From IMG/VR virus record IMGVR_UViG_3300032070_000730: a stretch of DNA of 64,000 nucleotides. One strand, 5' to 3'. Below are positions 1 through 64,000 of this stretch, piece by piece (within the stretch, counting starts at the first letter, position 1; each line of letters opens with the position of its first letter). The position numbers and the translations under genes are program-made. Source of the stretch: a virus (Duplodnaviria > Heunggongvirae > Uroviricota > Caudoviricetes). A model generated the notes under the pieces. That model did no database searches, was not told the DNA's origin, and worked only from the letters and a program-made list of their open reading frames with translations.

Positions 1-27
1 TCATCGGTTGCAAATCCATATCACGAT

Positions 28-612
28 TCAAAACACTGCACCTTTGTCCGTCATCTCTACTATTTCAAACAAACCATATCCTTTTCTAAACGCCCCTGTC
101 CCTTCGCATGTTCCTGCAAGAGCGAACCATTTCTTGAAAACTCCGAGTTTTACTGCACTTTCTGGGATGTATATTGACCCGAAAAATTCTATTGGTGCTT
201 TTAGCATTTCAAAATTGCTTTTTCTTCCAACCGCCACCCCCCTCGTTTTCGGTTGTATCTTCATCTCAAGTTTCTCTGGTTTTGAACCATTTGTCTCAAC
301 TGCAAAGTTTGTATATTTCAACCACTTTGTTGCAACAATCGAACTAAATTTAACCATATTGCTTGTTTCTCTTAACATCGCTCTTATCCAGATGGCGGGA
401 AAAAAAATCTTTCCTTTTTCGTCTCTGTCAAACACATTTATTTGCTCACAGTCATATTCCAAACATTTTTCTGGATTTCCCGTCTTACCGCCAAGAATCG
501 GCATTGTCGTTCTTGCACGGACAAAAATTTCATGATAATCGTAGTATTTCATTTTTTCCTTTTTTGCGTCTTCTTCTTCAGTTATTGTTTCTATTATTTC
601 TTGTTTTTTCAT
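28..612 (-). CDS. hypothetical protein with C-terminal glycine-rich loop (RAMP/Cas6-like G-loop?)
   Basis: 194-aa ORF; C-terminal LAGTCEGTGAFRKGYGLFEI resembles the GhGxxxxGhG loop of RAMP proteins. No CRISPR nearby. The overlapping + strand ORF 8..535 is low-complexity. Confidence 0.3.
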   Translation of the reverse strand: MKKQEIIETITEEEDAKKEKMKYYDYHEIFVRARTTMPILGGKTGNPEKCLEYDCEQINVFDRDEKGKIFFPAIWIRAMLRETSNMVKFSSIVATKWLKYTNFAVETNGSKPEKLEMKIQPKTRGVAVGRKSNFEMLKAPIEFFGSIYIPESAVKLGVFKKWFALAGTCEGTGAFRKGYGLFEIVEMTDKGAVF

Positions 613-930
613 AGTTTCACCACTTGATAGTAAAGATTATAAGTATTTAAATTTGTTCTATCACTCATAACACAAGAAGACAATGTAACGCCTAATTGGG
701 AGTATATCCCTTTAAATCTTTAAGGTTTAAAGGAATTTTATGGCAATACCAAAATATTACTGTATGACCTGCGAAAAAGAACTTATCGAAGGGAAAACCG
801 TCAAAAAAAATGGCACATGCAAGTTTGCGATGATTGCAGGGGCGTTCTGATTAATTACGAAAGGAAAAGGAACGAAATCGATAAAATAACAAGAGAAAGA
901 ATAAAAACAATTGGTTGGTGAGGGAGAAAA

Positions 931-1344
931 ATGAGTGAAAGATATTATTTAACGGGGTGTCAAGTTGGAATCCTTAAAGCCATTAGAAACCACTGCGAAC
1001 CGTTTAAAGAGATAGATGAGATATTGAAAGAAGTCATGGACAAGCAGTTTATAGGGAACATGCCGATGCCTTATGAAGATTACGGGATAGTAATCGTGAA
1101 GAAAGAAAAGTTGCCAGAGTTTATCAAAGACGGTATATGCACAAACAAGGGGAAAATCATCTGCAATCTCGGTTATGCTTGCGATGCCTGTCCGTTCAAC
1201 TATGAAAGGGTCGTCTCAATCAGCCTTGCTGTGGATGAAGGCAATACTCATATAACAAAACTTGAAAGACATCTGATAGAAGAAGAAATCACAAAAACAA
1301 TTGAACAACTTGGAATGAAAGTCAAGAAATTTGAGATGCCATGA
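931..1344 (+). CDS. hypothetical Cys-rich protein
   Basis: 137 aa; CNLGYACDACP cysteine cluster. Confidence 0.35.
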   Translation: MSERYYLTGCQVGILKAIRNHCEPFKEIDEILKEVMDKQFIGNMPMPYEDYGIVIVKKEKLPEFIKDGICTNKGKIICNLGYACDACPFNYERVVSISLAVDEGNTHITKLERHLIEEEITKTIEQLGMKVKKFEMP

Positions 1345-1433
1345 AATTCAAAGCAACTACGATGGATGTTTTACCTGACGGAACTATTATTGAAATTGAT
1401 GAATATAATAATACTTACAGAGTGATTAAAACC

Positions 1434-1447
1434 CCATAAATTTATGG
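1434..1447. promoter_or_regulatory. perfect 14-bp palindrome CCATAAATTTATGG in a 340-bp intergenic region upstream of tandem RHH genes
   Basis: Seen directly; candidate operator for the downstream ribbon-helix-helix proteins. Confidence 0.3.
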
Positions 1448-1723
1448 AGTGTTCCATCGGAAATGAAGGATTTTTGTATAAAAATTTGATAGGTCAATTT
1501 GTTTAGTTCAGATTTCGGTGGTCTAATTTTTTATACAATTTTGGCATATTTTTGACCAAATTTTCTCATTTTTGGGAAAAAATCTCCCCGAAAACCAAAC
1601 TGAAAATGACTGAACTACCATAGTTCACTTAACTCACTCATTCTTAAAATCCGTTTTAAAATCCTTTTATATATATTAATAATTGTGCGTATGTATGTAT
1701 TATAAAACACAAGAAGTGGTATA

Positions 1724-1921
1724 ATGAAAGAAAAGCAAAGAATTAATTTAACGGTAAATAAGAGGGTTTGGAGCACATATCAAGAAATTTGCGATAGTGT
1801 AAAAATCTATACTAAAAATAAACATGCCTATATTCCAAGCCATCGGGTTGAAAAATTTATGCGAATGGATATAGAAGATTTGAGAAAAGAATTTAAAGGA
1901 AAAATATTTAAGATAGGGTGA
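1724..1921 (+). CDS. ribbon-helix-helix (CopG/Arc-like) DNA-binding protein
   Basis: 65 aa; INLTVNKRVWSTYQEIC matches an RHH strand-helix pattern; tandem paralog follows. Confidence 0.45.
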   Translation: MKEKQRINLTVNKRVWSTYQEICDSVKIYTKNKHAYIPSHRVEKFMRMDIEDLRKEFKGKIFKIG

Positions 1922-1925
1922 TGCA

Positions 1926-2159
1926 ATGGAAAAAAGAAAACAAGTTAAATTAACAATGGACGAAGAAATCTGGAAAAATTATAAACAACTTTGTGGAAAA
2001 GCACAACTTTCCGTTTCTGATGAACTTAAATGGTTTTTAAACCCAAGTAGAAGAATCGAGAGATTTATCAAGCGAGACATAGAAAAAATAAAAAGACAGT
2101 TCGGAAAAAAAATAAGAGAAGTGTGTGGTAATAAAGATGCATCCAATACCAAAAGATAA
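1926..2159 (+). CDS. ribbon-helix-helix DNA-binding protein (paralog of 1724..1921)
   Basis: VKLTMDEEIWKNYKQLC aligns with the upstream ORF. Confidence 0.45.
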   Translation: MEKRKQVKLTMDEEIWKNYKQLCGKAQLSVSDELKWFLNPSRRIERFIKRDIEKIKRQFGKKIREVCGNKDASNTKR

Positions 2160-2313
2160 AATTAATGAAATGAGAAAGGTCTTGAAGGAATACAAAGGCT
2201 GTATCAGAAGAACTTCCCTCATAACTGGTGTAAGCCCGTCTGCAATAAAAAAATACGCCAGAGACATAATTGAAGAAGAAAGAGAGAAGAATTCGATTTC
2301 AGTCAGAATTTAA
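2125..2313 (+). CDS. small HTH protein
   Basis: TSLITGVSPSAIKKYARD helix-turn-helix-like segment. Confidence 0.3.
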   Translation: MVIKMHPIPKDKINEMRKVLKEYKGCIRRTSLITGVSPSAIKKYARDIIEEEREKNSISVRI

Positions 2314-2644
2314 GTTCAAACCCATTAATATTTGCATTCTGAATGTTATTATATATCGTCGGAAAATTGACGAGTATGAACTGGCACTGGTTTTCTGTCA
2401 GGGTTTCGAGATGCCATTTCGGGCAGGAAACATAACATTTTTCAGTGAAATGACCATGACCATGATGAAAGACAAGAGTGAATCCAGTCTGGTTGTTAGA
2501 AGAACGAGTTATATATAGGACGACATCGCCGAAGCATATTTTCTTGATGATTTTTACTTCAACTCCATTGTCACGCTCAAATTCTGTCTTCCTATGCTCT
2601 ATAATCCTTTCCAATTCACTCAAATAAGTTCCAATGAGTGCCAT
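2303..2644 (-). CDS. hypothetical protein
   Basis: 113-aa ORF, first of a long minus-strand gene run; conflicting + ORF 2270..2518 judged less likely. Confidence 0.3.
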   Translation of the reverse strand: MALIGTYLSELERIIEHRKTEFERDNGVEVKIIKKICFGDVVLYITRSSNNQTGFTLVFHHGHGHFTEKCYVSCPKWHLETLTENQCQFILVNFPTIYNNIQNANINGFELKF

Positions 2645-2676
2645 AACAACCGATATTAATTTCGTTAAATGTTTAT

Positions 2677-3078
2677 TTATAATTCAGTTGTCTGTGAGCA
2701 ATGTTGCGTTGAAAAAACATATCCGCACATGTCTTTTATTATATTTTCCTCGCCTTTATGCTTTTCGGACAATTCAAACCCGATGAGCCTGTGCAGGCGT
2801 TCATGAGCATCAGTCACGATAAATCTAAATACAACATCAAAATCAAAATTTTCTCTGAAGTTAAATAAAAAGAATTCTATCCTGCTGTCAATAAACTTGT
2901 TTCGTATATGCTGTCCAGTCACACGCCTTCCATCATCAAAATTCCTAACCAGACTAAATATGGGAGTCAAAAGAATGTTCTCTTTATTGAACAACCGCTT
3001 TAGAAAAGTCTTCCATCTGTTGACATAATATACTTCAATGGTTGTTTTCATTCCAATCGTTCTTGTTGACTGTAGCAT
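2677..3078 (-). CDS. hypothetical protein
   Basis: 133-aa ORF. Confidence 0.3.
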   Translation of the reverse strand: MLQSTRTIGMKTTIEVYYVNRWKTFLKRLFNKENILLTPIFSLVRNFDDGRRVTGQHIRNKFIDSRIEFFLFNFRENFDFDVVFRFIVTDAHERLHRLIGFELSEKHKGEENIIKDMCGYVFSTQHCSQTTEL

Positions 3079-3484
3079 TTGGCATGTGCTTGAGTGCGTT
3101 TCTCATAAATCCCCTTTCAGCACTTGGACAAAAAAACATCTTGCAATACCATGTCCTTCTATCATAAATCCTGCAAGTCCCTTTTTCTTTGTCGTGCGAC
3201 ATGCACCTGAATTCTCCCTTCCCGTTGGGTTCAAAACTTAATCCCAGTTTCTCAAGATTTATTTTTACCATATTCGCAATATTTTCACAGCAAAATCCCT
3301 TACAAATTTCAACTACACAAATCGGTTCTTCCTTTACCTCTTCAATCGGCTCAAACTTTTCACAATGGCAATATCCATCTTCGTCATGATAAAAGCATTC
3401 AGTCCTTCCTTTAAAATTCCTATGGCTCATTTTAGGATGATTGCAAGTTCTGCATTTTGGCGGTCTATCTCTAAATATCGGCAT
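3035..3484 (-). CDS. Cys/His-rich zinc-binding protein
   Basis: CRTCNHPKMSH...CHCEKFEP...CKGFCCEN clusters. Confidence 0.35.
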   Translation of the reverse strand: MPIFRDRPPKCRTCNHPKMSHRNFKGRTECFYHDEDGYCHCEKFEPIEEVKEEPICVVEICKGFCCENIANMVKINLEKLGLSFEPNGKGEFRCMSHDKEKGTCRIYDRRTWYCKMFFCPSAERGFMRNALKHMPNATVNKNDWNENNH

Positions 3485-3790
3485 TTATTTCAGCCCCACC
3501 TTTTCATTAGATAGTTTCTCAAAGAGATAATCAATAATGTTGGATATGTCCGCACATTCTTCCTTCATCATCAAAATATCAAAGTTGTTGTATGCGTCTT
3601 TCAGTTCTTTCAATTCATCTTCAACACGGTTAATTAAAAAAATGAGAGATTGTTTATCATCATTATAGGGCTGTCGTGAATAGCCCTTCTCAATATGTGC
3701 AATAAAGTTCTTTTCCATTTTAAGCATTGCAAGGGATTTGATGTTTGGAAGTCGATGTTTCAACTGTTTGAATTTATCTTCTTCCACCAT
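3485..3790 (-). CDS. MazG-like nucleotide pyrophosphohydrolase (putative)
   Basis: 101 aa; KEECADISNIIDYLFEKL resembles the MazG/HisE EExxE/D helix. Confidence 0.35.
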   Translation of the reverse strand: MVEEDKFKQLKHRLPNIKSLAMLKMEKNFIAHIEKGYSRQPYNDDKQSLIFLINRVEDELKELKDAYNNFDILMMKEECADISNIIDYLFEKLSNEKVGLK

Positions 3791-3949
3791 TTTATCTACC
3801 TCTCTTTATCTTCTTTGAATTTTCTCTCTTCCAATTTGTATCACTCATTACCCCATATTTTTGACAAAATCCCTGATTTAATATTTGAATGAATAAACAA
3901 GTCCGATTAAATCTATGAGAGTTCATACAGTCTTCACATTCTTGTAATC

Positions 3950-4372
3950 TCATTTTTTATCATCCTTCTTCTTTGGAAACATTGATTTTGCTATGAGTTC
4001 TGGTGTAACCACTTCTACGCTATGGATTGTTATTATTGATTTATTATCCTTTGAATTTTCAGATGAGTATTTCTCCACCAGAACGGGGTCTTGCACCCCA
4101 TCTTTATTGCCTTTTGATACATCTATCGCAGACTCATTCTGTTCCTTTATCGGAATCTTGGATGTTTGTGGAATGCCATCCGATTCAACAAGAGATTTTA
4201 ATTCTGATATAATATCATCATAACCAAATAGATTTTTATCAAATCCTTTTTTATATGCTGGAAATGATTTTAATTCCTCAATCCTTTTCTCTATTTTAGT
4301 TATCCATTTATTTCTTTCATCTTTCACTCCATCCCCATACCACTTGTCAATATATTCAGCCATTCTTATCAC
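3950..4372 (-). CDS. hypothetical protein
   Basis: 140-aa charged ORF. Confidence 0.3.
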   Translation of the reverse strand: MIRMAEYIDKWYGDGVKDERNKWITKIEKRIEELKSFPAYKKGFDKNLFGYDDIISELKSLVESDGIPQTSKIPIKEQNESAIDVSKGNKDGVQDPVLVEKYSSENSKDNKSIITIHSVEVVTPELIAKSMFPKKKDDKK

Positions 4373-4883
4373 CTAAAAGAGATTTTAATCCTGCTCCTGT
4401 TATCCGTTTTAACTTTCCATTTTCCATTATTACTGCACTTACTATTGAATCAGTCTTCTTTCTCTGCAAATATAATTTCTTCTTGTTTTCATAAGCAATA
4501 AATTTTAAATCTTGGAGTTGCTCCGATAATCTTTTTATAGTATCCCTGAACTCTCCAATTTGTTCTTCGCTATACCATCTTTTAGAACCCTTTAATCTAT
4601 TGACTTCATTTCTTAATGTATTAACTTCTTCCATTCCACTATCTCGCCATTCGTCTCTATCTTTATTCAATCCTTCAATCTCTTTCTTGTATTCCTGCTC
4701 TTTCATGTTCTTTCCAAAATCTACTCCCAAATGCCAGATGCAAACAAAATTTGATAAGTGGCTTCTGATTATATTTTGGTCGTAACCATCAAATAAACTG
4801 CAACCATTATCCAATACAACAACTTTAAAACCATCTGATGCTTTCTTATTCTCGTCTTTGATTTTATTTTCTTCTTCCTTCAT
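4356..4883 (-). CDS. hypothetical coiled-coil protein
   Basis: 175 aa, K/E-rich heptad-like. Confidence 0.3.
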   Translation of the reverse strand: MKEEENKIKDENKKASDGFKVVVLDNGCSLFDGYDQNIIRSHLSNFVCIWHLGVDFGKNMKEQEYKKEIEGLNKDRDEWRDSGMEEVNTLRNEVNRLKGSKRWYSEEQIGEFRDTIKRLSEQLQDLKFIAYENKKKLYLQRKKTDSIVSAVIMENGKLKRITGAGLKSLLGDKNG

Positions 4884-5110
4884 TCTTTCAAACCCCCGTT
4901 ATTTTTCACAAACCACTCCCTCGTTGTTTTTCCCAAATTATATGGATATTTCTTTTCAATGAAATTTATCTCCTTGCGGTCTAATAATTTCTTCAGATTG
5001 ATAACTATCGTGTTGAGAGCCAATCTCCCATTCAGACTTTTATATATTTCATATTTAGTCAATGGTCTTTCAGACTCCTTTAACACTTTCAGTATATCAT
5101 CTTGGCTCAT
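4880..5110 (-). CDS. winged-helix DNA-binding protein
   Basis: 76 aa; PLTKYEIYKSLNGRLALNTIVINLKKLLDRKEI is wHTH-like. Confidence 0.4.
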   Translation of the reverse strand: MSQDDILKVLKESERPLTKYEIYKSLNGRLALNTIVINLKKLLDRKEINFIEKKYPYNLGKTTREWFVKNNGGLKE

Positions 5111-5249
5111 TTAGTTTATTCACCTTTTCGTTATACTCCGCAATAAACCAATCCTTGCCACAATCATTACACTGCATCACCCATCCATTTTCTTTAAATT
5201 CTATCGCACCTGTGTTTTTGCTTTTACAGTGCGGGCATTCTTCTTCCAT
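5100..5249 (-). CDS. small zinc-ribbon protein (not in ORF track)
   Basis: Read from reverse complement: MEEECPHCKSKNTGAIEFKENGWVMQCNDCGKDWF... has two CxxC pairs. Confidence 0.35.
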
Positions 5250-5254
5250 TCAAA

Positions 5255-5389
5255 TCACCAGTTATCAGACTTGTCCATAGCGAGTATCACAGCCGAGCAT
5301 TTGGCAATCTTGTGAAACTTTCTTTTGCAGGTTTTATTGTCACATCTGTCGCAAAACCTTTTCTTGAACTCTTCTATCGTTTCCTTCAT
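5255..5389 (-). CDS. small Cys-rich protein (not in ORF track)
   Basis: Reverse complement reads MKETIEEFKKRFCDRCDNKTCKRKFHKIAKCSAV... Confidence 0.3.
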   Translation of the reverse strand: MKETIEEFKKRFCDRCDNKTCKRKFHKIAKCSAVILAMDKSDNW

Positions 5390-5586
5390 CCATAACACCT
5401 ATGATAGATAATCTTCCTATGATAGACAATCTTGTTTTTAACTGCATGGCATTCCAGCAAGGAATGTTTTTTCAGATGCAACTTGTTTGCTATCTTCTTT
5501 GGAATCGTAATCCAGAATGTATTACCGTCGCTCCTTACTTTATACACTGGAACTTTTACAACAAATGTTACTTTATGTCTCGCCAT
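5386..5586 (-). CDS. AbrB/SpoVT-type swapped-hairpin DNA-binding protein
   Basis: 66 aa; TFWITIPKKIANKLHLKKHSLLE resembles the AbrB/MazE fold. Confidence 0.4.
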   Translation of the reverse strand: MARHKVTFVVKVPVYKVRSDGNTFWITIPKKIANKLHLKKHSLLECHAVKNKIVYHRKIIYHRCYG

Positions 5587-5795
5587 CTCAATTCCTCTAT
5601 AATCCTAAACCCGTCAAACAAATAACCAGAATCTGTGGTGTTGGTCATACTATGGGTAACAATAAAATAATTAATATATGGTGCTAATAACCAATTATAC
5701 AAGGGAAATGCTACGAAAAATGTTAGGAACAAAACTAAAAAAAGATAAAGATAAAATTTAACCAAACCAACACCCAAAAACTTCTCTTCTTTCAT
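5568..5795 (-). CDS. small membrane protein
   Basis: Hydrophobic LYLFLVLFLTFFVAFPLY segment. Confidence 0.3.
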   Translation of the reverse strand: MKEEKFLGVGLVKFYLYLFLVLFLTFFVAFPLYNWLLAPYINYFIVTHSMTNTTDSGYLFDGFRIIEELRWRDIK

Positions 5796-5830
5796 TTCAA
5801 ATCCACCCTTCTATGGAGTATAAACATGGA

Positions 5831-6070
5831 CTATACCTTTTGTTTTGATATTTCTTCTATGGTAAATTTTATAATGTTCTTTATCAATTTATCTATGTCA
5901 ATGCCTGATAAGGATGTTTTACTATCAAATTGGGAAAAATCTGTCGTTCTATCCCATTTTCTAAATATCTGTTCTACTTCCCCCTTTCCCTTCATGCATT
6001 CGTTTTTCTTGATGTTATAATCCTTACAATCCCTGCAATCGAAAATGCAATCTCTTCTGTTTTTAGTCAT
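5831..6070 (-). CDS. hypothetical Cys-containing protein
   Basis: 79 aa; CIFDCRDCKD...C. Confidence 0.3.
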   Translation of the reverse strand: MTKNRRDCIFDCRDCKDYNIKKNECMKGKGEVEQIFRKWDRTTDFSQFDSKTSLSGIDIDKLIKNIIKFTIEEISKQKV

Positions 6071-6291
6071 GTTCTAACCTTTTCTCCCTGAATCTTTTTG
6101 ATTAAATCTTCAACGTTACATTTTTTGCATAAATCAATTGTCTTTCTCCCGATTATCTTTGCAACATCATCAGACACTATACCATGAAACAAAGCATATC
6201 CACCACAGACCTTGCAGGTAGTAAAATCCTTCATTATCTCCTCGACTATTTCTTCATTTGATTTTTTTGTTTTCTTGTTCAATTTCATCAT
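6067..6291 (-). CDS. zinc-ribbon protein
   Basis: CKVCGGYALFHG ... CKKCN. Confidence 0.3.
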   Translation of the reverse strand: MMKLNKKTKKSNEEIVEEIMKDFTTCKVCGGYALFHGIVSDDVAKIIGRKTIDLCKKCNVEDLIKKIQGEKVRT

Positions 6292-6556
6292 CTTCTTTTT
6301 GCAGTTCCTTCGCTAAAATTTCTTTCTTGCATACGACCAAACAAAAAACTTTGGAATTTAACACATCCACGATTGAGTCTGGATGAAGGAATGAATATTG
6401 GTTGACTACCATAGAGACCTTTAAATTTCTTTTCTTGTTACCAGCAGTTAGGCTGTTTAAGATGTTAGATATTACAACAAACTCATCGTCTTTTATCAAT
6501 TCTTCTATGACTTTTAAGAAGACCTTTTTGCTATAAACCACTGTTGTCCCAACCAT
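6254..6556 (-). CDS. hypothetical protein
   Basis: 100-aa ORF. Confidence 0.3.
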   Translation of the reverse strand: MVGTTVVYSKKVFLKVIEELIKDDEFVVISNILNSLTAGNKKRNLKVSMVVNQYSFLHPDSIVDVLNSKVFCLVVCKKEILAKELQKEDDEIEQENKKIK

Positions 6557-6796
6557 TTAATCTTCCCCTCTCATTTTCCAATCCTTGCACCCCTTCCCGC
6601 TCATCCAACTCATCGTATATTTGTGCTTGTTGCAGAATATTGTCGCATCCACCGCATTAGCAAACTCACAGGTCTTACAATAATGTCTATGTTGTTTTAT
6701 CTTGTTCATAACTATACACCGTATTTTTTTCTTCTTTCCTCTATGATACCGATTGCAACGTTCAGTGAGCATTGCTGTTTTGTTGCTCGCTGGCAT
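6557..6796 (-). CDS. Cys/His-rich small protein
   Basis: CNRYHRGKKKKIRC...HRHYCKTCEF. Confidence 0.3.
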   Translation of the reverse strand: MPASNKTAMLTERCNRYHRGKKKKIRCIVMNKIKQHRHYCKTCEFANAVDATIFCNKHKYTMSWMSGKGCKDWKMRGED

Positions 6797-6884
6797 TCCC
6801 TTATTTTATCTTCTATGTCATCCAGAATCTTCCCGCAGACTATTTTCGTATCTGCACTTGATTTTCCTTCTGATTTCATACTAT

Positions 6885-7208
6885 TCAAACTCTTTCAAAT
6901 TTCAAACGATAATCAGTTATTGATGTAGAACCATATTTCTTGATGAAAAAATCTTTAATAGTTTCCCATTTTTTAAATCCTTCTAAATGTGCTTCTGTTT
7001 CTGTATTTGCTACTCCCTGACCAAAATACAGTTCTTTTCTACAATCTAATATTTTAATATGACCAATTGCTTTCGATGTTCTTTTTGGTTGTATTGCCCT
7101 TATCGAACCTATGGATTGTGGTTTTAATCTTCTTGTTACTGTCTTTTTTCCATCTAATACAAGTTTCCATAAAGGTTCTCCATCTTCATTGATTGCTGAA
7201 AATATCAT
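6885..7208 (-). CDS. ASCH (PUA-like) domain protein
   Basis: 107 aa; LVLDGKKTVTRRLKP matches the ASCH GKKT-E/R core. Confidence 0.45.
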   Translation of the reverse strand: MIFSAINEDGEPLWKLVLDGKKTVTRRLKPQSIGSIRAIQPKRTSKAIGHIKILDCRKELYFGQGVANTETEAHLEGFKKWETIKDFFIKKYGSTSITDYRLKFERV

Positions 7209-7759
7209 AATCTTTTCACTTCCTTTTTATTTCCTGTGGTCTCGTATATTTTTTTATCTGATATGGGAATCGTCTGGTCTTTTAACCATGATTTAACAAT
7301 TTCCCGTTCCTCTGGTTTAATATATTTCCCAAGCAATGTTTTCAATATCCCCTCTTCCGTGCAAGCAATCATTTTGTCTCCTTTATATAACCCACGACCA
7401 TCTGCATGAAGAATCATTCCCCTGTTTCTTGCTTCAGTGCAGAGCCTTTTATTATGTTCTGCCGAACCAGTCCTAATCAATCTCAAGACTTCAAAGTTAC
7501 CTTCATTTGCGTAATATATATCGATTTGAACATTTTTGTAGATTAACTGGGTCATTTTAACCCCGCTTCTCAAAATATTCGCTCCAGTCAACGAATGCAA
7601 TGAATTATAGAAAGATATTTTTGGTATCACTACAAAATCCAAGTCATTTACAATCGGTCTCTTCCTTCTTATAGAGCCAACAACCTCGACTTTGAACGCA
7701 TTCTTCAAAAAGAAAAATTTCAGTTCTTGAGCCATAACATTAGCCTCTTCAAACGGCAT
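7205..7759 (-). CDS. Pol-beta-superfamily nucleotidyltransferase
   Basis: GSIRRKRPIVNDLDFVV matches the minimal NTase GS-x9-13-DhD motif. Confidence 0.5.
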   Translation of the reverse strand: MPFEEANVMAQELKFFFLKNAFKVEVVGSIRRKRPIVNDLDFVVIPKISFYNSLHSLTGANILRSGVKMTQLIYKNVQIDIYYANEGNFEVLRLIRTGSAEHNKRLCTEARNRGMILHADGRGLYKGDKMIACTEEGILKTLLGKYIKPEEREIVKSWLKDQTIPISDKKIYETTGNKKEVKRL

Positions 7760-7995
7760 GCGATTTTTTAATGTTGTTATTTAAATCACCTCTATTTTTT
7801 ACCTTTACATTTTGGTCTGTGCAATTCTAACAGTCTTTTCTTTCTAAACCATCTTCCGCACCGCTCGCATATCATGGTTTTAACTCCTTGATTTTAACAT
7901 TATTTTAATAGCAGTTTGTAAACCTTTTGGTTTTTTCTTCTTTACTTTTATTTTTCTCCAAAAACCTTTAATCCAAATTCTTCTGTAATTTTTCA

Positions 7996-8517
7996 TTAAT
8001 TCCAGTCTCCAAACCCTATAAAAACATGTTTCATCTTTTCTTTATCAAATTTTTTGTCAGATAAAATTTTTTCAAGTTCTTCAAATGTTTTATATTCTTT
8101 AAACATCATTCTTATCATTGAAATGAGTTTTATTAAGTCAACGAATGATATATGTTTTGTAAGGATGAACCTTCCTTCCTGCAAGTTGACTTTTAACTTT
8201 TTTATTCCCTTGTCATTTGCTATTCTAATCCTGTGGAAACCGTTATTTAGCATATAAATTGTCCCTTCTTTCTTTAAATCAAGCGGTTCGCATTTGTTTA
8301 TGTTCCATTCATCAAATAATTTTTTCAGTCGTGCAGATTTTTCATAGGCATCTTTGTCATAGATAATGTCTTTCATGCATTCATTGTCTTCCTCGTTTCT
8401 ATAAGGAGCGTCTTCACGAGCCAATTCAAACAAAAAATCAACATCCATCTCTATTATCTTTTTGGATTCAGTCGTAAATCCGATAAACATTTCTGTTATA
8501 AATTTACGCAATGCCAT
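7996..8517 (-). CDS. ParB/sulfiredoxin-like nuclease domain protein
   Basis: YMLNNGFHRIRIANDKGIKKLKV resembles the ParB N-domain (G-HR...A). Confidence 0.4.
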   Translation of the reverse strand: MALRKFITEMFIGFTTESKKIIEMDVDFLFELAREDAPYRNEEDNECMKDIIYDKDAYEKSARLKKLFDEWNINKCEPLDLKKEGTIYMLNNGFHRIRIANDKGIKKLKVNLQEGRFILTKHISFVDLIKLISMIRMMFKEYKTFEELEKILSDKKFDKEKMKHVFIGFGDWN

Positions 8518-8694
8518 GTTTATCCGTGCCTCATTTTGGTTTTATCCATTTTTCAAGTTCTGCTATCAAGAATCTTGCTTTGGGATAACCTTTGCTGTTA
8601 TATTTCACATTTTTTAATTTCCTAATAATTTTTTTTATATCACTTACTTTTATGACCCATTCATCGGGAAACAAATCACCGACCTGATACAGTT

Positions 8695-8931
8695 TCATCT
8701 TAATCCTCTATATTCTGAACTTCTCCATCTTTCAAAACATTCTCCAACCAATGTGGTATTTAATTTATCAAAAGTTGTCATAGGTTCACATTCAGTATGG
8801 AATATCCAAGTTTTCCATGTAGTTCCTATACAGTGGCAGTAATTGATTATATTGTAATTAAGAACGTAGAAAATAGCAATAGATAAAAACAATAATGTTA
8901 TTGATGCGACCAGAAATTTGTGAATCTTCAT
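8695..8931 (-). CDS. small membrane protein
   Basis: N-terminal TM helix. Confidence 0.3.
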   Translation of the reverse strand: MKIHKFLVASITLLFLSIAIFYVLNYNIINYCHCIGTTWKTWIFHTECEPMTTFDKLNTTLVGECFERWRSSEYRGLR

Positions 8932-9329
8932 CTTTTCAGTCTCTCTGTCTTTATCTTGACTATGCTTTGGAAAAATCCAGTCAAAAATCCAAGAGTAGCA
9001 CCGATTTCAACAATTCTATTGCTTGCATCAATCTTGAAAAGTGTTTTCATCCCGATGACTACCATGTTTCCAAGAGGTGTCAGAGAAATTAAATATCCAG
9101 TCACAGCACCAAGAAAAGTATCAAGAATAATCAGAATAAAAATAAAGAAAGCAAAGACTACACTATATCCGAGTAATGTAAATATATCTTCAAATAAACC
9201 CATTCTTCTCGACCTTCTTCTTAAATTTACAATCATTTGGATGCCATGAGAGTTCTCCACGAGCACAATCCAGCAAAACCCATTTGTCGTTCTTCGCCTT
9301 GCAGAAATCAACAGACCAATAACCATCAA
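8928..9329 (-). CDS. membrane protein (true start probably the internal Met near 9203)
   Basis: 3 predicted TM segments; 5' part overlaps next ORF. Confidence 0.3.
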   Translation of the reverse strand: MMVIGLLISARRRTTNGFCWIVLVENSHGIQMIVNLRRRSRRMGLFEDIFTLLGYSVVFAFFIFILIILDTFLGAVTGYLISLTPLGNMVVIGMKTLFKIDASNRIVEIGATLGFLTGFFQSIVKIKTERLKR

Positions 9330-9906
9330 GAACTTTCGATACTTTTCTTGCGTCTGCTGTCAACCATAAGATTTCATTACCAAAAACACTTTTCTTTTCT
9401 TTTTCAAGTATCTCTTTCCAGTTGCTTACAGACGGTTGCTTTATCGCTTCCAATACCCAATACCAATGATGGCAGATAACTTCCCCGTTTTCTACAAAAA
9501 ATCTTATTTCTGGATTGACTGGCATCTCTCCGTAGAATGCTGTAAACAGATTCTTCATGGGTATATATTCTCTAAAAACCAGAGCCTCAAATGGAAGACC
9601 GACCACTCCTTCGCATTGATTGAAAGATATTACTTCAGAAATATGCGATTTTAAATCCTCTTCTTTTTCGACAAAACAACTCATTTTCCAGAAAAACTTT
9701 CCAGAAGCAAGGTCAGTCCTCAAAAAAAGCGGATAACCGATTTTCCTTGCGACTTCTTTAACTGCGTCCATGTCAAGGTTCTCCATGTTTTCTTCGCACA
9801 GATTCTCAAGGACGTTCTTCGGTATCTCATATATTTCCGTCTTTGGTTGTGGGATGTCAAGATTTTTTATTTTCGGATACCATAACATCATGGAGTCTTC
9901 AATCAT
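9190..9906 (-). CDS. ATP-grasp fold protein
   Basis: GYPLFLRTDLASG and WSVDF...WVLLDCARGELSWHP resemble ATP-grasp central and C-terminal motifs. Confidence 0.4.
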   Translation of the reverse strand: MIEDSMMLWYPKIKNLDIPQPKTEIYEIPKNVLENLCEENMENLDMDAVKEVARKIGYPLFLRTDLASGKFFWKMSCFVEKEEDLKSHISEVISFNQCEGVVGLPFEALVFREYIPMKNLFTAFYGEMPVNPEIRFFVENGEVICHHWYWVLEAIKQPSVSNWKEILEKEKKSVFGNEILWLTADARKVSKVLDGYWSVDFCKAKNDKWVLLDCARGELSWHPNDCKFKKKVEKNGFI

Positions 9907-10247
9907 AAAAACGACCTTCTAAATTTAGTAAAAGAATTAAAGAAATAATGAATGATGATTACTATCATAACGTATAAAATAACTGCTGGAACTTTCACAG
10001 GTTGAACCATACTTTTTACAAAATTATCCCAATTTTCCTGCCTTTGTTTTTCATCGTCAAGTTGTTTTTTCTTATATTGTTCATCAATTTGTTGGCGTTC
10101 TTTTGGTGTCAATCCGATGTATCTTAAAGCGTCTATGTAATTGTTGATTGTAGCGATTGTAATAATGCCGAATAAAAACAGGAGAACAGCAATGACATAT
10201 TTAAATGAATTGTCCTTCTCTTTATTTTCTTGTTGGGTTTGAGGCAT
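9903..10247 (-). CDS. membrane protein
   Basis: Two TM helices. Confidence 0.3.
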   Translation of the reverse strand: MPQTQQENKEKDNSFKYVIAVLLFLFGIITIATINNYIDALRYIGLTPKERQQIDEQYKKKQLDDEKQRQENWDNFVKSMVQPVKVPAVILYVMIVIIIHYFFNSFTKFRRSFL

Positions 10248-10256
10248 TTACATTAC

Positions 10257-10586
10257 CTATAATTCTTCTTTAACAAACCTATAACTACATTCTTTTGGCA
10301 ATTTATCTGCATCATCGACTTGTGGGAACTGCATGCAAAAAAGTGGCTGTCCTTTGCCATGAATCCTGCATAGTTTTGTTTGCGGGTCAAAGGCAGAACA
10401 AACCAAAGGAAACCTTAAAATCGTCTTCCCGTTTTTAACATCGACTTTGACATTATGAAGCCTGTAATATTTTAAATGGTCTCTACTAATGACTTTTTCC
10501 ATTGTCAGAGTGAACCACTGACAACACAAACCACAATGATTGCATTCTCCAGTTCTTTTCAAGGATTTCATAGTTTTACCTCGCAT
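10257..10586 (-). CDS. YkgJ-family (CxxCxxCC) putative Zn/Fe-chelating protein
   Basis: ECNHCGLCCQWF matches the CxxCxxCC signature. Confidence 0.45.
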   Translation of the reverse strand: MRGKTMKSLKRTGECNHCGLCCQWFTLTMEKVISRDHLKYYRLHNVKVDVKNGKTILRFPLVCSAFDPQTKLCRIHGKGQPLFCMQFPQVDDADKLPKECSYRFVKEEL

Positions 10587-10861
10587 TTATGTTTAGCATT
10601 CTCAATTGCACCTTCAAGTTTGTCTGTGATTCCTTTATCGAGTTGTCTGACACCAAAAATCTTTAGAAGTTTATTAGCCATTTTAATTTTTCCCTTCAGA
10701 ATTTTCAACGAAGCAATATCATTTTGTTCTTGCATAAAATCAAACAGAACGGATTCGGTTATACAAATCATTATCAATGACATTTCTTTTGAAGATAATT
10801 TTACCTTCCAATATCTCATAGGAATCCTTTTTCCGTCTATCATTTCATACGCTTTGCTCAT
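10568..10861 (-). CDS. hypothetical protein
   Basis: 97-aa ORF; start context identical to that of gene 12570..12866. Confidence 0.3.
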   Translation of the reverse strand: MSKAYEMIDGKRIPMRYWKVKLSSKEMSLIMICITESVLFDFMQEQNDIASLKILKGKIKMANKLLKIFGVRQLDKGITDKLEGAIENAKHKCEVKL

Positions 10862-11003
10862 AGAATTCCTTTAAATGTTAAACATTTAAAAGTTATTTTT
10901 CAACTTAATGGTCAAGGAGTCTCCTTCCGAAAGGTGGGAGAGGAATTGACCTATAATTATTTGTATAGAAAAGTATTTATATAAGTATAACCTATAAACA
11001 AAT

Positions 11004-11300
11004 ATGATAAAATGTATGTGTTGTGAAAAAGAAGCAGAAAAAAAACTAAAAATTGGAAATAAAAACCTTTATTTTTGTGATGATTGTGCTTCTACACTTT
11101 TAGTAGATATATCAAAACAATTTGAACAAAAAGGTATGGCAACTATTATAAAGTTTGAAGGAACTGATAGAGGAGTAATAATAGGTAAAAATACTTGTAA
11201 TAGGTGTAATCATACTTGGACACAGAGAACTCTTGAAATTCCAATAATCTGTCCTAAATGTAAATCACCTTATTGGAATAAAGAAAAAAAATATAAATAA
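11004..11300 (+). CDS. zinc-ribbon protein (not a Y1 transposase)
   Basis: 98 aa; CxxC pairs at both ends; no HuH motif. Confidence 0.4.
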   Translation: MIKCMCCEKEAEKKLKIGNKNLYFCDDCASTLLVDISKQFEQKGMATIIKFEGTDRGVIIGKNTCNRCNHTWTQRTLEIPIICPKCKSPYWNKEKKYK

Positions 11301-11310
11301 AGTGTAAATT

Positions 11311-12534
11311 ATGAGAAAAGTCATAAAATTACAAAGTTTAGAATTGACAAACAAAAAGAAGGAAGAATTAGAATCAGCAAGAATTGAAGCCAAAAGAATC
11401 ATTGAAAAATATATTTTGCAGATTCTTGATAAATGTGAAAATAATTCAGAATTGCAACAAAAAATATATCATAAGATAAGGAAAGATTCTTTTCTTCCAA
11501 GCCAAGTCTTGTTGAATTTAATTAGGTCTTCATTCCACTTAAAACAAAAACCAAAAGATAAAAGGACAATAGAAAGGATAACACTCGATTACAACATCCC
11601 AAGAGCATCCAAACTTTTCACTTTACCTAATGGAACTTTATGTTTTGCAATTACTATAAAACCAAGACATAGGATAGTTGTTCCAATAGAAATGAATGGG
11701 TCTATTGAAAGATTTAGAAAACACATCAAAAATGGTTGGATTCTAAAACAAGTTTCACTTACAAATGATAATCAAGTTCTATTGAATCTCGAAAAGAAAA
11801 AAGACCCAAAAAATTATAAAAACCATTTGGGAATAGATGTGAACTCAAATAACATATCATTGACAATCCTCGCACCAAAAGGAAAAATACTAAAACAATT
11901 ATATCTTGGTAAAAACCTCTACAAAAAGAAAGCAAAAATATTAAAGAGGTGGTCAAAATTACAGAGTTATGCAGACAAAGGAGACCCAAAGGCAAGAGAA
12001 AAGTTGAGAAAATTAAATCATAAAGTTAGTAACATGACTAAAAATGCAGTTGGTGAATTGTCTAAAGAAATACACAATATCGCAGAAGAATATGAATCGA
12101 TGATTGTCATGGAGAGATTGACAAAATTCCCTACCAACAAAGGCAAGAAGGCAAATAGAAAAATCAGTCTAATACCTTTTATGTTATTGCGACAGAGGGT
12201 CATAGTTAGAAGTGTTGATACAGGAGTTCCTCTTGGTTATGTTCATCCTTATCATACGAGTAAATGGTGTCCGAGATGTGGTTCGGTGAACCCACCTCAT
12301 GATAAAAAGAATTATGCCATTTACCGATGTAGTGAATGTGGATTGGAATGCAATAGCGATAGAAAAGCAAGTCTCACTATTGCTCTTAAAAAGTTTGTAG
12401 GGCGAGACCAGAAATGGTTTCAGTATCCTACAAAAAGAGTGTCAGTAAATGCTCTCTTTTGGGGAAATGATGATAAATATAGTAAAGGAACAGAAAATCC
12501 TATATATTTATCAGACCCAAAGGTTGTTCTGTGA
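11311..12534 (+). CDS. tnpB: TnpB (OrfB) RuvC-like RNA-guided endonuclease
   Basis: 407 aa; RuvC-I GIDVNSNN, RuvC-II VMERLT, zinc finger CPRCG...CSECG, RuvC-III ECNSDRKASLTIALK. Confidence 0.75.
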   Translation: MRKVIKLQSLELTNKKKEELESARIEAKRIIEKYILQILDKCENNSELQQKIYHKIRKDSFLPSQVLLNLIRSSFHLKQKPKDKRTIERITLDYNIPRASKLFTLPNGTLCFAITIKPRHRIVVPIEMNGSIERFRKHIKNGWILKQVSLTNDNQVLLNLEKKKDPKNYKNHLGIDVNSNNISLTILAPKGKILKQLYLGKNLYKKKAKILKRWSKLQSYADKGDPKAREKLRKLNHKVSNMTKNAVGELSKEIHNIAEEYESMIVMERLTKFPTNKGKKANRKISLIPFMLLRQRVIVRSVDTGVPLGYVHPYHTSKWCPRCGSVNPPHDKKNYAIYRCSECGLECNSDRKASLTIALKKFVGRDQKWFQYPTKRVSVNALFWGNDDKYSKGTENPIYLSDPKVVL

Positions 12535-12600
12535 ACAACTAAAAGCACCCTTCGAGAGATGGGTGTTGTTTACTGTCTGTTGAATAAGGAAACTATCATC
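12380..12600 (+). ncRNA. candidate TnpB reRNA/omega-RNA scaffold overlapping the tnpB 3' end
   Basis: By analogy to IS605 TnpB systems; only the terminal hairpin is seen. Not verified. Confidence 0.2.
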
Positions 12601-12866
12601 GACCCAAAAAATATACCAAAAACACCGAAAAGCAAAATAGAAATGATATTAAATCCCCCAAGAATTCCCTCTATTCCTGTGTTTAAAATATCAAGGGGTG
12701 TCTGTTCTTCTGTTCTTGTTGGTCTTTTTTGCGTGTTATTTGCTGGTAACTTTGATTTTATTATAAACAGGCAGACTAACACAATAATAAATATTACTAC
12801 AAGGAATTTCCATATCGAAGTTTTTTTCACTGGTGGAGATATTTTTAAATTCTTCCTTTTAATCAT
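12570..12866 (-). CDS. membrane protein
   Basis: 98 aa with two TM helices; upstream 17-mer identical to that of 10568..10861. Confidence 0.3.
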   Translation of the reverse strand: MIKRKNLKISPPVKKTSIWKFLVVIFIIVLVCLFIIKSKLPANNTQKRPTRTEEQTPLDILNTGIEGILGGFNIISILLFGVFGIFFGSMIVSLFNRQ

Positions 12867-12890
12867 AGAATTCCTTTAAACTTTAAAAAT

Positions 12891-13184
12891 TTAAAGAAAT
12901 CTCTCTGGTGGAATTGGTCTATTAACAATCATTCTACCTTCAGTAATAGATTCTATTTTTGGGTTGTCTTTGTATAATCCTATGAATCGAATATTATCTA
13001 ATGGTATTATTCTAAATCCTTCCTTTGTTTTTAAAGTAATCTTACTCCATTCTACTTCATCAAGAATCCCGACTTCATCTATAATGTCCGAATCCTCTTT
13101 ATATCCACATCCAATCGATTCTTGATAACAAAATTCCACAAAAACAAGTTGGTTTTTAAATTTATTTAAATTACCTAATTTCAT
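12891..13184 (-). CDS. hypothetical protein
   Basis: 97-aa ORF. Confidence 0.3.
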   Translation of the reverse strand: MKLGNLNKFKNQLVFVEFCYQESIGCGYKEDSDIIDEVGILDEVEWSKITLKTKEGFRIIPLDNIRFIGLYKDNPKIESITEGRMIVNRPIPPERFL

Positions 13185-13365
13185 ACAAATTCACCTTCCT
13201 TCTTTTTCCTTTGCCATTTTGGCTTTGGTTTAAGTATAACAAATAATTATGAATGAAAATATTTAAAATAGCACATTAGAGTCGTGATGAATTTAATGTA
13301 AAACAAAATCCTATTGAAAGTTTTATACAAAAATATAAATAATCGGAATTTAAATTATATTTCCT
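13185..13365. promoter_or_regulatory. AT-rich intergenic region immediately upstream of the orc1/cdc6-like gene; candidate replication origin or promoter
   Basis: Archaeal origins typically sit next to orc1/cdc6. No ORB repeats verified. Confidence 0.25.
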
Positions 13366-14475
13366 ATGGCAAACTTCTTTAACCATCAATTTTTTGCGAA
13401 CCCCTTCTATAAGACTTACGCTACCGATAGAGAGGATTTAGAAACAATGGTTCTTCTTGACAATCATAGGAAAATAAAAACTCAAGTTTTAATGAATATC
13501 AAACAACCGATACGAATCCTATTATGCGGAGAAAGGGGAATCGGCAAGAGTCTTGCCATGCTTTACATAAAAAAGGAAATCGAGGAACAGCACGACCCGA
13601 AAATAATCATATTTGAAAGCACTGGTCTTGACGCTTCTTTTTCTTCATTGCGGGTGTTCATCCAAAAATTAAATTACAAGGTCTATCAAAAGATAGACAT
13701 AGAAGAGATGGAAAAAACAATAATCCATTCTGATTCTGTTTACGAGAAAGCAAAGAAACTTGATGAATATATCGCTGATATTCGAGTGGTTTTGTTTATC
13801 GATGTTCCAGATGCAGAGAGCAGATACAAACATTTTGATACATTGGCAGAGATTTTAGATGTGCTGTTATGCACCAAACAGGTCACGATAATATTTTCAC
13901 TCAACACCGAGCAGATGAAAAAGTTCGGGAAATCTTCATCAATCCTTAACAAATTCAGCGAGATACCTTTGAGGAAACTTGACTTTGAAGAGGCAAAGTC
14001 GATGATAGAAAAAAGACTGCAAAAGTTCAGGGAGAATGGCTCTACTGGGACGCACCCCTTCACCGACGACACGATAATGTTAGTCCAAGACATGACCATC
14101 GGTCTTCCAAGAGCGATTTTAAAATCATGCGAGCGTCTTTTCATTGAATCAGACGAGACGAACAAAACAGAGATAAACAAAGAATTTGCAATGCCGATTC
14201 TTAACAAACATTACGCCGAAGATTTGATAATCATGAACGAATCAGACCTGACCCTTCGCTCCCAGTTTTTCAAGATTTGCTCTGTCCTAAAGAACAAATA
14301 TGGGGGAAAATGCGAGAAAAAAATGACGCTCATAAGAGATATTATGGGTGCAATCAATGTTTCCGAACCATGTGCGATTGACAAATTAAGAAAACTTGAA
14401 GGATGGGGCGTTCTTTCTGTTGCCCGTGATGAAGGAAACATGAAAGCAAAAACAGTTTTTTTAAGGGCGAGGTAA
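13366..14475 (+). CDS. AAA+ ATPase, Orc1/Cdc6-like (putative initiator)
   Basis: Walker A LCGERGIGKS, Walker B LFIDVPD, C-terminal wHTH-like region; adjacent to MCM. Confidence 0.5.
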   Translation: MANFFNHQFFANPFYKTYATDREDLETMVLLDNHRKIKTQVLMNIKQPIRILLCGERGIGKSLAMLYIKKEIEEQHDPKIIIFESTGLDASFSSLRVFIQKLNYKVYQKIDIEEMEKTIIHSDSVYEKAKKLDEYIADIRVVLFIDVPDAESRYKHFDTLAEILDVLLCTKQVTIIFSLNTEQMKKFGKSSSILNKFSEIPLRKLDFEEAKSMIEKRLQKFRENGSTGTHPFTDDTIMLVQDMTIGLPRAILKSCERLFIESDETNKTEINKEFAMPILNKHYAEDLIIMNESDLTLRSQFFKICSVLKNKYGGKCEKKMTLIRDIMGAINVSEPCAIDKLRKLEGWGVLSVARDEGNMKAKTVFLRAR

Positions 14476-17400
14476 ATGCCAGCAGAACTTCTTCCAGTCG
14501 ATGAGTTTGGGACTTTTCTTCGTGATTACTACAGCCTGAACAAGCCGAGACAAAATTTTTGTTGGGACATGAATGAAGAAATACAGACAGCATTTTTACG
14601 GGGAACAAAAAGAATCACTGTCGATTTCAGAGCGATGGAACAATTTGATGAGAAAAATGATACTAACCTTGTCAAGAGTATATTGTCATTGAGTGGTAAT
14701 GAATTAGAGGCATTTATAAAAAAATTAGAGGAAGAACTGAATAATATAGACAGAGTTATGATATTAAGGGAAGGAGAAGAAAAAGAAAATTTAAAAATTG
14801 GTCTAAAAAACCTTCCGATGACCTTGAGAATCAGCGACATACTTGCAGAGAAGCATCAGGGAAAATTGATACAGGTTGAAGGAATAATCCAGAATATAGG
14901 GATACCATTCAGATTCGCAAGAAAAAAAGTCTTTATATGCGACAGATGCACTTACGAATTAAGAAAAATATTTGACATCAATGAGAGAAAGATTCCAGAA
15001 AAGATGTGGTGTCCTTCATGCAGTGCTGAAAGAACTTTTACAGAAAACAAAAGTCAGGAAATCGTTCTCATCACGCAGTTGTTAACACTCGCTGAAGGTG
15101 TTGCCATGTCGAGTTCTATCCCGATTTCTTTAATGGTAGTTCTGTTCGAGGATTTGATTGATAACCCAGACCCAGACAGACGAAAGTTCATCGCTGGAGC
15201 AAAATTAAGAGTCGCAGGGATGTTAAAAGAGATGAAGACCAATTCTCCCGTAAAAAAATTATATCTTGAAGTCCTTCACTGGGATGTAGAAGCAGAAGAC
15301 ATAAAATTCGCTGATTCCGATATTGAGGAATTCAAAAAAATGTCTACAGACAGTGGGTTGATTGATAAATTAATCGCAAGTTTCTCACCCAGCGTGTATG
15401 GATACGAGGATGTAAAACTCGGTATGATACTACAGATAGTTGGCGGAATCACTAAATATTCCGTGAAAGACAAGAAAATGAATCGTGGGACTATCCATAT
15501 ACTGTTAATTGGAGAACCCTCGACCTCGAAATCGACATTATCCTTATTCAATTATAATTATGTCCCGAAGACAAAACTCGCTGTGTGCAGTGAGTTGAGT
15601 TTAGAATATAACGAACCGATTATATTTTCAGAAGATGGTTTAATAAAAATAATGAAAATAGGTGAATTTGTAGAAAACTATTCCAAAAAAAATATAAAAA
15701 TTCCATCTATAAATCCGCACACTTTTAAGAGTGAATGGAAATCTCTAAAAGGGGTTTTTAAACATAAAGATAACAGAGATTTAGTAAAAATACTTCTTGA
15801 AACTGGAAGAAATATAACAATAACACAAGACCATAGCATTTATGTTGCAGATGGGGATGGAATACATACAAAAAAAGGAAATGAAATAGAAAAAGGAGAT
15901 TTTGTAATTATACCAAAAAAAATAGTCGTGCCCCATAAAAAACATAAAAAAGAAATAAATTTGGTCGAGGAACTATTAAAATTGCCGACAGAAAAAATAA
16001 AAGACATCTATCTTCATGGGATTCCAAGAAAAATTCTTAAAAAAATTGGCAGAACATATCAAACTCATCTTGAAAGAGGTTATTTGCCTTTGCTTGAGGC
16101 AAGAAAACTACCAAAAAACATTTTAAGAAAAGCAACAATTTCAACAAAACACATTCCAACATTTATTCCAATTGATGAAAGATTAACGACACTTCTCGGT
16201 TATTATGTTGCCGAAGGATACAATCGTGAAGAAAAAAATCATTATTATAAAATAGAATTTTGTTTTGGAAACAAGGATTCAGAATTGATAAAAAAAACCC
16301 AACAAATTGTAAAGAATCTTTTTAATTTAGAATGCAGAAAACAAAGGGTCTATCAATTGTCAGTCAATGATAAAATCATTACCTATTTTTTCAAGTATAT
16401 CCTTAAAGTAAAACAATATGCAAAAAACAAAGAAATACCAGAAATTATTTTCAATTCACCACTAAAATCACAACTTGCCTTTCTTCAGGCATATATGCAG
16501 GGGGATTATGGTATTTCTGCAAGCAAAAAATTGATTTCAGACATACAATATCTCGCTCTTTTAATGGGAAAAGTCATAACTTCGTATGATACAAAAACAA
16601 AACCTGCTTTAATAAGGGGAAGAAAAATAAATTCGCAAAAAATACATTTTCATATATCACGAGTTCCTTGTCAGGATTTGTTTCAGAAAAAATTAAACGG
16701 ATTGAAAAAAATCAAAAAAATCCCAGATAAACTTTTGCCATTTATATTCGGGAAAACATTTGGATATGAGAATAGAAATATGAGGACTAATTCTAAAAGT
16801 TTGAAAAACAGGGCATTACAAAATGGATTTAATATGACCAAAAAAGAAATGAATTTCTTCAAAAAACTGGAACAATCTGATATTGGCTTTGTTAAAGTTA
16901 GAAAAACAGAAAAAATATTTCATAAAGATAAGTTTGTTTATGATATTTCTGTTGATGATAATGAAAATTTCATTGGGGGGTATGGTGGAATCCTATGTCA
17001 TAACACTGGGGCTGGGCTCGGCGTTGCTATGCTGAAAGACAAAGAAACAGAAAGTTGGTATCTATCTGCTGGAATTCTTCCTTTGAGTCACAAAGGATTG
17101 TGCATTCTTGATGAAATCGATAAAGCAAATCCAGAGGATATAAAATCTTTGGATATTGTCATGAGTTTACAGAAACTTCCTGTCTCAAAGGCAGGAATAA
17201 ACATCACACTTCCTGCTGAAGCGTCTGTCCTCGCTATAGCAAACCCCAAAGGTGCAAGATGGGACGCTTACCGAGACCTAAAAGACCAAGTAAATCTCTC
17301 CGAAGTGACGCTTTCCAGATTTGACTTGAAATTCTGCTTCAAAGACATTCCAAACGAAGAGAAAGACAAAATGATTGCAGAAAGAATCATAGATTCTGAT

Positions 17401-17958
17401 AATGTCGAGACACCTTTCACTTCCGAGTTTCTTGTAAAATATTTAATGTATGCCAAGACCATGAAACCAAAATTAACCGAAGCGACCACGAAAAAACTGA
17501 CAGATTTTTATATGGAGATGAGACAAAAAACCAAAGAGCAATCAGGAATCATGGTCATAACACCGAGACAGTTCGAGGGTATGATTAGAACATCGGAAGC
17601 ATTTGCAAAGTTAAGACTGGCTGAAGAGACAAATGAGTTGGATGCAGATAATTCTATAAAATGTTTCAAGGGGTTTTTGCGTTCATTTGGTTTTGATTAT
17701 GATACAGGTCAACTCGATATTGACAAAGCAGAAGGAAGGACATCTGGTCAGACAAGAAAAGACACGAGAGAAATGACAGAAATATTCGAAGATTTAAGGA
17801 GCATGTTCGGTGAAAGAGTCCCATTGTCAGATTTTACAGAGGCGTGCGAAAAAGAGGGAATACAAAGGGCAGGCGAAAAAATAAAACAAGCCATAAGAGA
17901 AGGATTGTTTTATCAAAAAGTCGGAGAAGAAGAAGATAAATTTATTAGAAAAGTATAA
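14476..17958 (+). CDS. mcm: MCM replicative helicase with inserted intein
   Basis: N-terminal C4 Zn finger CDRC...CPSC; Walker A GEPSTSKS; Walker B CILDEIDK; sensor-1 AIANP; Arg finger SRFDL. Length 1160 aa is explained by an intein in the P-loop region. Confidence 0.85.
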   Translation: MPAELLPVDEFGTFLRDYYSLNKPRQNFCWDMNEEIQTAFLRGTKRITVDFRAMEQFDEKNDTNLVKSILSLSGNELEAFIKKLEEELNNIDRVMILREGEEKENLKIGLKNLPMTLRISDILAEKHQGKLIQVEGIIQNIGIPFRFARKKVFICDRCTYELRKIFDINERKIPEKMWCPSCSAERTFTENKSQEIVLITQLLTLAEGVAMSSSIPISLMVVLFEDLIDNPDPDRRKFIAGAKLRVAGMLKEMKTNSPVKKLYLEVLHWDVEAEDIKFADSDIEEFKKMSTDSGLIDKLIASFSPSVYGYEDVKLGMILQIVGGITKYSVKDKKMNRGTIHILLIGEPSTSKSTLSLFNYNYVPKTKLAVCSELSLEYNEPIIFSEDGLIKIMKIGEFVENYSKKNIKIPSINPHTFKSEWKSLKGVFKHKDNRDLVKILLETGRNITITQDHSIYVADGDGIHTKKGNEIEKGDFVIIPKKIVVPHKKHKKEINLVEELLKLPTEKIKDIYLHGIPRKILKKIGRTYQTHLERGYLPLLEARKLPKNILRKATISTKHIPTFIPIDERLTTLLGYYVAEGYNREEKNHYYKIEFCFGNKDSELIKKTQQIVKNLFNLECRKQRVYQLSVNDKIITYFFKYILKVKQYAKNKEIPEIIFNSPLKSQLAFLQAYMQGDYGISASKKLISDIQYLALLMGKVITSYDTKTKPALIRGRKINSQKIHFHISRVPCQDLFQKKLNGLKKIKKIPDKLLPFIFGKTFGYENRNMRTNSKSLKNRALQNGFNMTKKEMNFFKKLEQSDIGFVKVRKTEKIFHKDKFVYDISVDDNENFIGGYGGILCHNTGAGLGVAMLKDKETESWYLSAGILPLSHKGLCILDEIDKANPEDIKSLDIVMSLQKLPVSKAGINITLPAEASVLAIANPKGARWDAYRDLKDQVNLSEVTLSRFDLKFCFKDIPNEEKDKMIAERIIDSDNVETPFTSEFLVKYLMYAKTMKPKLTEATTKKLTDFYMEMRQKTKEQSGIMVITPRQFEGMIRTSEAFAKLRLAEETNELDADNSIKCFKGFLRSFGFDYDTGQLDIDKAEGRTSGQTRKDTREMTEIFEDLRSMFGERVPLSDFTEACEKEGIQRAGEKIKQAIREGLFYQKVGEEEDKFIRKV
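15586..17004 (+). other. intein (473 aa) with LAGLIDADG homing endonuclease domain inside MCM
   Basis: Begins at the Cys after KTKLAV. LAGLIDADG blocks LLGYYVAEGY and FLQAYMQGDYGIS. Ends ILCHN followed by Thr (+1), then the extein resumes GAGLGVAM. Confidence 0.7.
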
Positions 17959-17990
17959 GTATTTATTTTTTATTTTTATATTTATTTATT

Positions 17991-18320
17991 ATGCCTGTGA
18001 ACGCAAAAATAAAATTAGATAAAATAATTAAAGAATTGGAAGAAATCAATCCTCTTGATTTAAACAAACAACATTTAGATAAGATAATAATCGAAAAAGC
18101 AGGCGTTATGAGCATACTTGGGAAGAAAGATTATATTGATGCTTTGATTGCTTTAAATGTTTTAGAAAAAAGAGGCAAATTTTTTCATTATCTCAAACAT
18201 AGAAAAGAACTGACTTTAGAAGAGAAAATAAACAAAAAAAAGGATTTTGTAAAAGATTTTGAAAACAGAATAAAAAAAATTAAGAATGAGATAGAAGAGT
18301 TAGAAAGAGAAAAGAAATAA
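17991..18320 (+). CDS. coiled-coil protein
   Basis: 109 aa, K/E-rich. Confidence 0.3.
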   Translation: MPVNAKIKLDKIIKELEEINPLDLNKQHLDKIIIEKAGVMSILGKKDYIDALIALNVLEKRGKFFHYLKHRKELTLEEKINKKKDFVKDFENRIKKIKNEIEELEREKK

Positions 18321-18460
18321 TATTATATAAGGCATTTTATAATTTATATATATTAATTTATATTTATTTAATTTAAAATTGTATAACTTAATTTTATTTT
18401 TTTAATTTGTTTTAAATTCAGGGAATATATATATAAAAATAAAAAAATTGTGAGAAGATT
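18321..18460. promoter_or_regulatory. extremely AT-rich 140-bp block (candidate DNA-unwinding element or promoter)
   Basis: TA-repeat runs; lies between the MCM module and the next gene. Confidence 0.2.
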
Positions 18461-18811
18461 ATGAAAGTCGCAGTCGTTGGTAATAGAGTCGGATGGGATT
18501 ATGATAAAGTAAAAGAAGAATTATTGAGAAGATTTGATTTAAGCAAAGTTGATGCCATCGTATCAGGTGGTGCTATTGGCGTTGATTCATTTGCACAGCA
18601 ATTCGCACAAAAATATGGTTTGAAAATGATAATTTTTTATCCAGATTTATCACAAATTTCTCCAAAATGTTTCTATGATAGAAATGAAAAAATAGCTAAA
18701 GAATGTGATGTGATGATAGTTTTTATCAAGAATAATGTTCCCTGTGGTTCTCTCAATGCTATGAATGAAGCAAAAAGATTAGGTAAAAATGTTATTTTAA
18801 TAACAAAATGA
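18461..18811 (+). CDS. SLOG/DUF2493-like Rossmann-fold protein
   Basis: VDAIVSGGAIGVDSFAQQFA matches the GGAxGxD SLOG signature. Confidence 0.45.
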   Translation: MKVAVVGNRVGWDYDKVKEELLRRFDLSKVDAIVSGGAIGVDSFAQQFAQKYGLKMIIFYPDLSQISPKCFYDRNEKIAKECDVMIVFIKNNVPCGSLNAMNEAKRLGKNVILITK

Positions 18812-19032
18812 TGATAATCATGAGTCAGGACGAAGTTTTAAGGATAATCGAGAAATCGAAGAAGCCAGTTACAGCAAAGGAGATTCATAAAAAAATGAAT
18901 GGGAAACTATCCATCGCCTCTATATTTCATTCATTACACGGTCTTCGGAGCGGTAATTTTGTTGAAACTGGCTATAGAAAATTACGGGGAAGAAATGTAA
19001 GAGAATATTCCCCATTTCTTAAAAATTTATAA
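18808..19032 (+). CDS. winged-helix protein
   Basis: 74 aa; PVTAKEIHKKMNGKLSIASIFHSLHGL. Confidence 0.35.
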   Translation: MMIIMSQDEVLRIIEKSKKPVTAKEIHKKMNGKLSIASIFHSLHGLRSGNFVETGYRKLRGRNVREYSPFLKNL

Positions 19033-19033
19033 A

Positions 19034-19300
19034 TTAAGATTTCCACTCTTTATCATACGGTTGAGGATATGTTTGTTTTTTCCAACCCCATTGTTTAACA
19101 TGATTTTTTGTCGTTACTTTAATCTCTCTATATTCTTTTTGTGGAATCTTCTCTAATGATTCTACTTTTTCTCGAAGTTCATGTGCCCTTTTTTGTAATT
19201 TCTCTCTTTTAATCCCATGCTTTTTCATCAAATATTGCATATATTTGTATGCTTCTGGGAATTGTTTTGATAATTCAGCCTCTTTGTATGTTTTATGCAT
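19034..19300 (-). CDS. hypothetical protein
   Basis: 88-aa basic ORF. Confidence 0.3.
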   Translation of the reverse strand: MHKTYKEAELSKQFPEAYKYMQYLMKKHGIKREKLQKRAHELREKVESLEKIPQKEYREIKVTTKNHVKQWGWKKQTYPQPYDKEWKS

Positions 19301-19827
19301 TATTCCTCACCAACAACCCAACGTGTCGCCATTCTTGGGAATGTTTCTCTCGCCATTAATTTTGATGGTTCAAGTTCTCCTAACATTTTCAGCCCCTTTC
19401 TTTTAGAAAGTTCTCCTTTTTTGATTCTTCCTTCTATTTCTGACATCTGGGGAGACCAACTTTTTTTTGCATACCATTTTAATACGTCTGGTATTTTCTT
19501 CACTTTACCCATTTTTTCTATGAATCTCTGCCTTTCCTTTTCTGATAATCTGTTGTAAACTTTGTGCGACATTTCATGAACCACATCCCTTGCTGTTTCA
19601 CTGTAATATTCTTTTTTGGGTATTCGCACAAAAGTCTCTTTAGGAATGTTACCTGTCACAAACCCCATTACGGGGTCTTCAGTATATCCTCTTGGGTATA
19701 CCGTGAATTTTCTTGGAAGTCTTATAGCATGAACCATATATAATTTATGTGTGCATAAATATTTAAAAATTTTAGAAATATTTAAATATTTACTCGTCGT
19801 ATTATTAGATAGGTATAAACTATGCAC
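19300..19827 (-). CDS. HExxH zinc metallopeptidase-like protein
   Basis: VVHEMSHKV HExxH motif; divergent from the MVHK array. Confidence 0.4.
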   Translation of the reverse strand: MHSLYLSNNTTSKYLNISKIFKYLCTHKLYMVHAIRLPRKFTVYPRGYTEDPVMGFVTGNIPKETFVRIPKKEYYSETARDVVHEMSHKVYNRLSEKERQRFIEKMGKVKKIPDVLKWYAKKSWSPQMSEIEGRIKKGELSKRKGLKMLGELEPSKLMARETFPRMATRWVVGEE

Positions 19828-20070
19828 AAAATGAAGAAAAATTGTGAAGCCTGTAAGAGATTCGAGGTTCAGTGGGAATTGGTGGATAAAGTTGGAAACG
19901 ATAAACCATACAAAGTATGCTCTAATTGTTTATTGGAATTAGTTGGGCACGCTTTGAACAAAAATCAGTTCAAGAATCTTTTGAAAAGTAGCCACAAGGA
20001 AGGCGAGTTTTTATTACACAGCGACTTTTATGACGAGAAGGGGAACGCTTTACAGTCAGTATTTAAGTGA
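19822..20070 (+). CDS. zinc-ribbon protein (starts MHKMKK)
   Basis: CEACK...CSNC. Confidence 0.35.
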   Translation: MHKMKKNCEACKRFEVQWELVDKVGNDKPYKVCSNCLLELVGHALNKNQFKNLLKSSHKEGEFLLHSDFYDEKGNALQSVFK

Positions 20071-20090
20071 AAGTAAATGGATGTGATTGA

Positions 20091-20396
20091 ATGGTTCATA
20101 AATATACTAAAGCCGAAGGAAAGAAAGAAAAATGGATGAAAGGTTGGGCTGAAGAATTAAACAAAATACAGAATTATCCTTATATCTATGATATGAAGAC
20201 CAAGAAATTTTTCAAAAGATTAAGATGGGGGGATAATGAAACAGTTGAAAAGGGAGAAAGATGCCACGATTGCGGGGTATTGAAGGGTTCTTATCACGGT
20301 GATGGATGCGATATGGAAACAGACCCAAGAACAGGGAGTCAATTACTTGGTTCAGAAGATTTTCATATATCCCAAAGAATAAGGCAAAGGATTTAA
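20091..20396 (+). CDS. MVHK-array protein 1
   Basis: MVHKYTKAEGKK...; 101 aa. Confidence 0.5.
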   Translation: MVHKYTKAEGKKEKWMKGWAEELNKIQNYPYIYDMKTKKFFKRLRWGDNETVEKGERCHDCGVLKGSYHGDGCDMETDPRTGSQLLGSEDFHISQRIRQRI

Positions 20397-20435
20397 ATCT
20401 AACTATAGGATTTAAAATATAGGTAAGGTGAGAAA

Positions 20436-20627
20436 TTGGTTCATAAAAGAATTAAAGACCAGTCGAATAAAATAATAGATGCTATTTTGACAGAAAGAAA
20501 TTTAGTCAGAGATGGTTACTTAATAGTCAACCAAATAGGGGGGACAATTTATGTTTCTTATGATGATTTGTCATCAAAAGAATTGAAAGCACTCTCGGAA
20601 CAAAAAAAATTAAGTGAGGAATCATAA
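20436..20627 (+). CDS. MVHK-array protein 2 (TTG start)
   Basis: TTGGTTCATAAAAGA reads (M)VHKRIKDQ. Confidence 0.45.
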   Translation: MVHKRIKDQSNKIIDAILTERNLVRDGYLIVNQIGGTIYVSYDDLSSKELKALSEQKKLSEES

Positions 20628-20881
20628 TGGTTCACTTAATGAAATTAAAAAAGAATGAAATTCCTGAAGGGTGGAAATTATACAGACATTTTAAAGACGG
20701 TGCAGAATATAGGGGATTAAGAGGTTTCGTTGCAGTTCGCAAGGACGGAAAGGAATATTGGTTCGATTGGGGAATCAAAAAAGGAGATATGTTGGCATCT
20801 TCATTCGTCAAAGATAAGAAAAAAATAAAACCCGAATTGAAGAGAATAATGACAAGAGAATTTCCTATAGAGGCTGATTAA
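20627..20881 (+). CDS. MVHK-array protein 3 (MVHL variant)
   Basis: ATG overlaps the preceding TAA. Confidence 0.5.
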   Translation: MVHLMKLKKNEIPEGWKLYRHFKDGAEYRGLRGFVAVRKDGKEYWFDWGIKKGDMLASSFVKDKKKIKPELKRIMTREFPIEAD

Positions 20882-20883
20882 AT

Positions 20884-21048
20884 ATGGTTCATAAAACAAA
20901 GAGATTCAAAGTGGATTTTAGTGACATGAAAAGCATCACGAAAGCAGAGAAGATGAAAGCGATGCTGGAGAACAAAGGATACAACCTCAAATCGACAAAG
21001 CAGATAGGTTTCGACAAATGGGTTGGCACATACGAGAGGGATGAATGA
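20884..21048 (+). CDS. MVHK-array protein 4 (54 aa, not in ORF track)
   Basis: ATGGTTCATAAAACAAAG reads MVHKTKRFKVDF... Confidence 0.45.
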   Translation: MVHKTKRFKVDFSDMKSITKAEKMKAMLENKGYNLKSTKQIGFDKWVGTYERDE

Positions 21049-21311
21049 TGGTTCATATATTAAAGAAAAAACCAAAGATTGACTTGGATTTTATTGATTA
21101 CATAGCAAAGTGGGGAAGGTGGAACATAGAAAGAGAGGGCGTTGGGAGAACATATACAAGAGGCGACCAGAAGATAAAAATAATGAAAGTTTCGGACGGG
21201 TTTAAAATCGTGTTGTTCAAAAAAGGTTATCCAGTCGATACTGATGTGTCTAAATATAAAAACATGATTTATACACTGGCTGGAGAGGCACTTGCATTTA
21301 GGGTGTGGTAA
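21045..21311 (+). CDS. MVHK-array protein 5 (MMVHILKK)
   Basis: Start ATGATG overlaps the upstream TGA. Confidence 0.5.
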   Translation: MMVHILKKKPKIDLDFIDYIAKWGRWNIEREGVGRTYTRGDQKIKIMKVSDGFKIVLFKKGYPVDTDVSKYKNMIYTLAGEALAFRVW

Positions 21312-21312
21312 A

Positions 21313-21507
21313 ATGGTTCATAAAATTACTCCAAAAACAATACGTTTATATGGAATAAGGATAAACAATAAAAAAATTCTCAAAGATTATCTAAATGCTT
21401 TACTTGGAAATACAAGTAGAAAAATTGAAGATGAAGAAATAGTTAGAATAACCGAGAATGTTTTAAAAGAATTTAAAGAAAGGAGAAAGATTCCAATAAA
21501 GGGATAA
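21313..21507 (+). CDS. MVHK-array protein 6
   Basis: ATG immediately after the upstream TAA; MVHKITPKT. Confidence 0.45.
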   Translation: MVHKITPKTIRLYGIRINNKKILKDYLNALLGNTSRKIEDEEIVRITENVLKEFKERRKIPIKG

Positions 21508-21509
21508 TT

Positions 21510-21833
21510 ATGGTTCATAAATTAAGACCGTATGCGATTTTGACCACTGAAAGTAATAGAGTTGAAGTCAAAGCAAGAACTCTTGCGGAAGCATACAGAA
21601 AAGCAAAAAAAGAATTGATAAAATTCAATAAAGACCCCAATCTGAAAAAAGTCGGTTTTGAAAACCAAGACTTGACTTCAGCATACGAGACTTATGGAAG
21701 AAGTGGAATATCAACGAAGGGGTTCGTAATAACTTCAAAATCAATAGAACTTCATAAAAAACATAATCTTGGAATTTCAAAAAAGCATCCTTTGCAGGTG
21801 CTTTATGGAGATGTGAGAGTGCGTGGTTCATAA
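21510..21833 (+). CDS. MVHK-array protein 7
   Basis: MVHKLRPYA; 107 aa. Confidence 0.5.
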   Translation: MVHKLRPYAILTTESNRVEVKARTLAEAYRKAKKELIKFNKDPNLKKVGFENQDLTSAYETYGRSGISTKGFVITSKSIELHKKHNLGISKKHPLQVLYGDVRVRGS

Positions 21834-22029
21834 AAATGGTCAAATAAAAGAAGAATGGGCAAAATTCATAATTAGCCAAGCCCTATTGGAGATAAGAACA
21901 GAAAAAGATATTCCTAAAGTCATAGAAAAAGTCGAAGGAACTGCACTTGGGAGCAGACCAGACCTGATGAAAAAATTCTTGCGTTTAGTTGAATCAAAAA
22001 GAAATTTGTTAAAACACAAAGGGAGATAA
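21823..22029 (+). CDS. MVHK-array protein 8 (GTG start)
   Basis: GTGGTTCATAAAAAT reads (M)VHKNGQ. Confidence 0.45.
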   Translation: MVHKNGQIKEEWAKFIISQALLEIRTEKDIPKVIEKVEGTALGSRPDLMKKFLRLVESKRNLLKHKGR

Positions 22030-22030
22030 A

Positions 22031-22294
22031 ATGGTTCATAAGATTAAAAAAAATCCAAGCATAAAGAAAGTATTACATTCAAAAGACAAAGATTTAGACA
22101 ACGCATTTGTGAATGATATGTATGTTAAGCAGGGATATAGTGCTTTACAGGTTAACATTGAAGCCAAAAATCAACAGATTACATCTGCTCTTGATAGAAA
22201 AATAAGAAGGGTTGTAAATAAAAACGAAAAGAAATTATTGGATAAATTCGGTGGAAATTATATTGAAATTAACACTTTTGGAATAGTTGATTAA
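22031..22294 (+). CDS. MVHK-array protein 9
   Basis: MVHKIKKNPS. Confidence 0.5.
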   Translation: MVHKIKKNPSIKKVLHSKDKDLDNAFVNDMYVKQGYSALQVNIEAKNQQITSALDRKIRRVVNKNEKKLLDKFGGNYIEINTFGIVD

Positions 22295-22296
22295 TC

Positions 22297-22401
22297 ATGG
22301 TTCATCACAAAAAAAAATATAAAAGATGTGAATATTGCGGTAAAAAATGTTTAACTTCTCCGTGTTTGGAATGCGGGTATAGGAGAGGGGTGTATTCATA
22401 G
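22297..22401 (+). CDS. MVHK-array protein 10 (MVHH; 34-aa zinc ribbon)
   Basis: CEYCGKKC...CLECG. Confidence 0.4.
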   Translation: MVHHKKKYKRCEYCGKKCLTSPCLECGYRRGVYS

Positions 22402-22577
22402 TGGTGCATAAAATCAGGAAGGGGGGGAAAGATTGGAATAAATTGTCTATTGAAGAACAAGATATAATAGCCGATAGATTTTTTAAAGATAGAGATACTT
22501 ATGCATGGACAGAAGATGGTTATCCAACATTACCTTTTAAAAAATATTTAAAACAGGAAGGTTATTATGGTTCATAA
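22401..22577 (+). CDS. MVHK-array protein 11 (GTG start; VVHK)
   Basis: GTGGTGCATAAA overlaps the upstream TAG by 1 nt. Its last codons plus stop (..GGT TCA TAA) overlap the next gene's ATGGTTCATAA start. Confidence 0.4.
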   Translation: MVHKIRKGGKDWNKLSIEEQDIIADRFFKDRDTYAWTEDGYPTLPFKKYLKQEGYYGS

Positions 22578-22695
22578 AAAATTAACTTCAAAAGAAAAGA
22601 TGCAAAGAATAGCAATGGCTACTTTTGCATGGGATAAAGACCAAATGTCAACTAATAATGCTTTGAAGAATGTAAAAAGAGCGTTGAGTGATTAA
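22567..22695 (+). CDS. MVHK-array protein 12 (42 aa)
   Basis: MVHKKLTSKEK. Confidence 0.4.
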   Translation: MVHKKLTSKEKMQRIAMATFAWDKDQMSTNNALKNVKRALSD

Positions 22696-22696
22696 G

Positions 22697-22996
22697 ATGG
22701 TTCATAAAATAAAAAAGAAAACCCCGAAAGACATCGATGTTTTTTGGTATTTTGAAGAAGTTTTAATCAAAAAAGATTTGGATACAGATGATTGGTATAA
22801 AGGAAGAACAAATCAATTGATTTTAAACCTTTTAAATAGTGTAGAAAATGATGTTATTGGGAGTATTGAGGGGGGTGAAGGTATTCCAAGAGCAACTGCA
22901 AAAAAGGCGGTTGATATATTCAGAAAGGGAATAGAAAAAGAATTAAAAGAACACCCAGATTATCCTTATGATGTTACACAAGGAGAGTATGATTAG
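22697..22996 (+). CDS. MVHK-array protein 13
   Basis: MVHKIKKKTPKD; the ORF track's upstream extension is likely spurious. Confidence 0.5.
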   Translation: MVHKIKKKTPKDIDVFWYFEEVLIKKDLDTDDWYKGRTNQLILNLLNSVENDVIGSIEGGEGIPRATAKKAVDIFRKGIEKELKEHPDYPYDVTQGEYD

Positions 22997-22997
22997 T

Positions 22998-23168
22998 ATG
23001 GTTCATAAAAATGAAATAAAGGTAAGAGCAAAAGATTTACTCAAAGCAATAAAAGATAATCTTGAGAGTTGTAAAAAAGCAGGAATAGATACTACAGGTG
23101 GTTATGTCAAACAACAATACATAGCAGACGAGATGGATGAATTGGAACAGGCTATTAAGAGGAAATAA
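22998..23168 (+). CDS. MVHK-array protein 14
   Basis: ATG 2 nt after the upstream TAG; MVHKNEIKV. Confidence 0.45.
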   Translation: MVHKNEIKVRAKDLLKAIKDNLESCKKAGIDTTGGYVKQQYIADEMDELEQAIKRK

Positions 23169-23170
23169 TT

Positions 23171-23359
23171 ATGGTTCATATATTAAAGAAAGGATTTTAT
23201 TGTCCTCACTGCGGAGATTATCTTGGTAAAATCAGTGGAGAACATGATGAATATGATTTGTTGAAAAGACATCTGGAAAACAGAAATTGCAGTTCTAAAG
23301 GAGCGATGAAGATTTATGAAGCAGAGGACAGAGAAAAAATGGGTTTTCATGATGATTGA
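23171..23359 (+). CDS. MVHK-array protein 15 (MVHILKK; zinc ribbon)
   Basis: CPHCGDY...C. Confidence 0.45.
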   Translation: MVHILKKGFYCPHCGDYLGKISGEHDEYDLLKRHLENRNCSSKGAMKIYEAEDREKMGFHDD

Positions 23360-23361
23360 TT

Positions 23362-23553
23362 ATGGTTCATAAAATTGGTATCAAAAAATTGGGAGATTTG
23401 TGGACATTAACTTTGAATGGAAAAGAAGTTACTTGGAGTGATTTTGACCCATTCGGAGATGTTCCAGCAGTATATCAAACAAAAAAAGAAGCAGAAAAGG
23501 ATTTGGAAAGATTGAAGAGTATATTAAAAACAAAAAGTGCTTATAGTGATTGA
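23362..23553 (+). CDS. MVHK-array protein 16
   Basis: Junction TGATTGATTATGGTTCATAAAATTGG. Confidence 0.45.
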   Translation: MVHKIGIKKLGDLWTLTLNGKEVTWSDFDPFGDVPAVYQTKKEAEKDLERLKSILKTKSAYSD

Positions 23554-23555
23554 TT

Positions 23556-23879
23556 ATGGTTCACAGAGTCAAAATAAAACTGGAGAAAAAATACAAGGCT
23601 TGGTTCATAATCAGAGGTGGTGGTTTCTCTGCACAAGAAGGATTGCAAGACATTCTCAAAAACTTTGCGGTTGACAATTACAAAACAGAACCTTCATTCT
23701 TAATGGTTGAAAAGGGGTTCAACAATAAACAGGATGCTTGGAAATGGACAAATATGATAAGTGAAAGACTTTGGAAATTTAGTTGGTATAAGCAGGCAGA
23801 TTGTTCTGTATCAGGCGTTCAGATGAAAGATATTGTTTCTGGTAAAGAAGATTGGTATGATGTAGAAGAGGGAGAATGA
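23556..23879 (+). CDS. MVHK-array protein 17 (MVHR)
   Basis: Junction TGATTGATTATGGTTCACAGA. Confidence 0.45.
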   Translation: MVHRVKIKLEKKYKAWFIIRGGGFSAQEGLQDILKNFAVDNYKTEPSFLMVEKGFNNKQDAWKWTNMISERLWKFSWYKQADCSVSGVQMKDIVSGKEDWYDVEEGE

Positions 23880-24037
23880 TGGTTCACAAAAGAAGTTCAG
23901 AATGCGAATATTGCGGGAAGGAATTGAAAAGAACACAAAAAAGATTTTGCAGTAGTTATTGTGAAATACGAACATCAGAAAAAGCAAGAGAATTGATTAA
24001 AAAAGAGAGCAAAGAATTGGAAGAAGAGGGATGGTAA
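23879..24037 (+). CDS. MVHK-array protein 18 (52-aa zinc ribbon)
   Basis: MVHKRSSECEYCGK...CSSYC. Confidence 0.4.
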   Translation: MVHKRSSECEYCGKELKRTQKRFCSSYCEIRTSEKARELIKKESKELEEEGW

Positions 24038-24238
24038 ATGGTTCATAAAATTGATAGAAGCAAATTAAATATGCTTGAAAGAGATTTGATAGAAGGATTG
24101 ACAGATGAACAGGCTCAAAAAATTATAAATACAGTAAATGCAATCACAAAACATATAAACGATGAAGAGATAATATTTAGAGACGTGTCAGGAACTCCAA
24201 CTATATTAAGGCTTAAAAAATTTGGAGAGCATAGTTGA
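24038..24238 (+). CDS. MVHK-array protein 19
   Basis: MVHKIDRSK. Confidence 0.5.
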   Translation: MVHKIDRSKLNMLERDLIEGLTDEQAQKIINTVNAITKHINDEEIIFRDVSGTPTILRLKKFGEHS

Positions 24239-24244
24239 TTGATT

Positions 24245-24385
24245 ATGGCTCATAAAATTACAAAATGGAAAACTCATAAAAGAATGACCAAATGGGAAAA
24301 GGAATATGGAAGATGTTGCAGACAATGTTATGACCCAGAAAATCCTCATCCCGAATATTGCAGTTGTCTTTGCCACGAGAGGTAA
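24245..24385 (+). CDS. MVHK-array protein 20 (MAHK variant, Cys-rich 46 aa)
   Basis: ATGGCTCATAAAATT; CCRQCYD...CSCLCH. Confidence 0.4.
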   Translation: MAHKITKWKTHKRMTKWEKEYGRCCRQCYDPENPHPEYCSCLCHER

Positions 24386-24390
24386 TGTTT

Positions 24391-24621
24391 ATGGTTCACA
24401 AAATAAAAGGAGTTGTCAAGTATTGGGATTTAGGTAGAGGAAAAGCATCTGGTTTACTAAAAATAGATGCGAAAAATGAGGAAGATTTCAATAACAAACT
24501 TGAAAATGAATTTAAAAAATACCTTATGAGTAGAGATATAAGTTTTGATAATGGAAAAGTATTTGTTGGCGGTTTTAGGCATGTGGGTAATTTTCAATTC
24601 ATAGCAAAAGAGGAAGATTAA
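24391..24621 (+). CDS. MVHK-array protein 21
   Basis: MVHKIKGVVKYW. Confidence 0.45.
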   Translation: MVHKIKGVVKYWDLGRGKASGLLKIDAKNEEDFNNKLENEFKKYLMSRDISFDNGKVFVGGFRHVGNFQFIAKEED

Positions 24622-25026
24622 ATGGTTCATCGGGTCAAGAAATCAAAAGAAAGGTTTGATTTTCCTTTAGACCCAAGTTTAAAAACAAGAATCGCAATTT
24701 ATGTTCCTTCAACTTATGATGGTGTTCATCCTATCGGCAAACAAAAATTTGCAAGAAGAGTCGGCGAGACTCAAAAGTTCCTTAACAATCTATTTGGCGG
24801 TTCGACAAGGATTCGTGGAGAAGGTTCTTATGTCATGAAAGGCGGAAAACTAATAAAAGAAGATGTCGCAGTAGTAGAAGCATTCACAGAACCCAGAAAA
24901 TGGTTTGAAAAAGATTTGGCTGTCAAGAGATGGATTGAGAACAAGAAAAGGAATTGGAAGCAGGAATCTATGTCTTTCGAGTATGAAGCACCACAACATC
25001 CCGCTTCAAGTCTAACATTTGTTTAA
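24622..25026 (+). CDS. MVHK-array protein 22 (MVHR; 134 aa, last of array)
   Basis: MVHRVKKSKERF. Confidence 0.5.
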   Translation: MVHRVKKSKERFDFPLDPSLKTRIAIYVPSTYDGVHPIGKQKFARRVGETQKFLNNLFGGSTRIRGEGSYVMKGGKLIKEDVAVVEAFTEPRKWFEKDLAVKRWIENKKRNWKQESMSFEYEAPQHPASSLTFV

Positions 25027-25036
25027 CAATAATCCT

Positions 25037-25324
25037 TCACCTTAAAACTTTCTTTGATGGTCTAATTAAAAATCCACCTTTTACAACATTGACTACCCAA
25101 AATTCATCTTCGGGGAGTTTTCCAGAGATAATTTTTGTGTTTATCTTGAATACCAGATACTTTCCTCTACGTTCCGCTCTGACAAGAAGTTCATTGGAAA
25201 TCATCCATTTGTATTTGAATCCTTCCATATCACCACTTCCAGTCGAGCCTTCTTTTGCATCTTGGGCAAGACTTGGGTTCTTTCTTATCAGACTCCCAAT
25301 CATACCCGCATTTCTTACATACAT
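25037..25324 (-). CDS. hypothetical protein
   Basis: 95-aa ORF, distal gene of the MoxR-vWA run. Confidence 0.3.
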   Translation of the reverse strand: MYVRNAGMIGSLIRKNPSLAQDAKEGSTGSGDMEGFKYKWMISNELLVRAERRGKYLVFKINTKIISGKLPEDEFWVVNVVKGGFLIRPSKKVLR

Positions 25325-25355
25325 GCTGGTATTTGTATTCTTTCACCATCAACTA

Positions 25356-26051
25356 TCACCTGTTCACAATTCTGGAACTCATTCCTTCCCACAATATTTT
25401 CTCTATCAGTCCGACAAGTTTCATGAAATTTCTAACTTCGTTTGACCTTCTCCTGCTTACTCTCTCATACAAAAGTTTGTATATGTCGAAGTAAGTCTTT
25501 GCGTTATCGAATAATTCCTGCTCATTTTTGTTGAACTCAAGTTTTTCCAGTTTCTTTTTCATCTCTTCTTTTGATTCTTGAGAGACATCTGTATATAATC
25601 CCTGAAGAAAGGTGCTGAACGTTCCCTGAACTTTCTTGAAGTCAGCCAGTATGTTTCTGATAACTTCATTGACGTTTCCTCTGTGCATCTGCCTCACTGC
25701 TTTGACACCGTATATTCTCATCCCATCTTTGTCCATGTATGGGACTATCCAGACACCAGAACTTTTGTCAACAGAGTTAAAGAGAACAAGTTTCATCTCA
25801 TCGTTCTCCATGTCTGCCTTGACGAATCCCCTGAAGACAACTATCCTTTTTATTTCCGTCTTTGTCGCTTCAAGGAAGTTCTTGACAAATTCTCTCGGTT
25901 GGACTAACACATATTTGTCGCTGATTATCCCGACGTGCTCTTCTGTCTCGATGTTCCTGACAACAAAATTATGCACAACTTTCTTTCCTGTGTCATCAAA
26001 AAGTTCTCTCTTGTCGAACAATGGAATCTCTTCCACATTACCAATTATCAT
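25356..26051 (-). CDS. hypothetical protein
   Basis: 231-aa ORF co-directional with MoxR/vWA. Confidence 0.3.
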   Translation of the reverse strand: MIIGNVEEIPLFDKRELFDDTGKKVVHNFVVRNIETEEHVGIISDKYVLVQPREFVKNFLEATKTEIKRIVVFRGFVKADMENDEMKLVLFNSVDKSSGVWIVPYMDKDGMRIYGVKAVRQMHRGNVNEVIRNILADFKKVQGTFSTFLQGLYTDVSQESKEEMKKKLEKLEFNKNEQELFDNAKTYFDIYKLLYERVSRRRSNEVRNFMKLVGLIEKILWEGMSSRIVNR

Positions 26052-26938
26052 TGGTTATCACCTTTGTTTATTTTTATCAAGGCGATTGTCGCCTTTATGG
26101 TCTGCCAATCATCATTGTCAGACTCAACTAATTCGAGTAAATCCTCAAAAATATCAAACCTGTCAGAATCAAAGTGCTCCTTCAATTTTTTCATGTGTGT
26201 TTTTAATTTTTTGGCGAGGTTGGCTACGATTATCGATGATATTTCTTTCCTGTCATTTTCAGTTAGTAAATAATTCCAAACTCTGAAAGAAGTCTTTAGA
26301 TGATGAAGTTCATTGTCAAATCCACTGTAAGCAAATCTTTCCTCGCTCAATCGAAAGGCATTGCTTTTGATTCCAGAAAGCACACCGCCTTTCAAATTAT
26401 TTTCCATTTCTTGTTTCTGGTCGATTTTTATAAGTTTTTTTAGATTATTGATTCTTTCTTCTGCCCATAATTCTTTTGTCATCATATTTATCAAAATATC
26501 GATTGGAAGTTTTATTCTGCTTGCTCTAAATTTTTTATGTTCCATCAAGTCGATAAACTCGCTTTGATTTTCTTTAGCCAGCACTACAAGGACGCTATCG
26601 AATTCATCGTCGCTTAAAAAATCCAACAATGTCTCCCATTTACGAGAACCATATTGTGTTTTTATCAAACTTTTGGCTATCTCTTCCGCAGTAAAGAAAC
26701 CTTTAGCCCTTAATTTCTTCGTATAATCGATAAAGAATTTTTTCAAATCGCCTTCAAGATAATCGATAATACCGACATACTTTTCCTGAAATTCATCTCT
26801 TTTGACCTTTTTCATATTATCCAAATCAATGCTCACTTTTATTTCTCCGTCTTCAAATTTCAGACCTTCCCTGAAGAATTTTTCTGCAAATTCCATTATT
26901 TCGTTATCACTCATATTTTTCACCCTCTTTGAAATCAA
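26048..26938 (-). CDS. hypothetical alpha-helical protein
   Basis: 296 aa; overlaps neighbours by 4 nt (operon). Confidence 0.3.
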   Translation of the reverse strand: MISKRVKNMSDNEIMEFAEKFFREGLKFEDGEIKVSIDLDNMKKVKRDEFQEKYVGIIDYLEGDLKKFFIDYTKKLRAKGFFTAEEIAKSLIKTQYGSRKWETLLDFLSDDEFDSVLVVLAKENQSEFIDLMEHKKFRASRIKLPIDILINMMTKELWAEERINNLKKLIKIDQKQEMENNLKGGVLSGIKSNAFRLSEERFAYSGFDNELHHLKTSFRVWNYLLTENDRKEISSIIVANLAKKLKTHMKKLKEHFDSDRFDIFEDLLELVESDNDDWQTIKATIALIKINKGDNQ

Positions 26939-28310
26939 GAACTACAACAGCACCAAATTTATTGGCGGTCTTATTGTAGTCTTTATCATAAGTAAGGAAC
27001 AAAGTCTTGAAGTTCCATCTGATTCTTTCTGGGTAGTGTGCTTCCGTATCAGTGAAGATTAACAAGACTTTTGCACGAATCTTTTCTGCAAACACAAAAA
27101 CATCACTCAAGTCAGTCCCGCCATCAGTCCTGTTCTTGAAAATTGTTTTTACCTGATTCCTGTTGAGCCTGTTCAATGGATATTTTCTGCTTATGCCATC
27201 ATCGAAGAACACCATCCATCCATCCATCTTGAAATTCTTTACAAGACCGAGCAAATCACTGCCGAACTTTCTATATTTGTTGTCATCGATACTACCAGAA
27301 CTATCGATTGCTACAACAACTTTGTCCAGATTCGTCTTCAATCTCGCAGGGATTATAAAACCATTTTTTTCAAAACTTGGAGTCGTATAGAATCTTCTAT
27401 GTGGTCTTGAATAAGTAATATCATGACCATTATCTGCTACCTTTTCCGACATGACATTTTTCAGAACACCGTGCCAGTTTCTTTTCTTCTCGATTAATTC
27501 TTCGAGCATCTCAATCAAATCGCCACGACCTTTTCCAGCGATTTTACTTATCATGATTCCTTGAGCGAGCAGACTTTTTACATAATCTTTTAGTTCGCTG
27601 AACCCTTCCTTCTTTGCATTCTGTGAGAATTCTTCGTCTTTGTCGGTTTCAGTATCAGTCAAATCAGGACTATAAGATTTTAATTTCTCTTCAATTTCTT
27701 CATCGCCTTTTCCTTCTCCCTCACCGTTTTCATCTTCTTCTTCGTTCTCATCTGAACCTTTACCTTCGCTTCCTTCATCAGATTCTTCGTCTTTTTCTTC
27801 TTCATCAGGTTCACCAGATTCGCCAGAACCACCACCACTACCGCCGATTTTTTCAGCAGATTTTGTCAGTGCATTGTAGACCTTTTCAGTCTCCAAATCT
27901 TCGACGGAGAATTCAACAAGAAGATTTTTTCTTTGCAGGTTGGTCAAATTTGTCTCTATCTCTATGATGTCCTGTTCCTTCAACATCAGAGAATTGATTA
28001 CGACATCGCCTGAAATATTCCAGTATAACTTGTTTTTGCCTTCAAGTTTGTTAAATCTTTCTTCATGCTTGAGTATGATATGAAGAACCTCGTGTTCAAG
28101 AAGCCTTGTCCTGAATCTTTTAGGATTAAGATTTTCATTTTTCTCGATTTCTTGAATACAAGAATCATTAACAAGAATCACCTTGCCGTTAGTCAATGCT
28201 GGAAACGGCAAGTCCGTTTTCACGATAGGTATGTGTAAAAGAACAAAACCTATCACAGGGTTCTGATTTAGAATCTTCAGTTTGATTCCTTCAGTCCACT
28301 CTACAACCAT
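26907..28310 (-). CDS. vWA-domain protein with N-terminal DUF2201-type putative metallopeptidase domain
   Basis: HEVLHIILKHEERF (HExxH), MIDAS VVAIDSSGSID, long acidic Gly/Glu linker. Confidence 0.6.
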   Translation of the reverse strand: MVVEWTEGIKLKILNQNPVIGFVLLHIPIVKTDLPFPALTNGKVILVNDSCIQEIEKNENLNPKRFRTRLLEHEVLHIILKHEERFNKLEGKNKLYWNISGDVVINSLMLKEQDIIEIETNLTNLQRKNLLVEFSVEDLETEKVYNALTKSAEKIGGSGGGSGESGEPDEEEKDEESDEGSEGKGSDENEEEDENGEGEGKGDEEIEEKLKSYSPDLTDTETDKDEEFSQNAKKEGFSELKDYVKSLLAQGIMISKIAGKGRGDLIEMLEELIEKKRNWHGVLKNVMSEKVADNGHDITYSRPHRRFYTTPSFEKNGFIIPARLKTNLDKVVVAIDSSGSIDDNKYRKFGSDLLGLVKNFKMDGWMVFFDDGISRKYPLNRLNRNQVKTIFKNRTDGGTDLSDVFVFAEKIRAKVLLIFTDTEAHYPERIRWNFKTLFLTYDKDYNKTANKFGAVVVLDFKEGEKYE

Positions 28311-29332
28311 TCGCTCACCTCTGCGACAATCTTGGTCAATTCTTTGTCTTTCAAAAGTTTCTTGAAGACCTTTTCCTTCAAGTCAGCGTCTAACACGATT
28401 CTCTGCAATAACAAATACAAATATTCAAGACCAAGTTCGTTTTTAATAAAATCTACGACCGCAGTTATGTTGTCTTTTTGTTTGACGTATCTGAAAGACT
28501 TTTCAACGAAGACCAGTTTATGAGTCGTGTTGTCCTGCAATTTCTTTTTCTTGCTCAACACTTCATCAACTTCTGGGACTTCTGCGAAAGTTGTCAGATA
28601 GACTGCAAACTTTTCTGCGACCTTGCTTCCCAAAAACCCTTTCAACATGTCGAACAAAAGAACGTTTCCAAAATCTTCCATCTTTATCTGTGCCATCGCC
28701 TTGCTCAAGAGTTCCCAAGTTCTCGGACAAGAGAATTGCTCGTTGACACCTTCTTCCTGATTCATGCAAAGATATTGTGGGTTGTCCATGAGGAAGTTCA
28801 AAATCTTCCCATCTATCTTATTATCTGTTGCCCATTTGCACCAGTCCTTGAAATACCAGTGGTCTTTTGTCAAGTCATTGACATCAATGTTCAATAACCA
28901 GACTCTTGTAATCTCTGCACTGTCCAGCGAAGTTGTGTATGTCCCATGTTCTGCGTTACCTGCAAGAACAATCCAAACAGTGTCTGGAAGAATTATGTCC
29001 TCGAATTTTCTCTCATTAATCAAAGACAGGACTGCATTTCTTGTCTGACCATCTGCACGGTCATACTCATCGAAGAAGATGATTGCATTTCCTTCCTTCA
29101 CTATGTTTTTGAATTGCTTGCTTGTCAAATACTCAATACCATCTTCAGTCAATCTTGGAATAAGAAAGTCCGAAGAACTTCTTCTCGCCAAGTGAATGAA
29201 GAAGCACTGCTTTTTTTCTTCCTTTGCAATTTGCAAGATAACCTGCGTCTTACCAATACCTGACGCACCAAAAATACCGATAGCAGTTCCAGATTTTAGA
29301 ATCTGCTTAATGATTGGTATGTATCTCAACAT
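28301..29332 (-). CDS. MoxR-like AAA+ ATPase
   Basis: Walker A GASGIGKTQ; Walker B/sensor IIFFDEYDRADGQTRNAVLSLI; partner of the vWA protein. Confidence 0.55.
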   Translation of the reverse strand: MLRYIPIIKQILKSGTAIGIFGASGIGKTQVILQIAKEEKKQCFFIHLARRSSSDFLIPRLTEDGIEYLTSKQFKNIVKEGNAIIFFDEYDRADGQTRNAVLSLINERKFEDIILPDTVWIVLAGNAEHGTYTTSLDSAEITRVWLLNIDVNDLTKDHWYFKDWCKWATDNKIDGKILNFLMDNPQYLCMNQEEGVNEQFSCPRTWELLSKAMAQIKMEDFGNVLLFDMLKGFLGSKVAEKFAVYLTTFAEVPEVDEVLSKKKKLQDNTTHKLVFVEKSFRYVKQKDNITAVVDFIKNELGLEYLYLLLQRIVLDADLKEKVFKKLLKDKELTKIVAEVSEWL

Positions 29333-29502
29333 GCGTTCCCACCTGCTCTGAAAACACGATAGACAACAAGTTCGGCTATGGGAATTTTAGGTAGTTGTTT
29401 ACCTTCATTTTCCATATTTTCACCTCTAAACAGTAATACCATACTACTACTACTCATACTATTACTATATAAGCATTTCGGTTCTTGAGAATATGGTTAT
29501 TT

Positions 29503-29724
29503 TTATGCCAGTTTTCGGTAGAAATTGCACCGTTTACAAGCCCAATACCCAGATTCCTCGCTAAACTTCATCTTCCTTCCGCAGAGCCCGCATTTAATCT
29601 TTTTTGTAAAATTCTCGGTATACACTTGGGTCAATAATCTGACCAGTCGTTGCTTCAATCTGTATAGTAAGTTCGACCCATGTATGTCTTCCGCCATTAT
29701 ACCACCCCATAATAGTTTCTGCAT
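29503..29724 (-). CDS. zinc-ribbon protein (overlaps the 3' end of the next gene; uncertain)
   Basis: CGLCG...CKRC. Confidence 0.25.
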   Translation of the reverse strand: MQKLLWGGIMAEDIHGSNLLYRLKQRLVRLLTQVYTENFTKKIKCGLCGRKMKFSEESGYWACKRCNFYRKLA

Positions 29725-30142
29725 CCCACCCTCTGTTGTTTAATTTATGAGCGAGCATATCAGACATCTGGACGCAACACCAATCTGGATAATGATACGG
29801 TTTGTAATTTGCAACATCTGTTGCGATGTCCAAAAATTCTGGTATCTTGAAATTGCACATGTTAATTTCTGTCTTGCATTCAGATAATTTCGCCGAATAA
29901 CTTTCAAGACAATTCATTGTAGCATTTTGGCATACATTCCAAGCATCCTCGCAGACAGAAATCTCATCTATATAACCATCAATAACACTATCACAAGTCA
30001 TTCTCATTTCCTGCCAACCATTGGAATATCCGTCGTCAGTGCCATGTTGGTATCCCAAATAATAAAAATAAATCAGGCTCGAAAAAATCCACAGAAAAAC
30101 ATTGCACAACAACAAAACAATCCAGATTTTTAGTTCGTCCAT
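29594..30142 (-). CDS. membrane-anchored transglutaminase-like cysteine protease domain protein
   Basis: N-terminal TM; CVQMSDMLAHKL...GRHTWVEL fits the transglutaminase Cys...His core. Confidence 0.45.
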   Translation of the reverse strand: MDELKIWIVLLLCNVFLWIFSSLIYFYYLGYQHGTDDGYSNGWQEMRMTCDSVIDGYIDEISVCEDAWNVCQNATMNCLESYSAKLSECKTEINMCNFKIPEFLDIATDVANYKPYHYPDWCCVQMSDMLAHKLNNRGWDAETIMGWYNGGRHTWVELTIQIEATTGQIIDPSVYREFYKKD

Positions 30143-30144
30143 TA

Positions 30145-30354
30145 TTATCCTTTATCCAGTTCTTTTAATTTATCAATCACTTGTTGCAAACATTCAGAAC
30201 TCATCATAACATCTTTTTCTTGCCACCAAATCCAACATCTCCAATCTTTAAAAAATTCGATAGAACCCAATCTTTCTAACTTCTTGTTCCAAACTATGAA
30301 ATAAATATTGTTAAAATCACCGATTTTCTCAAATGTCAGTTTCATTTTTTCCAT
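30145..30354 (-). CDS. hypothetical protein
   Basis: 69-aa ORF. Confidence 0.3.
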   Translation of the reverse strand: MEKMKLTFEKIGDFNNIYFIVWNKKLERLGSIEFFKDWRCWIWWQEKDVMMSSECLQQVIDKLKELDKG

Positions 30355-30635
30355 CTGCCATGTGTGACTTTTATTTTTATAAGCAAATCTAAAAACTTTT
30401 TCAATTCTCGCAAGTCTTTCACTTCAAACATCTGATTCATTTTTAAGAAAAATCCCTGAACATTATTATCTACTTCTGTCCATCCTCTCTGCGTATATCC
30501 TTCAAATCTCATTATCGATGCGTATTCTTTCAAATCGTTCAATACATTTGCCATCCCAACAAGCGTATCAAATTCCCACACTTCGTTCTGGATTTCAACT
30601 TCCCATTCTTTTCCTTTATCTTTTATCACTATCAT
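30342..30635 (-). CDS. hypothetical protein
   Basis: 97-aa ORF. Confidence 0.3.
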   Translation of the reverse strand: MIVIKDKGKEWEVEIQNEVWEFDTLVGMANVLNDLKEYASIMRFEGYTQRGWTEVDNNVQGFFLKMNQMFEVKDLRELKKFLDLLIKIKVTHGRWKK

Positions 30636-30649
30636 ATCATCACCTTTCC

Positions 30650-30870
30650 ACAGGACTTACAGCAACGATTATGGCTTTCAATTTCCATAAGAGGTTTGAA
30701 AATACTCCGAGCAAGAGCGTCTGACGAGCAAGACGTGAAAAATGGGCGGTAACACACCCGCTCTGTGGAAGATTTTTCAGGATACATAATAAGCATGGTG
30801 GCTTTTGTATCCTGCCCGTCCTTAATTTAGTCGCCTTCAGCCTCATGTGGGGTTCAACACGTCTCATCTT
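30650..30870. ncRNA. candidate structured ncRNA (unidentified)
   Basis: About 220 nt with markedly higher GC (~48%) than surroundings. 9-bp stem CAGGATACA/TGTATCCTG and long-range CCACAG/CTGTGG pairing. The ORF called here (30640..30879) is basic low-complexity and likely spurious. Confidence 0.3.
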
Positions 30871-31075
30871 TAATCCCATCCCATTTTTTTATATTGACTA
30901 TGACCACATTTCTATTGGAAGCAAATTTTTCAAGTTCTTCCATCACTTTCTGAAACCAACTTTTAAACTGCGGTTTTAGAAGTTCAATTTTTATTCTGTC
31001 GCCTTCTTCTTTGACGGACATGATTCTCGTTTCAATACTTATTTCAGTGTTTATTTTAACCATTTTATACACCAA
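30854..31075 (-). CDS. hypothetical protein
   Basis: 73-aa ORF. Confidence 0.3.
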   Translation of the reverse strand: MVYKMVKINTEISIETRIMSVKEEGDRIKIELLKPQFKSWFQKVMEELEKFASNRNVVIVNIKKWDGIKDETC

Positions 31076-31427
31076 TCCATTGCAAGATGTTGATAAAAAG
31101 AAGAACAGTGATGCTTAATACAAGAAGTTGTTTTCCAGTAAGATTTTTTTTAACGTTTTTTTCACACTGCTTGCAGACGTATCCACTGCATTTCAAATTG
31201 TTCCAATTAAAATCCTTAATAAAAACAAAATCACTTTGAGGATAAAGTTTTTGGCAGATGTTACACAACCAGTCGTCATTTTTCATAAAAAAAATTAAAC
31301 ATTTAAAATTTAAATCATTTTCGCTTTTCTGGAAATATCTGCTTATAGATGTCAGGTTTGAATTTTTGCAGATAAAGAAGGCAGTCCGTATAATTTGCGG
31401 GGCATAAAGGCAATGAATGAGTGTCAT
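31065..31427 (-). CDS. Cys-rich membrane-anchored protein (start uncertain; competing ORF 31315..31500)
   Basis: CNICQK...CKQCEK plus C-terminal TM. Confidence 0.25.
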   Translation of the reverse strand: MTLIHCLYAPQIIRTAFFICKNSNLTSISRYFQKSENDLNFKCLIFFMKNDDWLCNICQKLYPQSDFVFIKDFNWNNLKCSGYVCKQCEKNVKKNLTGKQLLVLSITVLLFINILQWIGV

Positions 31428-31535
31428 GACCCGTGCATTCTGGTCTGTTTGGACAAGAATTCATTTCATATAAAAATATTTCTTCACCCATAATCATCAC
31501 TTGATTTTTGAAAAATAAAAAATAAATAAAAAAAT

Positions 31536-32429
31536 CTATTTAGTTGCTGGTATGCTAACAAGCGGTGTCGTTCCAGTTCCGAGCATATACACTGGCATTT
31601 TTCCGTCCCACTTTTCAACCCATCTCAATTGAACTACATCTGGATTTTCTCTCAATGCCTGTCCCTGAATCCTAATTGATTCTGCTTCTGCTGTCGCAAC
31701 TTTTAATTTTGCGTCTGCTTCACCAACTGCCTGTGCAATTTTTCTTTCAGCCTCTAATTTTTCTTTCTTAACTTCAGTCTCTTTCTGCAACATCTCTTGT
31801 TCTGTTTTTTGCTTGGCTTCCACTGCATTCTTTATCTGTTCTGGTATGGCTACATCCCTTATTAAAACTTCTTCAAGGATAAATCCATCTTTGTCGAATT
31901 TCTCAAAAAGATTATCATATATCCCTTCTTCAAGTTTCTCCCTTCCTGCACCATAAAGTTCTGTGACAGCCATCCCACCCGCAACATCCCTTGTCGCTGA
32001 ACGGACTGAAGGTATCACTGTTCCCCAGACATATTCGGTAGTCAAACCTTTTACTACATCGATTGCCTTCTCTGGTTTCACTTTGTAGAACACTGAAACA
32101 TCTACTATAATTTCAAGACCCTCTTTGCTTGGAACTTGCACTGCTATGTCATCGCAATCATCTACTTCTCGCTTGCATTCTTCATAAGTTCCATACAAGT
32201 TAATTGTGTCTCTTGCAGTTTTTATATGATAGACAGTCTGCAAAACAGGTGTTTTAATATGCCAACCGATTCCCATCGTATCTGGAAGGATTCCCTTGCT
32301 TGCATCATATACAACGCCAACTTCTCCAGCATTTATTATTTCTATAGAATCAAATATCAATATCACTGCAACTATCACTGCGACTATGCTAACACACCAT
32401 ATTAAAATGGTTCTTATAGGTTCTTCCAT
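31536..32429 (-). CDS. SPFH/band-7 (stomatin/prohibitin-like) membrane protein
   Basis: N-terminal TM; SPFH core (VVYDASKG...IIVDVSVFYKV); C-terminal Ala/Glu/Lys coiled coil. Confidence 0.65.
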   Translation of the reverse strand: MEEPIRTILIWCVSIVAVIVAVILIFDSIEIINAGEVGVVYDASKGILPDTMGIGWHIKTPVLQTVYHIKTARDTINLYGTYEECKREVDDCDDIAVQVPSKEGLEIIVDVSVFYKVKPEKAIDVVKGLTTEYVWGTVIPSVRSATRDVAGGMAVTELYGAGREKLEEGIYDNLFEKFDKDGFILEEVLIRDVAIPEQIKNAVEAKQKTEQEMLQKETEVKKEKLEAERKIAQAVGEADAKLKVATAEAESIRIQGQALRENPDVVQLRWVEKWDGKMPVYMLGTGTTPLVSIPATK

Positions 32430-33469
32430 AATATCCCCTCTGTCGCAAAGAGACCACCTATTTCAATAGGTGGATGAATTGCAACCTTGAATTTGTGCGA
32501 TAACCATGAAATTTTAGTTGAAACTTTTCCAATCCTTTTGTTTTCCAAATTTCTTATCCAAACATTATTTTTAGTCCCACCAACTATTTGACCAAATTCA
32601 CATATTGTTCCTTTTCTTATTCCTTTAAAATTTCCTGTTGAATATCTTTCCCTTATCCCATCCTTTGAAAATTGTGTATCATGCAACCTTCTTCTTTTGG
32701 GTCTATAAGTATCGTCAACAACCAAAATATTGTCAGTATGAGTTGGGTTATTAACTATTTCTGAAGCGATTACAAAACTGTCAATACAATGTGAATAAAA
32801 GTGCTCTGCTGATTTGTTTGTTGATTTTTTCAATCCTTTCTTTTCTCTCAAATCTTTTGTTTCAAATCCATTAAATATCAGGTAATTTTCCCTTCCAACT
32901 TCATTTACAAGAAAATCCTTGATTGTTTTTTTCCCTATTTCAACTGTGCTGAAATTCTTTCCCCATCTGTTATCCCTATGGTTGAATTTGACATCTTCAA
33001 TTGCAACTTTGTTGATTGGATAATATTTGAATATTTCCCCCATACATTTCAATCTGCTGTTTACAATGACAAATTGCGAAGGTGCGATAAATCCATCTCT
33101 TTTCCTATTGTCAAATCTGCATTCCCTTCTTCTACAATCCCTAAATCGTCTTGCCCTTCTTAATTGTCTTCTTTCTTTTAATTTCCTGACAATGGTTTTC
33201 TTGTCAGGAAGTTTCCACATGACATTCAGGTTATTCTCCTTTTCAGATACAATCGAGTATCCTTCAAATTTTGTTCCAAAATCACAACCCAAAATAAATT
33301 TAGGCACTTCTTTTCTTGTTTCTATTAACATTTGTATTCCAAACAATCCGAACTTGTTCCAGACTGGCTTTGCTACTTTACCTTTTAGGAGTTTTCTCGC
33401 TTTACTTGGTTTGCATGGTGTCAAAGGGTTTCCACTCTCACTTAACACAAATATTCTATTCGGAGACAT
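32414..33469 (-). CDS. isrB: IsrB-like (IscB lacking HNH) RuvC-type OMEGA nuclease
   Basis: Likely real start MSPNRIFVLSESGNPLTPCKPSKARKLLKGKVAKPV (PLMP domain). RuvC-I ILGCDFGTKFEGYSIV; Arg-rich bridge helix RRQLRRARRFRDCRRRECRFDNRKR; RuvC-II VAIEDVKF; RuvC-III HCIDSFVIAS; no HNH. ORF track extends to 33640 (TTG) through low-complexity sequence that is more likely RNA. Confidence 0.7.
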   Translation of the reverse strand: MSPNRIFVLSESGNPLTPCKPSKARKLLKGKVAKPVWNKFGLFGIQMLIETRKEVPKFILGCDFGTKFEGYSIVSEKENNLNVMWKLPDKKTIVRKLKERRQLRRARRFRDCRRRECRFDNRKRDGFIAPSQFVIVNSRLKCMGEIFKYYPINKVAIEDVKFNHRDNRWGKNFSTVEIGKKTIKDFLVNEVGRENYLIFNGFETKDLREKKGLKKSTNKSAEHFYSHCIDSFVIASEIVNNPTHTDNILVVDDTYRPKRRRLHDTQFSKDGIRERYSTGNFKGIRKGTICEFGQIVGGTKNNVWIRNLENKRIGKVSTKISWLSHKFKVAIHPPIEIGGLFATEGILWKNL

Positions 33470-33760
33470 ACTCCCAACATATTTGTTGTCATACCCACAT
33501 CCAAAATGATTGAAAGGTATAGAGTTATCACTACTGTTTGTAGCGTTTTCTAAACTCATGGAATTCAATGGTTCTTCCGAATAATTCAGGACTTGTGGAG
33601 TATCCTGAAGTTCTTGTAACCCTTCAGTCGTAGTTGCCAATTTTTTTACCTCAACTTTTTGTAGTCAACCCTTGCGTTGTCACCATCATCACAAGCCACC
33701 GTTTTTAAACGGTGGTGGTTGACTAAAATCTCACCGAATAAGAAAGATTAAGGTTTAAAG
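33470..33760 (-). ncRNA. candidate omega-RNA scaffold upstream of isrB
   Basis: Relatively GC-rich. Hairpins CCACCG-UUUAAAAA-CGGUGG and UUCAGGA/UCCUGAA. 7-bp long-range pairing GUCAACC/GGUUGAC. Position 5' of the nuclease gene as in IscB/IsrB loci. Confidence 0.4.
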
Positions 33761-33957
33761 ATTTAAAGATATTTAATTTTTCAGTTCTGCGATTTTACCT
33801 TCATAGAACCTTATTCTGTTTTGAAATTTCCGTAATTTTCTCATATCGTGGGAAGCAAAGAGCGATTTTTTGCTTTTTTCAATCTCTCCGTAATAGAATT
33901 CAAGCAGTTTCCTGACTTCCGCTTTCGTCATAATTTAATCCTGTGTCTTAATGATAT

Positions 33958-34242
33958 TTAAACGTTTTCTATTATCTTAATCCAACAATTTCTGATAACA
34001 TTGCGTCTGAAATCACCTATGAAAGATTCCCTGCCGAACTCATCATATATTCTTCTACTGCCCCTTTCATCCCAGAATCGGAAAAGAGTCCTTTCATTTA
34101 TAACAAACATGAATTTTTTTGTCTTCTTTTCAAGTTCATCATTGCTTATTGTAAACCTGTTTTCCCAGTATTCCCCGTCTTTTGTTTCATTCCATGAGCC
34201 GAGTAATTCCTTTTTTTCTCTATCCCAATAATAATTGGTCAT
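33958..34242 (-). CDS. hypothetical protein
   Basis: 94-aa ORF, W/E/R-rich. Confidence 0.3.
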   Translation of the reverse strand: MTNYYWDREKKELLGSWNETKDGEYWENRFTISNDELEKKTKKFMFVINERTLFRFWDERGSRRIYDEFGRESFIGDFRRNVIRNCWIKIIENV

Positions 34243-34403
34243 AAGAAATATTTTATTCTTTCAAAATTTATAGTTTATAATATTTAACTTTAATTTTCAA
34301 ATATTGTTGCAACACACTAAAGAAAAAGGTTTATGTCGATGCATCTGGAAAAGGTTATTTTTCAGTTTTATGTAGAGATAAGTCTGTAGTTTTCAGGTCA
34401 AAA

Positions 34404-34790
34404 ATGTCTGGTTCTGGAAAGGTTAATGACATTGAGTTTGAAGCGATTCAAACAGCAGTGAGAATGTTCAGCAAGAATATAATATTGTATTCTGACAATC
34501 TTCCTGCTATTCATAGAGCAAAGGGAATTTTTAATGGCATGGAAATCCGACATATAATGGGGAAGGACAATCCTGCACATAAGTCGCTATGCGGGTGCGG
34601 GATGCCTAAAAAAATAAAAGAGATAAGGCACGAAGAGATAAAAAAAAGAATCAGAGAAATAAATGAAATCTCATACAAAAAACCAAATTACATGACGGTA
34701 ATGACACCAGAAGGAGAAAGAATCATGAGCCAGTCGAAATTCAAAAAATATGTGAGGTTCATGCAGAATAAATTTTATCACAACAAATAA
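34404..34790 (+). CDS. hypothetical protein
   Basis: 128-aa basic ORF. Confidence 0.3.
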   Translation: MSGSGKVNDIEFEAIQTAVRMFSKNIILYSDNLPAIHRAKGIFNGMEIRHIMGKDNPAHKSLCGCGMPKKIKEIRHEEIKKRIREINEISYKKPNYMTVMTPEGERIMSQSKFKKYVRFMQNKFYHNK

Positions 34791-34934
34791 TTAAAAAAAA
34801 AGAAAAAAATAGGCTATTTACTTCGCAGTGACGCTTCCGCCAACAACTTTAGCAGACAAATAATTAAAAAAAAAAGAAAAAAATAGGCTATTTACTTCGC
34901 AGTGACGCTTCCGCCAACAACTTTAGCAGACAAA
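34788..34934. repeat. tandem direct duplication (2 x ~73 bp)
   Basis: Unit TAATTAAAAAAAAAGAAAAAAATAGGCTATTTACTTCGCAGTGACGCTTCCGCCAACAACTTTAGCAGACAAA occurs twice head-to-tail (one extra A in copy 2). Copy 2 carries the last 14 codons plus terminator T-run of gene 34892..37099. Confidence 0.8.
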
Positions 34935-37099
34935 GAGTTAATTCCTGAAAGTGCTTGAACATAATTGTTCAAAGTCAAACAGGCATATCTCGTGTCTGTT
35001 GCGGAATAACCAGCGACAACGACTACAGTTCTTCCTGCTACGAAAGCATTTGGAATAACAAAGATGTATGCTTCATTTTCTTTCCATCCGCTTCCAGTTC
35101 CGCCTGCACATGTGTATTCCTGACCCAACTTTCCGTTGTCAACAAGTTTCTGAACCATGCTGTTAGCACAAGAGCCACCGATTAAAATCAGATTTGTGTC
35201 GGTGTCTTGATTAACTTCTGTGTCAAGTTTTGAAACAGAGGTCGTTATTGGTTTTGTCTTGTAGTAATATTGCGTTTCATTGCCGATTATTATAGTTCCA
35301 GTCCCTTCAACAATGACTTTTGCTTTAACTTGGTCTGCTGGAATCTTCAACTGAACTTTGTCTGAACTGCCTTCATTATCGGGGTTGGATATGATGACAC
35401 CAAAAGCGGTTCTCAAATCATTATCCTTTGTTCCGATTGTCTTGTTGTTCCATAAAAGTTCATTTGCTTCAGATTGACCATCAAGAGCACCAAGCGAATC
35501 GAATTCGTTGCCACTCTGATGAATCCAAGCAGATGTGTTGTCATTGCTTATCACACCGTCTTGAACTTCAAGATATAGTGTGTTGTTGCTGAAGTTTCCT
35601 GTCAATGACAGAGGAACTTTATTTCCTTTTGTGCTTTTGTAGTTGACATATCCGAACACATTATTGTCGGATGGGTCGTTGTTGATTATAGTTCCTGCGA
35701 ACTTCCACGCACCGTCTTTATTGTAGTAGAAGACGCTTACATTTCCTTGAGTCGCATTCTGCGAGAACAAATAAATCTTTCTTGTCTTCATGTCATCAGT
35801 GAAATTGTTTCCTTTTAAAGACCAAGCAGGAGAATCGTGCCATAGCAAGATTCCATCATCTGCGGGTGCTAAAAATTGGAATACACTTTCTGATGTTCCC
35901 CATGAGAAAGATTGTTCATTCGCTCTGGAAAGGTCAACTGAATTTCTCAATGACAATTCGTATGACGCATAATCTGCATCATCGACGGTCAATTTATCGA
36001 AACAGACAGAAATATATTTCTCTCCTTTCGGAACAGAATAACAATCACCTTCAGTTACTGGATTGTCATCTATGCTGTTCTTGACCATATCGTTCTTGAC
36101 ACCAATCACTGGAATCAAGGTATTCAAATCGTCAATTTCCCAAATCCAATCTGGGTCAGTCTTGCTTTCACCTATGAATGCATCTCCGTCTTTGTAAGTC
36201 TTTTCGATGTCAGAACCAACTAATAGTTGTGCAGAGCCACTTCCATTCTCTTCAGCGAATGAAACCAAGATTTTTATCTTGAGCCCATTGACAGTTTTTG
36301 CTGTCGTTCCAACTATAACCTGTTCTCCATCGACTGAAACTATCGCCCTATCATTGTTTGATACTGCGATAAGTTTCAATATTTTGCCTTCTACCGTCTT
36401 TGTTTCTCCAGTGGAGAGAACAATTTCCTGACCAAGTTGTGCAGTAAAAGATGTCTGGCTGTTGACTTTGGTTATCGTCAATTTGTTTCCAAGTATGAAA
36501 ACTTCTAACGGTTCATCTTGGCTCGCTGTAGTTATGTTTATGTCATCATCGAACACATGGTAATAGGCTATATCGCCTCTATTAATTTCCATGTAGACAT
36601 TTTCTTTGTAGTCATCTTTGTTTCCTGTCAAACTTGTCTGCATGACTGGCGTGTTATTTCCCAGTCTTATCTCTTCATGCATATCATAGGAATCTCCCTG
36701 AAAGTCAATCGATGCATCTTGAAGACCTTTGATTTCATTGTTCGTCAATGTTCTATCAATCAATCCAACACCAGTTATAGGTGAACCCAAAGGAATATCT
36801 TCCGATTGTGCTCCGCTAATCTGTCCTGATATTGGGATGGTAACTTTTTCAGTGTTGTCACCAGCAAGTCTTATCATAACATCGATTGCACCAACAACAT
36901 CTTCTGTCGATGCTCTCTGTCCAACTATGACAAAAGCCTTTAGATTGTTATTTGAATCAAATAGGAATTGTGGATAATTGGATAGATAGTATAGTTGTTG
37001 GTTTGACGGTGTAGTAGTCGCTGTAGTATTCTGCGAAGTTGCAAAGCCTATGAGACATACTATAGATAGTAATGCCATAGCAACTGCAACTAATTTCAT
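34892..37099 (-). CDS. large secreted surface (S-layer-like) protein
   Basis: Signal peptide MKLVAVAMALLSIVCLIGFATS; 735 aa, Thr/Ser/Asn-rich with many N-x-S/T sequons; adjacent glycosylation island. Confidence 0.5.
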   Translation of the reverse strand: MKLVAVAMALLSIVCLIGFATSQNTTATTTPSNQQLYYLSNYPQFLFDSNNNLKAFVIVGQRASTEDVVGAIDVMIRLAGDNTEKVTIPISGQISGAQSEDIPLGSPITGVGLIDRTLTNNEIKGLQDASIDFQGDSYDMHEEIRLGNNTPVMQTSLTGNKDDYKENVYMEINRGDIAYYHVFDDDINITTASQDEPLEVFILGNKLTITKVNSQTSFTAQLGQEIVLSTGETKTVEGKILKLIAVSNNDRAIVSVDGEQVIVGTTAKTVNGLKIKILVSFAEENGSGSAQLLVGSDIEKTYKDGDAFIGESKTDPDWIWEIDDLNTLIPVIGVKNDMVKNSIDDNPVTEGDCYSVPKGEKYISVCFDKLTVDDADYASYELSLRNSVDLSRANEQSFSWGTSESVFQFLAPADDGILLWHDSPAWSLKGNNFTDDMKTRKIYLFSQNATQGNVSVFYYNKDGAWKFAGTIINNDPSDNNVFGYVNYKSTKGNKVPLSLTGNFSNNTLYLEVQDGVISNDNTSAWIHQSGNEFDSLGALDGQSEANELLWNNKTIGTKDNDLRTAFGVIISNPDNEGSSDKVQLKIPADQVKAKVIVEGTGTIIIGNETQYYYKTKPITTSVSKLDTEVNQDTDTNLILIGGSCANSMVQKLVDNGKLGQEYTCAGGTGSGWKENEAYIFVIPNAFVAGRTVVVVAGYSATDTRYACLTLNNYVQALSGINSLSAKVVGGSVTAK

Positions 37100-37317
37100 T
37101 TTCTCATCTCCATTTTATATTAGCCTCATATAGTTTGGCTTATCGGCTTGATTTATGAGCATAATTTACCACTGGACGGTATATATAGTTGACTTGAGAT
37201 GGTTGCACATTCACTATTTTGAATTTTTCTTTTTTGTTTTGTTTTGTCGAGAAAAGTCAGGAAAATTCCTTTAATGGTTACAATGAACTTTTTAATCTCG
37301 CTTAATCAAAATAAAAA

Positions 37318-37521
37318 CTATTCCACGAAAGTGCATTTTGGGCAGAAATAAGTCACTGGTGATGGTTTGATTTTCCTGTAGTATGTCTCACCGACTTCTA
37401 TTTTCTTCCCACATTTTCTACAATGAGGTCTTCTTAATACAACAAACCTCTCATTTGCAACGCATTCTTTTACCATCGAACTCACACCAAGACAATATAG
37501 AAGAAATCCAAAAACACACAT
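37318..37521 (-). CDS. zinc-ribbon protein
   Basis: CRKCGKK...CPKC. Confidence 0.35.
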   Translation of the reverse strand: MCVFGFLLYCLGVSSMVKECVANERFVVLRRPHCRKCGKKIEVGETYYRKIKPSPVTYFCPKCTFVE

Positions 37522-37706
37522 TCAAAAATATGAAAAAAACATTGTATATCGTAAATTCCAAACTAAAAATGTGAAAACTATCAGAATCCATAAGTTCTAT
37601 AGCCAGCCATTGCATATCTAAAGTCAGTCTCTCTAAAAACATTACATAAATCATGCTTATTAAAAGAACAACCGATAATATTCTCATCCCATTCTGAAAT
37701 CTCATT

Positions 37707-37961
37707 TTACTCACATATTGTTGTATTCTCGAAATGTGGCATATCGACGCAAGAAGATTTCCATTCCCCAAAACTCATATAACTACCAGTAAAGCACATT
37801 TTTTCTTTAGTATAAATTAAACAGCAAGGTCTTTCAATGGTTTTGTTAACGCATTTATATGGATGTATCTGTTCAGTCATATACAAATAAGCAACAGTAA
37901 TCAGTCCAATCGTTATAACTACCATGATGATTGTTGCGAATATCGTTGAAACCCCTTTCAT
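37707..37961 (-). CDS. small membrane protein
   Basis: N-terminal TM helix. Confidence 0.3.
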   Translation of the reverse strand: MKGVSTIFATIIMVVITIGLITVAYLYMTEQIHPYKCVNKTIERPCCLIYTKEKMCFTGSYMSFGEWKSSCVDMPHFENTTICE

Positions 37962-38158
37962 AATATCACGATAAAATACCTATTACACCTTCTATAGTAT
38001 CATTGAGTGCTGGCTGATAATAATAATATACACCTTCCAAAAATATCGCAATTATCAAAATGATAATAAATATTGCTATCAGATAGCGTTTTTTCATAGA
38101 TAAAATTAAACTTTTAATGTTTAAATAATTATTTATATGTTAAAAAGGATAGGAAAAT

Positions 38159-38452
38159 ATGAGAAACTTCCCGTTTAGTTTTTTCAGGTCATGTATAGTC
38201 TTTGGAATACTGCGTTCATTGCTTGTAAACAAGAGAGAAATGACAATCAGTTATCTTGCACGATATTTGGATGTCACATATTCGCAATTATGGAAAAAAA
38301 TCATAGAACTTGAAAAACAGGGATTTCTGGAAAAGAGATATATCGGTAGAGTTGTAATTTTGAATTTAACTGGTGATGGAAAGAGAATTGCTGAACATGT
38401 TGATAAGATTGTAAAGATATTGGAAGGGAAAAAAGCATGGAGTGGAAGATAA
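38159..38452 (+). CDS. winged-helix transcriptional regulator (MarR/ArsR-like)
   Basis: MTISYLARYLDVTYSQLWKKIIELEKQGFLEKR. Confidence 0.45.
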   Translation: MRNFPFSFFRSCIVFGILRSLLVNKREMTISYLARYLDVTYSQLWKKIIELEKQGFLEKRYIGRVVILNLTGDGKRIAEHVDKIVKILEGKKAWSGR

Positions 38453-39975
38453 AAGAGATAACAATCGACGAAGAATTCTTGCAGGCATTATTCCTATTTT
38501 CATGCTTGTTTTTATTCTGTGCCTATGTTTATTTCGCAACGAAGACGCAACCTTTGGGAGAAGATGAAATTACTTATATGAGGATTTCAAAAGAAATCTA
38601 TCAAGGAAGATTTACTGGGTTTACTTCTGATGGTCATCCAGTTTCCGCTCCATTGATGCTATCAATCATATCTTCTGGTCTGTTCTCAATATTTGGAGTA
38701 AAACTTGCTGTGTTGAAAGCAATATCTACAATCTTTGGATTTTTTTCCCTGATTTTTATTTATTTCGCAGTAAAGAAAACAAAAGGAATAATGCCAGCGA
38801 TAGTTGCATCATCGTTGATGCTATCAATATTTTTATTTTCGCATTTGCTGATGCTGGCTTATGTTGAAACTCTGATAATGTTTTTCTCATCGCTGATAAT
38901 TTTTCTTTTGACGAGGGGTAGAAGCATTAGTTATGGAATCCTTCTCGGAATAACAATCGCACTTTCTCTTTTTGCAAAACATTCTGCGATGATGTTCATA
39001 CCGATACTTCTAATATATTTTTTCTGGTCTGGAGAACACAAGTTATACAAGAAATATATCATAATCGCCATGTTGATACCAATTCTTGTATGGGGGTTGT
39101 TCGCAATTCATAACATATTGACATACAAGATACCAGCAATCTTTGGTCTTGATACTATATGGATTTACTTCTATGGAGACCCATACCCCCCAACTTCTTT
39201 GCCAGAGTTCAGCAACACTGGGGTATATTTTATAATTCCAATGGTTCAGGATTTTGGAATCTTGCCGATGCTATTCATGTGCGTGGGATTTTTTTATGTT
39301 TTCAGTGAAACGGAAACAAAGATAACTAAAATATCCCACATAGCAATCTTGGTCTTCCTTCTTTTCTCTGCTTACTATGGATTCAGACATGAGACACGTT
39401 ATCTTATGATAATTGTTCCATTTATGGTCTTCGGGACTATTGGCTATTGGAAAGAATTGCAGAATTTTTTTGAAGAACAAGGAAAGACTTGGGCATTTTA
39501 TATTATAATACTTGGGTTGACTGTTTTTTCCATAAAAACAAGCGTTGACACGGTTTTGCTAACTTCAAGGTCGCAGAGATGGAATCCATCTTATGTTCAA
39601 GGTCTTTATTGGTTGAGAGACAATACGACAATCAATTCGACTGTGTTCACTGCATACGGTGGAAGTGTTTATTATTATGCAGAGCGTGACTATACTTGGG
39701 TCACATCAAAATTCCCAGAAATAATGACTACAACCAATTCAACAATAATATACAATGATTTGCTCGAACAGAAAGCAGATTATATCTATCTCTGGCAGGG
39801 AATTGTAGCAGACAATTATGTAGTTCCGCAGAGCAATCTTTTCGGAGTTTTCACGACAAACTTTCTCAATGTTGTAAGTGCAGACAAGACCCATTTCCAA
39901 CAAGTATTTTCAAATGATATTGGTGTAATTTTCAAGGTTGTAAAAAATGAAAGTCAGTCTGGTATTAGTCAGTAA
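38437..39975 (+). CDS. GT-C family membrane glycosyltransferase (ArnT/PMT-like)
   Basis: 512 aa, ~11 TM helices; conserved LGEDE in the first loop typical of GT-C (GT39/GT83). Confidence 0.5.
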   Translation: MEWKIKEITIDEEFLQALFLFSCLFLFCAYVYFATKTQPLGEDEITYMRISKEIYQGRFTGFTSDGHPVSAPLMLSIISSGLFSIFGVKLAVLKAISTIFGFFSLIFIYFAVKKTKGIMPAIVASSLMLSIFLFSHLLMLAYVETLIMFFSSLIIFLLTRGRSISYGILLGITIALSLFAKHSAMMFIPILLIYFFWSGEHKLYKKYIIIAMLIPILVWGLFAIHNILTYKIPAIFGLDTIWIYFYGDPYPPTSLPEFSNTGVYFIIPMVQDFGILPMLFMCVGFFYVFSETETKITKISHIAILVFLLFSAYYGFRHETRYLMIIVPFMVFGTIGYWKELQNFFEEQGKTWAFYIIILGLTVFSIKTSVDTVLLTSRSQRWNPSYVQGLYWLRDNTTINSTVFTAYGGSVYYYAERDYTWVTSKFPEIMTTTNSTIIYNDLLEQKADYIYLWQGIVADNYVVPQSNLFGVFTTNFLNVVSADKTHFQQVFSNDIGVIFKVVKNESQSGISQ

Positions 39976-40669
39976 GGATGAAAGAGAATATGTGAGACCA
40001 TTTTTTCATACACTAAAACTTCAAACAAGAAAACCAGAACAGATAATCCTTGTAGATTCGTCAACTGATGGAACTTTTCAAATCGCAGAACAATTTGTCG
40101 ATAAATCATTTTGGACACCACCAGCACCTGTTGGATATTGCCGACAAGTCGGTTTCGAGAATTCTACAGGAGATATAATCATTTTCACCGATTTAGATGC
40201 ACTTCTTAATCCATTTTGGATTGAGAACTTGGTCAAAATGTTTGAAAATCCAGAAGTCAATGTTGTAAGGGGGACGGTCAGATATAGGGAAATAAAAGAT
40301 AAAATCCCGAAGAAATTCACGACAATCCATCACTGCAATACAGCATACAGAAGAAAAGTGCTGGAAGAATTTCCTTTTGATGAAGAATGTAATCATGATG
40401 ACATAGACATGAATGAAAGAGTCGGGAGAAAATATAAAATATACGGATGTCCAGAAGCGATAGTCCTTCACATAGGCTCTTTTGCGAAGACTTCTGCGAA
40501 GGAGAAAGCAAGGAGATACGCCGAAGCAGACATATATCTTTTAAAGAAATATAAAACATTGTTTATGTTCTTCAGACCATTCGCCAACGCATTATATTCT
40601 ATGATAATTGAACGAAGGATAAAATACAATTTCTATTATATTTGGTTCTATACGAGGGGGTTGATATAA
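39947..40669 (+). CDS. GT2-family glycosyltransferase
   Basis: VSLVLVSKDE...ILVDSSTDGT and DxD TDLDA. Confidence 0.6.
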   Translation: MKVSLVLVSKDEREYVRPFFHTLKLQTRKPEQIILVDSSTDGTFQIAEQFVDKSFWTPPAPVGYCRQVGFENSTGDIIIFTDLDALLNPFWIENLVKMFENPEVNVVRGTVRYREIKDKIPKKFTTIHHCNTAYRRKVLEEFPFDEECNHDDIDMNERVGRKYKIYGCPEAIVLHIGSFAKTSAKEKARRYAEADIYLLKKYKTLFMFFRPFANALYSMIIERRIKYNFYYIWFYTRGLI

Positions 40670-41281
40670 ATGGAAAATTTTTATGAAAGATATTGGAAGG
40701 AAAGGAAAGACACACCAAAATGGACAGAAGAAGTATTAGATAAAAAATATTCTTTCATAAAAAAATATTTGAACGGAAAAATACTTGATGTTGGATGTGG
40801 TGAAGGTGCTGTTACTTCTTTTCTTCATGATAAAGGTTTAGATATTATGGGATGCGATATATCTAAAAGAGCAATAAAAATAGCGAGGCAAAAACATCCA
40901 CAAATAACATTTTTAATCAAAGATTTCAACACAGAAACAAATTTCATGAATGAATCATTCGATGGAATAATATTATTCGAGGTGATTGAACATATTTATG
41001 ATACTAATAATCTTTTCAAAGAACTAAATAGGATAACAAAAATTGGTGGTAGATTATTCATAACTACTCCTCAAATGTATCTTATTAAAAATCTTTTGAT
41101 TTCATTCCTATGGGATTGGTATTTCAAACCAGACAGTCCTCATATCAGGTTCTATACTTTGAATTCTTTAAAAACAATTCTCTATAAATTCGGGTTCATT
41201 CTCGAAAAATATAAATCAGATGGGACTTGGTTGAAAATATTTCCCAAAGGAATGTTTGTGGTGGCGAGGAAACATGAATAG
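40670..41281 (+). CDS. class I SAM-dependent methyltransferase
   Basis: Motif I ILDVGCGEGAV; ...RLFITTP. Confidence 0.6.
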   Translation: MENFYERYWKERKDTPKWTEEVLDKKYSFIKKYLNGKILDVGCGEGAVTSFLHDKGLDIMGCDISKRAIKIARQKHPQITFLIKDFNTETNFMNESFDGIILFEVIEHIYDTNNLFKELNRITKIGGRLFITTPQMYLIKNLLISFLWDWYFKPDSPHIRFYTLNSLKTILYKFGFILEKYKSDGTWLKIFPKGMFVVARKHE

Positions 41282-42755
41282 AATCTCTTTTGTCGTTCCT
41301 GCTCACAACGAGGAAGACAACATAAGCAGATGCATATACAATCTGCTTGAATACAAAAGAAAAGAGGATGAAATAATAGTCGGTCTTGGATACATAGCAT
41401 CGTTGCTTGAGAAGAACGGTTATGAAGTAAAAATAGAAGAAATGAGTTTGGTGACTTCGGAGAAAGAAATTGAAAACAAGATTAAGATGCACCATCCAGA
41501 TGTCGTTGGAGTTTCCTGTTTTACTAATTTCAGATACGGGGCTTTCAGGACATTGGAAATAGCGAAAGAAGTTGACCCAGACATAATAACTCTTGCTGGC
41601 GGTTCACACGCAACCCTGATGTCAGACCAAGTGATGAAAACTCAAGACAAAATAAATTTCATAGTTCTTGGTGAAGGGGAATGCACGACAGTAGAATTAT
41701 TGCAAACTTTAGAAAAGAACGGGGATGTCAAAAAAGTAAAGGGAATTTGTTTTAAGAAAAACAAGGAAATAATCTACACTGAACCAAGACCGCTTATAGA
41801 GGATTTAGACATACTACCATTTCCAGCAAGGCATTTGATGGATTTGAGTCTGTATTCTGACATAGGAAGAGACAATTATTTCAAGACGATAAGGGGCAGT
41901 GAGTTTCACGGAGAAAAAATATCAAAGTTCAAGAAGTCCTTCATAATGGGGAATCGAGGCTGTCCATTTTCCTGCCAGTTTTGTTCAATATCAAAATTTT
42001 GGTGTCATCGATGGAGAGGAAGAAGTCCAGAGAACGTAGTTGATGAAATGGAATATCTATCGGAAAGATTTAACATAAAAGTGATTGGTTTTAATGATGA
42101 CACATTCTCTGTGAGCATCGACAGAGTGATTGGAATATGCAAAGAGATAATTAAAAGAGGACTTGATATAAAATGGTTTTCTACTACAAGAGCAGACCGT
42201 GTTTCTATTGAGATGTTAGAATGGATGAAAAAATCAGGATGTTTTATGATTGCATATTCGCCAGAATCAGGCTCTCAAAAAATCCTTGATAATATAAACA
42301 AACGCATCACGGTAAAAGATATTATCAAGTTTCACGAACTGTGTCATAAAGTTGAACTTCCTGTCGGTATCGGGTTGATGGTCGGTAATGTTGGAGAGAC
42401 AAATGAGACAATGGAGGAAACGATAAAACTTTTGGATGTAATCAGACCAGAAGGAGTTGGTGTCAATCTAACAACAGTCTATCCAGCCACAGGATTGTAT
42501 GAATTAGCAAAAAAACAAGGGTTCATAAATGATGATGACTGGTTAAACCCGAATTTTTTAGCACCAATATATACCGTAGAAAATTCTATGGAACAGTTGA
42601 TGAAATGGAAACAGAAAATAATGATGCATTACTATCTAAAGATTTTTGGGTTCAAAAGAGTAATGAATTACTGTATTGAAAATATGGAAGATGTTCCAAA
42701 GGTTTTGAATTACTGGCTGAAAAGAACTTTTGGTAAAAGGCATCAAATAATGTGA
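41256..42755 (+). CDS. B12-binding radical SAM protein with chimeric GT2-derived N-terminus
   Basis: B12-binding GYIASLLEKNGYEV...GGSHAT; radical SAM CPFSCQFC. First ~40 codons duplicate the N-terminus of GT2 gene 43403 (28-nt identical stretch). Confidence 0.6.
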   Translation: MWWRGNMNRISFVVPAHNEEDNISRCIYNLLEYKRKEDEIIVGLGYIASLLEKNGYEVKIEEMSLVTSEKEIENKIKMHHPDVVGVSCFTNFRYGAFRTLEIAKEVDPDIITLAGGSHATLMSDQVMKTQDKINFIVLGEGECTTVELLQTLEKNGDVKKVKGICFKKNKEIIYTEPRPLIEDLDILPFPARHLMDLSLYSDIGRDNYFKTIRGSEFHGEKISKFKKSFIMGNRGCPFSCQFCSISKFWCHRWRGRSPENVVDEMEYLSERFNIKVIGFNDDTFSVSIDRVIGICKEIIKRGLDIKWFSTTRADRVSIEMLEWMKKSGCFMIAYSPESGSQKILDNINKRITVKDIIKFHELCHKVELPVGIGLMVGNVGETNETMEETIKLLDVIRPEGVGVNLTTVYPATGLYELAKKQGFINDDDWLNPNFLAPIYTVENSMEQLMKWKQKIMMHYYLKIFGFKRVMNYCIENMEDVPKVLNYWLKRTFGKRHQIM

Positions 42756-43399
42756 TGAAAATGAATAGAAGATTAAAATTTATAATACAAAATTCTTTGA
42801 ATGGGAAAAGTTTGGATTGTGGTTGCACTCAAAACCAAAATTTTCATGATAATCTTGTAAAGTTATCTAATTTTAAATGGTTTAGTGTTGATAAAAATCC
42901 ATTCTATAGAGGTAAAAAATTTAGAAATTCAGGATTTTTTATATGTAATGTAGTTCACTTATCATGCAGAAATGAGGTTTTTAGTAATATTTTCGCTGGT
43001 GAATTAATAGAACACATAACTGAAAAGAATGGCATAAAATTTATAGATGAAATTCATAGAGTATTAAAAACAGGGGGGAAACTTTTTATTACTACACCTA
43101 ATAAAAAAAGTTTAATGAATAGAGTTATCCATAATAATGAGCATATCGAACATTTACATTTATATGATTTCAATGAGTTAATAACAAAATTAACAGAACA
43201 TAGATTCAAATGTTTAGAAATTTCTGGTGATTTTTATGATGAAAAAGAACTTTTAGGCAATCCTAAAATTAGCGGAATTTATATTGGTAGTGATACAATA
43301 AAAATTGGTGAAATTTTAAAACCAATTAGATTTCTGTTAAATAAATTATTACCGTTAGAATTAAGGGAACAAATAAGAATAATAGCAAAGAAGGTTTGA
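42752..43399 (+). CDS. SAM-dependent methyltransferase (paralog of 40670..41281)
   Basis: LDCGC..., KTGGKLFITTPNK. Confidence 0.45.
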   Translation: MMKMNRRLKFIIQNSLNGKSLDCGCTQNQNFHDNLVKLSNFKWFSVDKNPFYRGKKFRNSGFFICNVVHLSCRNEVFSNIFAGELIEHITEKNGIKFIDEIHRVLKTGGKLFITTPNKKSLMNRVIHNNEHIEHLHLYDFNELITKLTEHRFKCLEISGDFYDEKELLGNPKISGIYIGSDTIKIGEILKPIRFLLNKLLPLELREQIRIIAKKV

Positions 43400-43402
43400 A
43401 TA

Positions 43403-44329
43403 ATGAAAGTATCATTTATTATTCCATGTCATAACGAAGAAGAAAACATACGAAAATGTCTGGATAATCTTGAAAATTATAAAAAAAAAGAGGATGAAAT
43501 AATAGTCGGTCTTGATGCATGCACCGATAAGACAGAAGAGTATGTTCGATTATTCGGAATGAATTTCATAAAATCGGAACAGAATATAGGAAAGCATGGA
43601 ATATTGAAAAAACTAATAAAAAAATCTCATGGAGAAATAATCATAATTCATGACGCTGATTGGTTTCTTTCTGGGCAGAAACCATTGTCCGCATTGATAA
43701 AATATTTTGATGATAAAAAGGTCGGGGGAATAGCAAATTCATTTTCAATGACATTCGCCAACAGAAAAATCTGCAAAGGAATTGCATATCTTGGGGATGT
43801 TTGGTGCGATTATTTTCTGAACGAATTCAAGAAAACCTATTATACCAAGAGAGAAAATGGGATTCTTTATGTGGATGAGAAAAAAATGTTTTTTCCTTTC
43901 TTCCTGAATGTAATCAGAAGAGAAATTATAACAGAAGCGATAACAGGTGCTGATGATTTGGAAAGAGTTCTTGACATAATTAGGAAGGGGTATAAGATTG
44001 TAGTCCTTGAAGATGAAGAGATTCCGCATCAGGTTGTTCAATACAATTATATATCACTTCCAAATTTATACAAACAGAAACTGCGTGGTCATCTGGCAAG
44101 AAAACAAATCAAAAGGCATTACAATTATAGCACGAGCGTAAGAAAATTCTATCTCCCGATGACAATTTTCCTTCTCCGTAAAATGTTAAAAATACATTCA
44201 ATAAAGATGGTTGCTTCCATGTCTGTGTGGATTGGTATAACTGCTATTTCTTATATTCACGCACTCATATTAAATTCGATGGGGCATGTTACGACTGAAA
44301 GGTTGTGGAAGGAGATGAGAATAAGATGA
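43403..44329 (+). CDS. GT2-family glycosyltransferase
   Basis: VSFIIPCHNEEENI...IVGLDACTD...IIIHDADWF. Confidence 0.6.
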   Translation: MKVSFIIPCHNEEENIRKCLDNLENYKKKEDEIIVGLDACTDKTEEYVRLFGMNFIKSEQNIGKHGILKKLIKKSHGEIIIIHDADWFLSGQKPLSALIKYFDDKKVGGIANSFSMTFANRKICKGIAYLGDVWCDYFLNEFKKTYYTKRENGILYVDEKKMFFPFFLNVIRREIITEAITGADDLERVLDIIRKGYKIVVLEDEEIPHQVVQYNYISLPNLYKQKLRGHLARKQIKRHYNYSTSVRKFYLPMTIFLLRKMLKIHSIKMVASMSVWIGITAISYIHALILNSMGHVTTERLWKEMRIR

Positions 44330-45216
44330 TAAAACTGATAAAATACAAACATTTTTCAAAAGAAAATAAAAAAAGAATAATTAATTTTATTAAAAATCAT
44401 CCTAAATTAAATTATTCAAAAATAGGTAAACATTTTAATTTAGAAGGAAGTAGAATTAATTACATTGCATTAAAATATACTAATATTAGAAGACCCAAAC
44501 CCAAATTAAAAACATCTGTTTGTTTATATTGTAAGAATCCTTTTTCATATCCAAATTGGAAAATTTATAAAGATAGAAAATATTGCTCACACGAATGTTT
44601 TTTAAAATCTGGAAATGCACATAAAGTTAAAAAAATAACTAAAAAATGTGAGGGGTGCAAAAACAAATATGTGATTTTACCTTGTTATTCATCTCGAAAA
44701 TATTGCTCACACGAATGTTTTTTAAAACATCTTAAAATTTGGAATAAGGGGTTAACTAAATATAATGATATACGATTAGAAAATAGTGGAATAAAGGTAA
44801 GGAAATGGGCTTTAATGCATAAGAATCCAACTTTATTTAAAAAAAACGACCCAAATCATCCTATGAAAAATTTAAAAATAAAAAGAAAAGCATTAAAAAG
44901 TCTTTTTAAAAGACCAACAAAACTCGAACAAAAATTTATCCTTTTTTTCAATAAATACTCTCTCCCATTCAATTATTGTGGAGATGGTTCATTTTTTATC
45001 GGTGGATTATGCCCAGATTTTGTAAATAAAAAAAAGAAATTTTGTATGGAAGTGGGAAATATGCGATTTAAAACACGAATTGCAAAAATTAATCCTAAAA
45101 ATTATGAACAACAAAGAATTTTACATTTTGCTAAATATGGGTGGAAATGTTTTGTTATATGGGAAGAAGATTTTAATGAAGGTGAACTTGTTGAAAAAAT
45201 TAGAGGAAATATCTAA
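44305..45216 (+). CDS. HTH + duplicated Zn-finger + C-terminal PD-(D/E)xK-like nuclease domain protein (paralog of 56603..57376)
   Basis: Two CxxC...CSHEC modules encoded by an exact 31-nt internal repeat (44577-44607, 44697-44727). C-terminus GGLCPDF...CMEVG..K...AKYGWKC aligns with 56603..57376. Confidence 0.45.
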   Translation: MEGDENKMIKLIKYKHFSKENKKRIINFIKNHPKLNYSKIGKHFNLEGSRINYIALKYTNIRRPKPKLKTSVCLYCKNPFSYPNWKIYKDRKYCSHECFLKSGNAHKVKKITKKCEGCKNKYVILPCYSSRKYCSHECFLKHLKIWNKGLTKYNDIRLENSGIKVRKWALMHKNPTLFKKNDPNHPMKNLKIKRKALKSLFKRPTKLEQKFILFFNKYSLPFNYCGDGSFFIGGLCPDFVNKKKKFCMEVGNMRFKTRIAKINPKNYEQQRILHFAKYGWKCFVIWEEDFNEGELVEKIRGNI

Positions 45217-45499
45217 AAAAATAGCAAAATTAAAAGTCTATTTACAGCGAGCCATGATATATGGTAGTGTCATTAATTTTATTCTTATCATTGGAACTTT
45301 TATTAAAGTATGGGGAATCAGTTTATCATTTTGGTTGTTGATACCATTGACAATTATACCTTCAATCATAGTCGGTTATATCGATGTCGAAGTTCTAAAA
45401 CTTTTCAAGTATGAAAACGACATTATGAATCTTCATAATCGAATAGAAGAGATTAAAAAGGATTTGGAAAAAATAAAAGAAAAGTTGAGGATTGAATGA
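45176..45499 (+). CDS. small membrane/coiled-coil protein (start uncertain)
   Basis: TM pair plus a KKDLEKIKEKL coiled coil. Confidence 0.3.
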   Translation: MKVNLLKKLEEISKKIAKLKVYLQRAMIYGSVINFILIIGTFIKVWGISLSFWLLIPLTIIPSIIVGYIDVEVLKLFKYENDIMNLHNRIEEIKKDLEKIKEKLRIE

Positions 45500-46176
45500 G
45501 AACATTCTGTATAATCCCTGCCCGTAATGAAGGAAAGACAATAGAGAAAGTCGTGAAAGGCGTGAGAAAACATTGTGATTTTGTCTATGTAGTGGATGAT
45601 GGAAGCATAGATTCTACAAAATCTGTTCGAGGTGTCGATGGTGTGATTGCAAATCCGTGCAATCTTGGAAAAGGCAGTAGTTTGAGAAATGGGATTTTAT
45701 GGTTGTTCTGGGGAAAAGTGTTGAAGGAAGATGATGTTGTGATATTCATGGACGCTGATGGGCAATTGCCGACAGAATCTATACCAGACTTTCTTGAATT
45801 TATAAAAGACAATGATATGGTTGTCGGAAAAAGAGATTTAAAAGAATATCCTTTACATAAACGATTTGGAAATTTGTTCTTATCAAAATGGTGTTCTCTT
45901 CTTGCTGGAACTAAAATCGATGACAGTGAATGCGGGATGCGAGCCATAAAAGTTCCTTTATTACGGGATATTTTGAGATATTCCTCTTCGAGAAAATATG
46001 CAGTTGAGATGGAAATTGATATTATTGCGGGTCGTTTGGGATATAAAATAAAATTCGTTCCAATAACATCCTCTTATATCAAAGGAAAAGGCGTTACTAT
46101 AAAAGATGGAATACTTAATGCGATAGGTGGTCTTGTCTGCTATTTTAAAATAATGCTCAATGGTGTGAAAAAATGA
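45496..46176 (+). CDS. GT2 glycosyltransferase (dolichol-phosphate sugar synthase-like)
   Basis: FCIIPARNEGKTIE...YVVDDGSIDST...FMDADGQ. Confidence 0.6.
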   Translation: MRTFCIIPARNEGKTIEKVVKGVRKHCDFVYVVDDGSIDSTKSVRGVDGVIANPCNLGKGSSLRNGILWLFWGKVLKEDDVVIFMDADGQLPTESIPDFLEFIKDNDMVVGKRDLKEYPLHKRFGNLFLSKWCSLLAGTKIDDSECGMRAIKVPLLRDILRYSSSRKYAVEMEIDIIAGRLGYKIKFVPITSSYIKGKGVTIKDGILNAIGGLVCYFKIMLNGVKK

Positions 46177-46544
46177 CACATCATGCCCCTCTTATTATAG
46201 ATGAAAAAAGTAGTATTATAATTCCTATTGTTTCAATTCTTATCATATTAATAATACTTTCTGGTATTCACAGGAATGATTGTTATTATTTTCATGTTGC
46301 AGAATGCGAAGATTGTCACAAACAAGGCGGAGATTTTATGGTATGTTCTGGGTTTTGCATAAAACCAAAATCAGACCCGATTATACAAAAAGATAATAAC
46401 ACTTTAATGGTTGACCCATCCCCCTGTAGAGTAAATTTGAATGAAAGTTGCAAGGATAATATCGCTCATGGATGTAACCTTCCAGAAAATGAATATGTAG
46501 ATGGTTGGTGTTTTCCTTTCACCGAATTATGTTGGTGGTTTTAA
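46173..46544 (+). CDS. membrane-anchored Cys-rich protein
   Basis: TM helix then 10 Cys. Confidence 0.3.
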   Translation: MTHHAPLIIDEKSSIIIPIVSILIILIILSGIHRNDCYYFHVAECEDCHKQGGDFMVCSGFCIKPKSDPIIQKDNNTLMVDPSPCRVNLNESCKDNIAHGCNLPENEYVDGWCFPFTELCWWF

Positions 46545-46750
46545 TGGGGATGAATATAGTGAAAGTTTCAGAAAAAGACAAAGAAAAATATTGCAAAGTT
46601 GTGGATGAGATGGGAGAGATATTCAAAAAATTCAAATTAAGTCCTATGGAAATCGCTTATGTGATTCATGTCGCAGAACTAACAGTAAAAGAAAGGGGAT
46701 TAAATATTTTGAGCGAGGATGAGATTTGTGGTGAAAAAGAAGACAATTGA
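46505..46750 (+). CDS. hypothetical protein
   Basis: 81-aa ORF. Confidence 0.25.
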   Translation: MVFSFHRIMLVVLMGMNIVKVSEKDKEKYCKVVDEMGEIFKKFKLSPMEIAYVIHVAELTVKERGLNILSEDEICGEKEDN

Positions 46751-46878
46751 ATTCAAGACTTTGGAGCAGGACATAATGGAAATATTCACGAAAAGAAACA
46801 TAGAAGTGTTGAGCGAAGAAGTTTCTTACGATAAAAAAGAGAAATGTTTTGTCTGGAAAATAAAAGGAAGGAATAAAG

Positions 46879-47169
46879 ATGATAGATAAAGAAGGCAAAA
46901 AGAAAATACGACGAATACTTTTTGCAAAAATACCAGTAGACACAATACTTGCGATAGAAGGCGAACCAAAATTCATAAGAGAACTGTATAAAGCAATGCC
47001 AGACTTTGCCCAGTCATACATACACAACATGGTCAAAAAGTTCAAAGACAATGGTATGATAAAAACAAAAAAAAGCGGAAGAAAGGTTTTTGTAAGTCTT
47101 ACAAAAGATGGTCAGAGATTTGTTAATGTTTTAAGACCAGTAATGAAAAAATGGTGTGATTATGAGTAG
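46879..47169 (+). CDS. winged-helix protein
   Basis: 96 aa; FIRELYKAMPDFAQSYIHNMVKKFKDNGMIKTKKSGRKVFVSLT. Confidence 0.35.
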   Translation: MIDKEGKKKIRRILFAKIPVDTILAIEGEPKFIRELYKAMPDFAQSYIHNMVKKFKDNGMIKTKKSGRKVFVSLTKDGQRFVNVLRPVMKKWCDYE

Positions 47170-47290
47170 AGTATTTTTCGTAAATCCAATGTATTCACGA
47201 GATTTTAGTAAATCAGCAAACGATTGAAGAGTCGACTTTACCTTGACTTTTTCTATCGGCTGAAGATGGCATGCTAAATCTCGTGGACGT

Positions 47291-48637
47291 GTGCAAAGAC
47301 ATTGTGATTTTTTAGCGATGGCTACTGCTGTCACTCGTGAAGCGGGTCATCAGGTATATCTGTTAGATGCACAAGCGAAGAATCTGCCATATCAAAAAAC
47401 AATGGAAATGCTTGAATTTTTCCAACCAGAAATAGTGGTAATCTGGTGCACAACTCCAACGATTTACAATGACATAGCATTTGCAAACATGGTAAAAATA
47501 AAAGATAAAGGATGCATGACGGTTCTTGTCGGTGCACATCCTTCATCGCTTCCAGAAGAGACGCTGAAGATTTCTGATAAGATTGATGCTGTTGCGGTCA
47601 ATGAATTTGATTATACAATCAGAGATTTGGCTAACGGAACTCCTATGGAGAATTGTATTGGTCTTGTTTATAGAAAAGGGAATAAAATAATCAGGAATAA
47701 ACCGAGACCGTTCATTGAAGATTTGAATTCACTTCCATTTCCTGCATGGGAATTTTTAGATGTTTTTGATTATTCTGATGCAGGAAAATTATATCCATTC
47801 ATAACACAGATTGGAAGTAGAGGTTGTCCAAACATCTGCACGTTCTGTCATAATCGTTATACAATCTCTGGCGGAACATTCAGAAAACAATCACCGCAGA
47901 GAAGACTTGACGAGATACAGCATGATTTTGAATTGTTTCCAATGCTAAAAGAAATAATGATTGAGGATGATACTTTAGTTTCAAAAGAAAACGAGCGGGA
48001 TGCATTAGATTTTTGTTGGGAAATAATAAACAGGGGAATGGATTTTACTTGGAGTGCTAATGCAAGACCGAACATCACAAACTCACTTTTGTTAAGAACC
48101 ATGAAAAAATGCGGGGCAAGAATGTTTTGTGTCGGTTATGAAAGTGGTTCTCAAGAAGCATTGAATGTTGTGAACAAGAGAATAACTCTTGATGAGATGA
48201 GAATGTTTTCAAAACTGACAAGGATGAATGATATAGAAGTAAACGGCTGTTTCATGATTGGTTTTCCAAACGAGACGAGGGAATCTGCCTTGCAGACGAT
48301 AGAATTTGCAAAAGAATTGAATCCAAATACGGCACAATTCTCTGTTTTAGTTCCATATCCAGCGACACATTTCTATAATTGGGCAAAACAAAATGGTTTT
48401 ATAGTAGCAAAAGATTGGACTGAATGGGTCGATAATAATTTTGAGCAGGCTACTGTGATTTCATATCCGCAACTTTCAAGGGAAGAAATGACAGAATTTG
48501 CTGACAGGGGTTTAAAGGAATTCTATTTGCGAAAAGATAAAATCATAGAATTGTTATTCAACATAAAATCTATGGCAGATATTCACAGATTCTATCATGG
48601 GATAAGAAGTTATATCAACTATTTTCTGAAAATTTAA
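47291..48637 (+). CDS. B12-binding radical SAM protein
   Basis: B12 domain AMATAVTREAGHQVYLLD...VGAHPS; radical SAM CPNICTFC; GTG start. Confidence 0.6.
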   Translation: MQRHCDFLAMATAVTREAGHQVYLLDAQAKNLPYQKTMEMLEFFQPEIVVIWCTTPTIYNDIAFANMVKIKDKGCMTVLVGAHPSSLPEETLKISDKIDAVAVNEFDYTIRDLANGTPMENCIGLVYRKGNKIIRNKPRPFIEDLNSLPFPAWEFLDVFDYSDAGKLYPFITQIGSRGCPNICTFCHNRYTISGGTFRKQSPQRRLDEIQHDFELFPMLKEIMIEDDTLVSKENERDALDFCWEIINRGMDFTWSANARPNITNSLLLRTMKKCGARMFCVGYESGSQEALNVVNKRITLDEMRMFSKLTRMNDIEVNGCFMIGFPNETRESALQTIEFAKELNPNTAQFSVLVPYPATHFYNWAKQNGFIVAKDWTEWVDNNFEQATVISYPQLSREEMTEFADRGLKEFYLRKDKIIELLFNIKSMADIHRFYHGIRSYINYFLKI

Positions 48638-48677
48638 AGGTTTAAAGATTTAAATTATTAGAAAGCCAGATTCTTTT

Positions 48678-50174
48678 ATGATTCAAGAGGATATTTCAGA
48701 GATTAAAAAGGCTGTAGATAGTAGTTTAGAAAAAATGGACAATTTAATCGAAAGCATAAAACAGGAAAGAGAAAATATTAAGGTTGAATTGGAAAGTAAG
48801 ATAGAACAAATTTCTATAGGAAAATTCAACAAGGAAGAAATCGACGATTTTCTAAAAGAACCCTATGTGATAATCCCAAAACGAGAGAATGAGTTTTATG
48901 TCATCGCTCCAAAATGGATAGATTTTCAGATTGGTTGGCTGGAGAGAATGACAAAAACGTATAATATTTTTGTGGTCAATCGTTATATGCAATGGATTGC
49001 ACCCGTTCCAGAAGTTTTAAAACAAAAATTAAAATTCCCAACGCCATTGCCATTGAAAGTAATAGACGGAGTGTTGTTGACAGGAAAAGAACACCAAGAA
49101 GAAGCATGGAGATTGTATGGAAATTTTTTAAAACAGCGAGAAGGAGAAGATAGAATAAAAATAAGAAGAGGAAGTGAATTTCAACTCATAGCAAAAATGA
49201 TAGAAGATGGAATATTGCCATTCATGCCAAATAAAGTTCAGGAAGAAGACTTAACGGATTGGGCTGGCATAGAATTAAGGCAATATCAGACAGATGCTTG
49301 GAACGAGTTTTTAGACAAGGGTGCTTGCGGGATATTTTGGAGTTTTAGTGCAGGAAAATCTTTGTTTGGTATTTATGCTTTAGCAAGATTAAAAGGAAGA
49401 CATCTTGTAGTTGTCCCGACTTTAACACTCAAAGAACAATGGGAAGAAAGAATAGAAAAATTTATTCCAGAAAAAAGAAATGATATTGAATTAGTTACTT
49501 ATCATGCTTATGACAAAGTTAGGAACAATGAATATGTTTTAATAATTTTCGATGAATGCTCCCATTTGCCCGCAAATACATTTATCAGATTGTCAACAGT
49601 CAGAACAAAATATAGGCTTGGATTTTCTGGCTCTCCATTTAGAGAAGACAAAAGGGAAAATTATATCTTTGCTTTGACTGGTTTTCCAGTGGGTATGTCA
49701 TGGGATGAATTAATAAAAATGAAAGTCATAAAACTACCGATTTTCAGGCTTTTCTTACTTTCAAACAACTTTGAAAAATTGAGAAAATTGGATGAATTAT
49801 TGAAACTTCCAGTGAAAACTTTGATTTTTTGTGACAGTATAGATTTTGGGCAAAAAATAGCAAACAAATTCGATATACCTTTTGTATATGGTGAAACAAA
49901 GGGAAGAATGGATATAATAAGAGAATCTAATACTACTGTGATTTCAAGAGTCGGTGATGAAGGAATATCACTTCCAGAAATAGAAAGAACAATAGAAGTG
50001 TCATTCTTATTTGGTTCAAGAAGTCAAGAAAGTCAGAGATTCGGTAGAGTAATGCATTCGCAGAAGGAAGAACCCGAACACAACATCCTAATGACAGAAG
50101 AAGAATTTGAAAAATATGGCAAAAGATTGAATTCCATTTATGAGCGTGGTGGGAGAATAGAAATTATTCGGTAA
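48678..50174 (+). CDS. XPB/Rad25-like SF2 DNA helicase
   Basis: RQYQTDAW (motif Ia region), P-loop SFSAGKS, DExH FDECSH, XPB motif III GFSGSPFRED, ~190-aa N-terminal extra domain. Confidence 0.6.
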   Translation: MIQEDISEIKKAVDSSLEKMDNLIESIKQERENIKVELESKIEQISIGKFNKEEIDDFLKEPYVIIPKRENEFYVIAPKWIDFQIGWLERMTKTYNIFVVNRYMQWIAPVPEVLKQKLKFPTPLPLKVIDGVLLTGKEHQEEAWRLYGNFLKQREGEDRIKIRRGSEFQLIAKMIEDGILPFMPNKVQEEDLTDWAGIELRQYQTDAWNEFLDKGACGIFWSFSAGKSLFGIYALARLKGRHLVVVPTLTLKEQWEERIEKFIPEKRNDIELVTYHAYDKVRNNEYVLIIFDECSHLPANTFIRLSTVRTKYRLGFSGSPFREDKRENYIFALTGFPVGMSWDELIKMKVIKLPIFRLFLLSNNFEKLRKLDELLKLPVKTLIFCDSIDFGQKIANKFDIPFVYGETKGRMDIIRESNTTVISRVGDEGISLPEIERTIEVSFLFGSRSQESQRFGRVMHSQKEEPEHNILMTEEEFEKYGKRLNSIYERGGRIEIIR

Positions 50175-50211
50175 AACTTAAATTTCTTTAAATCAAATAT
50201 CAACTGTGAAC

Positions 50212-50334
50212 AACAAACCATACTGCGAAAAATGTGATATGAGAATGGATTTTAAGGCTTATGACACGCCAAAAAAGCAACGGGTTTTCAAATGCAGGCA
50301 TTGTGGAAAAATCAAAAAAGTCGATGATTGATGA
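50212..50334 (+). CDS. small zinc-ribbon protein (not in ORF track; start uncertain)
   Basis: ...PYCEKCDMRMDFKAYDTPKKQRVFKCRHCGKIKKVDD. Confidence 0.25.
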
Positions 50335-50523
50335 CGAGTTTTTGGGAAATGGTGATTAATGCAATAGCATCTGGAATAGGGGTATCAATAGGGACATATT
50401 TTGCGAACAAACATCTGATAAAAAACCTTGAGAAGGTTGTTAATAAAATAAATAGAAGAGTAAAAAATGGAAAGAAACTTTAAATTTAAAAAGTTTAAAT
50501 AATTAACGCACAATCTATAGTAT

Positions 50524-50913
50524 ATGGAAAAGAATTCAAAAAAGTATCTTCTCACTGCATTGCCAGACAAAGGATGGAGTTGGGAACGTTATTCTGTAGT
50601 GAATTTGGCTGAAGGAAGTAGTGAAGATGTTTTTTTCTTTGTTTCTGCGTTGGGTCAAGGGCTTGCACAAATAGAGCAACATTGGAAAATCAAAAAAGAC
50701 AGAAAACAAATCCTTGAATGGATGGATTCATGCTTGATACATTGCTTCGGTGCTATGGTAAAAACAACAAATGAATTAAGAAGAGATATGTTTAGTGGCT
50801 GGGTAAGTTTTTTAATGAATTTTATAGAAAGTTTCAGAATATATCACAAAATGCCATCGTCTGATGTCGTGGTGAGAATATGGGCAGAATCTCTGAAAAA
50901 AATGAAAGAGTAA
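50524..50913 (+). CDS. hypothetical protein
   Basis: 129-aa ORF. Confidence 0.3.
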   Translation: MEKNSKKYLLTALPDKGWSWERYSVVNLAEGSSEDVFFFVSALGQGLAQIEQHWKIKKDRKQILEWMDSCLIHCFGAMVKTTNELRRDMFSGWVSFLMNFIESFRIYHKMPSSDVVVRIWAESLKKMKE

Positions 50914-51155
50914 AATTGATAAAAAGAATATTTGGAAACATAGGGAGCAGGGCAGACTATTTTGTAGAAAGGGTCTGCATGAAATGCGATAATTATTTCG
51001 CATGTTTTCCCTGCGGTATTGAATTTGAACCAAAACAGATAGAAGAATGCTTCAGGATACCAGATATTGTCAAGACATGGTTTCAGGCGAAGGCAATTGG
51101 TGTTGTAGAATGCGAACAGCCATTGAAAATAAGTTTCAGAAAATTGAGAGTATGA
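50880..51155 (+). CDS. Cys-rich small protein
   Basis: CMKCDNYFACFPC. Confidence 0.3.
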   Translation: MGRISEKNERVKLIKRIFGNIGSRADYFVERVCMKCDNYFACFPCGIEFEPKQIEECFRIPDIVKTWFQAKAIGVVECEQPLKISFRKLRV

Positions 51156-51307
51156 ATCAAATGACAGTAAAAATTAATTGTGGTTGCAAAGTAGAATGTT
51201 TAATAGACCATCACAATCGTCCTATTTTTGATGATTCATTTTATCTAAAATTTTGCAAGAAACATATCAATTCAGAATTGAAAGTAGTAAAAGAAAAGGC
51301 GGGATAA
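51047..51307 (+). CDS. hypothetical Cys-containing protein (overlaps previous ORF; uncertain)
   Basis: 86-aa ORF. Confidence 0.2.
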   Translation: MLQDTRYCQDMVSGEGNWCCRMRTAIENKFQKIESMNQMTVKINCGCKVECLIDHHNRPIFDDSFYLKFCKKHINSELKVVKEKAG

Positions 51308-51308
51308 T

Positions 51309-51599
51309 ATGATTAACAAAGAACTTGAAAATTGGAGAGGAAGAATAGAAGACAGCAGAAAGAAAAAGGAAAGGGAATTAAGTTCTTATCTGAAGATAAT
51401 GTATTTTATCGGATTCTTTTCCGTAATTTTAAGTTTGTCTATGATAATATTCGATAATGTTTTTCTGTTTTTGTCAGGTGAATTCGGTGTGATTATAGAC
51501 ATGCTTTATGTGCTTATCTTTATTTTTGGTATATCTGGAATGGCTTATGCCCTTTCGACACAAATTATATTTAAAAGAAAAATACCAGAGAGAGTGTGA
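51309..51599 (+). CDS. membrane protein
   Basis: Two TM helices. Confidence 0.3.
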   Translation: MINKELENWRGRIEDSRKKKERELSSYLKIMYFIGFFSVILSLSMIIFDNVFLFLSGEFGVIIDMLYVLIFIFGISGMAYALSTQIIFKRKIPERV

Positions 51600-51871
51600 A
51601 TAATATGGAAGTCAAAATAAATCCAAACGCTTTGAAAGAAGAAATCTATGAACTTCTATTTCATGCAAGAGAAAGCAGGCATTCGTTCCCAATGCTTGAC
51701 AGAATATTATCTACGGCTGAAAAGGAATCGCAGTTGTTTGATAAAGACCAGATGAAAGTAACGGATTTTTTTAAGGTCGGAAAAAAAGGACAGCATATTG
51801 CCATGACAGTCATATTGATAATCTTATTATTCCTTGTCATAATAATAGCATTGCTTGGGGGTTTTAGATAA
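51596..51871 (+). CDS. small membrane-anchored protein
   Basis: C-terminal TM. Confidence 0.3.
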   Translation: MNNMEVKINPNALKEEIYELLFHARESRHSFPMLDRILSTAEKESQLFDKDQMKVTDFFKVGKKGQHIAMTVILIILLFLVIIIALLGGFR

Positions 51872-52731
51872 TGTTCAAAGCAGTAATAAACGATGCTTCA
51901 CATCTTCTCGATATTTTTGCGGTTTCAAATGAAGTTTTCGATGAGATTGTATTAAACCTTGATTCAGAAGGCATAAAAATGATAGCCAATGACAGGGCTG
52001 GAGTCGTCATTTTAAGTTTAAAAATAGAAAAGGGATTGTTCAAAGAATATGCCTGCGATAAAGAAACAAAAATCGCCTTCAACATGCAGGAATTTTATAA
52101 ACTTCTCAAACTGTTCGGCGGAGAAACTACTTTATCACTCGAAGGTGATTATAATCTTGTCCTATCGCAAAAATCACCGTTCAATAAAATATTAAAGTTA
52201 AGGTTGTTCGAGCCAGACGTTAAAAAAGAAGAGAAACTGGAGACATTCCAACTTTATAATTTTAAATTTCCAATAAGAGTAGAACTGAAGACTTCTGCAT
52301 TTGAATCGATAATAAAGGATTGCGGGGAATGCGATAATGTTCTGTTTGATGTTGACACAGAAAGAATAAGATTCTATGGAAAAAGTGGTTTGATGATGAC
52401 TGAATATGATTTCAGGCTTGAGAAAGATAACGACCTTTTACTTCTTATTGAAGCAGAAAAACCTTGCAAGACAATGTTAAATAATGATTATCTTCAACGA
52501 ATCCTCAAAGCCTGTCGTGTATCAGAAAACATGAGAATCGAGATGGAGACAGATTATCCGATAAGATTCAGTTTTGCTGGCGATAATATTCTTATGGTAT
52601 TTTTTGTAGCACCAACAGTTTCTGAAGGTGCTGAAGAACTGGAAGGCAAATTCAATAGCGAACAAAAAGAACAAAAAGAAGAAGCGAGGAAAATCACAAA
52701 GAAGGGAAAGATGACTATAATAGAGGAGTAA
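51871..52731 (+). CDS. pcna: PCNA sliding clamp with ~35-aa K/E-rich C-terminal extension
   Basis: MFKAVINDASHLLDIFAVSNEVFDEIVLNLDSEGIKMIANDRAGVVILSL... has the typical PCNA N-terminal pattern and two-domain length. Confidence 0.8.
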   Translation: MFKAVINDASHLLDIFAVSNEVFDEIVLNLDSEGIKMIANDRAGVVILSLKIEKGLFKEYACDKETKIAFNMQEFYKLLKLFGGETTLSLEGDYNLVLSQKSPFNKILKLRLFEPDVKKEEKLETFQLYNFKFPIRVELKTSAFESIIKDCGECDNVLFDVDTERIRFYGKSGLMMTEYDFRLEKDNDLLLLIEAEKPCKTMLNNDYLQRILKACRVSENMRIEMETDYPIRFSFAGDNILMVFFVAPTVSEGAEELEGKFNSEQKEQKEEARKITKKGKMTIIEE

Positions 52732-52734
52732 ACA

Positions 52735-53010
52735 ATGATGCCCTGTCCTCACTGCAAAGGGAAGACTAAAGTTTTCGATACCCGATTGAATCCTGATAAT
52801 AATGTTCGTCGAAGAAGAAGATGCATGAAATGTGGTTATAGGTTTTCGACGATTGAAGCAGAAAAATCAAAACAAGATAAAAAAACAGGGGAATGGACTG
52901 GTTCAATAAACAATGTAATGAAAGAAGGTTATCAGAGGTCTGCCAAAGAAAATTCAAAAGTAGCAGAAGAGATGGGAAAGTTGGAAGTGAAGGATGAAGA
53001 ATATGGTTGA
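52735..53010 (+). CDS. NrdR-like zinc-ribbon protein lacking the ATP-cone
   Basis: MPCPHCKGKTKVFDTRLNPDNNVRRRRRCMKCGYRFSTIE closely matches the NrdR N-terminal Zn-ribbon consensus (CP-C...V-DSR...RRRR-C--CG-RFTT-E); the rest is unrelated. Confidence 0.45.
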   Translation: MMPCPHCKGKTKVFDTRLNPDNNVRRRRRCMKCGYRFSTIEAEKSKQDKKTGEWTGSINNVMKEGYQRSAKENSKVAEEMGKLEVKDEEYG

Positions 53011-53749
53011 TTACGAACAGGAAGTCATGGAAGAAGGAAGCAAGAAACAAAAAAAGAAGAATGAAGAAATGATGCACACAGAGTCAGTAGAAGAGATAAA
53101 ACTTGAAAAAACAGACCTTCCTTGCCCGATATGCGGTAAATCATTGTATCTTACCAAAACTAAAAGAAACTTTGCTTGGAAATGTCTTGATGGTTGTAAA
53201 AATTTTGATAGTAATAAACCACAAGATATATTTTCGCATAGAAAGCGGGAACTTGAAGTTTTACCAATACTGAAAAAATTATTCAGTCAATTAATTTTCA
53301 AAGAGAACATCCCGATTGATACTGACATTCTTTCTGGTGAAATGGGTAAAGCAAAAGTCAGATATGACTGTGGTGTTTATTGGTTTGGAAGGAAGATTGC
53401 AAAATTGAAAATTTCTGTTTTACAAAATACGACAAGAGAAAATTATCTCAATGCCGAAGAGCAGTATATTCAGGGTAACAGAGAAGTTTTTAAATATCTG
53501 GCTAAAATTGGAACAATTATGGTTTTTTATTTTGTAGATGAGCCAGATGAAATGAAAAAAATTGCTATGGCTGACTGTAGAGAAATGTTGAAATTTTCAA
53601 CAATAGTCAAAGACAGATTTTTGAATGAACAATATCATTTACCGAAAGAGATAAGAAGGTTAATAATCAAAACAGATTTTCAGGATTTTAAAAATTTGCT
53701 CTTCCGAAGATTTTTTGATATAATCACGGAAGGGACATACATTGTTTGA
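52994..53749 (+). CDS. hypothetical protein with zinc ribbon
   Basis: CPICGK...CLDGC; 251 aa. Confidence 0.3.
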   Translation: MKNMVDYEQEVMEEGSKKQKKKNEEMMHTESVEEIKLEKTDLPCPICGKSLYLTKTKRNFAWKCLDGCKNFDSNKPQDIFSHRKRELEVLPILKKLFSQLIFKENIPIDTDILSGEMGKAKVRYDCGVYWFGRKIAKLKISVLQNTTRENYLNAEEQYIQGNREVFKYLAKIGTIMVFYFVDEPDEMKKIAMADCREMLKFSTIVKDRFLNEQYHLPKEIRRLIIKTDFQDFKNLLFRRFFDIITEGTYIV

Positions 53750-53856
53750 GGTGTTTGAATGAGTTATGACGATTTGGAATTCGAGAATGAAGAAGGAGAC
53801 GAAAGTTCGGGAGATGACGACGAAGAAGAAGATTCTGAAACACATGATGCAGAAGA

Positions 53857-54867
53857 GTGAAAATAATGTTAGAAGGGAAAATAGTGAATATTAGAAAAAT
53901 GGAACAAATATTAAAGGAATATTTTGAAAATGGAACAGGAACGCCAACCATAGGAATAAAACATGGTATTAATCCAACGACTATACAAAAATGGTTAGGG
54001 GGAAAACACAGAAAAAACGAAGTTAATTTTTTGATGAAAAAAAATAATTGGAGATTAAATAAAAAATTAAGAAAAAAAGTATTTTCTAATGGACATAAAA
54101 TAAGAGGTTTAAATAGACGAAAAGAGATTTTATCAGGTTTTAATAAAGAAATGGCTTATATGTTTGGTGCTATTATTGGAGATGGCTCGGTATCTGAAGA
54201 TGGTATTTCTTTTAATTTATGGGATAATAATTTTGTAAAGGAATGTTTAAAAAATGGAGAAAGGGCTTTCCATATTAAAGGTATGTTTAAAATTTCTTAT
54301 TGGAAGGGGTATAAGACAAAATATTATACATTAAATTTTTATTCGAGAAATTTGAGAGATTTTTTTAGAAAATTTAAAAAATCAACAAAATTTTGGTTAA
54401 TTCCACAACAAATTAAAAATAACACTCAACTAAAGATTAATTTTTTAAAAGGATTTTTTGATGCAGAAGGATGTGTTGTCTTTAGTTTACTAAAATATAA
54501 AAATAAAACATATAAACGATGTTATATTTCTTGTAGTTCCACAAGTTTAGGGGGTCTAAAACAAATTTCCGCTCTTCTCAATAATTTGAAAATATATCAT
54601 GGTTTTTATTCCTATAAAAATAATTATGAATACAGAATAACAATATATAGAGAATCATTAGAAAGATTTAATATTCTGATAGGATTTAGAGTTGAAAAAT
54701 TCAATTTGCGTTTAAATTCTTATTTAAAAGAGGTGATGAATAATGGGAGAACAAAAATATTTAATCCTCGACATCGAAAGGTTAATGAATTAAATTTTAA
54801 TCCGATAAACGACAGGATTAGATGCGAACACATCCCAATTAATATCAATCGGAACAATGAATCTTGA
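53857..54867 (+). CDS. free-standing double-motif LAGLIDADG homing endonuclease with N-terminal HTH
   Basis: MFGAIIGDGSVS and LKGFFDAEGCVVFS LAGLIDADG blocks. Confidence 0.7.
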   Translation: MKIMLEGKIVNIRKMEQILKEYFENGTGTPTIGIKHGINPTTIQKWLGGKHRKNEVNFLMKKNNWRLNKKLRKKVFSNGHKIRGLNRRKEILSGFNKEMAYMFGAIIGDGSVSEDGISFNLWDNNFVKECLKNGERAFHIKGMFKISYWKGYKTKYYTLNFYSRNLRDFFRKFKKSTKFWLIPQQIKNNTQLKINFLKGFFDAEGCVVFSLLKYKNKTYKRCYISCSSTSLGGLKQISALLNNLKIYHGFYSYKNNYEYRITIYRESLERFNILIGFRVEKFNLRLNSYLKEVMNNGRTKIFNPRHRKVNELNFNPINDRIRCEHIPININRNNES

Positions 54868-55333
54868 TGATGGACAAGAAACGATTTATTTTGTGAACAA
54901 CCCAAAAGAAGAAAAGGATATTATAGAGAAGTTCTTTAATCTACTGATAATAGCAGATTACAGGATTATTAGTTATTATGGGAGTTATTTTGATGTTCCA
55001 TTTATTGTTTCAAGGGCACTGACTCTTGGGGTAGATGTAAAGAAATATAGGAAGATTTTTCCATTCAGACAGATAGATGTTTATGATGTAGTGAAAAGAA
55101 ACTTGAAATTATCAAAGAATTCTCTCGGAGATGTATGCAAATTTCTTGGAATAGAAAAACGGTTCGACATACAGGGAATGGATATGCCAAATTTCTATTT
55201 GAAGGCTATCAGTGGAGATACAGAAATACGGAAAAAAATTGATGAGCATTTGAGAGAAGACCTTGCGACTTTGCGGGATGTGTGGTTGAAAATCATGCCA
55301 GTCATCGATTTAAGCAGGTGGGAAAAGGAATGA
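54743..55333 (+). pseudogene. DEDDy (PolB-type) 3'-5' exonuclease domain gene, apparently interrupted
   Basis: Exo I-like YLILDIE at 54758-54778 is in frame with, but separated by two TAA stops from, ORF 54857..55333. That ORF carries Exo II YYGSYFDVPFI and an Exo III-like Y...D helix. The 5' part lies under the 3' end of the LAGLIDADG gene. Confidence 0.4.
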
Positions 55334-55464
55334 CGTTTAAAGTCATCTGTCCAAATTGCAAAATAAAACTCGATTCCGCAATAATAGATGAAGACACAAT
55401 AGAATTTTCCTGTTCAATATGCGGTTATCATAAAATTGTAGAGAGTGAAGATAATGCCATGTAG
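55282..55464 (+). CDS. zinc-ribbon protein
   Basis: CPNCK...CSICG. Confidence 0.3.
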   Translation: MVENHASHRFKQVGKGMTFKVICPNCKIKLDSAIIDEDTIEFSCSICGYHKIVESEDNAM

Positions 55465-55687
55465 TGCTGGAAAAATAAATCTCTGCTGTCTGTGTAAACT
55501 TGGAATAAAAAAGTTCAGGGGAAGATATATCGAAAAGAAAATACTTGAGCGTCTTGGCGTGAAATTTTCAGAGAGGCATAGATATAAACAAGTCATAGTG
55601 CATAAAAATTGCTATAGGAAATTCCATCATGTCACTGTCACGGGAGTTGGTCTTTCAACATGGTTAAAAAGGATAAATTCAAACTAA
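55445..55687 (+). CDS. Cys-rich small protein
   Basis: CSAGKINLCCLCK. Confidence 0.25.
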   Translation: MKIMPCSAGKINLCCLCKLGIKKFRGRYIEKKILERLGVKFSERHRYKQVIVHKNCYRKFHHVTVTGVGLSTWLKRINSN

Positions 55688-56124
55688 TGAAGCCATCAAA
55701 CAAAAATGATGGTCTGGTGCAGATAAATCCAGAATTCTTAATGGCGATAAAAGATGTCCTTACGCCAGAACAGAAAAAAGAACTCGTTGATGGGATTATA
55801 AACTCTTCTAAAAAAATGGAGAAATCCAGAATCAACCATGCGATAAAAATAGGCGTTCTGACAAAAGAAGATTATGAAAAGAATTACAAAAGGAAATATG
55901 TCGATGACTGGGGGCTTGACAGTTTTCCAGAATACATGCAGGCAGTCTCTAATATGAAGAAATTCAAGGATGACAATCTAACTTTTGTTACTTCAAACAG
56001 AAAAATGCTGAAAGACAAGGACAAATTGGAAGAGAAGTTCGGTCTTGAAATAAAATCTCCGAAAGAATGCATAGATATGATTGAAGCAGAAGAAATGAGA
56101 GGGACGTATTTGCAAGCGATGTAA
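55660..56124 (+). CDS. hypothetical protein
   Basis: 154-aa ORF. Confidence 0.3.
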   Translation: MVKKDKFKLMKPSNKNDGLVQINPEFLMAIKDVLTPEQKKELVDGIINSSKKMEKSRINHAIKIGVLTKEDYEKNYKRKYVDDWGLDSFPEYMQAVSNMKKFKDDNLTFVTSNRKMLKDKDKLEEKFGLEIKSPKECIDMIEAEEMRGTYLQAM

Positions 56125-56163
56125 AATGAAAATACTTAAATCTTTAAAATTAAAATATAATGT

Positions 56164-56400
56164 ATGAGAACGAGACAATCCAACAGGATAGAACTGAAGA
56201 ATAAGGTGTTAAGTTTCCTTAAATCTGCTCCTGATGGTGTTTTTAATATTTCCGAGATTAGCAGGGGAGTAGATAAAGCCCCACCGACAATCACAAAAGT
56301 TGTCGAAGAACTCGAAAAAGAAAAGAAGATTACAATACTCAATAAAAAATCCATGAGATTAATAAAAATAAATAATGAGGGAGATAATGATGGTTGTTAA
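56164..56400 (+). CDS. winged-helix protein
   Basis: VLSFLKSAPDGVFNISEISRGVDKAPPTITKVVEELEKEKKI. Confidence 0.4.
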   Translation: MRTRQSNRIELKNKVLSFLKSAPDGVFNISEISRGVDKAPPTITKVVEELEKEKKITILNKKSMRLIKINNEGDNDGC

Positions 56401-56596
56401 AATAGCAAGAGGGACACTCAAGAGAATGTTCAATGAATTCCATCCAGATTGGAGAATAGCATCAGATGCTTTGGCACGCTTGGAAACTGTAGTTAGTGAT
56501 TTCGCAAGATTGACGTTGGATGATGCGTGCAAGATTGCAGAGAATGGCAAGAGAAAGACAGTATTGGAGAAAGATATTATCCTTTCTACAAGTTGA
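56375..56596 (+). CDS. archaeal histone-fold protein (real start probably the Met at 56387/56390)
   Basis: VVKIARGTLKRMF...IASDALARLETVVSDFARLTLDDACKIAENGKRKTVLEKDI parallels HMf-type histones (IAPVGRIIK...AkHAGRKTV). Confidence 0.65.
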   Translation: MREIMMVVKIARGTLKRMFNEFHPDWRIASDALARLETVVSDFARLTLDDACKIAENGKRKTVLEKDIILSTS

Positions 56597-56602
56597 TTAA
56601 AA

Positions 56603-57376
56603 GTGAGTTTTTTAGGTCATAAACATACAGAAGAGTCTAAAATCAAAACAAAAGAATCGATGAAAAAATGGTGGAAAGAAAACATAGATTCTGATATTGT
56701 TAAAAACAGAAATCTAAAAATAACCAATTATTTAAAGGGAAAGAAAAAACAAGAAGGAGTAATAGAAGCATTAATGAGAGGGCATAATGAATATGTGAAA
56801 AAATATGGTTATCCTATGAGCAATAAAATAAGTTGGGCAAGAGGATTAACAAAAGAAACTGATGAAAGAGTAAAACATGTAAGTGAAGGAAGAAAAAAAT
56901 GGTGGGATAAAAATAAAAATTCTGAAGTTGCAAAAGAAAGAAATAAAAAATTAAGTCAAAATTGGAAAGACCCAAATTCGTATGTTAATTCTAAAAAATT
57001 TAGAGAAAATAGGTTAAAATTAACTCTTAAATCTCTATTTAAAAGACCAACTGGAACTGAATTTAAATTTATCAATTTTTTTTCAAATTATAATTTACCT
57101 TATAAATATGTTGGGAATGGGATTTGTATTATTGGTGGATGGTGTCCTGATTTTATTGAAAATAATGGAAGAAAAATATGTATAGAAGTTAGCACAAAAA
57201 GATTTAGAAATCATTTTTATAAAGAAGGTATAGAATGTTATGAAGAAAGGAGAATTTCCCATTTTGCTAAATATGGTTGGAAATGTTTAGTTTTATGGGA
57301 AGAGAATTTAAAAAATAACGAGGTAGATATGTTAGAAAAAATATCCAATTTAGAAAAGTCGAAAAAATCACTATAA
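56603..57376 (+). CDS. NUMOD3-repeat + C-terminal PD-(D/E)xK-like nuclease domain protein (paralog of 44305..45216)
   Basis: LGHKHTEESKIKTKESMKK is a NUMOD3-like motif. C-terminal 100 aa align with the 44305 product (GGWCPDF...CIEVS.K...AKYGWKC). Confidence 0.45.
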   Translation: MSFLGHKHTEESKIKTKESMKKWWKENIDSDIVKNRNLKITNYLKGKKKQEGVIEALMRGHNEYVKKYGYPMSNKISWARGLTKETDERVKHVSEGRKKWWDKNKNSEVAKERNKKLSQNWKDPNSYVNSKKFRENRLKLTLKSLFKRPTGTEFKFINFFSNYNLPYKYVGNGICIIGGWCPDFIENNGRKICIEVSTKRFRNHFYKEGIECYEERRISHFAKYGWKCLVLWEENLKNNEVDMLEKISNLEKSKKSL

Positions 57377-57422
57377 AAAGTGAGGGAAGAAAAAAATTCT
57401 TGCCCGACCCTAAAAAAGGTGA

Positions 57423-57617
57423 ATGATAATGGAGTTTGAAGTCGTCGGCATATTGAATACAGGACAGAACTATATATATACATTGAAGGCAATTAATGAT
57501 GGAAGGTTCGTCGTAGCAAAATTCAAGTCAAAAATGAAACGCTGGAAATTCGGGGAGAAAGTTTCTTTGACAGACGAGCAGTTAGACAAAGAAGCCTATC
57601 AAATAGAGAAAATCTAA
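57423..57617 (+). CDS. hypothetical protein
   Basis: 64-aa ORF. Confidence 0.3.
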   Translation: MIMEFEVVGILNTGQNYIYTLKAINDGRFVVAKFKSKMKRWKFGEKVSLTDEQLDKEAYQIEKI

Positions 57618-57679
57618 AATATCTGATATGTTTAATATATAACATCTGTAGTTGGTTAGGTTACGAGTAAATCGACCAC

Positions 57680-58324
57680 TTGTTAGAGTTACCCTTTCAA
57701 CGCTACAAAAGGGAGAGGAAAAAAATGCAATGGAGAGTTTTTAATAGAGTATTTACTTTAAACTTTCGTTGGACTTTTCTCGAAGCACCAGTGCTGGGAA
57801 TACGCTCTAATCTCGATGAAAAATCCGTAGAGAACAACGGTTTGCATGCTCTTTTGTTGGATTATGATGATATTCTTTCTGATAAAGAACTGATAAAGGA
57901 ATTGTATAAGTTCCAAAAAAGATTCAGGCTCGGAGATTGCGAGGTTTTCAAATCTTCTTGGAAAAAAATATATCGTTTTATTTTGAATAAAAACTTTCCA
58001 TTCCTTCATATCAAAATCAGCACGATAAAAAAAAGACATGTTTATTTTTTTGAGGATATGATGACCTATTGGCAAGCAATCAAAATAATTTTCTTGAGTT
58101 CATGCGACCCTGCATTTAAAAGATGGCGGATGATTCGTAACAATATTGTTCTTCGGATTTCTCCAAAATCCGATGGTTGCATACCAGAGCCAGAATTTAT
58201 AGTCAAGTCTCCATATTCTAAACCAGAAATAAGATGGTTCAAGGATTATGTTTATGGAATGTTGAGGGGAGAAGAGGTGATAAAGAATCGTTCATTTTCC
58301 GCCGAGCGTATTTGGAATGGATGA
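57680..58324 (+). CDS. hypothetical protein (weak AEP primase-like DxD motif)
   Basis: HALLLDYDD; other AEP motifs not evident. Confidence 0.25.
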   Translation: MLELPFQRYKRERKKMQWRVFNRVFTLNFRWTFLEAPVLGIRSNLDEKSVENNGLHALLLDYDDILSDKELIKELYKFQKRFRLGDCEVFKSSWKKIYRFILNKNFPFLHIKISTIKKRHVYFFEDMMTYWQAIKIIFLSSCDPAFKRWRMIRNNIVLRISPKSDGCIPEPEFIVKSPYSKPEIRWFKDYVYGMLRGEEVIKNRSFSAERIWNG

Positions 58325-58847
58325 GGATTTCGCAGAAGAAGGAAAAAGACTTCCATGTGTAATTTATTGTCCCAAGTATGACCAAAAATTAAGAGAAGAA
58401 TACGAGGTTGTTGCAGAGGATGGTTTCTTTATTGTTTATACTACGAAGATTGGACAACGTGAGGCGAGAGAAGAAGTTGGAAGGTTCGGTTCTTATTCTG
58501 ATGCAAGAGATGCCATGTTCGCAAAATTCTTCAAGGATTTTGACAGACCATCAAAGAGTGCGATAGAAGCGGGATGGTCTCCAAACCAAAGTGTTTGGGA
58601 CAGGACAAGGAAAGGAATGGAAGTCAAGCATTCAATAAGCATAATCGAAGGGACGAAAGAAGTCAAGGTCACTGAAATCACTCCAAAGAAAATGAAGATT
58701 GAAATAACAAAACCGACTGCTCCGACAATCATATCAGTTCATAATATTTATCCTTCTTATTTGAAGAATGTCAGACAAAAACATGAGAAGGCAGTAAGAA
58801 GAATGGCAAGAATGAAAAGAATCGGGTTCAGAAGAAGAAAAAGATAA
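58317..58847 (+). CDS. hypothetical protein with basic C-terminal tail
   Basis: 176-aa ORF. Confidence 0.3.
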   Translation: MDEDFAEEGKRLPCVIYCPKYDQKLREEYEVVAEDGFFIVYTTKIGQREAREEVGRFGSYSDARDAMFAKFFKDFDRPSKSAIEAGWSPNQSVWDRTRKGMEVKHSISIIEGTKEVKVTEITPKKMKIEITKPTAPTIISVHNIYPSYLKNVRQKHEKAVRRMARMKRIGFRRRKR

Positions 58848-59009
58848 TCCAACCACTATACGAGTGGCTTCGCAGTGCGAGCAGTAATATCTCGACTACT
58901 GACTAAAAAAATATAGCCATTCCACTGTTACCGATTTAATTGGGATTATGTTCACGGCATAGGTATATTTTCCCAGTCAATATCCACTTTTCGTGTGGCT
59001 GGATAAATA

Positions 59010-59228
59010 TTATCTCCACAATCTTTGCCAGAAACTCATCTTTTTCTTGCAGAGTTGTTTCGGGCATTCATATTTTGAGATTATTCCTCGCCTTTTGCAA
59101 AATCCCATCACAGATGTCGTGCTGACTTTGAATTTTCTTGCCACTGATGTATAAGAATCTCCCTTGCCAATCATTTGTGATATTTCGGTTTCATGTTTAC
59201 CTAAAGTTCTTTTACCATATTTATTCAT
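59010..59228 (-). CDS. small HTH protein
   Basis: YTSVARKFKVSTTSVMGFCKRRG. Confidence 0.35.
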   Translation of the reverse strand: MNKYGKRTLGKHETEISQMIGKGDSYTSVARKFKVSTTSVMGFCKRRGIISKYECPKQLCKKKMSFWQRLWR

Positions 59229-59240
59229 TAATTCTCACCT

Positions 59241-59897
59241 TCATTCAGCAGGGGTTATTCCTATTATCACATCTTCGCCAGTCACTGGGTCTATTTTATG
59301 ATTCGAGTATGTCGTGTTCCAGCATCTAACGCTCGTCAGATTATAATCCAACATAACTTCGAGTTTTGCTTTGCAGTATTGATGCGATGAATCGTTTCCT
59401 TTTTCCAATGCTCTTTCAAGAGCATCGACTCTCATTGAAAGCACCGCATTCTGTTTCAGTAATTCGTTGAATTCGTCTCTTGTCGGGAACAATCGTATTA
59501 ATTGGTATATGAATTCTTTGTTATAGTCACTCACAAGTTTGTTCAATCCCAAGAAATAATCAACGCCATCTTTTACGATGTCCATCAATTCATTTCTTGT
59601 CAATCCTTTTGTATCAGTCGTCCATGTATTCTGATTTTCCTGTATGTAATTCTGCATTGCGACAACTTCTTCATGCCCGTCTTCATACTGCAATCTTATG
59701 AACCCAATGCCATCGCTGACAAATATTTTTCTGCTGACTATGTTTGAGTCATTGTAAAGTATATCAAGGCTTGCAGTCCCATTGTATTGCATTTGTGCGT
59801 CCACTGACGTTGCTCTCGCTTTTCCTATAAAAAACAGTGATAAAATCCCTGCTAACGCTATTATCATTATCAATATTATTTCTTTTGTTTGTCTCAT
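59241..59897 (-). CDS. membrane-anchored/secreted protein
   Basis: N-terminal TM/signal MRQTKEIILIMIIALAGILSLFFIGKA. Confidence 0.35.
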   Translation of the reverse strand: MRQTKEIILIMIIALAGILSLFFIGKARATSVDAQMQYNGTASLDILYNDSNIVSRKIFVSDGIGFIRLQYEDGHEEVVAMQNYIQENQNTWTTDTKGLTRNELMDIVKDGVDYFLGLNKLVSDYNKEFIYQLIRLFPTRDEFNELLKQNAVLSMRVDALERALEKGNDSSHQYCKAKLEVMLDYNLTSVRCWNTTYSNHKIDPVTGEDVIIGITPAE

Positions 59898-59955
59898 ATT
59901 TTACCATCTTTTTTTTTGGAAAAATAAAAAAAAAGAAAAAATTGCTATAGTTGTT

Positions 59956-60543
59956 TTAAACTTGGCAATTGAATATACAACTTGGCATCCTTATTGGTCT
60001 TGGTAACTCTAAATCGCATCTCAAGTCTTTGTTTATTCCAACACTTTCTGTGAATTGGAATGCTTCGTTTGTAGTCCACCCTCTTGAGAAGACATTTTCA
60101 GTCTCTGCTGGTGGTTGATTTGCTATTGAATGAATCTCTGTAGCATCTGTGAATGTCTCTGTCTGGAATAGAGTATAGATATTTGCCTTTGTTGGATAGA
60201 TTAATTCTCCATTGTTTTCAGTTGGGTCTTCAGTCCACCAAACAACATCTTTCCTGATGTTAGTGAAACCATCACCCTGAATCTGCTTGTCTTCCTGTAA
60301 TTCCCATGCACCAGTTGTCCTTATTTCAGAACCGAGTGTTATATCGCCATTATTTATAACAACTTCGTGAACGAATGCTGTGTCTTTGATTGATTGTTCT
60401 GAATAATCATATCCAGCGATACTCGTGTATTCATTCAAATATGAAAATCCAGATGCACTGTAATAAGTCCTTATGTTACTCCAAGCCAAAACTGGAGTTG
60501 CAATTAAACAAATTGCCATCAATGCTGATAATATTGCTTTCAT
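59956..60543 (-). CDS. secreted protein
   Basis: Signal peptide MKAILSALMAICLIATPVLAWS. Confidence 0.35.
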   Translation of the reverse strand: MKAILSALMAICLIATPVLAWSNIRTYYSASGFSYLNEYTSIAGYDYSEQSIKDTAFVHEVVINNGDITLGSEIRTTGAWELQEDKQIQGDGFTNIRKDVVWWTEDPTENNGELIYPTKANIYTLFQTETFTDATEIHSIANQPPAETENVFSRGWTTNEAFQFTESVGINKDLRCDLELPRPIRMPSCIFNCQV

Positions 60544-60582
60544 GTTTATCCTTTTTCCATTTGGGTATCTTAACAGCCGATA

Positions 60583-60927
60583 TTATTCGGTTTTAACTGC
60601 CCCTCGCTCGGCAGTGCCATTTATATTATGACCATGAATATCGTAATCTTCCATTTTTTTCTTGAAACCAGTGACGAATTCCTTTCTAAAAATCATCTTG
60701 TCTATTATATTATTGATTATGATTTTGACGGTCTCTTTTTTTGTGATTATAAAAGCAATACCAGTCACGCTACCGCCAAACATCTCCTTCAATTTAGCAA
60801 GAGTATTCGGATTACTGTCAGAAACTTTTATTATAAACTGTTGATAGGTCTTGCTTCCACGCCTTGTCGTATGAATCGAAAAACACCCCCTTCCATCCAA
60901 ATAACCAGCGAGCCAATCCCAGTTCAA
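60583..60927 (-). CDS. single-motif LAGLIDADG homing endonuclease (I-CreI-like size)
   Basis: NWDWLAGYLDGRGCFSI. Confidence 0.55.
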   Translation of the reverse strand: MNWDWLAGYLDGRGCFSIHTTRRGSKTYQQFIIKVSDSNPNTLAKLKEMFGGSVTGIAFIITKKETVKIIINNIIDKMIFRKEFVTGFKKKMEDYDIHGHNINGTAERGAVKTE

Positions 60928-61164
60928 TCAATCACCTGAAACTTTTATAAAAGAGCAGACAGACGGTTTGCAACTGACAGAAAAAATATAAGTCTTATTG
61001 TTTATTTCAGTCATGTATGCACTTTTTATCGGTATATTCACATATTCATAAGCCTTGTAACCAAGCAATAATCCAAGAATCAGAATGATGAGAGTCGTAA
61101 AATAGACCTGCACACGATATGAAATCGGTCTTTTCTTAATCAAATACCTTTTTTTCACCATCAC
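60928..61164 (-). CDS. small membrane protein
   Basis: TM helix. Confidence 0.3.
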   Translation of the reverse strand: MMVKKRYLIKKRPISYRVQVYFTTLIILILGLLLGYKAYEYVNIPIKSAYMTEINNKTYIFSVSCKPSVCSFIKVSGD

Positions 61165-61292
61165 ACCCCAATTTAGCGGGAAATCGGCGGTTATAAAATG
61201 CCTAAACCATCTTTACCTATTTTATATCTTTCCAATTTCCTTTCGCTTATGAAATTTAAACATTTTAGACTTAAATAACTGTTGAGCAGTTA

Positions 61293-61673
61293 TTATTTTA
61301 TCATTTTCTTCATCAAATCCCTGATTTTAATATGGATTGATGAATTGCTTGGCGTATTCGATACAATATCTATCATTTCCTCGAAACTCAAATTGCTGAT
61401 TATCCTGATAGTCTCTCTCATTTGAAACTGACCAGTCGATATTACCTGACCAGAATCTGCTGTAACCATTTGTGGCTGTTCAATCATTGCCCTTTCTGCT
61501 ATGCAAAATCGTGTTGATGTTTCTGGCATAGCCTGAACCTGTTGGACTGGTTGATATGATGGCTGTGGTGCTACTTGTGGCTGAACTCTTGCTTCAATCC
61601 TATCTCTAACACTCTGCACATCTTGAGATTGGGGTGGGATTTCTAAAATTGGGGGTTTTTTCTTTCCGAACAT
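61293..61673 (-). CDS. hypothetical Gln/Pro-rich protein
   Basis: 126-aa ORF. Confidence 0.3.
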   Translation of the reverse strand: MFGKKKPPILEIPPQSQDVQSVRDRIEARVQPQVAPQPSYQPVQQVQAMPETSTRFCIAERAMIEQPQMVTADSGQVISTGQFQMRETIRIISNLSFEEMIDIVSNTPSNSSIHIKIRDLMKKMIK

Positions 61674-61708
61674 ATTATCACCAGATTATTTTATTAATCT
61701 TTTAAAAT

Positions 61709-62038
61709 TTAAATATAAGTATCTAAAAAATATTTCAATCCAGTTCCTTCAAGCATTTCCACCTTTTTCTGCGGTTTCAAAATCCTTATGTCGCCGTATC
61801 CAAAATCTATGACCAGAAAAAAAGGAAACCCTTCAAACTCGCTGTTCATGTAACCATAATAATAGAATGATTTTTTTCTTGTGGATTTTATTTGCAACAG
61901 AAGACATTTTCCTTTTTTTAAACAAATCAAGTCTGCTTCTCCAAGACTTGACCCAGCCCGCATGACCACCCAGCCCCTTTTCTCGAACATCAATCTGACA
62001 TTTCTTTCTACTCTGTATCCTTTTCTTTTATTAAGCAT
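61709..62038 (-). CDS. hjc: Holliday junction resolvase Hjc-like (PD-(D/E)xK)
   Basis: KGYRVERNVRLMFEKRGWVVMRAGSSLGEADLICLKKGKCLLLQIKS parallels the Hjc core (G..ER...L...G..V.R.AGS...DL.A......L.IEVK). Confidence 0.6.
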   Translation of the reverse strand: MLNKRKGYRVERNVRLMFEKRGWVVMRAGSSLGEADLICLKKGKCLLLQIKSTRKKSFYYYGYMNSEFEGFPFFLVIDFGYGDIRILKPQKKVEMLEGTGLKYFLDTYI

Positions 62039-62061
62039 GAATCATATTTTAGTTCTAAAAA

Positions 62062-62439
62062 TTAAAATAGAAGCCCCAACAAAAAAGAATCTTGACCTGT
62101 AAAAAGCAGATAAAGATTTGATATGGCTGGGAGAGGAAGTGCTATCAACATTGGGAGTAAAATCAACGGCATATATTTTTTTATCGGTAAATGATTTTTA
62201 TCAATCCAATCGAATAATATAAAAACTAATTTGAATATTACAACCACCAAAGAAATAGTTTTAAAATATTCTCCAATCAAATCAGACCAAATTTTATTAT
62301 TTATCAAAAATGCTGTGACCGAATTCATTTCTGTAGCATGCACCCCAGAAAAAAATACAAGATATAATGTTGTGATGTAATCTAATGAAACGCAAAGAAT
62401 AATGAAAATATAGCAGGCTCTTTCAAATTCCAAATTCAA
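62062..62439 (-). CDS. membrane protein
   Basis: 4 TM helices. Confidence 0.3.
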   Translation of the reverse strand: MNLEFERACYIFIILCVSLDYITTLYLVFFSGVHATEMNSVTAFLINNKIWSDLIGEYFKTISLVVVIFKLVFILFDWIDKNHLPIKKYMPLILLPMLIALPLPAISNLYLLFTGQDSFLLGLLF

Positions 62440-62586
62440 TCACATCCCAAGTTGGAATCACTATCAAGTAGTTCATGGAAATTATTTAAATATTAAAAGC
62501 ATAAATAAAACATAGATAGAGTTAAATTTTTGAAAAAATTAAAAAATTTTATATATTTAACTCACTAAATAGTTTAATGTGGTATA

Positions 62587-64000
62587 GTGCTTAAAAAAAG
62601 ATACAATCTAATTTTTGCATTGATATTTTCGATAATTTTGCTCACGGTCTCTTCCGCATCTGCACAGATTGTCTGGAAGAATGAGCCAAAAAAACTGATA
62701 GATACGGGATGGGGGTTGCAATATCAAAATGTTTATATATCTAATCATTATCCACCACTTGAAAATTTCATTCTCGGCGAGGATTATTGGTGGCTTGCCC
62801 AGACAAATGCGACGACTGATGGTTCAAGTATGTATTGTGGCTATCAATTCCCGACATTAAGAACTTATAAGGCAGATTATACATTATTGACGATGAATAG
62901 TTTTGCAAATCTTTGCCCGACTTGGGGTGGGACAAATCAATGGCATGGTTTGAAATTTTGTTCTATTAGACCAAATACGACCAATACAACTGATAAGATA
63001 TGGTTTGAATGTTCTGCTATAGATTCATATTATAATGCTTTTACATATATTTGGGAATGTTATACGCAGACAGATGTTGGATGGATTAATGGGACGACAA
63101 AAACGAGCATGGGGTGCAGTAACGGAACATCGTTCCAGACTCCACAGTTATATCCAGCCATCAATAATAAATGGTGGCATTACAATCAATCATCATATCA
63201 ATTGAGCAATTTCGGTTGGGCAAGTTCAAATGGGGCACAGTATGAACCATACGGTATTTTATTTTGGAATCAATCAAGAAGAGATTTTGTGTTGTGGGCT
63301 GGTGACACGACAAATAATTTGTTATCAAGAAAATATGCTAACACAACAGCAGACACGAATTTAATTTATGAAGCAGTTCCTTATCAAGATACAGGTAGCA
63401 CATCCAATTGGGATATTTTTGGTCATCAGACTGGCGGTGCTTGGAATTACATACTTTATATCGGAAATGTTACTGGTTATCCAAAATCACTCTGGGTGAA
63501 TAAATACACATTCGGATTCAGAAAGCAGGGTGTGTTTGGAACAGAAAGCAACATAAAAGACAGAGTTCAACTTTACAGCGTCACTACGAGTGATATTGAT
63601 ATGAGCGATGTAACATTGGCGAAGAAAAATGATGGTTTGACTGGTTGGATTTTAATGAAAGAAACAATGACTGGAACACATCCCATGTATGATACCAGAA
63701 ACCGTTTAAGACTTATATATACAGATGATGCTTGGCGTGCAATAGATTCTTATATCATTCATCCAGACCTTTATTATTCATATAATTTTTCTTATGGCTA
63801 TAATAATAAACTTAATTTTACACAAACAGGTCTTGTTATACCGACTTCAACTATCAGGATACATCCATTCGCTGTGGTAACTGGCAGTCCAAGCACACCA
63901 CAATATATGCCTTTCAATATTTCAATATCAAATGGGACAAGTTATACAGAATGGACTGTATCTGCACCGTGTGTTTATGGTTGCATAAGTGGTAATATAA
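62587..64000 (+). CDS. secreted glycoprotein-like protein, 5' GTG start, truncated at window end
   Basis: Open frame from GTG 62587 to the window end (>470 aa). Signal peptide LIFALIFSIILLTVSSASAQ, many N-x-S/T sequons, TTTATATA box ~30 bp upstream. Not in ORF track (no ATG). Confidence 0.45.
   Translation, partial: MLKKRYNLIFALIFSIILLTVSSASAQIVWKNEPKKLIDTGWGLQYQNVYISNHYPPLENFILGEDYWWLAQTNATTDGSSMYCGYQFPTLRTYKADYTLLTMNSFANLCPTWGGTNQWHGLKFCSIRPNTTNTTDKIWFECSAIDSYYNAFTYIWECYTQTDVGWINGTTKTSMGCSNGTSFQTPQLYPAINNKWWHYNQSSYQLSNFGWASSNGAQYEPYGILFWNQSRRDFVLWAGDTTNNLLSRKYANTTADTNLIYEAVPYQDTGSTSNWDIFGHQTGGAWNYILYIGNVTGYPKSLWVNKYTFGFRKQGVFGTESNIKDRVQLYSVTTSDIDMSDVTLAKKNDGLTGWILMKETMTGTHPMYDTRNRLRLIYTDDAWRAIDSYIIHPDLYYSYNFSYGYNNKLNFTQTGLVIPTSTIRIHPFAVVTGSPSTPQYMPFNISISNGTSYTEWTVSAPCVYGCISGNI

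Follow-up and report, generated by a model that had tools for sequence, protein, structure and literature searches.

The window, a 64-kb stretch of DNA (64,000 nucleotides), contains a tagged block (19034-25026) in which two divergent operons, with about 25 genes between them, flank an AT-rich promoter region. Every gene stands as a cassette of its own, opened by a common start box, and cassettes are lost, replaced, re-ordered and shared between arrays as units in which homology runs from one box to just past the next. It is tentatively proposed that the box is a selected N-terminal handle (mature X-His-Lys) and also a direct repeat at each gene boundary that mediates modular shuffling, which would itself homogenise the box.

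Organization of the tagged block

The contig, >100 kb long, comes from an uncultivated mobile element or virus of archaea and encodes its own MCM, Cdc6-like protein and PCNA; the two tightly packed divergent operons look like early or accessory operons. The original prediction of 22 co-directional ORFs sharing a start motif is borne out, with all 22 ORFs (34-134 aa) present on the plus strand between 20091 and 25026. The motif lies far beyond chance: the window has 26 copies of TGGTTCAY, whereas dinucleotide shuffles give 5.3 ± 2.0 and none of 100 reaches 26; 21 of the copies are on the plus strand of the array. The protein bodies are indeed unrelated, since none of the 22 could be assigned to a Pfam family and all-against-all blastp found no relationship among them. 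Cys-rich zinc-ribbon-like cassettes number four to five (22297, 23171, 23879, 24245 and perhaps 20091), where four had been claimed. A comparable arrangement, in which unrelated small genes share one start box, was not found in the literature searched. The features of the block are listed below.

19034..19300 (-): 88-aa gene, MHK start ATGCATAAA, preceded by SD-like GGTGAGGA and coupled to the upstream ORF by a TAATG overlap
19300..19737 (-): 145-aa ORFan (the "HExxH" gene), MVHA start ATGGTTCATGCT
19572 (-): in-frame box-like start ATGTCGCACAAA (MSHK) within the 145-aa ORFan
19584: in-frame box-like start GTGGTTCATGAA within the 145-aa ORFan, preceded by SD-like AAGGGAT
19738..19821: AT-rich divergent promoter region separating both tagged operons
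19756-19792: palindrome in the promoter region, 17-nt arms, 94% complementary, 3-nt spacer
19822..20070 (+): first gene of the plus operon, 82 aa, Cys-rich, MHK ATGCACAAA (box without the Val codon)
20091..20396 (+): cassette 1, 101 aa, MVHK ATGGTTCATAAA
39-nt gap 5' of cassette 2: TATA-like TTTAAAATATA, in the only sizeable gap of the array
20436..20627 (+): cassette 2, 63 aa, TTG start TTGGTTCATAAA
20627..20881 (+): cassette 3, 84 aa, MVHL
20884..21048 (+): cassette 4, 54 aa, MVHK
21048..21311 (+): cassette 5, 87 aa, MVHI
21313..21507 (+): cassette 6, 64 aa, MVHK
21510..21833 (+): cassette 7, 107 aa, MVHK
21823..22029 (+): cassette 8, 68 aa, GTG start, 11-nt overlap with the upstream TAA inside the box
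22031..22294 (+): cassette 9, 87 aa, MVHK
22297..22401 (+): cassette 10, 34 aa, MVHH, CxxC...CxxC zinc ribbon
22401..22577 (+): cassette 11, 58 aa, GTGGTGCATAAA, GTG start
22567..22695 (+): cassette 12, 42 aa, MVHK, 11-nt overlap with the upstream stop inside the box
22697..22996 (+): cassette 13, 99 aa, MVHK
22998..23168 (+): cassette 14, 56 aa, MVHK
23171..23359 (+): cassette 15, 62 aa, MVHI, CPHC motif
23362..23553 (+): cassette 16, 63 aa, MVHK
23556..23879 (+): cassette 17, 107 aa, MVHR, out-of-frame box-like TTGGTTCATAAT at 23600
23879..24037 (+): cassette 18, 52 aa, MVHK, zinc ribbon
24038..24238 (+): cassette 19, 66 aa, MVHK
24245..24385 (+): cassette 20, 46 aa, MAHK (GCT), Cys-rich
24391..24621 (+): cassette 21, 76 aa, MVHK
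24622..25026 (+): cassette 22, 134 aa, MVHR, distant DUF3574-like, final gene of the array

According to the coordinates, stop-to-start spacing in the plus operon is -11 to +6 nt, the exception being cassettes 1 and 2, which lie 39 nt apart. The upstream stop falls inside the box (GGT TCA TAA overlap) at two sites, 21823 and 22567, rather than in one case as first described. The flanking genes at 19822 (+), 19737 (-) and 19300 (-) carry MHK or MVHA variants of the box; the start of the second, previously placed at 19827, is better assigned to the ATG at 19737, which is also the choice of gene callers. In the 64 kb, ORFs starting MHK occur only at 19822 (+) (ATGCACAAA) and 19300 (-) (ATGCATAAA), both directly flanking the array; ATGCAYAAR is found at two more sites, which open merely 22-aa ORFs.

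Sequence of the start box

The box reads [A/G/T]TG GTT CAY, mostly followed by AAR and then by A-rich codons, and a Shine-Dalgarno sequence of the GGTGAT or GAGG type lies ahead of it, within the 3' end of the cassette upstream. In the array the start codon is ATG in 19 genes, GTG in two (21823, 22401) and TTG in one (20436), and codon 2 is GTT in 20, GTG in one and GCT in one; cassettes 5 and 15 are identical over 21 nt counted from the ATG. Codon statistics were drawn from 81 non-redundant box genes of 10 loci. The Val codon is GTT in 73/78 (94%) versus 35% internally in the same genes (P = 1e-27), and in 39/43 of the subset defined by protein homology only (P = 4e-14). The His (CAT/CAC, 54/27) and Lys (AAA/AAG, 48/15) codons are both near internal usage, so their wobble positions look neutral; in cassette 18 this position of the box differs between the window and contig L001, CAC against CAT. 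Among non-Lys codons a purine stands at +12 in 16/18, versus 57% at third positions generally, an enrichment that hints at a nucleotide-level constraint and counts against the reading as a peptide handle. A GTT near fixation beside drifting CAY and AAR is also the pattern that direct nucleic-acid selection would give.

In the rare variants MAHK, MTHK, MSHK and MHK, codon 2 is altered or absent and His-Lys is kept. MAHK is spelled by GCT and by GCA, and orthologous cassettes include a pair with GCA against GTT; MTHK (ACG, L150:1180) and MHK (L105:2680) both begin coupled genes within arrays. The variant starts MSHK and VVHE, internal to an ORF, may be unused, and about 5% of in-array genes are untagged (MEKEK..., MEEYLK...). 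The repertoire at position 2 is solely V, A, T, S or absent. Removal of the initiator Met is permitted by V, A, T or S at position 2. An N-terminal His motif with putative metal binding, as suggested originally, agrees with the data and gains strength from the variants that keep His-Lys. In the predicted mature chain, their His would stand at position 2 (X-His-Lys, GHK-like), not at the strict ATCUN position 3.

Exchange of cassettes at the box

Comparison of homologues shows that the box does not belong to the protein families as such. Cassette 7 has 16 relatives, and MVHK is kept by the closest one alone (73% identity); the others start MKQK, MAKGK, MVKER or MVTR, and the tag swaps merely 3-4 residues of otherwise alike N-termini (MVHKLRPYAIL against MKQKLRTYAIL). 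In homologues of the DUF3574-like cassette 22 the box is absent below 82% identity. The same genes without MVHK, which in related genomes would have told against the original prediction, exist only as distant homologues in other element lineages; relatives at 73-82% identity retain MVHK.

Eight cassette families are common to different arrays with unrelated neighbours. A 33%-identical homologue of cassette 1 occupies another array position in L008, the orthologues of cassettes 3 (L124) and 20 (L105, likewise GCT) are flanked by unrelated neighbours, that of cassette 14 (L182, 86% amino acid identity) has a different upstream neighbour, and cassette 22 has three different upstream neighbours across related contigs.

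Contigs L008-L012 share 98-99% identity with the window and differ by whole-cassette deletion and replacement, with breakpoints inside the box or at most 4 nt from it, a precision partly forced by the abutting genes because a viable whole-gene exchange must break near the start codon. Cassette translocations break within the same distance. L008-L012 lack 24047-24618 (three cassettes from cassette 19 on), with the 12-nt repeat TAAATGGTTCAT on either side of the deletion, and a single 92-aa cassette replaces the six cassettes of 22415-23554, with breakpoints at 22414 (left, cassette 11) and 23555 (right, cassette 17). Two further junction changes were found in L003 and L012: cassette 9 of L012 follows a different upstream cassette (breakpoint 22027), and in L003 cassette 21 comes directly after the end of a cassette-17-like gene. 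The variant box GTGGTGCAT at 22401 goes with the upstream cassette and the GCT box of cassette 20 with the downstream cassette, indicating that the crossover point is not fixed. Identity extending around some boxes modestly exceeds the column-shuffle null (P = 0.03 and P = 0.0025).

Distribution of the box

The box is confined to a single lineage of metagenomic archaeal elements. Box arrays were found only in metagenomic contigs (L013, L105, L124, L150 and L182). Among 185,579 reference genomes scanned there were no arrays and 66 matches, versus about 67 expected by our own rough estimate; IMG/VR gave a single chance match, and phage and plasmid BLAST gave none. Control arrays of other lineages have compact SD-stop-start junctions without a common tag: the box is absent from L015 (41 genes) and L210 (5 genes) and heads one MVHR cassette in L208 (13 genes). 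At the same locus of a related element (L005) only 3/10 genes are tagged, so the tag is dispensable for residence or expression there.

Proposed role of the box

We propose that selection on the encoded peptide keeps the box. Once Met, which precedes a small residue, is removed, a mature X-His-Lys/Arg and a basic tail would remain, a handle common to all proteins expressed from the promoter region. It might be read by a factor that modifies or recognises it, or serve as a Cu/Ni site of the GHK/ATCUN type; no partner protein came to light. A direct repeat of 9-13 nt stands at each gene boundary and would allow short-homology recombination to remove, insert or swap whole genes, each crossover yielding an in-frame, SD-equipped and translationally coupled gene, and the nearly invariant GTT would be due to homogenisation of the box nucleotides by recombination.

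The main rival, which we regard as rather unlikely, takes AUG-GUU-CAY-AAR as an RNA-level element, a translational operator or enhancer that overlaps the start codon and would be similar to the T4 RegA operators. A protein or RNA encoded by the element or host would bind the box and switch the early genes together, the MVHK peptide being a by-product and shuffling a side effect. There is precedent in the start-associated sequences of Cluster K mycobacteriophages, lineage-specific asymmetric repeats at unrelated gene starts (PMC3203893). In every gene the box sits right at the start codon, and it also heads the divergent operon, as expected of a regulon mark rather than a mere array junction; the GTT wobble conserved against codon usage (P = 4e-14), with only Y at +9 and only R at +12, would suit G.U-tolerant pairing or loose protein recognition, and the +12 purine enrichment among non-Lys codons points the same way. 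However, CAY-AAR stays in frame where codon 2 is ACG, TCG, GCA or deleted (MHK), so that the site would need to tolerate 0- and 3-nt spacing. Moreover, no conserved secondary structure was seen, no accessibility signal stood out from shuffles, the window has no Rfam match, and neither a complementary RNA nor a candidate RNA-binding regulator was identified.

An integron-like system, in which a recombinase uses the box as core site to excise and integrate circular one-gene cassettes and the box is conserved since only cassettes carrying it are mobilised, appears improbable. In its favour are a single direct repeat at each boundary between genes, one-gene modules in many contexts with high indel turnover among 98-99% identical variants, and the lone MVHR cassette in the otherwise untagged L208 array. 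Neither a recombinase nor an attC-like site was found: the box shows no inverted repeats or binding-site symmetry, and Pfam scans of window ORFs of at least 130 aa (about 45 of 51, the few left out mostly overlapping) detected no tyrosine or serine recombinase, only TnpB and an IscB-like RRXRR/HNH protein, although the enzyme could lie outside the window, which covers 64 kb of the >100-kb contig. It would also leave unexplained the His-Lys retention at changed codon 2 and the boxes on the divergent strand. The original notion of a cassette array assembled through the conserved junction is supported as a process, and short-homology recombination fits better than a dedicated site-specific system because recombinase and attC-like site are missing and the crossover position varies.

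Still less probable is that the divergent HExxH protease processes the shared N-terminus as a propeptide to be cleaved off or as a capsid-targeting tag, an idea put forward earlier on the model of T4 internal proteins. Many unrelated small proteins do share one N-terminus, and the HEMSH ORF adjoins the array. This 145-aa ORF, however, has no homologue in 5.8 billion proteins, no Pfam family and no PDB match, its structure model is unusable (pLDDT 46.6), it begins MVHA itself, and two box-like starts in tandem (GTG GTT CAT GAA ATG TCG CAC AAA) spell its HEMSH. Neither a capsid gene nor one for a prohead protease was recognised in the window, and in at least one family there is no room for a propeptide because the tag replaces 3-4 residues directly before the conserved core.

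There is practically no probability that the box reflects chance, paralogy, codon bias or a general initiation context: small genes of related elements often have basic A-rich N-termini (MKKK, MSKK and similar), but the explanation is refuted by the shuffles with their clustered TGGTTCAY copies, by the lack of the box in any other window gene and in the control arrays apart from one L208 cassette, by the unrelated bodies and by the box-less homologues elsewhere.

Apart from its proposed role as a handle, the start box is also the site where related elements swap, lose and gain whole genes.

Gene array with a shared start box

Twenty-two co-directional ORFs (34-134 aa; cassettes 1-22, numbered in order) occupy positions 20091-25026 on the plus strand of the window, and all of them begin with [A/G/T]TG-G(T/C)N-CAY, which confirms the common start claimed in the original prediction. 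The shared start box, [A/G/T]TG GTT CAY AAR, encodes Met-Val-His-Lys (MVHK). Codon 2 is GTT in 20 of the ORFs, GTG in one and GCT in one; the start codon is GTG or TTG in 3/22, and codon 4 is mostly AAA or AAG, followed by more A-rich, basic codons. The exact 8-mer TGGTTCAY occurs 26 times in the 64 kb against 5.3 ± 2.0 in dinucleotide-preserving shuffles, with 21 of the 26 copies on the plus strand of the array. Exact copies at two other sites open short ORFs and are treated as chance:

44984, plus strand, TGGTTCAY copy opening only a 13-aa ORF
63250, minus strand, TGGTTCAY copy opening only a 29-aa ORF

The protein bodies behind the common start are unrelated to each other, which also agrees with the prediction: all-against-all blastp finds no kinship among the 22 proteins, and a Pfam family is found for none of them. 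Gaps from a stop codon to the next start range from -11 to +6 nt, with a single exception of 39 nt, and at two junctions (21823 and 22567) the box of the next gene contains the terminal TAA of the upstream gene. A Shine-Dalgarno (SD)-like G-rich signal (GGTGAT or GAGG) is present at -12 to -7; outside this signal and the box, positions carry little information. Per-gene promoters were rejected, there being no conserved TATA-like signal at -30 to -20 (0.34 bit or less). Within cassette 17, an out-of-frame box-like GCTTGGTTCATAA (23598-23610) lies 44 nt past the cassette's own box; it could be left over from an earlier junction or be due to chance.

Identity of the element

The replication-type genes of the window encode an intein-bearing MCM helicase, a Cdc6-like ATPase, PCNA, a PolB-exonuclease fragment and an XPB-like helicase; other products include an S-layer-like protein, glycosyltransferases, radical-SAM enzymes, a MoxR ATPase with a DUF2201/VWA partner, TnpB and an IscB-like RRXRR protein. 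The principal features are:

11311-12534, plus strand, TnpB (OrfB_IS605 plus Cas12f-like TNB)
13366-14475, Cdc6-like ATPase gene, immediately upstream of the MCM gene
14476-17958, MCM helicase interrupted by a LAGLIDADG-domain intein
26907-29332, minus strand, pair of MoxR-type AAA+ ATPase and DUF2201 protein (putative metallopeptidase N-domain plus VWA-like)
32414-33640, minus strand, IscB-like RRXRR/HNH protein
51871-52731, PCNA
53857-55333, LAGLIDADG-domain ORF directly followed by a PolB-type 3'-5' exonuclease fragment

The LAGLIDADG-domain ORF at 53857-55333 and the exonuclease fragment after it may represent a split or intein-disrupted family B polymerase. The MCM protein is at most 37% identical to those of archaeal viruses and plasmids, so the family or host of the element cannot be assigned from it, and PCNA has no match among phages. 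Neither a tRNA nor an Rfam match is present in the window. We call it an uncultivated archaeal mobile element, either virus or plasmid, since no capsid or terminase gene was recognised in the window with PHROGs. The protein of cassette 22 is also recorded on a contig of 104,673 bp.

The RRXRR gene has moved recently, as it lies on opposite sides of the S-layer-like gene in the window and in the near-identical contig L001. The MoxR/DUF2201 pair is close to the 3' end of the array and convergent with it, and adjoins the array in all contigs that reach this flank (L001, L002, L005, L006, L008 and L206). When the DUF2201/VWA protein was used as an anchor, no related loci were found in IMG/VR or the reference genomes.

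Distribution of box arrays

Tandem MVHK ORFs recur outside the window, though not in every collection. Among the matches listed from the collections searched, box arrays were found in metagenomic contigs only. Near-identical variants of the element carry one (L001-L003, L008-L012 and L206), a diverged relative (L013/L014) has 17 box genes among about 18 consecutive genes, and a motif-pair scan of metagenomes yielded at least four further arrays (L105, L124, L150 and L182). Array L105 packs 16 box genes into 4,960 bp. L150, which comprises 2,685 bp of the 41.6-kb contig Ga0315297_10000108, has 44% G+C versus 32-34% in other box arrays and the same ATGGTTCAYAAR box. The motif-pair scan of reference genomes (185,579 species, one genome each) revealed no array, its 66 matches comparing with about 67 expected by chance on our rough estimate; the scan of IMG/VR gave one chance match and no array, and phage and plasmid collections contained no BLAST match to the array.

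Small-gene arrays of other lineages from the same habitats, L015 (41 genes), L208 (13 genes) and L210, served as controls. Their SD-stop-start junctions are equally compact, with no common N-terminus; the whole of L208 and positions 4500-19358 of L015, both from sediment-type metagenomes, have the uniform junction AAGGT[G/T][A/T]TTTGAT ATG. A lone MVHR cassette at position 3309 of the otherwise untagged L208 suggests cassette traffic between array types. The related element L005 is 82% identical to the window in its right-hand flank, but has the box in only 3/10 genes at the locus; its untagged genes at the array position include one for a histone-fold protein (CBFD_NFYB_HMF, L005 1340-1546). 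The box is absent from a few in-array genes (about 5%). One such gene (L105 1880-2023) encodes MEKEKIVVPCEVYSRVVGYYRPVSSWNEGKQEEFKDRKEF, which we take to resemble the glycyl-radical segment at the C-terminus of NrdD, the anaerobic ribonucleotide reductase.

Conservation of the box as codons and as peptide

Box statistics were derived from 81 non-redundant box genes. The Val codon is GTT in 73/78, against 35% of the Val codons inside the same genes (P = 1e-27), and in 39/43 of the subset defined by protein homology only (P = 4e-14); position +12 is a purine in 79/81. Taken alone, these two features suggest a nucleotide-level element, ATGGTTCA, and they favour a serious rival explanation, in which an operator at the box acts at the RNA level and the peptide is a by-product. 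T4 RegA represses many early mRNAs at sites that overlap start codons, and the box likewise overlaps the start codon; the conservation of RegA sites is poor, however, and leaves the encoded residues free, whereas the box sets them. The His codons (CAT/CAC 54/27) and Lys codons (AAA/AAG 48/15) are split as inside the genes, so their wobble positions look neutral.

The rare variants of the box point the other way and speak against a purely nucleotide-level element. At codon 2, GCT and GCA (Ala), ACG (Thr, at L150:1180) and TCG (Ser, in the in-frame ATGTCGCACAAA at 19572) also occur, and the codon is missing, to give MHK, at L105:2680 and in two window genes; in every codon-2 variant or deletion His-Lys is kept in frame. 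The ORF that contains 19572 and the two MHK genes start as follows:

19737, minus strand, preferred start of the HExxH ORF (145 aa, 19300-19737), ATGGTTCATGCT, MVHA; same start by gene callers
19300-19034, minus strand, gene downstream of the HExxH ORF, ATGCATAAA start, MHK
19822, plus strand, first gene of the plus-strand operon, ATGCACAAA start, MHK

In an unbiased [start]-NNN-CAY search, Ile, Leu, Phe, Asp and Gly never appeared as the second residue. By the methionine aminopeptidase rule Val, Ala, Thr and Ser allow removal of the initiator Met and His does not; the predicted mature N-terminus would therefore be X-His-Lys/Arg in every case. Nor did folding of the 81 start regions reveal a conserved RNA structure or an accessibility different from shuffles. 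A hairpin TTATG-GTT-CATAA was rejected: its arms lack conservation, with T in 53% at -2 and in 43% at -1, and CAC in a third of the boxes disrupts the pairing. A pairing between GGUUC and the h45 loop of 16S rRNA was set aside, the adenines of that loop being dimethylated. We consider the RNA operator rather unlikely and interpret the data as selection for His-Lys at the level of the protein; the near-fixation of GTT would arise from continual exchange within the box.

N-terminal Cu/Ni sites include ATCUN, NH2-X-X-His (e.g. albumin DAHK), and X-His sites such as the peptide GHK; these motifs are known in individual proteins and peptides, not as an operon-wide tag. By sequence, MVHK with Met retained formally matches ATCUN, and V/A/T/S-His-Lys after Met removal, or Met-His-Lys, formally matches the GHK type. 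Such sites require a free alpha-amine and a His that is third (ATCUN) or second (X-His) in the mature chain; all box genes have the sequence for this candidate metal-binding site, in a register that depends on Met excision.

Cassette exchange at the box

Contigs with 98-99% identity to the window served for comparison. In L008-L012, positions 24047-24618 (three cassettes) are missing, the flanks overlapping in the 12-nt repeat TAAATGGTTCAT, and 22415-23554 (six cassettes) is replaced by a single 92-aa cassette, a distant homologue of cassette 1; the homology blocks around this replacement end at 22414, just past a box, and restart at 23555, 1 nt ahead of a box. In L003 a cassette-17-like gene ends directly at cassette 21, and L012 has another cassette upstream of 22031. 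The breakpoints at 22414, 23555, 24046/24619, 24391 and 22027 are each inside a box or at most 4 nt away. This precision is partly forced, because the genes abut and a viable whole-gene exchange must break close to the start codon.

Eight cassette families are common to diverged arrays, next to unrelated neighbours. In pairwise alignments of such cassettes, similarity runs from the ATG of the box through the stop codon and spacer to just past the next ATGGTTCA, with bodies up to 83% identical and flanks no more alike than unrelated sequence. At 22401, the variant box GTGGTGCAT travels with its upstream cassette, and the GCT variant travels with cassette 20 in the window and L105 alike; crossovers therefore fell on either side of codon 2. 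Such variation in the aligned sequences argues for exchange by recombination within a short stretch of identity, and not for cleavage at a fixed position. The unrelated cassettes at 21048 and 23171 share 21 identical nt from the ATG, and an upstream TGATTGATT is common to three junctions; this identity beyond the box exceeds a column-shuffle null by a modest margin (P = 0.03 and P = 0.0025).

The cassette array with a conserved junction suggested in the original prediction gains support, as a process, from the breakpoints at the box. The arrays resemble integrons in having promoterless, co-directional one-gene cassettes expressed from one end, in the strong variation of content between close relatives, and in the occurrence of the same cassette in different contexts; they differ in that the repeat is at the 5' end of the cassette within the ORF and the crossover point is unfixed. 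No IntI-type integrase or resolvase was found with Pfam among about 45/51 main ORFs of at least 130 aa in this 64-kb window of a >100-kb contig. With gaps of -11 to +6 nt, the array has no attC sites (imperfect inverted repeats of about 57-141 bp at cassette 3' ends), and no cassette-flanking inverted repeats were found in it. A dedicated site-specific recombination system is therefore very unlikely, given that variable crossover position and the scanned ORFs.

Origin of the shared N-terminus and extent of the tagged block

The box is not part of the protein families, since distant homologues of cassettes 7 and 22 start otherwise. Cassette 22 is a distant DUF3574-like protein, whose relatives at 99% and 82% identity retain the box (the latter with a GTG start); its homologues at 41% identity or less have no box but starts such as MEKLEQ and MKKLENK, with signal peptides in those from bacteria. 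Among 1.8 billion representative proteins, 16 are related to cassette 7: the one at 73% identity starts MVHKLKRPYAIL, and the others MVTRELRPYAIL, MKQKLRTYAIL, MAKGKLRPYAIL, MVKERTYAIL and similar. From these alignments the box thus substitutes for 3-4 residues immediately before the conserved core, solely in one element lineage. Occurrence of the same genes without MVHK, which would have spoken against the prediction, holds for distant homologues; relatives at 73-82% identity keep an MVHK-type start.

A capsid-targeting sequence or cleaved propeptide had also been proposed, with the divergent HExxH ORF as candidate protease. The capsid-targeting sequence of T4 internal proteins is likewise a shared N-terminal peptide on unrelated proteins; it has about 10 or more residues, is cleaved by the prohead protease and is found on a handful of proteins, whereas the box replaces just 3-4 residues before the core. 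The HExxH ORF has no homologue among 5.8 billion proteins, no Pfam match at E below 0.01 and no PDB sequence match, and its AlphaFold model (pLDDT 46.6) is unusable for assessing the fold. Its HEMSH motif (19572-19595, minus strand) is spelled by GTG GTT CAT GAA ATG TCG CAC AAA, two tandem in-frame box-like starts preceded by an SD-like AAGGGAT, and such a sequence would fit a two-cassette fusion or internal starts in the ORF. We found no evidence that it is a peptidase or co-occurs with arrays. The genes flanking the array are ORFans. The peptidase assignment is not upheld, and a protease- or capsid-targeting tag is most improbable.

Starts with MVHA or MHK are also present at 19737, 19300 and 19822, and the window has no ORF beginning MHK besides the latter two. 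The tagged block therefore extends further than first noted and comprises about 25 consecutive genes in two divergent operons flanking 19738-19821. The 84 bp between them contain a near-perfect AT-rich palindrome (19756-19792; 17-nt arms, 94% complementary, 3-nt spacer), which may act as an operator or as a TATA region for both directions. An ordinary initiation context or chance can practically be dismissed, as the box is absent from all window genes beyond this block.

Comparison with known systems

PeSLs are intergenic units of promoter and stem-loop terminator in the hyperplastic regions of T4-type phages (Arbiol et al. 2010, PMC2839356; Comeau et al. 2014, PMC4122927). The box arrays resemble the regions described there in being arrays of small, mostly ORFan, non-essential genes with a short motif repeated at the boundaries, and the indels and replacements that distinguish near-identical genomes coincide with this motif, the crossover point, here at five box breakpoint sites. 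They differ in having virtually no intergenic space and an archaeal host, and in a repeat of merely 9-13 nt inside the coding sequence, on the start codon, which yields a common N-terminus. No PeSL unit was found at the box junctions, which have no intergenic space and no structure above shuffles.

The SAS/ESAS of Cluster K mycobacteriophages comprise a 13-bp GGGATAGGAGCCC a few bp upstream of the start, overlapping the SD, at 11-19 scattered genes (Pope et al. 2011, PMC3203893). They are noncoding, have no link to cassette exchange and are absent from the host and other phages; their function is unknown, with a role in translation suspected (PMC3203893). By analogy only, the box is likewise a short, lineage-specific, asymmetric and orientation-locked repeat at the translation starts of many unrelated genes, with a different sequence located on and downstream of the start codon.

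The genome dynamics resemble PeSL shuffling, and the start-linked repeat resembles SAS. The promoter-terminator unit of PeSLs, the upstream 13-mer of SAS and the IntI and attC of integrons are all lacking. We class motif-bounded cassette shuffling as known, and a junction in the coding sequence that imposes a common N-terminus as unusual. A full-text literature search for MVHK, MVHKIKK or ATGGTTCATAAA brought up nothing relevant, and we know of no described system that joins a coding-sequence junction with a shared functional N-terminus.

Proposed mechanism

We tentatively favour, with somewhat less than even confidence, a composite of a selected N-terminal handle, box-driven shuffling and homogenisation. 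The box would encode the handle, X-His-Lys plus a basic tail, which could act as a Cu/Ni site of the GHK/ATCUN type or serve a factor that modifies or recognises it; repeated at each boundary, the box would drive modular shuffling, and shuffling would in turn homogenise the box. More doubtful is a recombinase-independent cassette system with its site within the first 3-4 codons, in which captured genes would obtain a start, coupling through the upstream SD, and an X-His-Lys tag for metal binding or enzyme recognition on all immediate-early proteins of the element. Explanations outside those listed here are quite unlikely.

If this composite reading holds, the array represents a very compact form of modular gene exchange, in which a 9-13-nt repeat at the start codon ensures an expressible, translationally coupled gene per crossover, and it offers a testable model for the gain and loss of ORFan 'dark matter' genes in archaeal mobile elements. 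The shared N-terminus would be an experimental handle, allowing a single antibody, affinity reagent or N-terminomics pattern for the whole early proteome. Should the tag serve for recognition, modification or metal binding, it would constitute a virus-wide protein mark of a new kind in archaea; should the box act on RNA instead, it would offer a clear archaeal example of a virus-specific initiation signal. The box is also a search key for more arrays and small proteins, which may include anti-defence or host-takeover factors.

Follow-up and report, generated by a model that had tools for sequence, protein, structure and literature searches.

A short in-frame leader at the starts of unrelated small genes in an archaeal mobile element, and its possible second role as a recombination junction

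In T4-type phages, promoter-early stem-loops (PeSLs) are mobile regulatory cassettes: short conserved expression signals separate small accessory genes, most of them ORFans, in hyperplastic regions, and inter-repeat recombination leads to the insertions, deletions and replacements that separate close relatives (PMC2839356, PMC4122927). In T-even phages, diverse small internal proteins, which are basic and have accessory or anti-defence roles, share only a short N-terminal leader, the capsid targeting sequence (CTS). It is about 10 residues long, directs packaging into the scaffold core and is cleaved by the prohead protease (PMC3012670). Integron arrays consist of co-oriented, promoterless and unrelated small ORFs, with whole-cassette variation between close relatives. 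At the level of translation, the downstream box (T7 gene 10, cspA) and the translational operators of phage early mRNAs (T4 RegA operators) are conserved from the initiation codon to about 12-15 nt into several ORFs; this conservation is loose and fixes no invariant peptide, and the base-pairing model of the downstream box has been refuted in E. coli. Polymorphic toxin loci contain demarcation motifs, e.g., VENN in CdiA, and orphan CT modules. There, a short coding motif stands between a constant part and exchangeable, unrelated bodies and offers the homology for module replacement.

The DNA analysed here (64,000 nt in total, called the window) belongs to an uncultured archaeal mobile element with an MCM helicase gene; a search of these 64 kb found no capsid, terminase or recombinase. 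It contains 22 consecutive small ORFs of 34-134 aa on the + strand (20091-25026), which share the start (A/G/T)TG-GTT-CAY with a mostly basic codon 4. Two of them depart from GTT at codon 2, with GTG at 22401 and GCT at 24245. Together with three neighbours bearing variants (MHK, MHK and MVHA), the window thus holds 25 leader-bearing genes. We place this junction among the modular-shuffling elements of phages. PeSLs, however, are intergenic promoter-plus-terminator units of bacterial phages (PMC2839356, PMC4122927), whereas the repeat of this archaeal element measures 12-14 nt, is part of the coding sequence from the start codon on and specifies a conserved peptide. As with the CTS, a short leader is all that diverse small proteins have in common, but this leader has no known link to virion genes, a protease site or packaging, and the tagged genes are far more numerous (25). 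The VENN motif lies inside a single large protein, with toxin-immunity pairs as modules; in the array, the modules are individual small genes, and only four codons are constant.

The form ATGGTTCATAAA opens gene 1 (20091..20396, 101 aa; MVHKYTK, of a Zn-binding CxDCG...GCD family), gene 4 (20884..21048, 54 aa), gene 6 (21313..21507, 64 aa), gene 7 (21510..21833, 107 aa), gene 12 (22567..22695, 42 aa), gene 13 (22697..22996, 99 aa), gene 14 (22998..23168, 56 aa) and gene 19 (24038..24238, 66 aa). Gene 2 (20436..20627, 63 aa) starts with TTG in TTGGTTCATAAA, gene 3 (20627..20881, 84 aa) with ATGGTTCACTTA (MVHL), and gene 8 (21823..22029, 68 aa), which overlaps gene 7 by 11 nt, with GTG in GTGGTTCATAAA. 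The leader ATGGTTCATATA (MVHILKK) is found in gene 5 (21048..21311, 87 aa) and gene 15 (23171..23359, a 62-aa Zn-ribbon), whose initial 21 nt are identical. Gene 9 (22031..22294, 87 aa) has ATGGTTCATAAG, with AAA in a strain variant; gene 10 (22297..22401, a 34-aa Zn-ribbon) has ATGGTTCATCAC (MVHH), gene 11 (22401..22577, 58 aa) has GTGGTGCATAAA, and gene 17 (23556..23879, 107 aa) has ATGGTTCACAGA (MVHR). Gene 18 (23879..24037, a 52-aa Zn-ribbon) and gene 21 (24391..24621, 76 aa) share ATGGTTCACAAA, with CAT in a strain variant of the former. Gene 20 (24245..24385, 46 aa, Cys-rich) reads ATGGCTCATAAA (MAHK), and the DUF3574-like gene 22 (24622..25026, 134 aa) reads ATGGTTCATCGG (MVHR). The remaining gene 16 (23362..23553, 63 aa) holds the sole exact copy of GATTGATTATGGTTCATAAAA.

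With up to two mismatches, ATGGTTCATAAA occurs 44 times in the window, against 18.6 +/- 3.9 in shuffles, none of which reached the real count. Among the non-trivial k-mers of the window, ATGGTTCAT and its extensions are repeated most often, and all copies but one lie inside the array. Over the 22 junctions, conservation is strong from +2 to +9, moderate from +10 to +14 and at background further on; upstream of the starts, there are only a G-rich Shine-Dalgarno (SD) sequence at -12 to -7 and the A/T of stop codons. The extended junction (G)TGATTGATTATGGTTCA(T/C)AAAAT, which the initial annotation had placed at about eight sites, was not recovered. The 21-mer GATTGATTATGGTTCATAAAA has a single exact copy and a count of four at up to three mismatches, TGATTGATT lies upstream of just three starts (23362, 23556 and 24245), and TGATT within 12 nt upstream is all that eight junctions have in common. 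The upstream half had been described as SD-like (GGTGAT) and fused to the previous stop codon. This description is correct, but the same SD is also used by non-array genes of the window, and the upstream GTGATTGATT is a generic SD plus the stop codon of the preceding gene, nothing more. The extended conserved junction is thereby refuted by the test that the initial annotation had set for it. The Asp-stop ends noted earlier are present in seven of the 21 array genes that precede a junction and absent from the others.

All-against-all BLASTP of the array proteins revealed no significant similarity beyond the N-terminal leader. Comparison with curated Pfam and PADLOC families gave no match for any array protein, and among the 25 leader-bearing genes just one matched a PHROG family, of unknown function. 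With this purely N-terminal similarity and the near absence of family matches, the array genes are not paralogues. A tandem family that has diverged except at its N-terminus, or a compositional accident of an AT-rich genome, could be suspected from the similar gene sizes and the several Zn-ribbon-like products, and an extra cassette in the related assembly L011 is truly paralogous to gene 20091 (43% identity). Such an origin is scarcely credible, given the lack of similarity beyond the leader, the shuffling result, the rarity of His (1.4-1.7% of residues) and the membership of genes 1 and 22 in different families whose distant members lack the leader.

The leader is absent from about 115 other predicted genes of the window, including two other small-gene arrays, and is module-specific. 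Across the window and its diverged relatives, of which the searched databases contain only a handful of contigs, it is carried by at least 30 unrelated proteins. Two relatives, L004 and L273, whose MCM is 57% identical to that of the window, encode eight MVH(K/R/H) genes and one MHR gene. Only one of these is homologous to a window gene, and within the array gene 22 alone has a homologue among the related loci compared. The leader is thus old and outlasts the genes carrying it. Relatives of the proteins of genes 1 and 22 that are 82%, 96% and 49% identical keep the leader; among the homologues of gene 1, those at 96% and 49% retain MVHK and 24 more distant ones do not, and the distant DUF3574-like relatives of gene 22 have other starts. 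The leader is thus an addition to protein families.

Codon usage at the junction shows selection at two levels, peptide and nucleotide. The initial annotation had taken the non-ATG starts that keep the tag (TTG at 20436, GTG at 21823 and GTG-GTG at 22401) and the Ala substitution at 24245 as signs that the encoded tag is conserved. Both observations are accurate, and selection on the peptide is supported. The His is invariant in the 25 window genes and in nine genes of relatives, with a codon wobble at background (CAT:CAC 24:10; CAT in 24/34 against 72% expected). Position 4 is mostly Lys or Arg, the latter encoded by CGG, CGA or AGA, and replacements are conservative (Val to Ala, Lys to Arg or His). 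A Lys/Arg-rich, Asp/Glu-poor tail reaches to about residue 10: at residues 5-10, K/R amount to 37% versus 18% in other genes (P = 2e-5) and D/E to 8% versus 15%, and the net charge of the initial 12 residues is +2.8 versus +0.7. Relatives encode this tail with CGA, AGG and AGA, e.g., in MVHRRRQRP. The peptide alone is, however, insufficient as an explanation. Of 30 Val codons, 28 are GTT (P = 4e-9), GTA and GTC are never used, and GTC is missing from all 28 GTY codons (P = 2e-6) while the T/C wobble of the His varies freely. AAA provides 15 of the 16 Lys codons at position 4. The fixed GTT and the preferred AAA reveal additional selection on an RNA- or DNA-level signal, and this signal could be the primary selected object.

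The mRNA might then be what is selected, with AUGGUUCAYAAAAU as an element of the translation-initiation region, and with VHK and recombination as by-products. Such an element could enhance initiation or re-initiation from downstream, or serve a single RNA-binding regulator as its operator, and would give uniform, jointly controllable translation of all cistrons of the module. In archaea, one tRNA reads both GUU and GUC, and the codon bias described above fits such an element, as do the weak conservation on to +13/+14, into codon 5, the predicted lack of structure at all 22 start regions and the tight coupling of the genes (spacing -11 to +6 nt). The motif also seems to resemble the classical E. 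coli/T7 downstream box, ATGAATCACAAAGTG. We nevertheless consider this reading rather unlikely, as the basic tail of the relatives uses G/C-containing Arg codons, Glu/Asp codons are depleted though equally A-rich, and the MHK/MHR variants keep the His and a basic residue without GTT. Moreover, the leader is carried by internal genes with an SD as well as by first genes that are probably leaderless, and other tightly coupled arrays of the element do without it.

The invariant His also raises the possibility of a metal-binding N-terminus, with M-V-H as an ATCUN-type X-X-His if Met is retained, or X-His-Lys (VHK, AHK, MHK) like the Cu(II)-binding GHK. The latter form relies on the methionine-aminopeptidase rule, by which Met is removed before Val or Ala and kept before His. 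Removal before Val has been documented in an archaeal virus capsid protein (PMC7230728). The His, the only invariant residue, is preceded by Val, Ala or nothing, and would in all cases occupy mature position 2; the basic tail would keep the metal centre bound to nucleic acid. This reading, drawn from sequence alone, is very unlikely: it leaves unexplained both the GTT fixation and the different junction of a relative described below, and known biology has no call for 25 such proteins.

The initial annotation had suggested that the junction could serve as a recombination site, and strain comparisons support this. In the DNA that they share with the window, four independent assemblies (L011, L012, L013 and L014) have an identity of 97.5-99%, and they differ by one replacement and one indel, both with breakpoints in the motif. 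One 92-aa body stands in place of the six genes at 22415-23554; homology stops at +14 of GTGGTGCATAAAAT, in the leader of gene 11, and restarts at -1 of ATGGTTCACAGA, at the start of gene 17. The rare GTG-GTG leader is thus retained while the body behind it differs between strains. The same assemblies are without the three genes starting at 24038, 24245 and 24391, with a crossover within TAAATGGTTCAT and breakpoints at the starts of genes 19 (left) and 22 (right). Only these two events were seen, and selection for intact genes would also put surviving breakpoints at gene starts, because the array lacks intergenic DNA. In L268, a related element, there is a second array in which eight junctions carry a different, unrelated sequence, GG(T/A)GAAATGAAAAA|ATGAAGAAAG (MKKE); six of the eight downstream ORFs are 82-99 aa long and show no significant similarity to one another, and the other two have only 27 and 24 aa. 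Such a junction speaks for the importance of a shared junction in itself rather than of the particular peptide found here.

Precise, scarless breakpoints within the motif, the GTG-GTG junction kept during body exchange and the uniform second junction of L268 would all suit an integron-like platform, in which a dedicated recombinase inserts and excises cassettes at an NTGGTTCAY core. In contrast to integrons, the array has no IntI-type recombinase. Among the window ORFs, no tyrosine or serine recombinase was found, and TnpB-like and IscB-like proteins are the only nucleases of mobile elements; the cassette ends show no attC-like imperfect palindrome, and the spacers measure at most 6 nt. The invariable in-frame position of the site at a start codon, and the conserved peptide with a basic extension that it encodes, are features that a recombination core would not need. 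Site-specific recombination is therefore highly improbable here.

On balance, we favour an N-terminal leader that is specific to this module and serves both as translation start and as recombination junction. Fixed and in frame at the 5' end, it would mark one module of accessory genes in the MCM-encoding element: (A/G/T)TG-GTT-CAY and a Lys/Arg codon, followed by Lys/Arg-rich codons, so that the products would all begin with M-V-H-K/R and a short basic, acid-poor tail. This leader may be a common N-terminal handling tag that serves sorting, packaging, association with nucleic acids or turnover, within a uniform, presumably unstructured translation start; the analysis identified neither a partner of the tag nor packaging machinery or a processing enzyme. 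Since the 12-14 nt are repeated at each gene start, essentially without intergenic DNA, it is here that gene bodies are replaced, deleted or inserted by recombination, and an incoming body keeps an intact SD, start codon and leader.

The neighbouring genes extend the leader to both sides of a divergent promoter region (19738..19821) with a palindromic TATA-like element, TTTAAATATTTA, on both strands. The + transcription unit begins with an 82-aa gene (19822..20070) with the variant leader ATGCACAAAATG (MHKMKK). On the - strand, a 145-aa gene (19300..19737) starts with ATGGTTCATGCT (MVHAIRL) and is followed by an 88-aa gene (19034..19300) with ATGCATAAAACA (MHKTYK). The former is probably leaderless, because its start lies 22 nt downstream of a TATA-like box. 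The TTTTAAATATTTAT box of this promoter also precedes MVH/MH units in L004 and L273. The sole real spacer of the array, 39 nt long and TTTAAA-rich (20397..20435, +), can be aligned by eye with the L273 spacer before an MVH gene (about 10205-10253).

The array consists of 22 consecutive ORFs of 34-134 aa on the plus strand (20091-25026), spaced by -11 to +6 nt with the exception of one 39-nt spacer. The start codon is ATG in 19, GTG in two and TTG in one, and all ORFs begin with NTG-GTT-CAY apart from two variants at codon 2, GCT (Ala) in one gene and GTG (Val) in another. Codon 4 encodes Lys (16 genes), Arg (2), Ile (2), Leu (1) or His (1). With up to two mismatches, this leader motif is present in 44 copies in the window, compared to 18.6 +/- 3.9 in shuffled sequences, and no other non-trivial k-mer is repeated as often in the window. 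Three neighbouring genes carry variant leaders: MHK (ATGCACAAA) at 19822 on the plus strand, in the first gene of the array's transcription unit, and MVHA (ATGGTTCATGCT, 19737) and MHK (ATGCATAAA, 19300) in genes of the divergent unit on the minus strand. The motif is missing from the ~115 other predicted genes of the window, among which are two further long arrays whose genes are also small and tightly coupled.

An all-against-all BLASTP comparison of the array proteins returns only matches at the N-terminal leader, and the best matches between gene bodies stay short stretches: 62 aa between 20436 and 21823 (genes are named by start coordinate; E = 6e-5), the leader plus a CxxC between 22297 and 23879 (E = 1e-4) and 28 aa between 20627 and 22401 (E = 5e-4). 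A tandem paralogous gene family was rejected, as homology along the array proteins is not detectable by this comparison. Pfam and PADLOC gave no matches among the array proteins. Of the 25 genes with the leader (22 in the array and three neighbours), one matches a PHROG, the function of which is unknown. Gene 22 (24622) belongs to a DUF3574-like family, of which the 99% and 82% identical relatives begin with MVHR/VVHK and those at 42% identity or less begin differently, lacking the leader. Gene 1 (20091) is a member of a Zn-binding family that yielded 238 hits. Its 96% and 49% identical relatives start with MVHK, and the leader is missing in all 24 more distant members whose starts were read. 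Near relatives of both genes have the leader and distant ones do not; the leader therefore belongs to the element and has been joined to diverse proteins.

Constraint acts on both the peptide and the nucleotides of the leader. The initial annotation had proposed selection on the encoded peptide, and several features agree with this. His is invariant, at encoded position 3 or, in the MHK variants, position 2, in every gene, and its wobble base (CAT:CAC = 24:10) matches the background exactly (72% CAT). Replacements are conservative (Val to Ala, Lys to Arg or His), and Arg is encoded by CGG, CGA, AGA and AGG. The leader continues into a basic tail: K/R make up 37% of positions 5-10 in leader genes versus 18% in other genes (P = 2e-5), D/E 8% versus 15%, and the first 12 residues carry a net charge of +2.8 versus +0.7. 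Past residue ~12, the composition becomes normal again. Between strains, two differences were tallied in the first 12 nt of orthologous starts, both synonymous and at third positions (+9 C/T in gene 23879, +12 G/A in gene 22031); a CGG/CGA difference in gene 24622 is likewise synonymous.

The peptide is not selected alone, however, since the Val codon is fixed. GTT is used in 28 of 30 genes, with 42% expected (P = 4e-9), and GTC in none of the 28 GTY codons (P = 2e-6), whereas the identical T/C transition is free three bases downstream. This pairing of a fixed GTT with a free neighbouring CAY provides a clean natural experiment that separates RNA-level from peptide-level selection at the start site. 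The Lys codon at position 4 is AAA in 15 of 16 cases. These codon preferences bear on the main rival explanation, in which the leader is an RNA-level operator or enhancer. The downstream box, too, is an element conserved from +1 to about +15 in several ORFs. The invariant His with its background wobble and the basic tail lie on the side of the peptide. RNA structure was predicted at none of the 22 junctions, where no conserved structure was found. Three further candidates at the nucleotide level were dropped: a TTATG-GTT-CATAA palindrome as a protein-binding site (its left arm is present in just four or five junctions), an antisense RNA against the motif (a convincing complementary site was not found) and GGUUCAUAA as a mimic of the tRNA T-loop or tRNA-Met anticodon loop (the flanking stem is missing and the T-loop A58 position misfits).

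An extended conserved junction, previously described for about eight array genes, did not withstand alignment. From -30 to +33, information is high at +2 to +9 only and moderate at +10 to +14. Upstream of the array starts there is a G-rich block at -12 to -7, together with A/T contributed by stop codons. This block, GGTGA(T)/GAGG, is the same Shine-Dalgarno (SD) sequence as that of the non-array genes of the window. The 21-mer GATTGATTATGGTTCATAAAA has one exact copy and four with three mismatches or fewer; TGATTGATT is found upstream of three starts and TGATT upstream of eight. What lies upstream is thus a generic SD followed by a stop codon, the outcome that the initial annotation itself had named as refuting the extended junction. 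The Asp-stop ends noted for many upstream genes are real in seven of the 21 within-array upstream genes, and arise because the GAT of the SD abuts TGA/TAA.

A per-gene archaeal promoter was dropped as an idea, as a TATA-like signal is missing at -26. TATA-like boxes do occur 22 nt before two first-in-unit genes, at 19737 of the window (minus strand) and at 6681 of the related locus L273; with this TATA-to-ATG spacing, both genes are probably leaderless transcripts. Internal genes have an SD. The MVHK-type leader is found on both kinds of genes and is thus independent of the initiation mode. A box TTTTAAATATTTAT upstream of MVH/MH units is conserved in the related loci L004 and L273, and was rejected as a module-specific promoter since similar TTTAAAnaTTTA boxes precede other units of the window. 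The divergent promoter region also contains a 17-nt palindrome (TAAATATTTAAAAATTT / AAATATTTAAATATTTA, 19756-19792). The sole spacer inside the array (AAGGATTTAAATCTAACTATAGGATTTAAAATATAGGTAAGGTGAG, 20397-20435) can be aligned by eye with L273:10205-10253, which precedes an MVH gene; the array spacer may be an internal promoter or protein-binding site.

Close strain variants (L011-L014, four independent assemblies) share DNA that is 97.5-99% identical to the window and differ from it by whole cassettes. In the first event, homology continues through GTGGTGCATAAAAT of gene 22401 and ends at +14. Six window genes are then replaced by a single new body of 92 aa, which is a paralogue of gene 1 at 43% identity, and homology is back at -1 of ATGGTTCACAGA of gene 23556. 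The rare GTG-GTG leader was kept with its upstream flank, and the crossover was therefore located inside the leader. In the second event, genes 24038, 24245 and 24391 are missing; the joint connects the upstream flank of 24038 to the body of 24622, with the crossover within the common TAAATGGTTCAT. Both events thus break inside the motif in four independent assemblies, which supports the earlier suggestion that the junction is a recombination site. They represent a concrete, testable case of accessory-gene reshuffling in archaeal elements, in which crossovers fall in a short repeat within coding sequence and each incoming gene stays expressible. Within the window, pairs of junctions share 8-16 nt exactly (21 nt in one pair), and similarity upstream of the junctions is uncoupled from similarity downstream. 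Two unrelated genes, 21048 and 23171, are 88% identical over 34 nt around the start (21035-21068 versus 23158-23191), their first 21 nt being identical (MVHILKK). This likeness suggests a past exchange reaching past the core leader.

The best-supported reading is that of a module-specific, in-frame leader that serves as a common N-terminal tag, as a uniform translation start and, because it is repeated, as a recombination junction for cassette turnover. In its action, it can be likened to PeSL-mediated modular shuffling in T4-type phages (PMC2839356, PMC4122927): indels and replacements between close relatives are bounded by the repeat (two events, four assemblies). However, the repeated promoter plus stem-loop terminator between genes is lacking, with no conserved signal at -40 to -20 of the 22 junctions. 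A similar leader is the capsid-targeting one common to diverse T-even internal proteins (PMC3012670), also a short conserved N-terminal sequence on otherwise unrelated small proteins. The T-even leader is cut off by a prohead protease at a consensus site, in proteins that end up in virions; a conserved cleavage motif after the window leader is absent from the junction alignment (-30 to +33). Unlike in integrons, there is no adjacent IntI-type tyrosine recombinase and attI site, and Pfam and PHROG scans of essentially all ORFs of the window (64 kb, from a contig that is 105 kb or longer) revealed no integrase or recombinase, but only a TnpB-like and an IscB-like gene. Cassette 3' ends also lack attC, an imperfect inverted repeat of about 60-140 bp, given the spacing of -11 to +6 nt (one 39-nt spacer) and array junctions in which no local inverted repeats were found. 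As far as its sequence tells, the array is without the full defining features of any of these three systems, and a literature search found no paper mentioning MVHK in this sense.

It is tempting, though doubtful, to propose that some archaeal mobile elements exchange cassettes in frame and without an integrase. The start codon and the codons after it would form a fixed leader that serves as splice point and expression adaptor for any ORF body. Bodies unrelated to one another could be swapped between co-resident elements and translated at once with a common N-terminal address tag, and the leader would differ by array (MVHK in the window, MKKE in the relative L268). Should the leader be a genuine address tag, it would define an entire class of effectors of archaeal mobile elements (25 here and others in relatives). 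Their first four codons, instead of homology, could then be used to find them, which would be useful as none matches a family of known function. More speculatively, the tag could be a metal-binding X-His-Lys N-terminus. This reading leans on the aminopeptidase rule together with Met removal before Val, which is documented for an archaeal virus protein (PMC7230728); with regard to an ATCUN / X-His feature, His is encoded at position 3 (2 in the MHK variants).

The same element is present in several metagenome assemblies. L004 encodes an orthologue of gene 22 (82% identical), and L273, found in the same samples, an MCM 57% identical to that of the window; the two may be one element. Combined, they contain eight genes of the MVH(K/R/H) type and one of the MHR type, and gene 22 is the only window array gene with a homologue in them. 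As the leader is nevertheless kept there, these sequences indicate that it outlasts the genes it heads. Homologues of window 55-58.8 kb (54973-58847), the histone-fold gene included, lie directly upstream of the MVH genes in L004 (37-3046), and the genomic arrangement of the module therefore differs there. Genes for a DUF2201 metallopeptidase/VWA protein and a MoxR-like AAA_5 ATPase (26907-29332, minus strand) are conserved beside the array end in L004 and L011. The pair is also kept in the related locus L010, of which the contig stops in a gene-22 homologue, leaving the array out of sight. A tie between this pair and the tag, by processing or chaperoning, is conceivable.

A second leader is found in L268, the MCM of which is 59% identical to that of the window. 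Eight junctions within 3842-6126 share GG(T/A)GAAATGAAAAA|ATGAAGAAAG, laid out as SD, stop, spacer, start and MKKE, with the minor Lys codon AAG in six of the eight. Of the eight downstream ORFs, six measure 82-99 aa and are not significantly similar to one another, and the remaining two are short, at 27 and 24 aa. No uniform junction is present in the parts seen of L265, L266 and L270. Further arrays were not recovered by an MCM query against viral and genome contigs, and a DUF2201 alignment against metagenome contigs gave one distant, uninformative locus. A pattern of two full motifs 152-182 nt apart matched six loci in viral contigs, none of them an array; for a looser three-motif pattern in genome and viral contigs, only collagen-like or other internal repeats were among the matches listed.

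The DNA of the window is archaeal and has the look of a mobile element or virus. Among the encoded proteins are an intein-containing MCM, a Cdc6-like ATPase, PCNA, an XPB-type helicase, a PolB-exonuclease fragment and a histone-fold protein, as well as an S-layer-domain protein, radical-SAM/B12 enzymes, glycosyltransferases, the DUF2201 peptidase/VWA protein with its MoxR-like ATPase, and TnpB-like and IscB-like proteins. The closest named MCMs belong to DPANN archaea and align over parts of the protein, with no more than 41% identity. Neither tRNA, rRNA nor any Rfam family was identified in the window, and capsid, portal, terminase and prohead protease genes were not detected within these 64 kb. 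The MCM gene (14476-17958) is split by an intein with a LAGLIDADG domain; among relatives, L268 also has an intein, and L265, L270 and L273 have none; in L010, an intein is located in the MoxR-like AAA_5 gene instead. Pfam/PHROG scans place the TnpB-like ORF (OrfB_IS605 / Cas12f-like TNB) at 11311-12534 and the IscB-like ORF (RRXRR plus HNH) at 32414-33640, with no Rfam match to an omega-RNA for either. The IscB-like gene is missing at the matching place in the related loci L001 and L002. A tandem repeat with a 74-nt unit (34783-34941; 2.2 copies at 96% identity) overlaps with the S-layer-domain gene at its 3' end; this gene is on the minus strand at 34892-37099. Among the ORFs of the window, a pooled Pfam scan matched two small ones to the Lar restriction-alleviation family and one to an NrdR-like Zn-ribbon, which would fit an anti-defence or regulatory cargo in other parts of the element.

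Follow-up and report, generated by a model that had tools for sequence, protein, structure and literature searches.

An IsrB gene and its omega-RNA in a probable non-autonomous IS200/IS605-type element of a DPANN-type archaeon

Does the minus strand of this 64,000-nt stretch of DNA from a virus record (the window) encode an RNA-guided nickase, and what kind of genetic unit carries it? No Cas9-like RNA-guided enzymes smaller than the IsrB nickases are known, and these attract interest as compact scaffolds for editing. The first-pass annotation had placed an HNH-less, IscB-type nuclease of the IsrB subtype at 32414-33760, together with an omega-RNA encoded 5' of the gene; the replicon was taken to be archaeal and to carry a TnpB as well. 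A comparison of about 90 related loci (phylogenetically linked, so that counts among them overstate independence) delimits a unit of 1,294 bp, 33723-32430 on the minus strand. This unit is very probably a non-autonomous element of the IS200/IS605 type (ISC1-like) from a DPANN-type archaeon, encoding an IsrB nickase and its omega-RNA, and our high confidence extends to the explanation as a whole (element, TAM, mechanism by analogy and ORF overlap together). The locus is a divergent new member of an already known type of IsrB/omega-RNA system, and the hosts of the family are low-GC, apparently mesophilic, DPANN-type archaea. The TnpB was confirmed elsewhere in the window, at 11311-12534, while a PHROGs search on ten unassigned window proteins returned nothing useful.

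The protein is described by the following features.

32414-33640, minus strand: IsrB ORF, 408 aa, TTG start, with a conserved core at residues 58-386
Residues D120, E215, H284 and D287 of IsrB: RuvC residues; R369 and K372: TI-domain residues
Tails of IsrB: N-terminal 57 aa encoded by the omega-RNA, C-terminal 22 aa by the 3' hairpin

The IscB-type architecture read earlier from the motifs stands. All of the motif strings quoted then are present in the translation of the 408-aa ORF, Pfam RRXRR (PF14239) matches residues 63-222 (E=2.4e-35), and a single-sequence phmmer search against the PDB ranks an IsrB, 8dmb_P, first (E=1e-44, residues 56-350). True IscBs appear at about 1e-11, and the top-scoring ones match in two stretches flanking their HNH insert. 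An alignment with the IsrB family, which the first-pass annotation had proposed as a check, identifies IsrB of Desulfovirgula thermocuniculi (DtIsrB, 8DMB) as the best solved relative: a family profile matches it at E=9.2e-62, with profile positions 57-395 covering nearly the whole protein including the TI domain. Foldseek, queried with an AlphaFold model, also gives 8dmb_P as its top match (E=2.4e-19; about 33% identity). This AlphaFold2 model, built from a 25-sequence alignment, has a mean pLDDT of 55, with values below 40 at residues 1-58 and 378-408 (below 30 in the N-terminal extension, which is predicted to be disordered); it retrieves 8DMB and is too poor for TI-domain contacts.

Domain by domain, the correspondence with DtIsrB is close. 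Residues 58-115 align with its PLMP domain, whose P-L-x-P strand reads PLTP here; an arginine-rich, RRxRR-rich bridge helix (residues 147-168) interrupts the split RuvC; and the four RuvC residues are invariant across 25 homologues and align with identical residues in 8DMB. Between RuvC-II and RuvC-III, Pfam and NCBIfam searches found no HNH family; the linker at this place, FNHRDNRWGKNFSTVEIGK, has the short HNH-like linker as its counterpart in the DtIsrB alignment. The NCBIfam model guided_IscB matches over its N-terminal half only (positions 1-162 of 314; 109 bits, cut-off 175), as expected for an HNH-less protein, so the subtype assigned earlier agrees with both profile and structure. The TI domain is seen by the family profile, which aligns through 8DMB chain residue 500 (about IsrB residue 350) and whose KRIG motif holds the equivalent of R323; the C-terminal 78 aa alone gave chance matches only against the PDB. 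The ORF is thus an IsrB, that is, an HNH-less IscB with PLMP domain, split RuvC, bridge helix and TI domain. By analogy, it would be an RNA-guided, TAM-dependent nickase of the non-target strand, since a protein that lacks the HNH domain is expected to cut one strand instead of both. A database search returned 808 homologues at E<=1e-5, the best 120 of the 808 spanning 62-100% identity; in public records the homologues are labelled only 'RRXRR domain-containing protein'.

Upstream of the conserved core lies the second component of the system.

33470-33723, minus strand: omega-RNA scaffold of divergent HEARO type, from the Rfam match, covariation and folding energy

The covariance-model search, also proposed in the first-pass annotation, recovers Rfam HEARO (RF02033) at 33723-33488 on the minus strand over the full model (positions 1-211 of 211), with 72.5 bits and E=1.9e-14 (E about 1e-12 over the whole window), a score below the Rfam gathering score of 83. 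Among 20 relatives, one passes this cut-off (84.6 bits) and 19 fall below it. The match is a statistically secure homologue outside the curated cut-off. Covariation argues for the same structure: RNAalifold on 43 related loci predicts 51 pairs, 43 of them with compensatory (double) changes, and the region folds at -74.9 kcal/mol against -58.6 +/- 4.9 in shuffles (z = -3.4; 0/200 shuffles as stable). The omega-RNA foreseen at the 5' end is therefore borne out. Its upper limit is slightly lower than first drawn: the ORF coordinates 32414-33640 hold, and 33760 overshoots, for among 69 loci there is no conservation upstream of 33723 and an abrupt onset at that position.

These results also bear on whether the protein might be an ordinary RuvC/YqgF-type Holliday-junction resolvase working without an RNA guide, next to an upstream structure that is there by coincidence. 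What resemblance exists is faint (RuvC resolvases far down the fold-search list at E of about 1e-3, and a marginal TIGR00228 ruvC match, E=0.17 over 26 residues), whereas DtIsrB is matched in PLMP domain, bridge helix and TI domain alike, and the HEARO match, with its extensive covariation, travels with the isrB gene in about 60 loci. Profile and covariation results refute the resolvase reading, to which we assign next to no probability.

How the gene and the RNA share their DNA is less simple than first proposed.

33638-33652, minus strand: GAGGT (33652-33648), 7-nt A spacer and TTG start (33640-33638), inside the omega-RNA linker
33467-33469, minus strand: Met58 ATG, aligned with DtIsrB Met1, a possible alternative start

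The first-pass annotation had regarded the roughly 57 upstream codons as spurious and put the start at the Met at 33469. In that case translation would begin only at Met58, the upstream codons would be a gene-caller artefact and the omega-RNA would lie wholly in an untranslated leader. The Met58 ATG is indeed well placed, being conserved at 91-99% per column among related loci and aligned with Met1 of the solved protein; a few database homologues (P0057, P0120) are annotated from its equivalent, the upstream start at this locus is TTG rather than ATG, and the extension is of low complexity with the low pLDDT and predicted disorder given above. Against this, the IsrB-phase frame is open for at least 45 codons upstream in 63/64 relatives, compared with 1/64 and 2/64 for the other two frames, and an untranslated RNA would have no reason to avoid stop codons in a single frame. 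In 58/60 loci the omega-RNA linker holds an ATG in the IsrB frame, even as the length of the extension varies from 54 to 65 codons (a Shine-Dalgarno-like motif precedes it in about half of the 60), indels in the coding part of the RNA alignment are multiples of three, and at this locus GAGGT stands 7 nt before the TTG. With the upstream frame conserved open and an in-frame linker start, the long IsrB ORF is probably real and overlaps the omega-RNA, with TTG at 33640-33638 as the probable start of the long form; translation from Met58 alone we consider unlikely, and the earlier correction of the start probably has to be given up. A long ORF also means that the omega-RNA does not sit within a free 5' UTR, since its 3' part of about 170 nt overlaps the coding region. 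In this HEARO-type RNA, the 3' two-thirds are also coding.

The limits of the element are marked by structures at both ends, which were located by alignment and with a covariance model, R1.

33696-33715, minus strand: first omega-RNA stem-loop, CCACCGTTTAAAAACGGTGG, the probable TnpA-recognised hairpin at the 5' transposon end
32442-32485, minus strand: 3' subterminal two-tier hairpin, GTTGCAA-TTCAT-CCACCTAT-TGAA-ATAGGTGG-TCTCT-TTGCGAC, a transposon-end structure
32430-32441, minus strand: last 12 nt of the element, AGAGGGGATATT, homologous in the relative L007, while sequences after the ATG differ

In a 46-locus alignment of the 3' hairpin, 15/15 pairs covary, 84.7% of cells are paired against 56.5% in shuffles, and the covariation score is 0.654 against 0.199 (0/500 shuffles as high); model R1 scores 53.5 bits here. 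The 5' stem-loop is a partial match to R1, and the similarity of the two hairpins within the same element exceeds all 300 permutations. We considered the 3' hairpin as an intrinsic terminator and rejected this: it has no T-run, it follows tnpA in the relative L055, and solo copies exist. The boundaries agree with where relatives cease to align. For example, L007 (84% nucleotide identity) aligns only over 33724-32420, ending at 33724 on the 5' side, and the near-identical pairs L010/L012, L065/L079 and L074/L078 diverge directly after ATGA. Related copies occupy unrelated flanks in different genomes, with close relatives at 83-90% identity in other contexts, which suggests mobility of the family.

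No Y1 (HUH) TnpA was found in the 64-kb window, so the element is non-autonomous; it is present there as a single copy, and on these two grounds its mobility in this genome can be no more than presumed. One relative, L055, has a Y1 TnpA between isrB and the 3' hairpin: isrB, Y1_Tnp (E=1.6e-42), hairpin and TTTATGA follow in this order, and its hairpin, after tnpA at the element end, is the same as the 3' hairpin here. Searches for an empty site were negative in the material covered, as 6/6 contigs with the 52-aa upstream neighbour also carry the element and the donor-joint 23-mer has no match in IMG/VR; searches for entries identical to the IsrB and SPFH proteins likewise returned no record. 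The precise 3' boundary, before or after the ATG, was therefore placed by comparing paralogous copies. The predicted donor joint is ...TTCGGTGAGATTTTA joined to ATGGAAGAA (exact joint GGTGAGATTTTAATGGAAGAACC; junction ...GATTTTA joined to ATGGAA).

A conserved motif abuts the element on its 3' side only; the 5' flank has none.

32425-32429, minus strand: ATGGA, the inferred TAM/TnpA target abutting the element and also the SPFH start codon
31536-32429, minus strand: SPFH/Band-7 host gene directly downstream (Pfam Band_7 E=4.4e-29)

A logo of 49 loci reads ATG(A/G)AA (ATG 100%, next A 84% or G 16%, then A 78% and A 78%), and from it we infer ATGR as the TAM of this IsrB family. The ATGG form of this locus is the minority, being found in 8/52 loci of a 52-locus alignment as well as in the 16% of the logo. 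The TAM of GstIscB is TTCAT (bioRxiv 10.1101/2023.03.14.532601), the reverse complement of the ATGAA found at the 3' side of the element. That of DtIsrB is NTGA; the wild-type enzyme does not cut at ATGG, its R323 reads the G, and its Q326 reads the A, whereas an R put in place of Q326 accepts A or G (PMC9581776). In the family profile, R323 aligns with R369 and Q326 with K372, the latter being R in most relatives.

Since the TAM contains ATG, family members often lie directly before a host start codon. At 29/49 loci the terminal ATG begins an ORF that is at least 60 codons long (or at least 30 where it runs off the contig), compared with 21% for ATGA sites generally, and the docked ORFs include full-length PCNA, Ku, T2SSF and methyltransferase genes. 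In the family, the TGA within ATGA usually serves as stop codon of the IsrB ORF, which thereby overlaps the host start; here, the SPFH gene overlaps the IsrB ORF by 16 nt, and a Shine-Dalgarno-like GAGGGG lies in AGAGGGGATATT, 6 nt ahead of the host ATG. A limited literature search found no description of placement at host start codons.

The other side of the element would supply the guide and its promoter.

33724-33743, minus strand: probable guide segment, the last ~15-20 nt of the unconserved 5' flank, ...TTATTCGGTGAGATTTTA
33753-33767, minus strand: two TATA-box-like motifs, TTTAAAT/TTTAAAC, read from the sequence itself

Judging from the conservation boundary at 33723, the guide is probably about 15-20 nt long and would form the 5' end of the omega-RNA. 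A Shine-Dalgarno-like GGTGA at 33735-33731 lies inside it, and the segment resembles a 5' UTR that originally belonged to the downstream SPFH gene and has been displaced from it. By eye, such a motif occurs in the 5' flank of this locus and of roughly a third of loci, and as a family-wide rule it was rejected on this count. The TATA-box-like pair, in the 49-nt spacer after the stop (33773) of the upstream gene, is a candidate host promoter from which transcription would begin about 15 nt before the scaffold. Three matches to the guide in the 64-kb window, with two mismatches each, are more than expected; none has ATGR after the match, and they were therefore rejected as targets.

By analogy with DtIsrB and ISGst5 IscB, a TnpA acting in trans would excise the element and insert it beside an ATGA(A) motif. 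Host-side transcription would then yield an RNA whose first ~15-20 nt, formerly the SPFH 5' UTR, serve as guide, with the IsrB ORF beginning at the conserved in-frame linker start and scaffold and coding sequence overlapping by about 170 nt. The IsrB-RNA complex may recognize the empty site by a guide match with the ATGR TAM directly after it, and may nick the non-target strand, which would favour re-copying of the element, while the element would provide its own Shine-Dalgarno-like sequence before the host gene. A further reading, which we put forward tentatively and with somewhat less than even confidence, is that the DPANN IsrB family is a 'start-codon-docking' transposon. That is, the TAM/target ATGA(A) would double as host start codon and first base(s) of codon 2, and the element would be wedged between the promoter/5' UTR and the ATG. 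The host promoter would drive the omega-RNA with the displaced 5' UTR as guide, the IsrB ORF would run from the omega-RNA start through the end hairpin to the TAM's TGA, and the host gene would be re-expressed through the element's Shine-Dalgarno and the stop/start overlap. On this reading, nearly all nucleotides of the 1.3-kb unit would have a dual function.

The same placement could also mean that the unit is a fixed, immobile or domesticated remnant, with IsrB and omega-RNA decaying or co-opted (e.g. for SPFH regulation) and no longer homing. Its single copy with no TnpA in the window, the same insertion in all six contigs carrying the neighbouring gene, the minority ATGG TAM and the location between host promoter and host start codon all fit such a fate. 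Yet the ORF is unbroken, the omega-RNA and the hairpins at either end are intact with good model scores, and relatives at 83-90% identity sit in other contexts. Domesticated, catalytically dead relatives usually lack the RuvC residues, whereas all four are conserved here. We consider a remnant quite improbable and retain the element with a predicted nickase system as the best explanation.

From the comparative anatomy come the limits of the element, the position of the guide, ATGR as a TAM that can be tested, and a candidate for the TnpA partner. If docking and the dual use of RNA and coding sequence hold true, they would make an OMEGA element tolerable in tiny, gene-dense genomes, as the gene it lands on would not be silenced, and would explain the 5' overlap between the nuclease ORF and its guide RNA.

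Among known systems, DtIsrB (Hirano et al. 2022, PMC9581776) is the nearest. The two share the order PLMP, RuvC-I, bridge helix, RuvC-II, short HNH-like linker, RuvC-III, P-lock/WED and TI, identical catalytic residues, the TAM-reading Arg (R323 there, R369 here) and an omega-RNA of some 250-280 nt encoded just upstream, its guide at the 5' end, and the inferred ATG(A/G) fits NTGA. They differ in sequence (about 33% identity), in the archaeal, low-GC, mesophilic setting of the locus here, in an ORF extended by about 57 codons into the omega-RNA and about 22 through the end hairpin, in the K/R for Q326, which fits A or G at TAM position 4, and in omega-RNAs that mostly score below the HEARO gathering score. 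HEARO RF02033 itself is matched over its full-length consensus structure (1-211) with stems backed by compensatory changes, but at 72.5 bits against 83 and with the 3' two-thirds also coding here. The IscBs (OgeuIscB, 7XHT/7UTN, and ISGst5 IscB) likewise have PLMP, RuvC and bridge helix with an omega-RNA upstream of the ORF. In particular, ISGst5 IscB of Geobacillus stearothermophilus (Meers et al. 2023, bioRxiv 10.1101/2023.03.14.532601) belongs to a non-autonomous IS200/IS605 element with Y1 TnpA in trans, its TAM TTCAT, written 5' of the left end, is ATGAA here by reverse complement, and its proposed role is donor-joint cleavage that retains the transposon. Unlike these, the element here has no HNH, an archaeal host and, across its family, frequent exact placement at host start codons. 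Finally, the omega/reRNA of ISDra2 TnpB (Karvelis et al. 2021, PMC8612924) differs in RNA fold and protein family (IscB/IsrB, Cas9-like, here) and overlaps its gene at the 3' rather than the 5' end, but in both systems the same DNA is guide-RNA scaffold and nuclease coding sequence, and the guide is taken from the flank just beyond the transposon end.

The 408-aa open reading frame at 32414-33640 on the minus strand, which begins with a TTG codon, encodes an IsrB (an HNH-less IscB), as the first-pass annotation had proposed. All of the motif strings on which that proposal was built are present: IFVLSESGNPLTPCKPSKARKLLKGKVAKPV, ILGCDFGTKFEGYSIV, an arginine-rich helix, VAIEDVKF and HCIDSFVIAS. 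The Pfam domain RRXRR (PF14239) covers residues 63-222 (E=2.4e-35), and the NCBIfam model guided_IscB is matched under its cut-off and at positions 1-162 of 314 only, a half-length match that is expected because IsrB is missing the HNH half. In a search against all PDB sequences, the top match was 8dmb_P, the IsrB of Desulfovirgula thermocuniculi (DtIsrB; PDB 8DMB), at E=1e-44 over residues 56-350; true IscBs reached about 1e-11, the best-scoring ones in two stretches flanking the HNH insert. A profile of 25 homologues matched 8DMB at E=9.2e-62, profile positions 57-395 taking in nearly the whole of DtIsrB, including the TI domain. Foldseek, run with an AlphaFold2 model that is itself poor (mean pLDDT 55), also placed 8dmb_P first (E=2.4e-19), followed by IscBs and, far lower, RuvC resolvases. 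Residues D120, E215, H284 and D287 do not vary across the family. Given these profile, PDB, structure-search and invariant-residue results, the protein part of the earlier observation and its interpretation (a RuvC nuclease with a PLMP domain and no HNH) stands.

The structured omega-RNA predicted 5' of the gene is likewise borne out by alignment and folding. No Rfam family reaches its gathering score anywhere in the 64-kb window. When matches were ranked by E-value instead, a single strong one emerged: HEARO (RF02033), since identified as the omega-RNA of IscB (PMC13565253), at 33723..33488 (minus strand), spanning model positions 1-211 of 211 with 72.5 bits (gathering score 83 bits; E=1.9e-14 locally, 1.1e-12 for the whole window). 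This stretch folds better than 200/200 shuffles (z=-3.4). We retrieved about 90 related loci and aligned the upstream regions of 69; conservation sets in sharply at 33723 (GTCAAC...), and the flank 5' of it is AT-rich and unconserved. RNAalifold predicted 51 pairs from 43 non-redundant loci, 43 of them with compensatory double changes. The family is a divergent branch of HEARO, since just 1 of 20 relatives passes the gathering score.

The gene start is where we depart from the first-pass annotation, which had chosen the ATG at 33469 (Met58 of the 408-aa frame). The IsrB-phase frame stays free of stops for 45 codons or more 5' of Met58 in 63/64 loci (median 68), compared with 1/64 and 2/64 for the other two frames (medians 5.5 and 25.5). 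An ATG within the A-rich omega-RNA linker is in phase with IsrB in 58 of 60 loci; the resulting extension is 54 to 65 codons long among the 60, with a Shine-Dalgarno-like motif upstream in about half. Indels of the RNA alignment in this region are multiples of three, and the window copy reads GAGGT, seven A's and TTG at the linker start (33652-33638). Our reading of these comparisons is that translation probably starts in the linker, so that about 170 nt would double as omega-RNA scaffold and coding sequence. Met58 aligns with DtIsrB Met1, is conserved at above 90% and could act as an alternative initiation site. The AlphaFold2 model predicts disorder in both the N-terminal extension and a 22-aa C-terminal tail, the latter encoded by a hairpin at the element's 3' end; the apparent amino-acid conservation of the two (e.g. 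HLGSGYN) reflects conserved RNA. DtIsrB has been suggested to repress translation by binding its own leader (Hirano et al., PMC9581776); speculatively, the IsrB described here could do the same.

Several observations delimit a mobile unit. The related locus L007, 84% identical to the window in DNA sequence, aligns over 33724-32420 only, and its flanks are unrelated. At the 3' end, nearly all relatives have a hairpin of two tiers whose internal loops are conserved (AATTCCTCC ... GGTCTCCTTG). Among 46 aligned loci, 15/15 of its pairs covary, 84.7% of its cells are paired (56.5% in shuffles) and its covariation score is 0.654 (0.199 in shuffles; 0/500 equal it). The two end hairpins of the window's element are:

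32485-32442, minus strand: 3' hairpin, defined by covariation in the 46-locus alignment
33715-33696, minus strand: first stem-loop of the omega-RNA, of the same design as the 3' hairpin

Within each element of the family, the similarity of the first stem-loop to the 3' hairpin exceeds all 300 permutations, and such paired 5' and 3' hairpins match the left/right end pattern of IS200/IS605. SL1 of the DtIsrB omega-RNA is not needed for nicking and has a possible role in mobility (Hirano et al., PMC9581776). In the relative L055, isrB is followed in turn by a Y1 TnpA (PF01797, E=1.6e-42), the same 3' hairpin and TTTATGA; this is the autonomous form of the element. The 64-kb window contains one isrB and no TnpA, so its element is non-autonomous. 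Two diverged elements, L026 and L036, share a 24-kb metagenome contig (Ga0315288_10002471) with about 15 kb between them, so a genome can hold more than one member of the family.

Beyond the hairpin, a 6-13-nt spacer leads to a fixed terminal motif, which in 49 loci reads T/T/W/T, ATG (100%), A (84%) or G (16%), A (78%) and A (78%). Pairs of almost identical elements that sit in different surroundings (L010/L012, L065/L079, L074/L078) diverge right after ATGA. The motif agrees with the target-adjoining motifs (TAMs) of GstIscB, the Geobacillus stearothermophilus protein (TTCAT, written 5' of the left end, or ATGAA on the nuclease-sense strand; bioRxiv 10.1101/2023.03.14.532601), and of DtIsrB (NTGA, with R323 reading G and Q326 reading A; PMC9581776). 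The profile alignment pairs R323 with R369 of the window protein and Q326 with K372, which is R in most relatives. The Q326R mutant of DtIsrB tolerates A or G (PMC9581776), and the variable fourth position fits K/R here. From these alignments we infer an ATGR(A) TAM that abuts the element at 32429-32425 (ATGGA); the element would then span 33723-32430, or 1,294 bp.

The SPFH/Band-7 gene at 31536-32429 begins with the ATG of this TAM. Among 49 loci, the terminal ATG starts an ORF that is 60 or more codons long (30 or more where it runs off the contig) in 29, whereas ATGA sites in general do so in 21%. The docked ORFs include full-length PCNA, Ku, a T2SSF-type membrane protein and a methyltransferase, with Pfam domains starting near residue 1. 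The IsrB stop is the TGA of ATGA in 37/49 loci, which makes the end of the IsrB ORF overlap with the host start. The window copy has ATGG instead, and its ORF continues for four more codons, to a TAA at 32416-32414. A Shine-Dalgarno-like GAGGGG lies in the last 12 nt of the element, 6 nt before the ATG. Joined in silico, the flanks read ...TTTAAAT..TTTAAAC..TTCGGTGAGATTTTA|ATGGAAGAA, with TATA-like boxes, a GGTGA Shine-Dalgarno sequence and a start codon. Their natural spacing suggests that the element inserted between the SPFH 5' UTR and its ATG, the UTR now serving as guide. No empty site was found by exact-protein look-ups of the IsrB and SPFH products, among contigs with the upstream neighbour or in a donor-joint search in IMG/VR.

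The guide-like 15-mer TTCGGTGAGATTTTA has three further matches in the window, with two mismatches each (0.33 expected):

1578-1592, minus strand
51483-51497, plus strand
51937-51951, plus strand

They are unlikely guide targets, because ATGR follows none of them.

Further copies of the 3' hairpin also occur. One at 10898-10952 (minus strand; 32 bits, E~1e-4 with R1, our covariance model of the hairpin) has the same AATTCCTC/CTCCTTG loops, is followed by TTGAAA rather than ATGAAA, and lies about 35 nt upstream of an ORF at 10568-10861 (minus strand); it may be a remnant or a PATE-like end. Two relatives carry extra copies on top of the hairpin 3' of isrB (L052, 5393-5452 and 5799-5858; L094, 4150-4208 and 6174-6232), candidates for solo ends, miniature hairpin-only derivatives or other IS ends.

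The window is clearly archaeal. Its genes encode an MCM helicase (14476-17958, plus strand) split by an intein with a LAGLIDADG homing-endonuclease domain, PCNA, a Cdc6-like AAA protein, an XPB-like helicase, an S-layer protein and glycosyltransferases. The TnpB noted earlier is confirmed at 11311-12534 (plus strand; 407 aa, Pfam OrfB_IS605 and Cas12f1-like TNB domains). A free-standing LAGLIDADG ORF lies at 53857-54867 (plus strand); with the intein, it indicates that the replicon bears several kinds of selfish element. The 64 kb hold no tRNA genes, many short unassigned ORFs and several strand/GC-skew switches, and may come from a large extrachromosomal element instead of a chromosome. Named IsrB homologues (5 of the best 120 listed) are labelled Nanoarchaeota archaeon or plain 'archaeon', all annotated only as 'RRXRR domain-containing protein'; related genome contigs bear the titles of Woesearchaeota or Thermoplasmata MAGs, or simply archaeon. 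Six IMG/VR contigs carry IsrB relatives, including one that comes from the window's own sample. A segment of about 0.62 kb (34243-34865), some 0.5 kb upstream of the element, is an insertion/deletion polymorphism: it is present in the window and L089 and missing in L006, L086, L087, L088 and L090; it contains an ORF (34404-34790, plus strand, 128 aa) without a Pfam match and adjoins a tandem repeat (34783-34941, ~74-bp period).

A TnpA acting in trans would move the element next to a TAM, and the IsrB/omega-RNA complex would then nick the vacated site, favouring reinstatement of the element. Three features may be variant: a TAM that overlaps host start codons, an ORF start inside the omega-RNA and a stop codon supplied by the TAM. 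A limited literature search found none of them described for IsrB. In all that sequence can test, the locus agrees with IsrB and with non-autonomous IS200/IS605 elements of the ISC1 type; it lacks just a score at the curated HEARO cut-off and a TnpA. It is a divergent IsrB of an already known kind of system and, as far as can be inferred, its protein and omega-RNA would work like DtIsrB and the IscB of ISGst5 (Meers et al. 2023).
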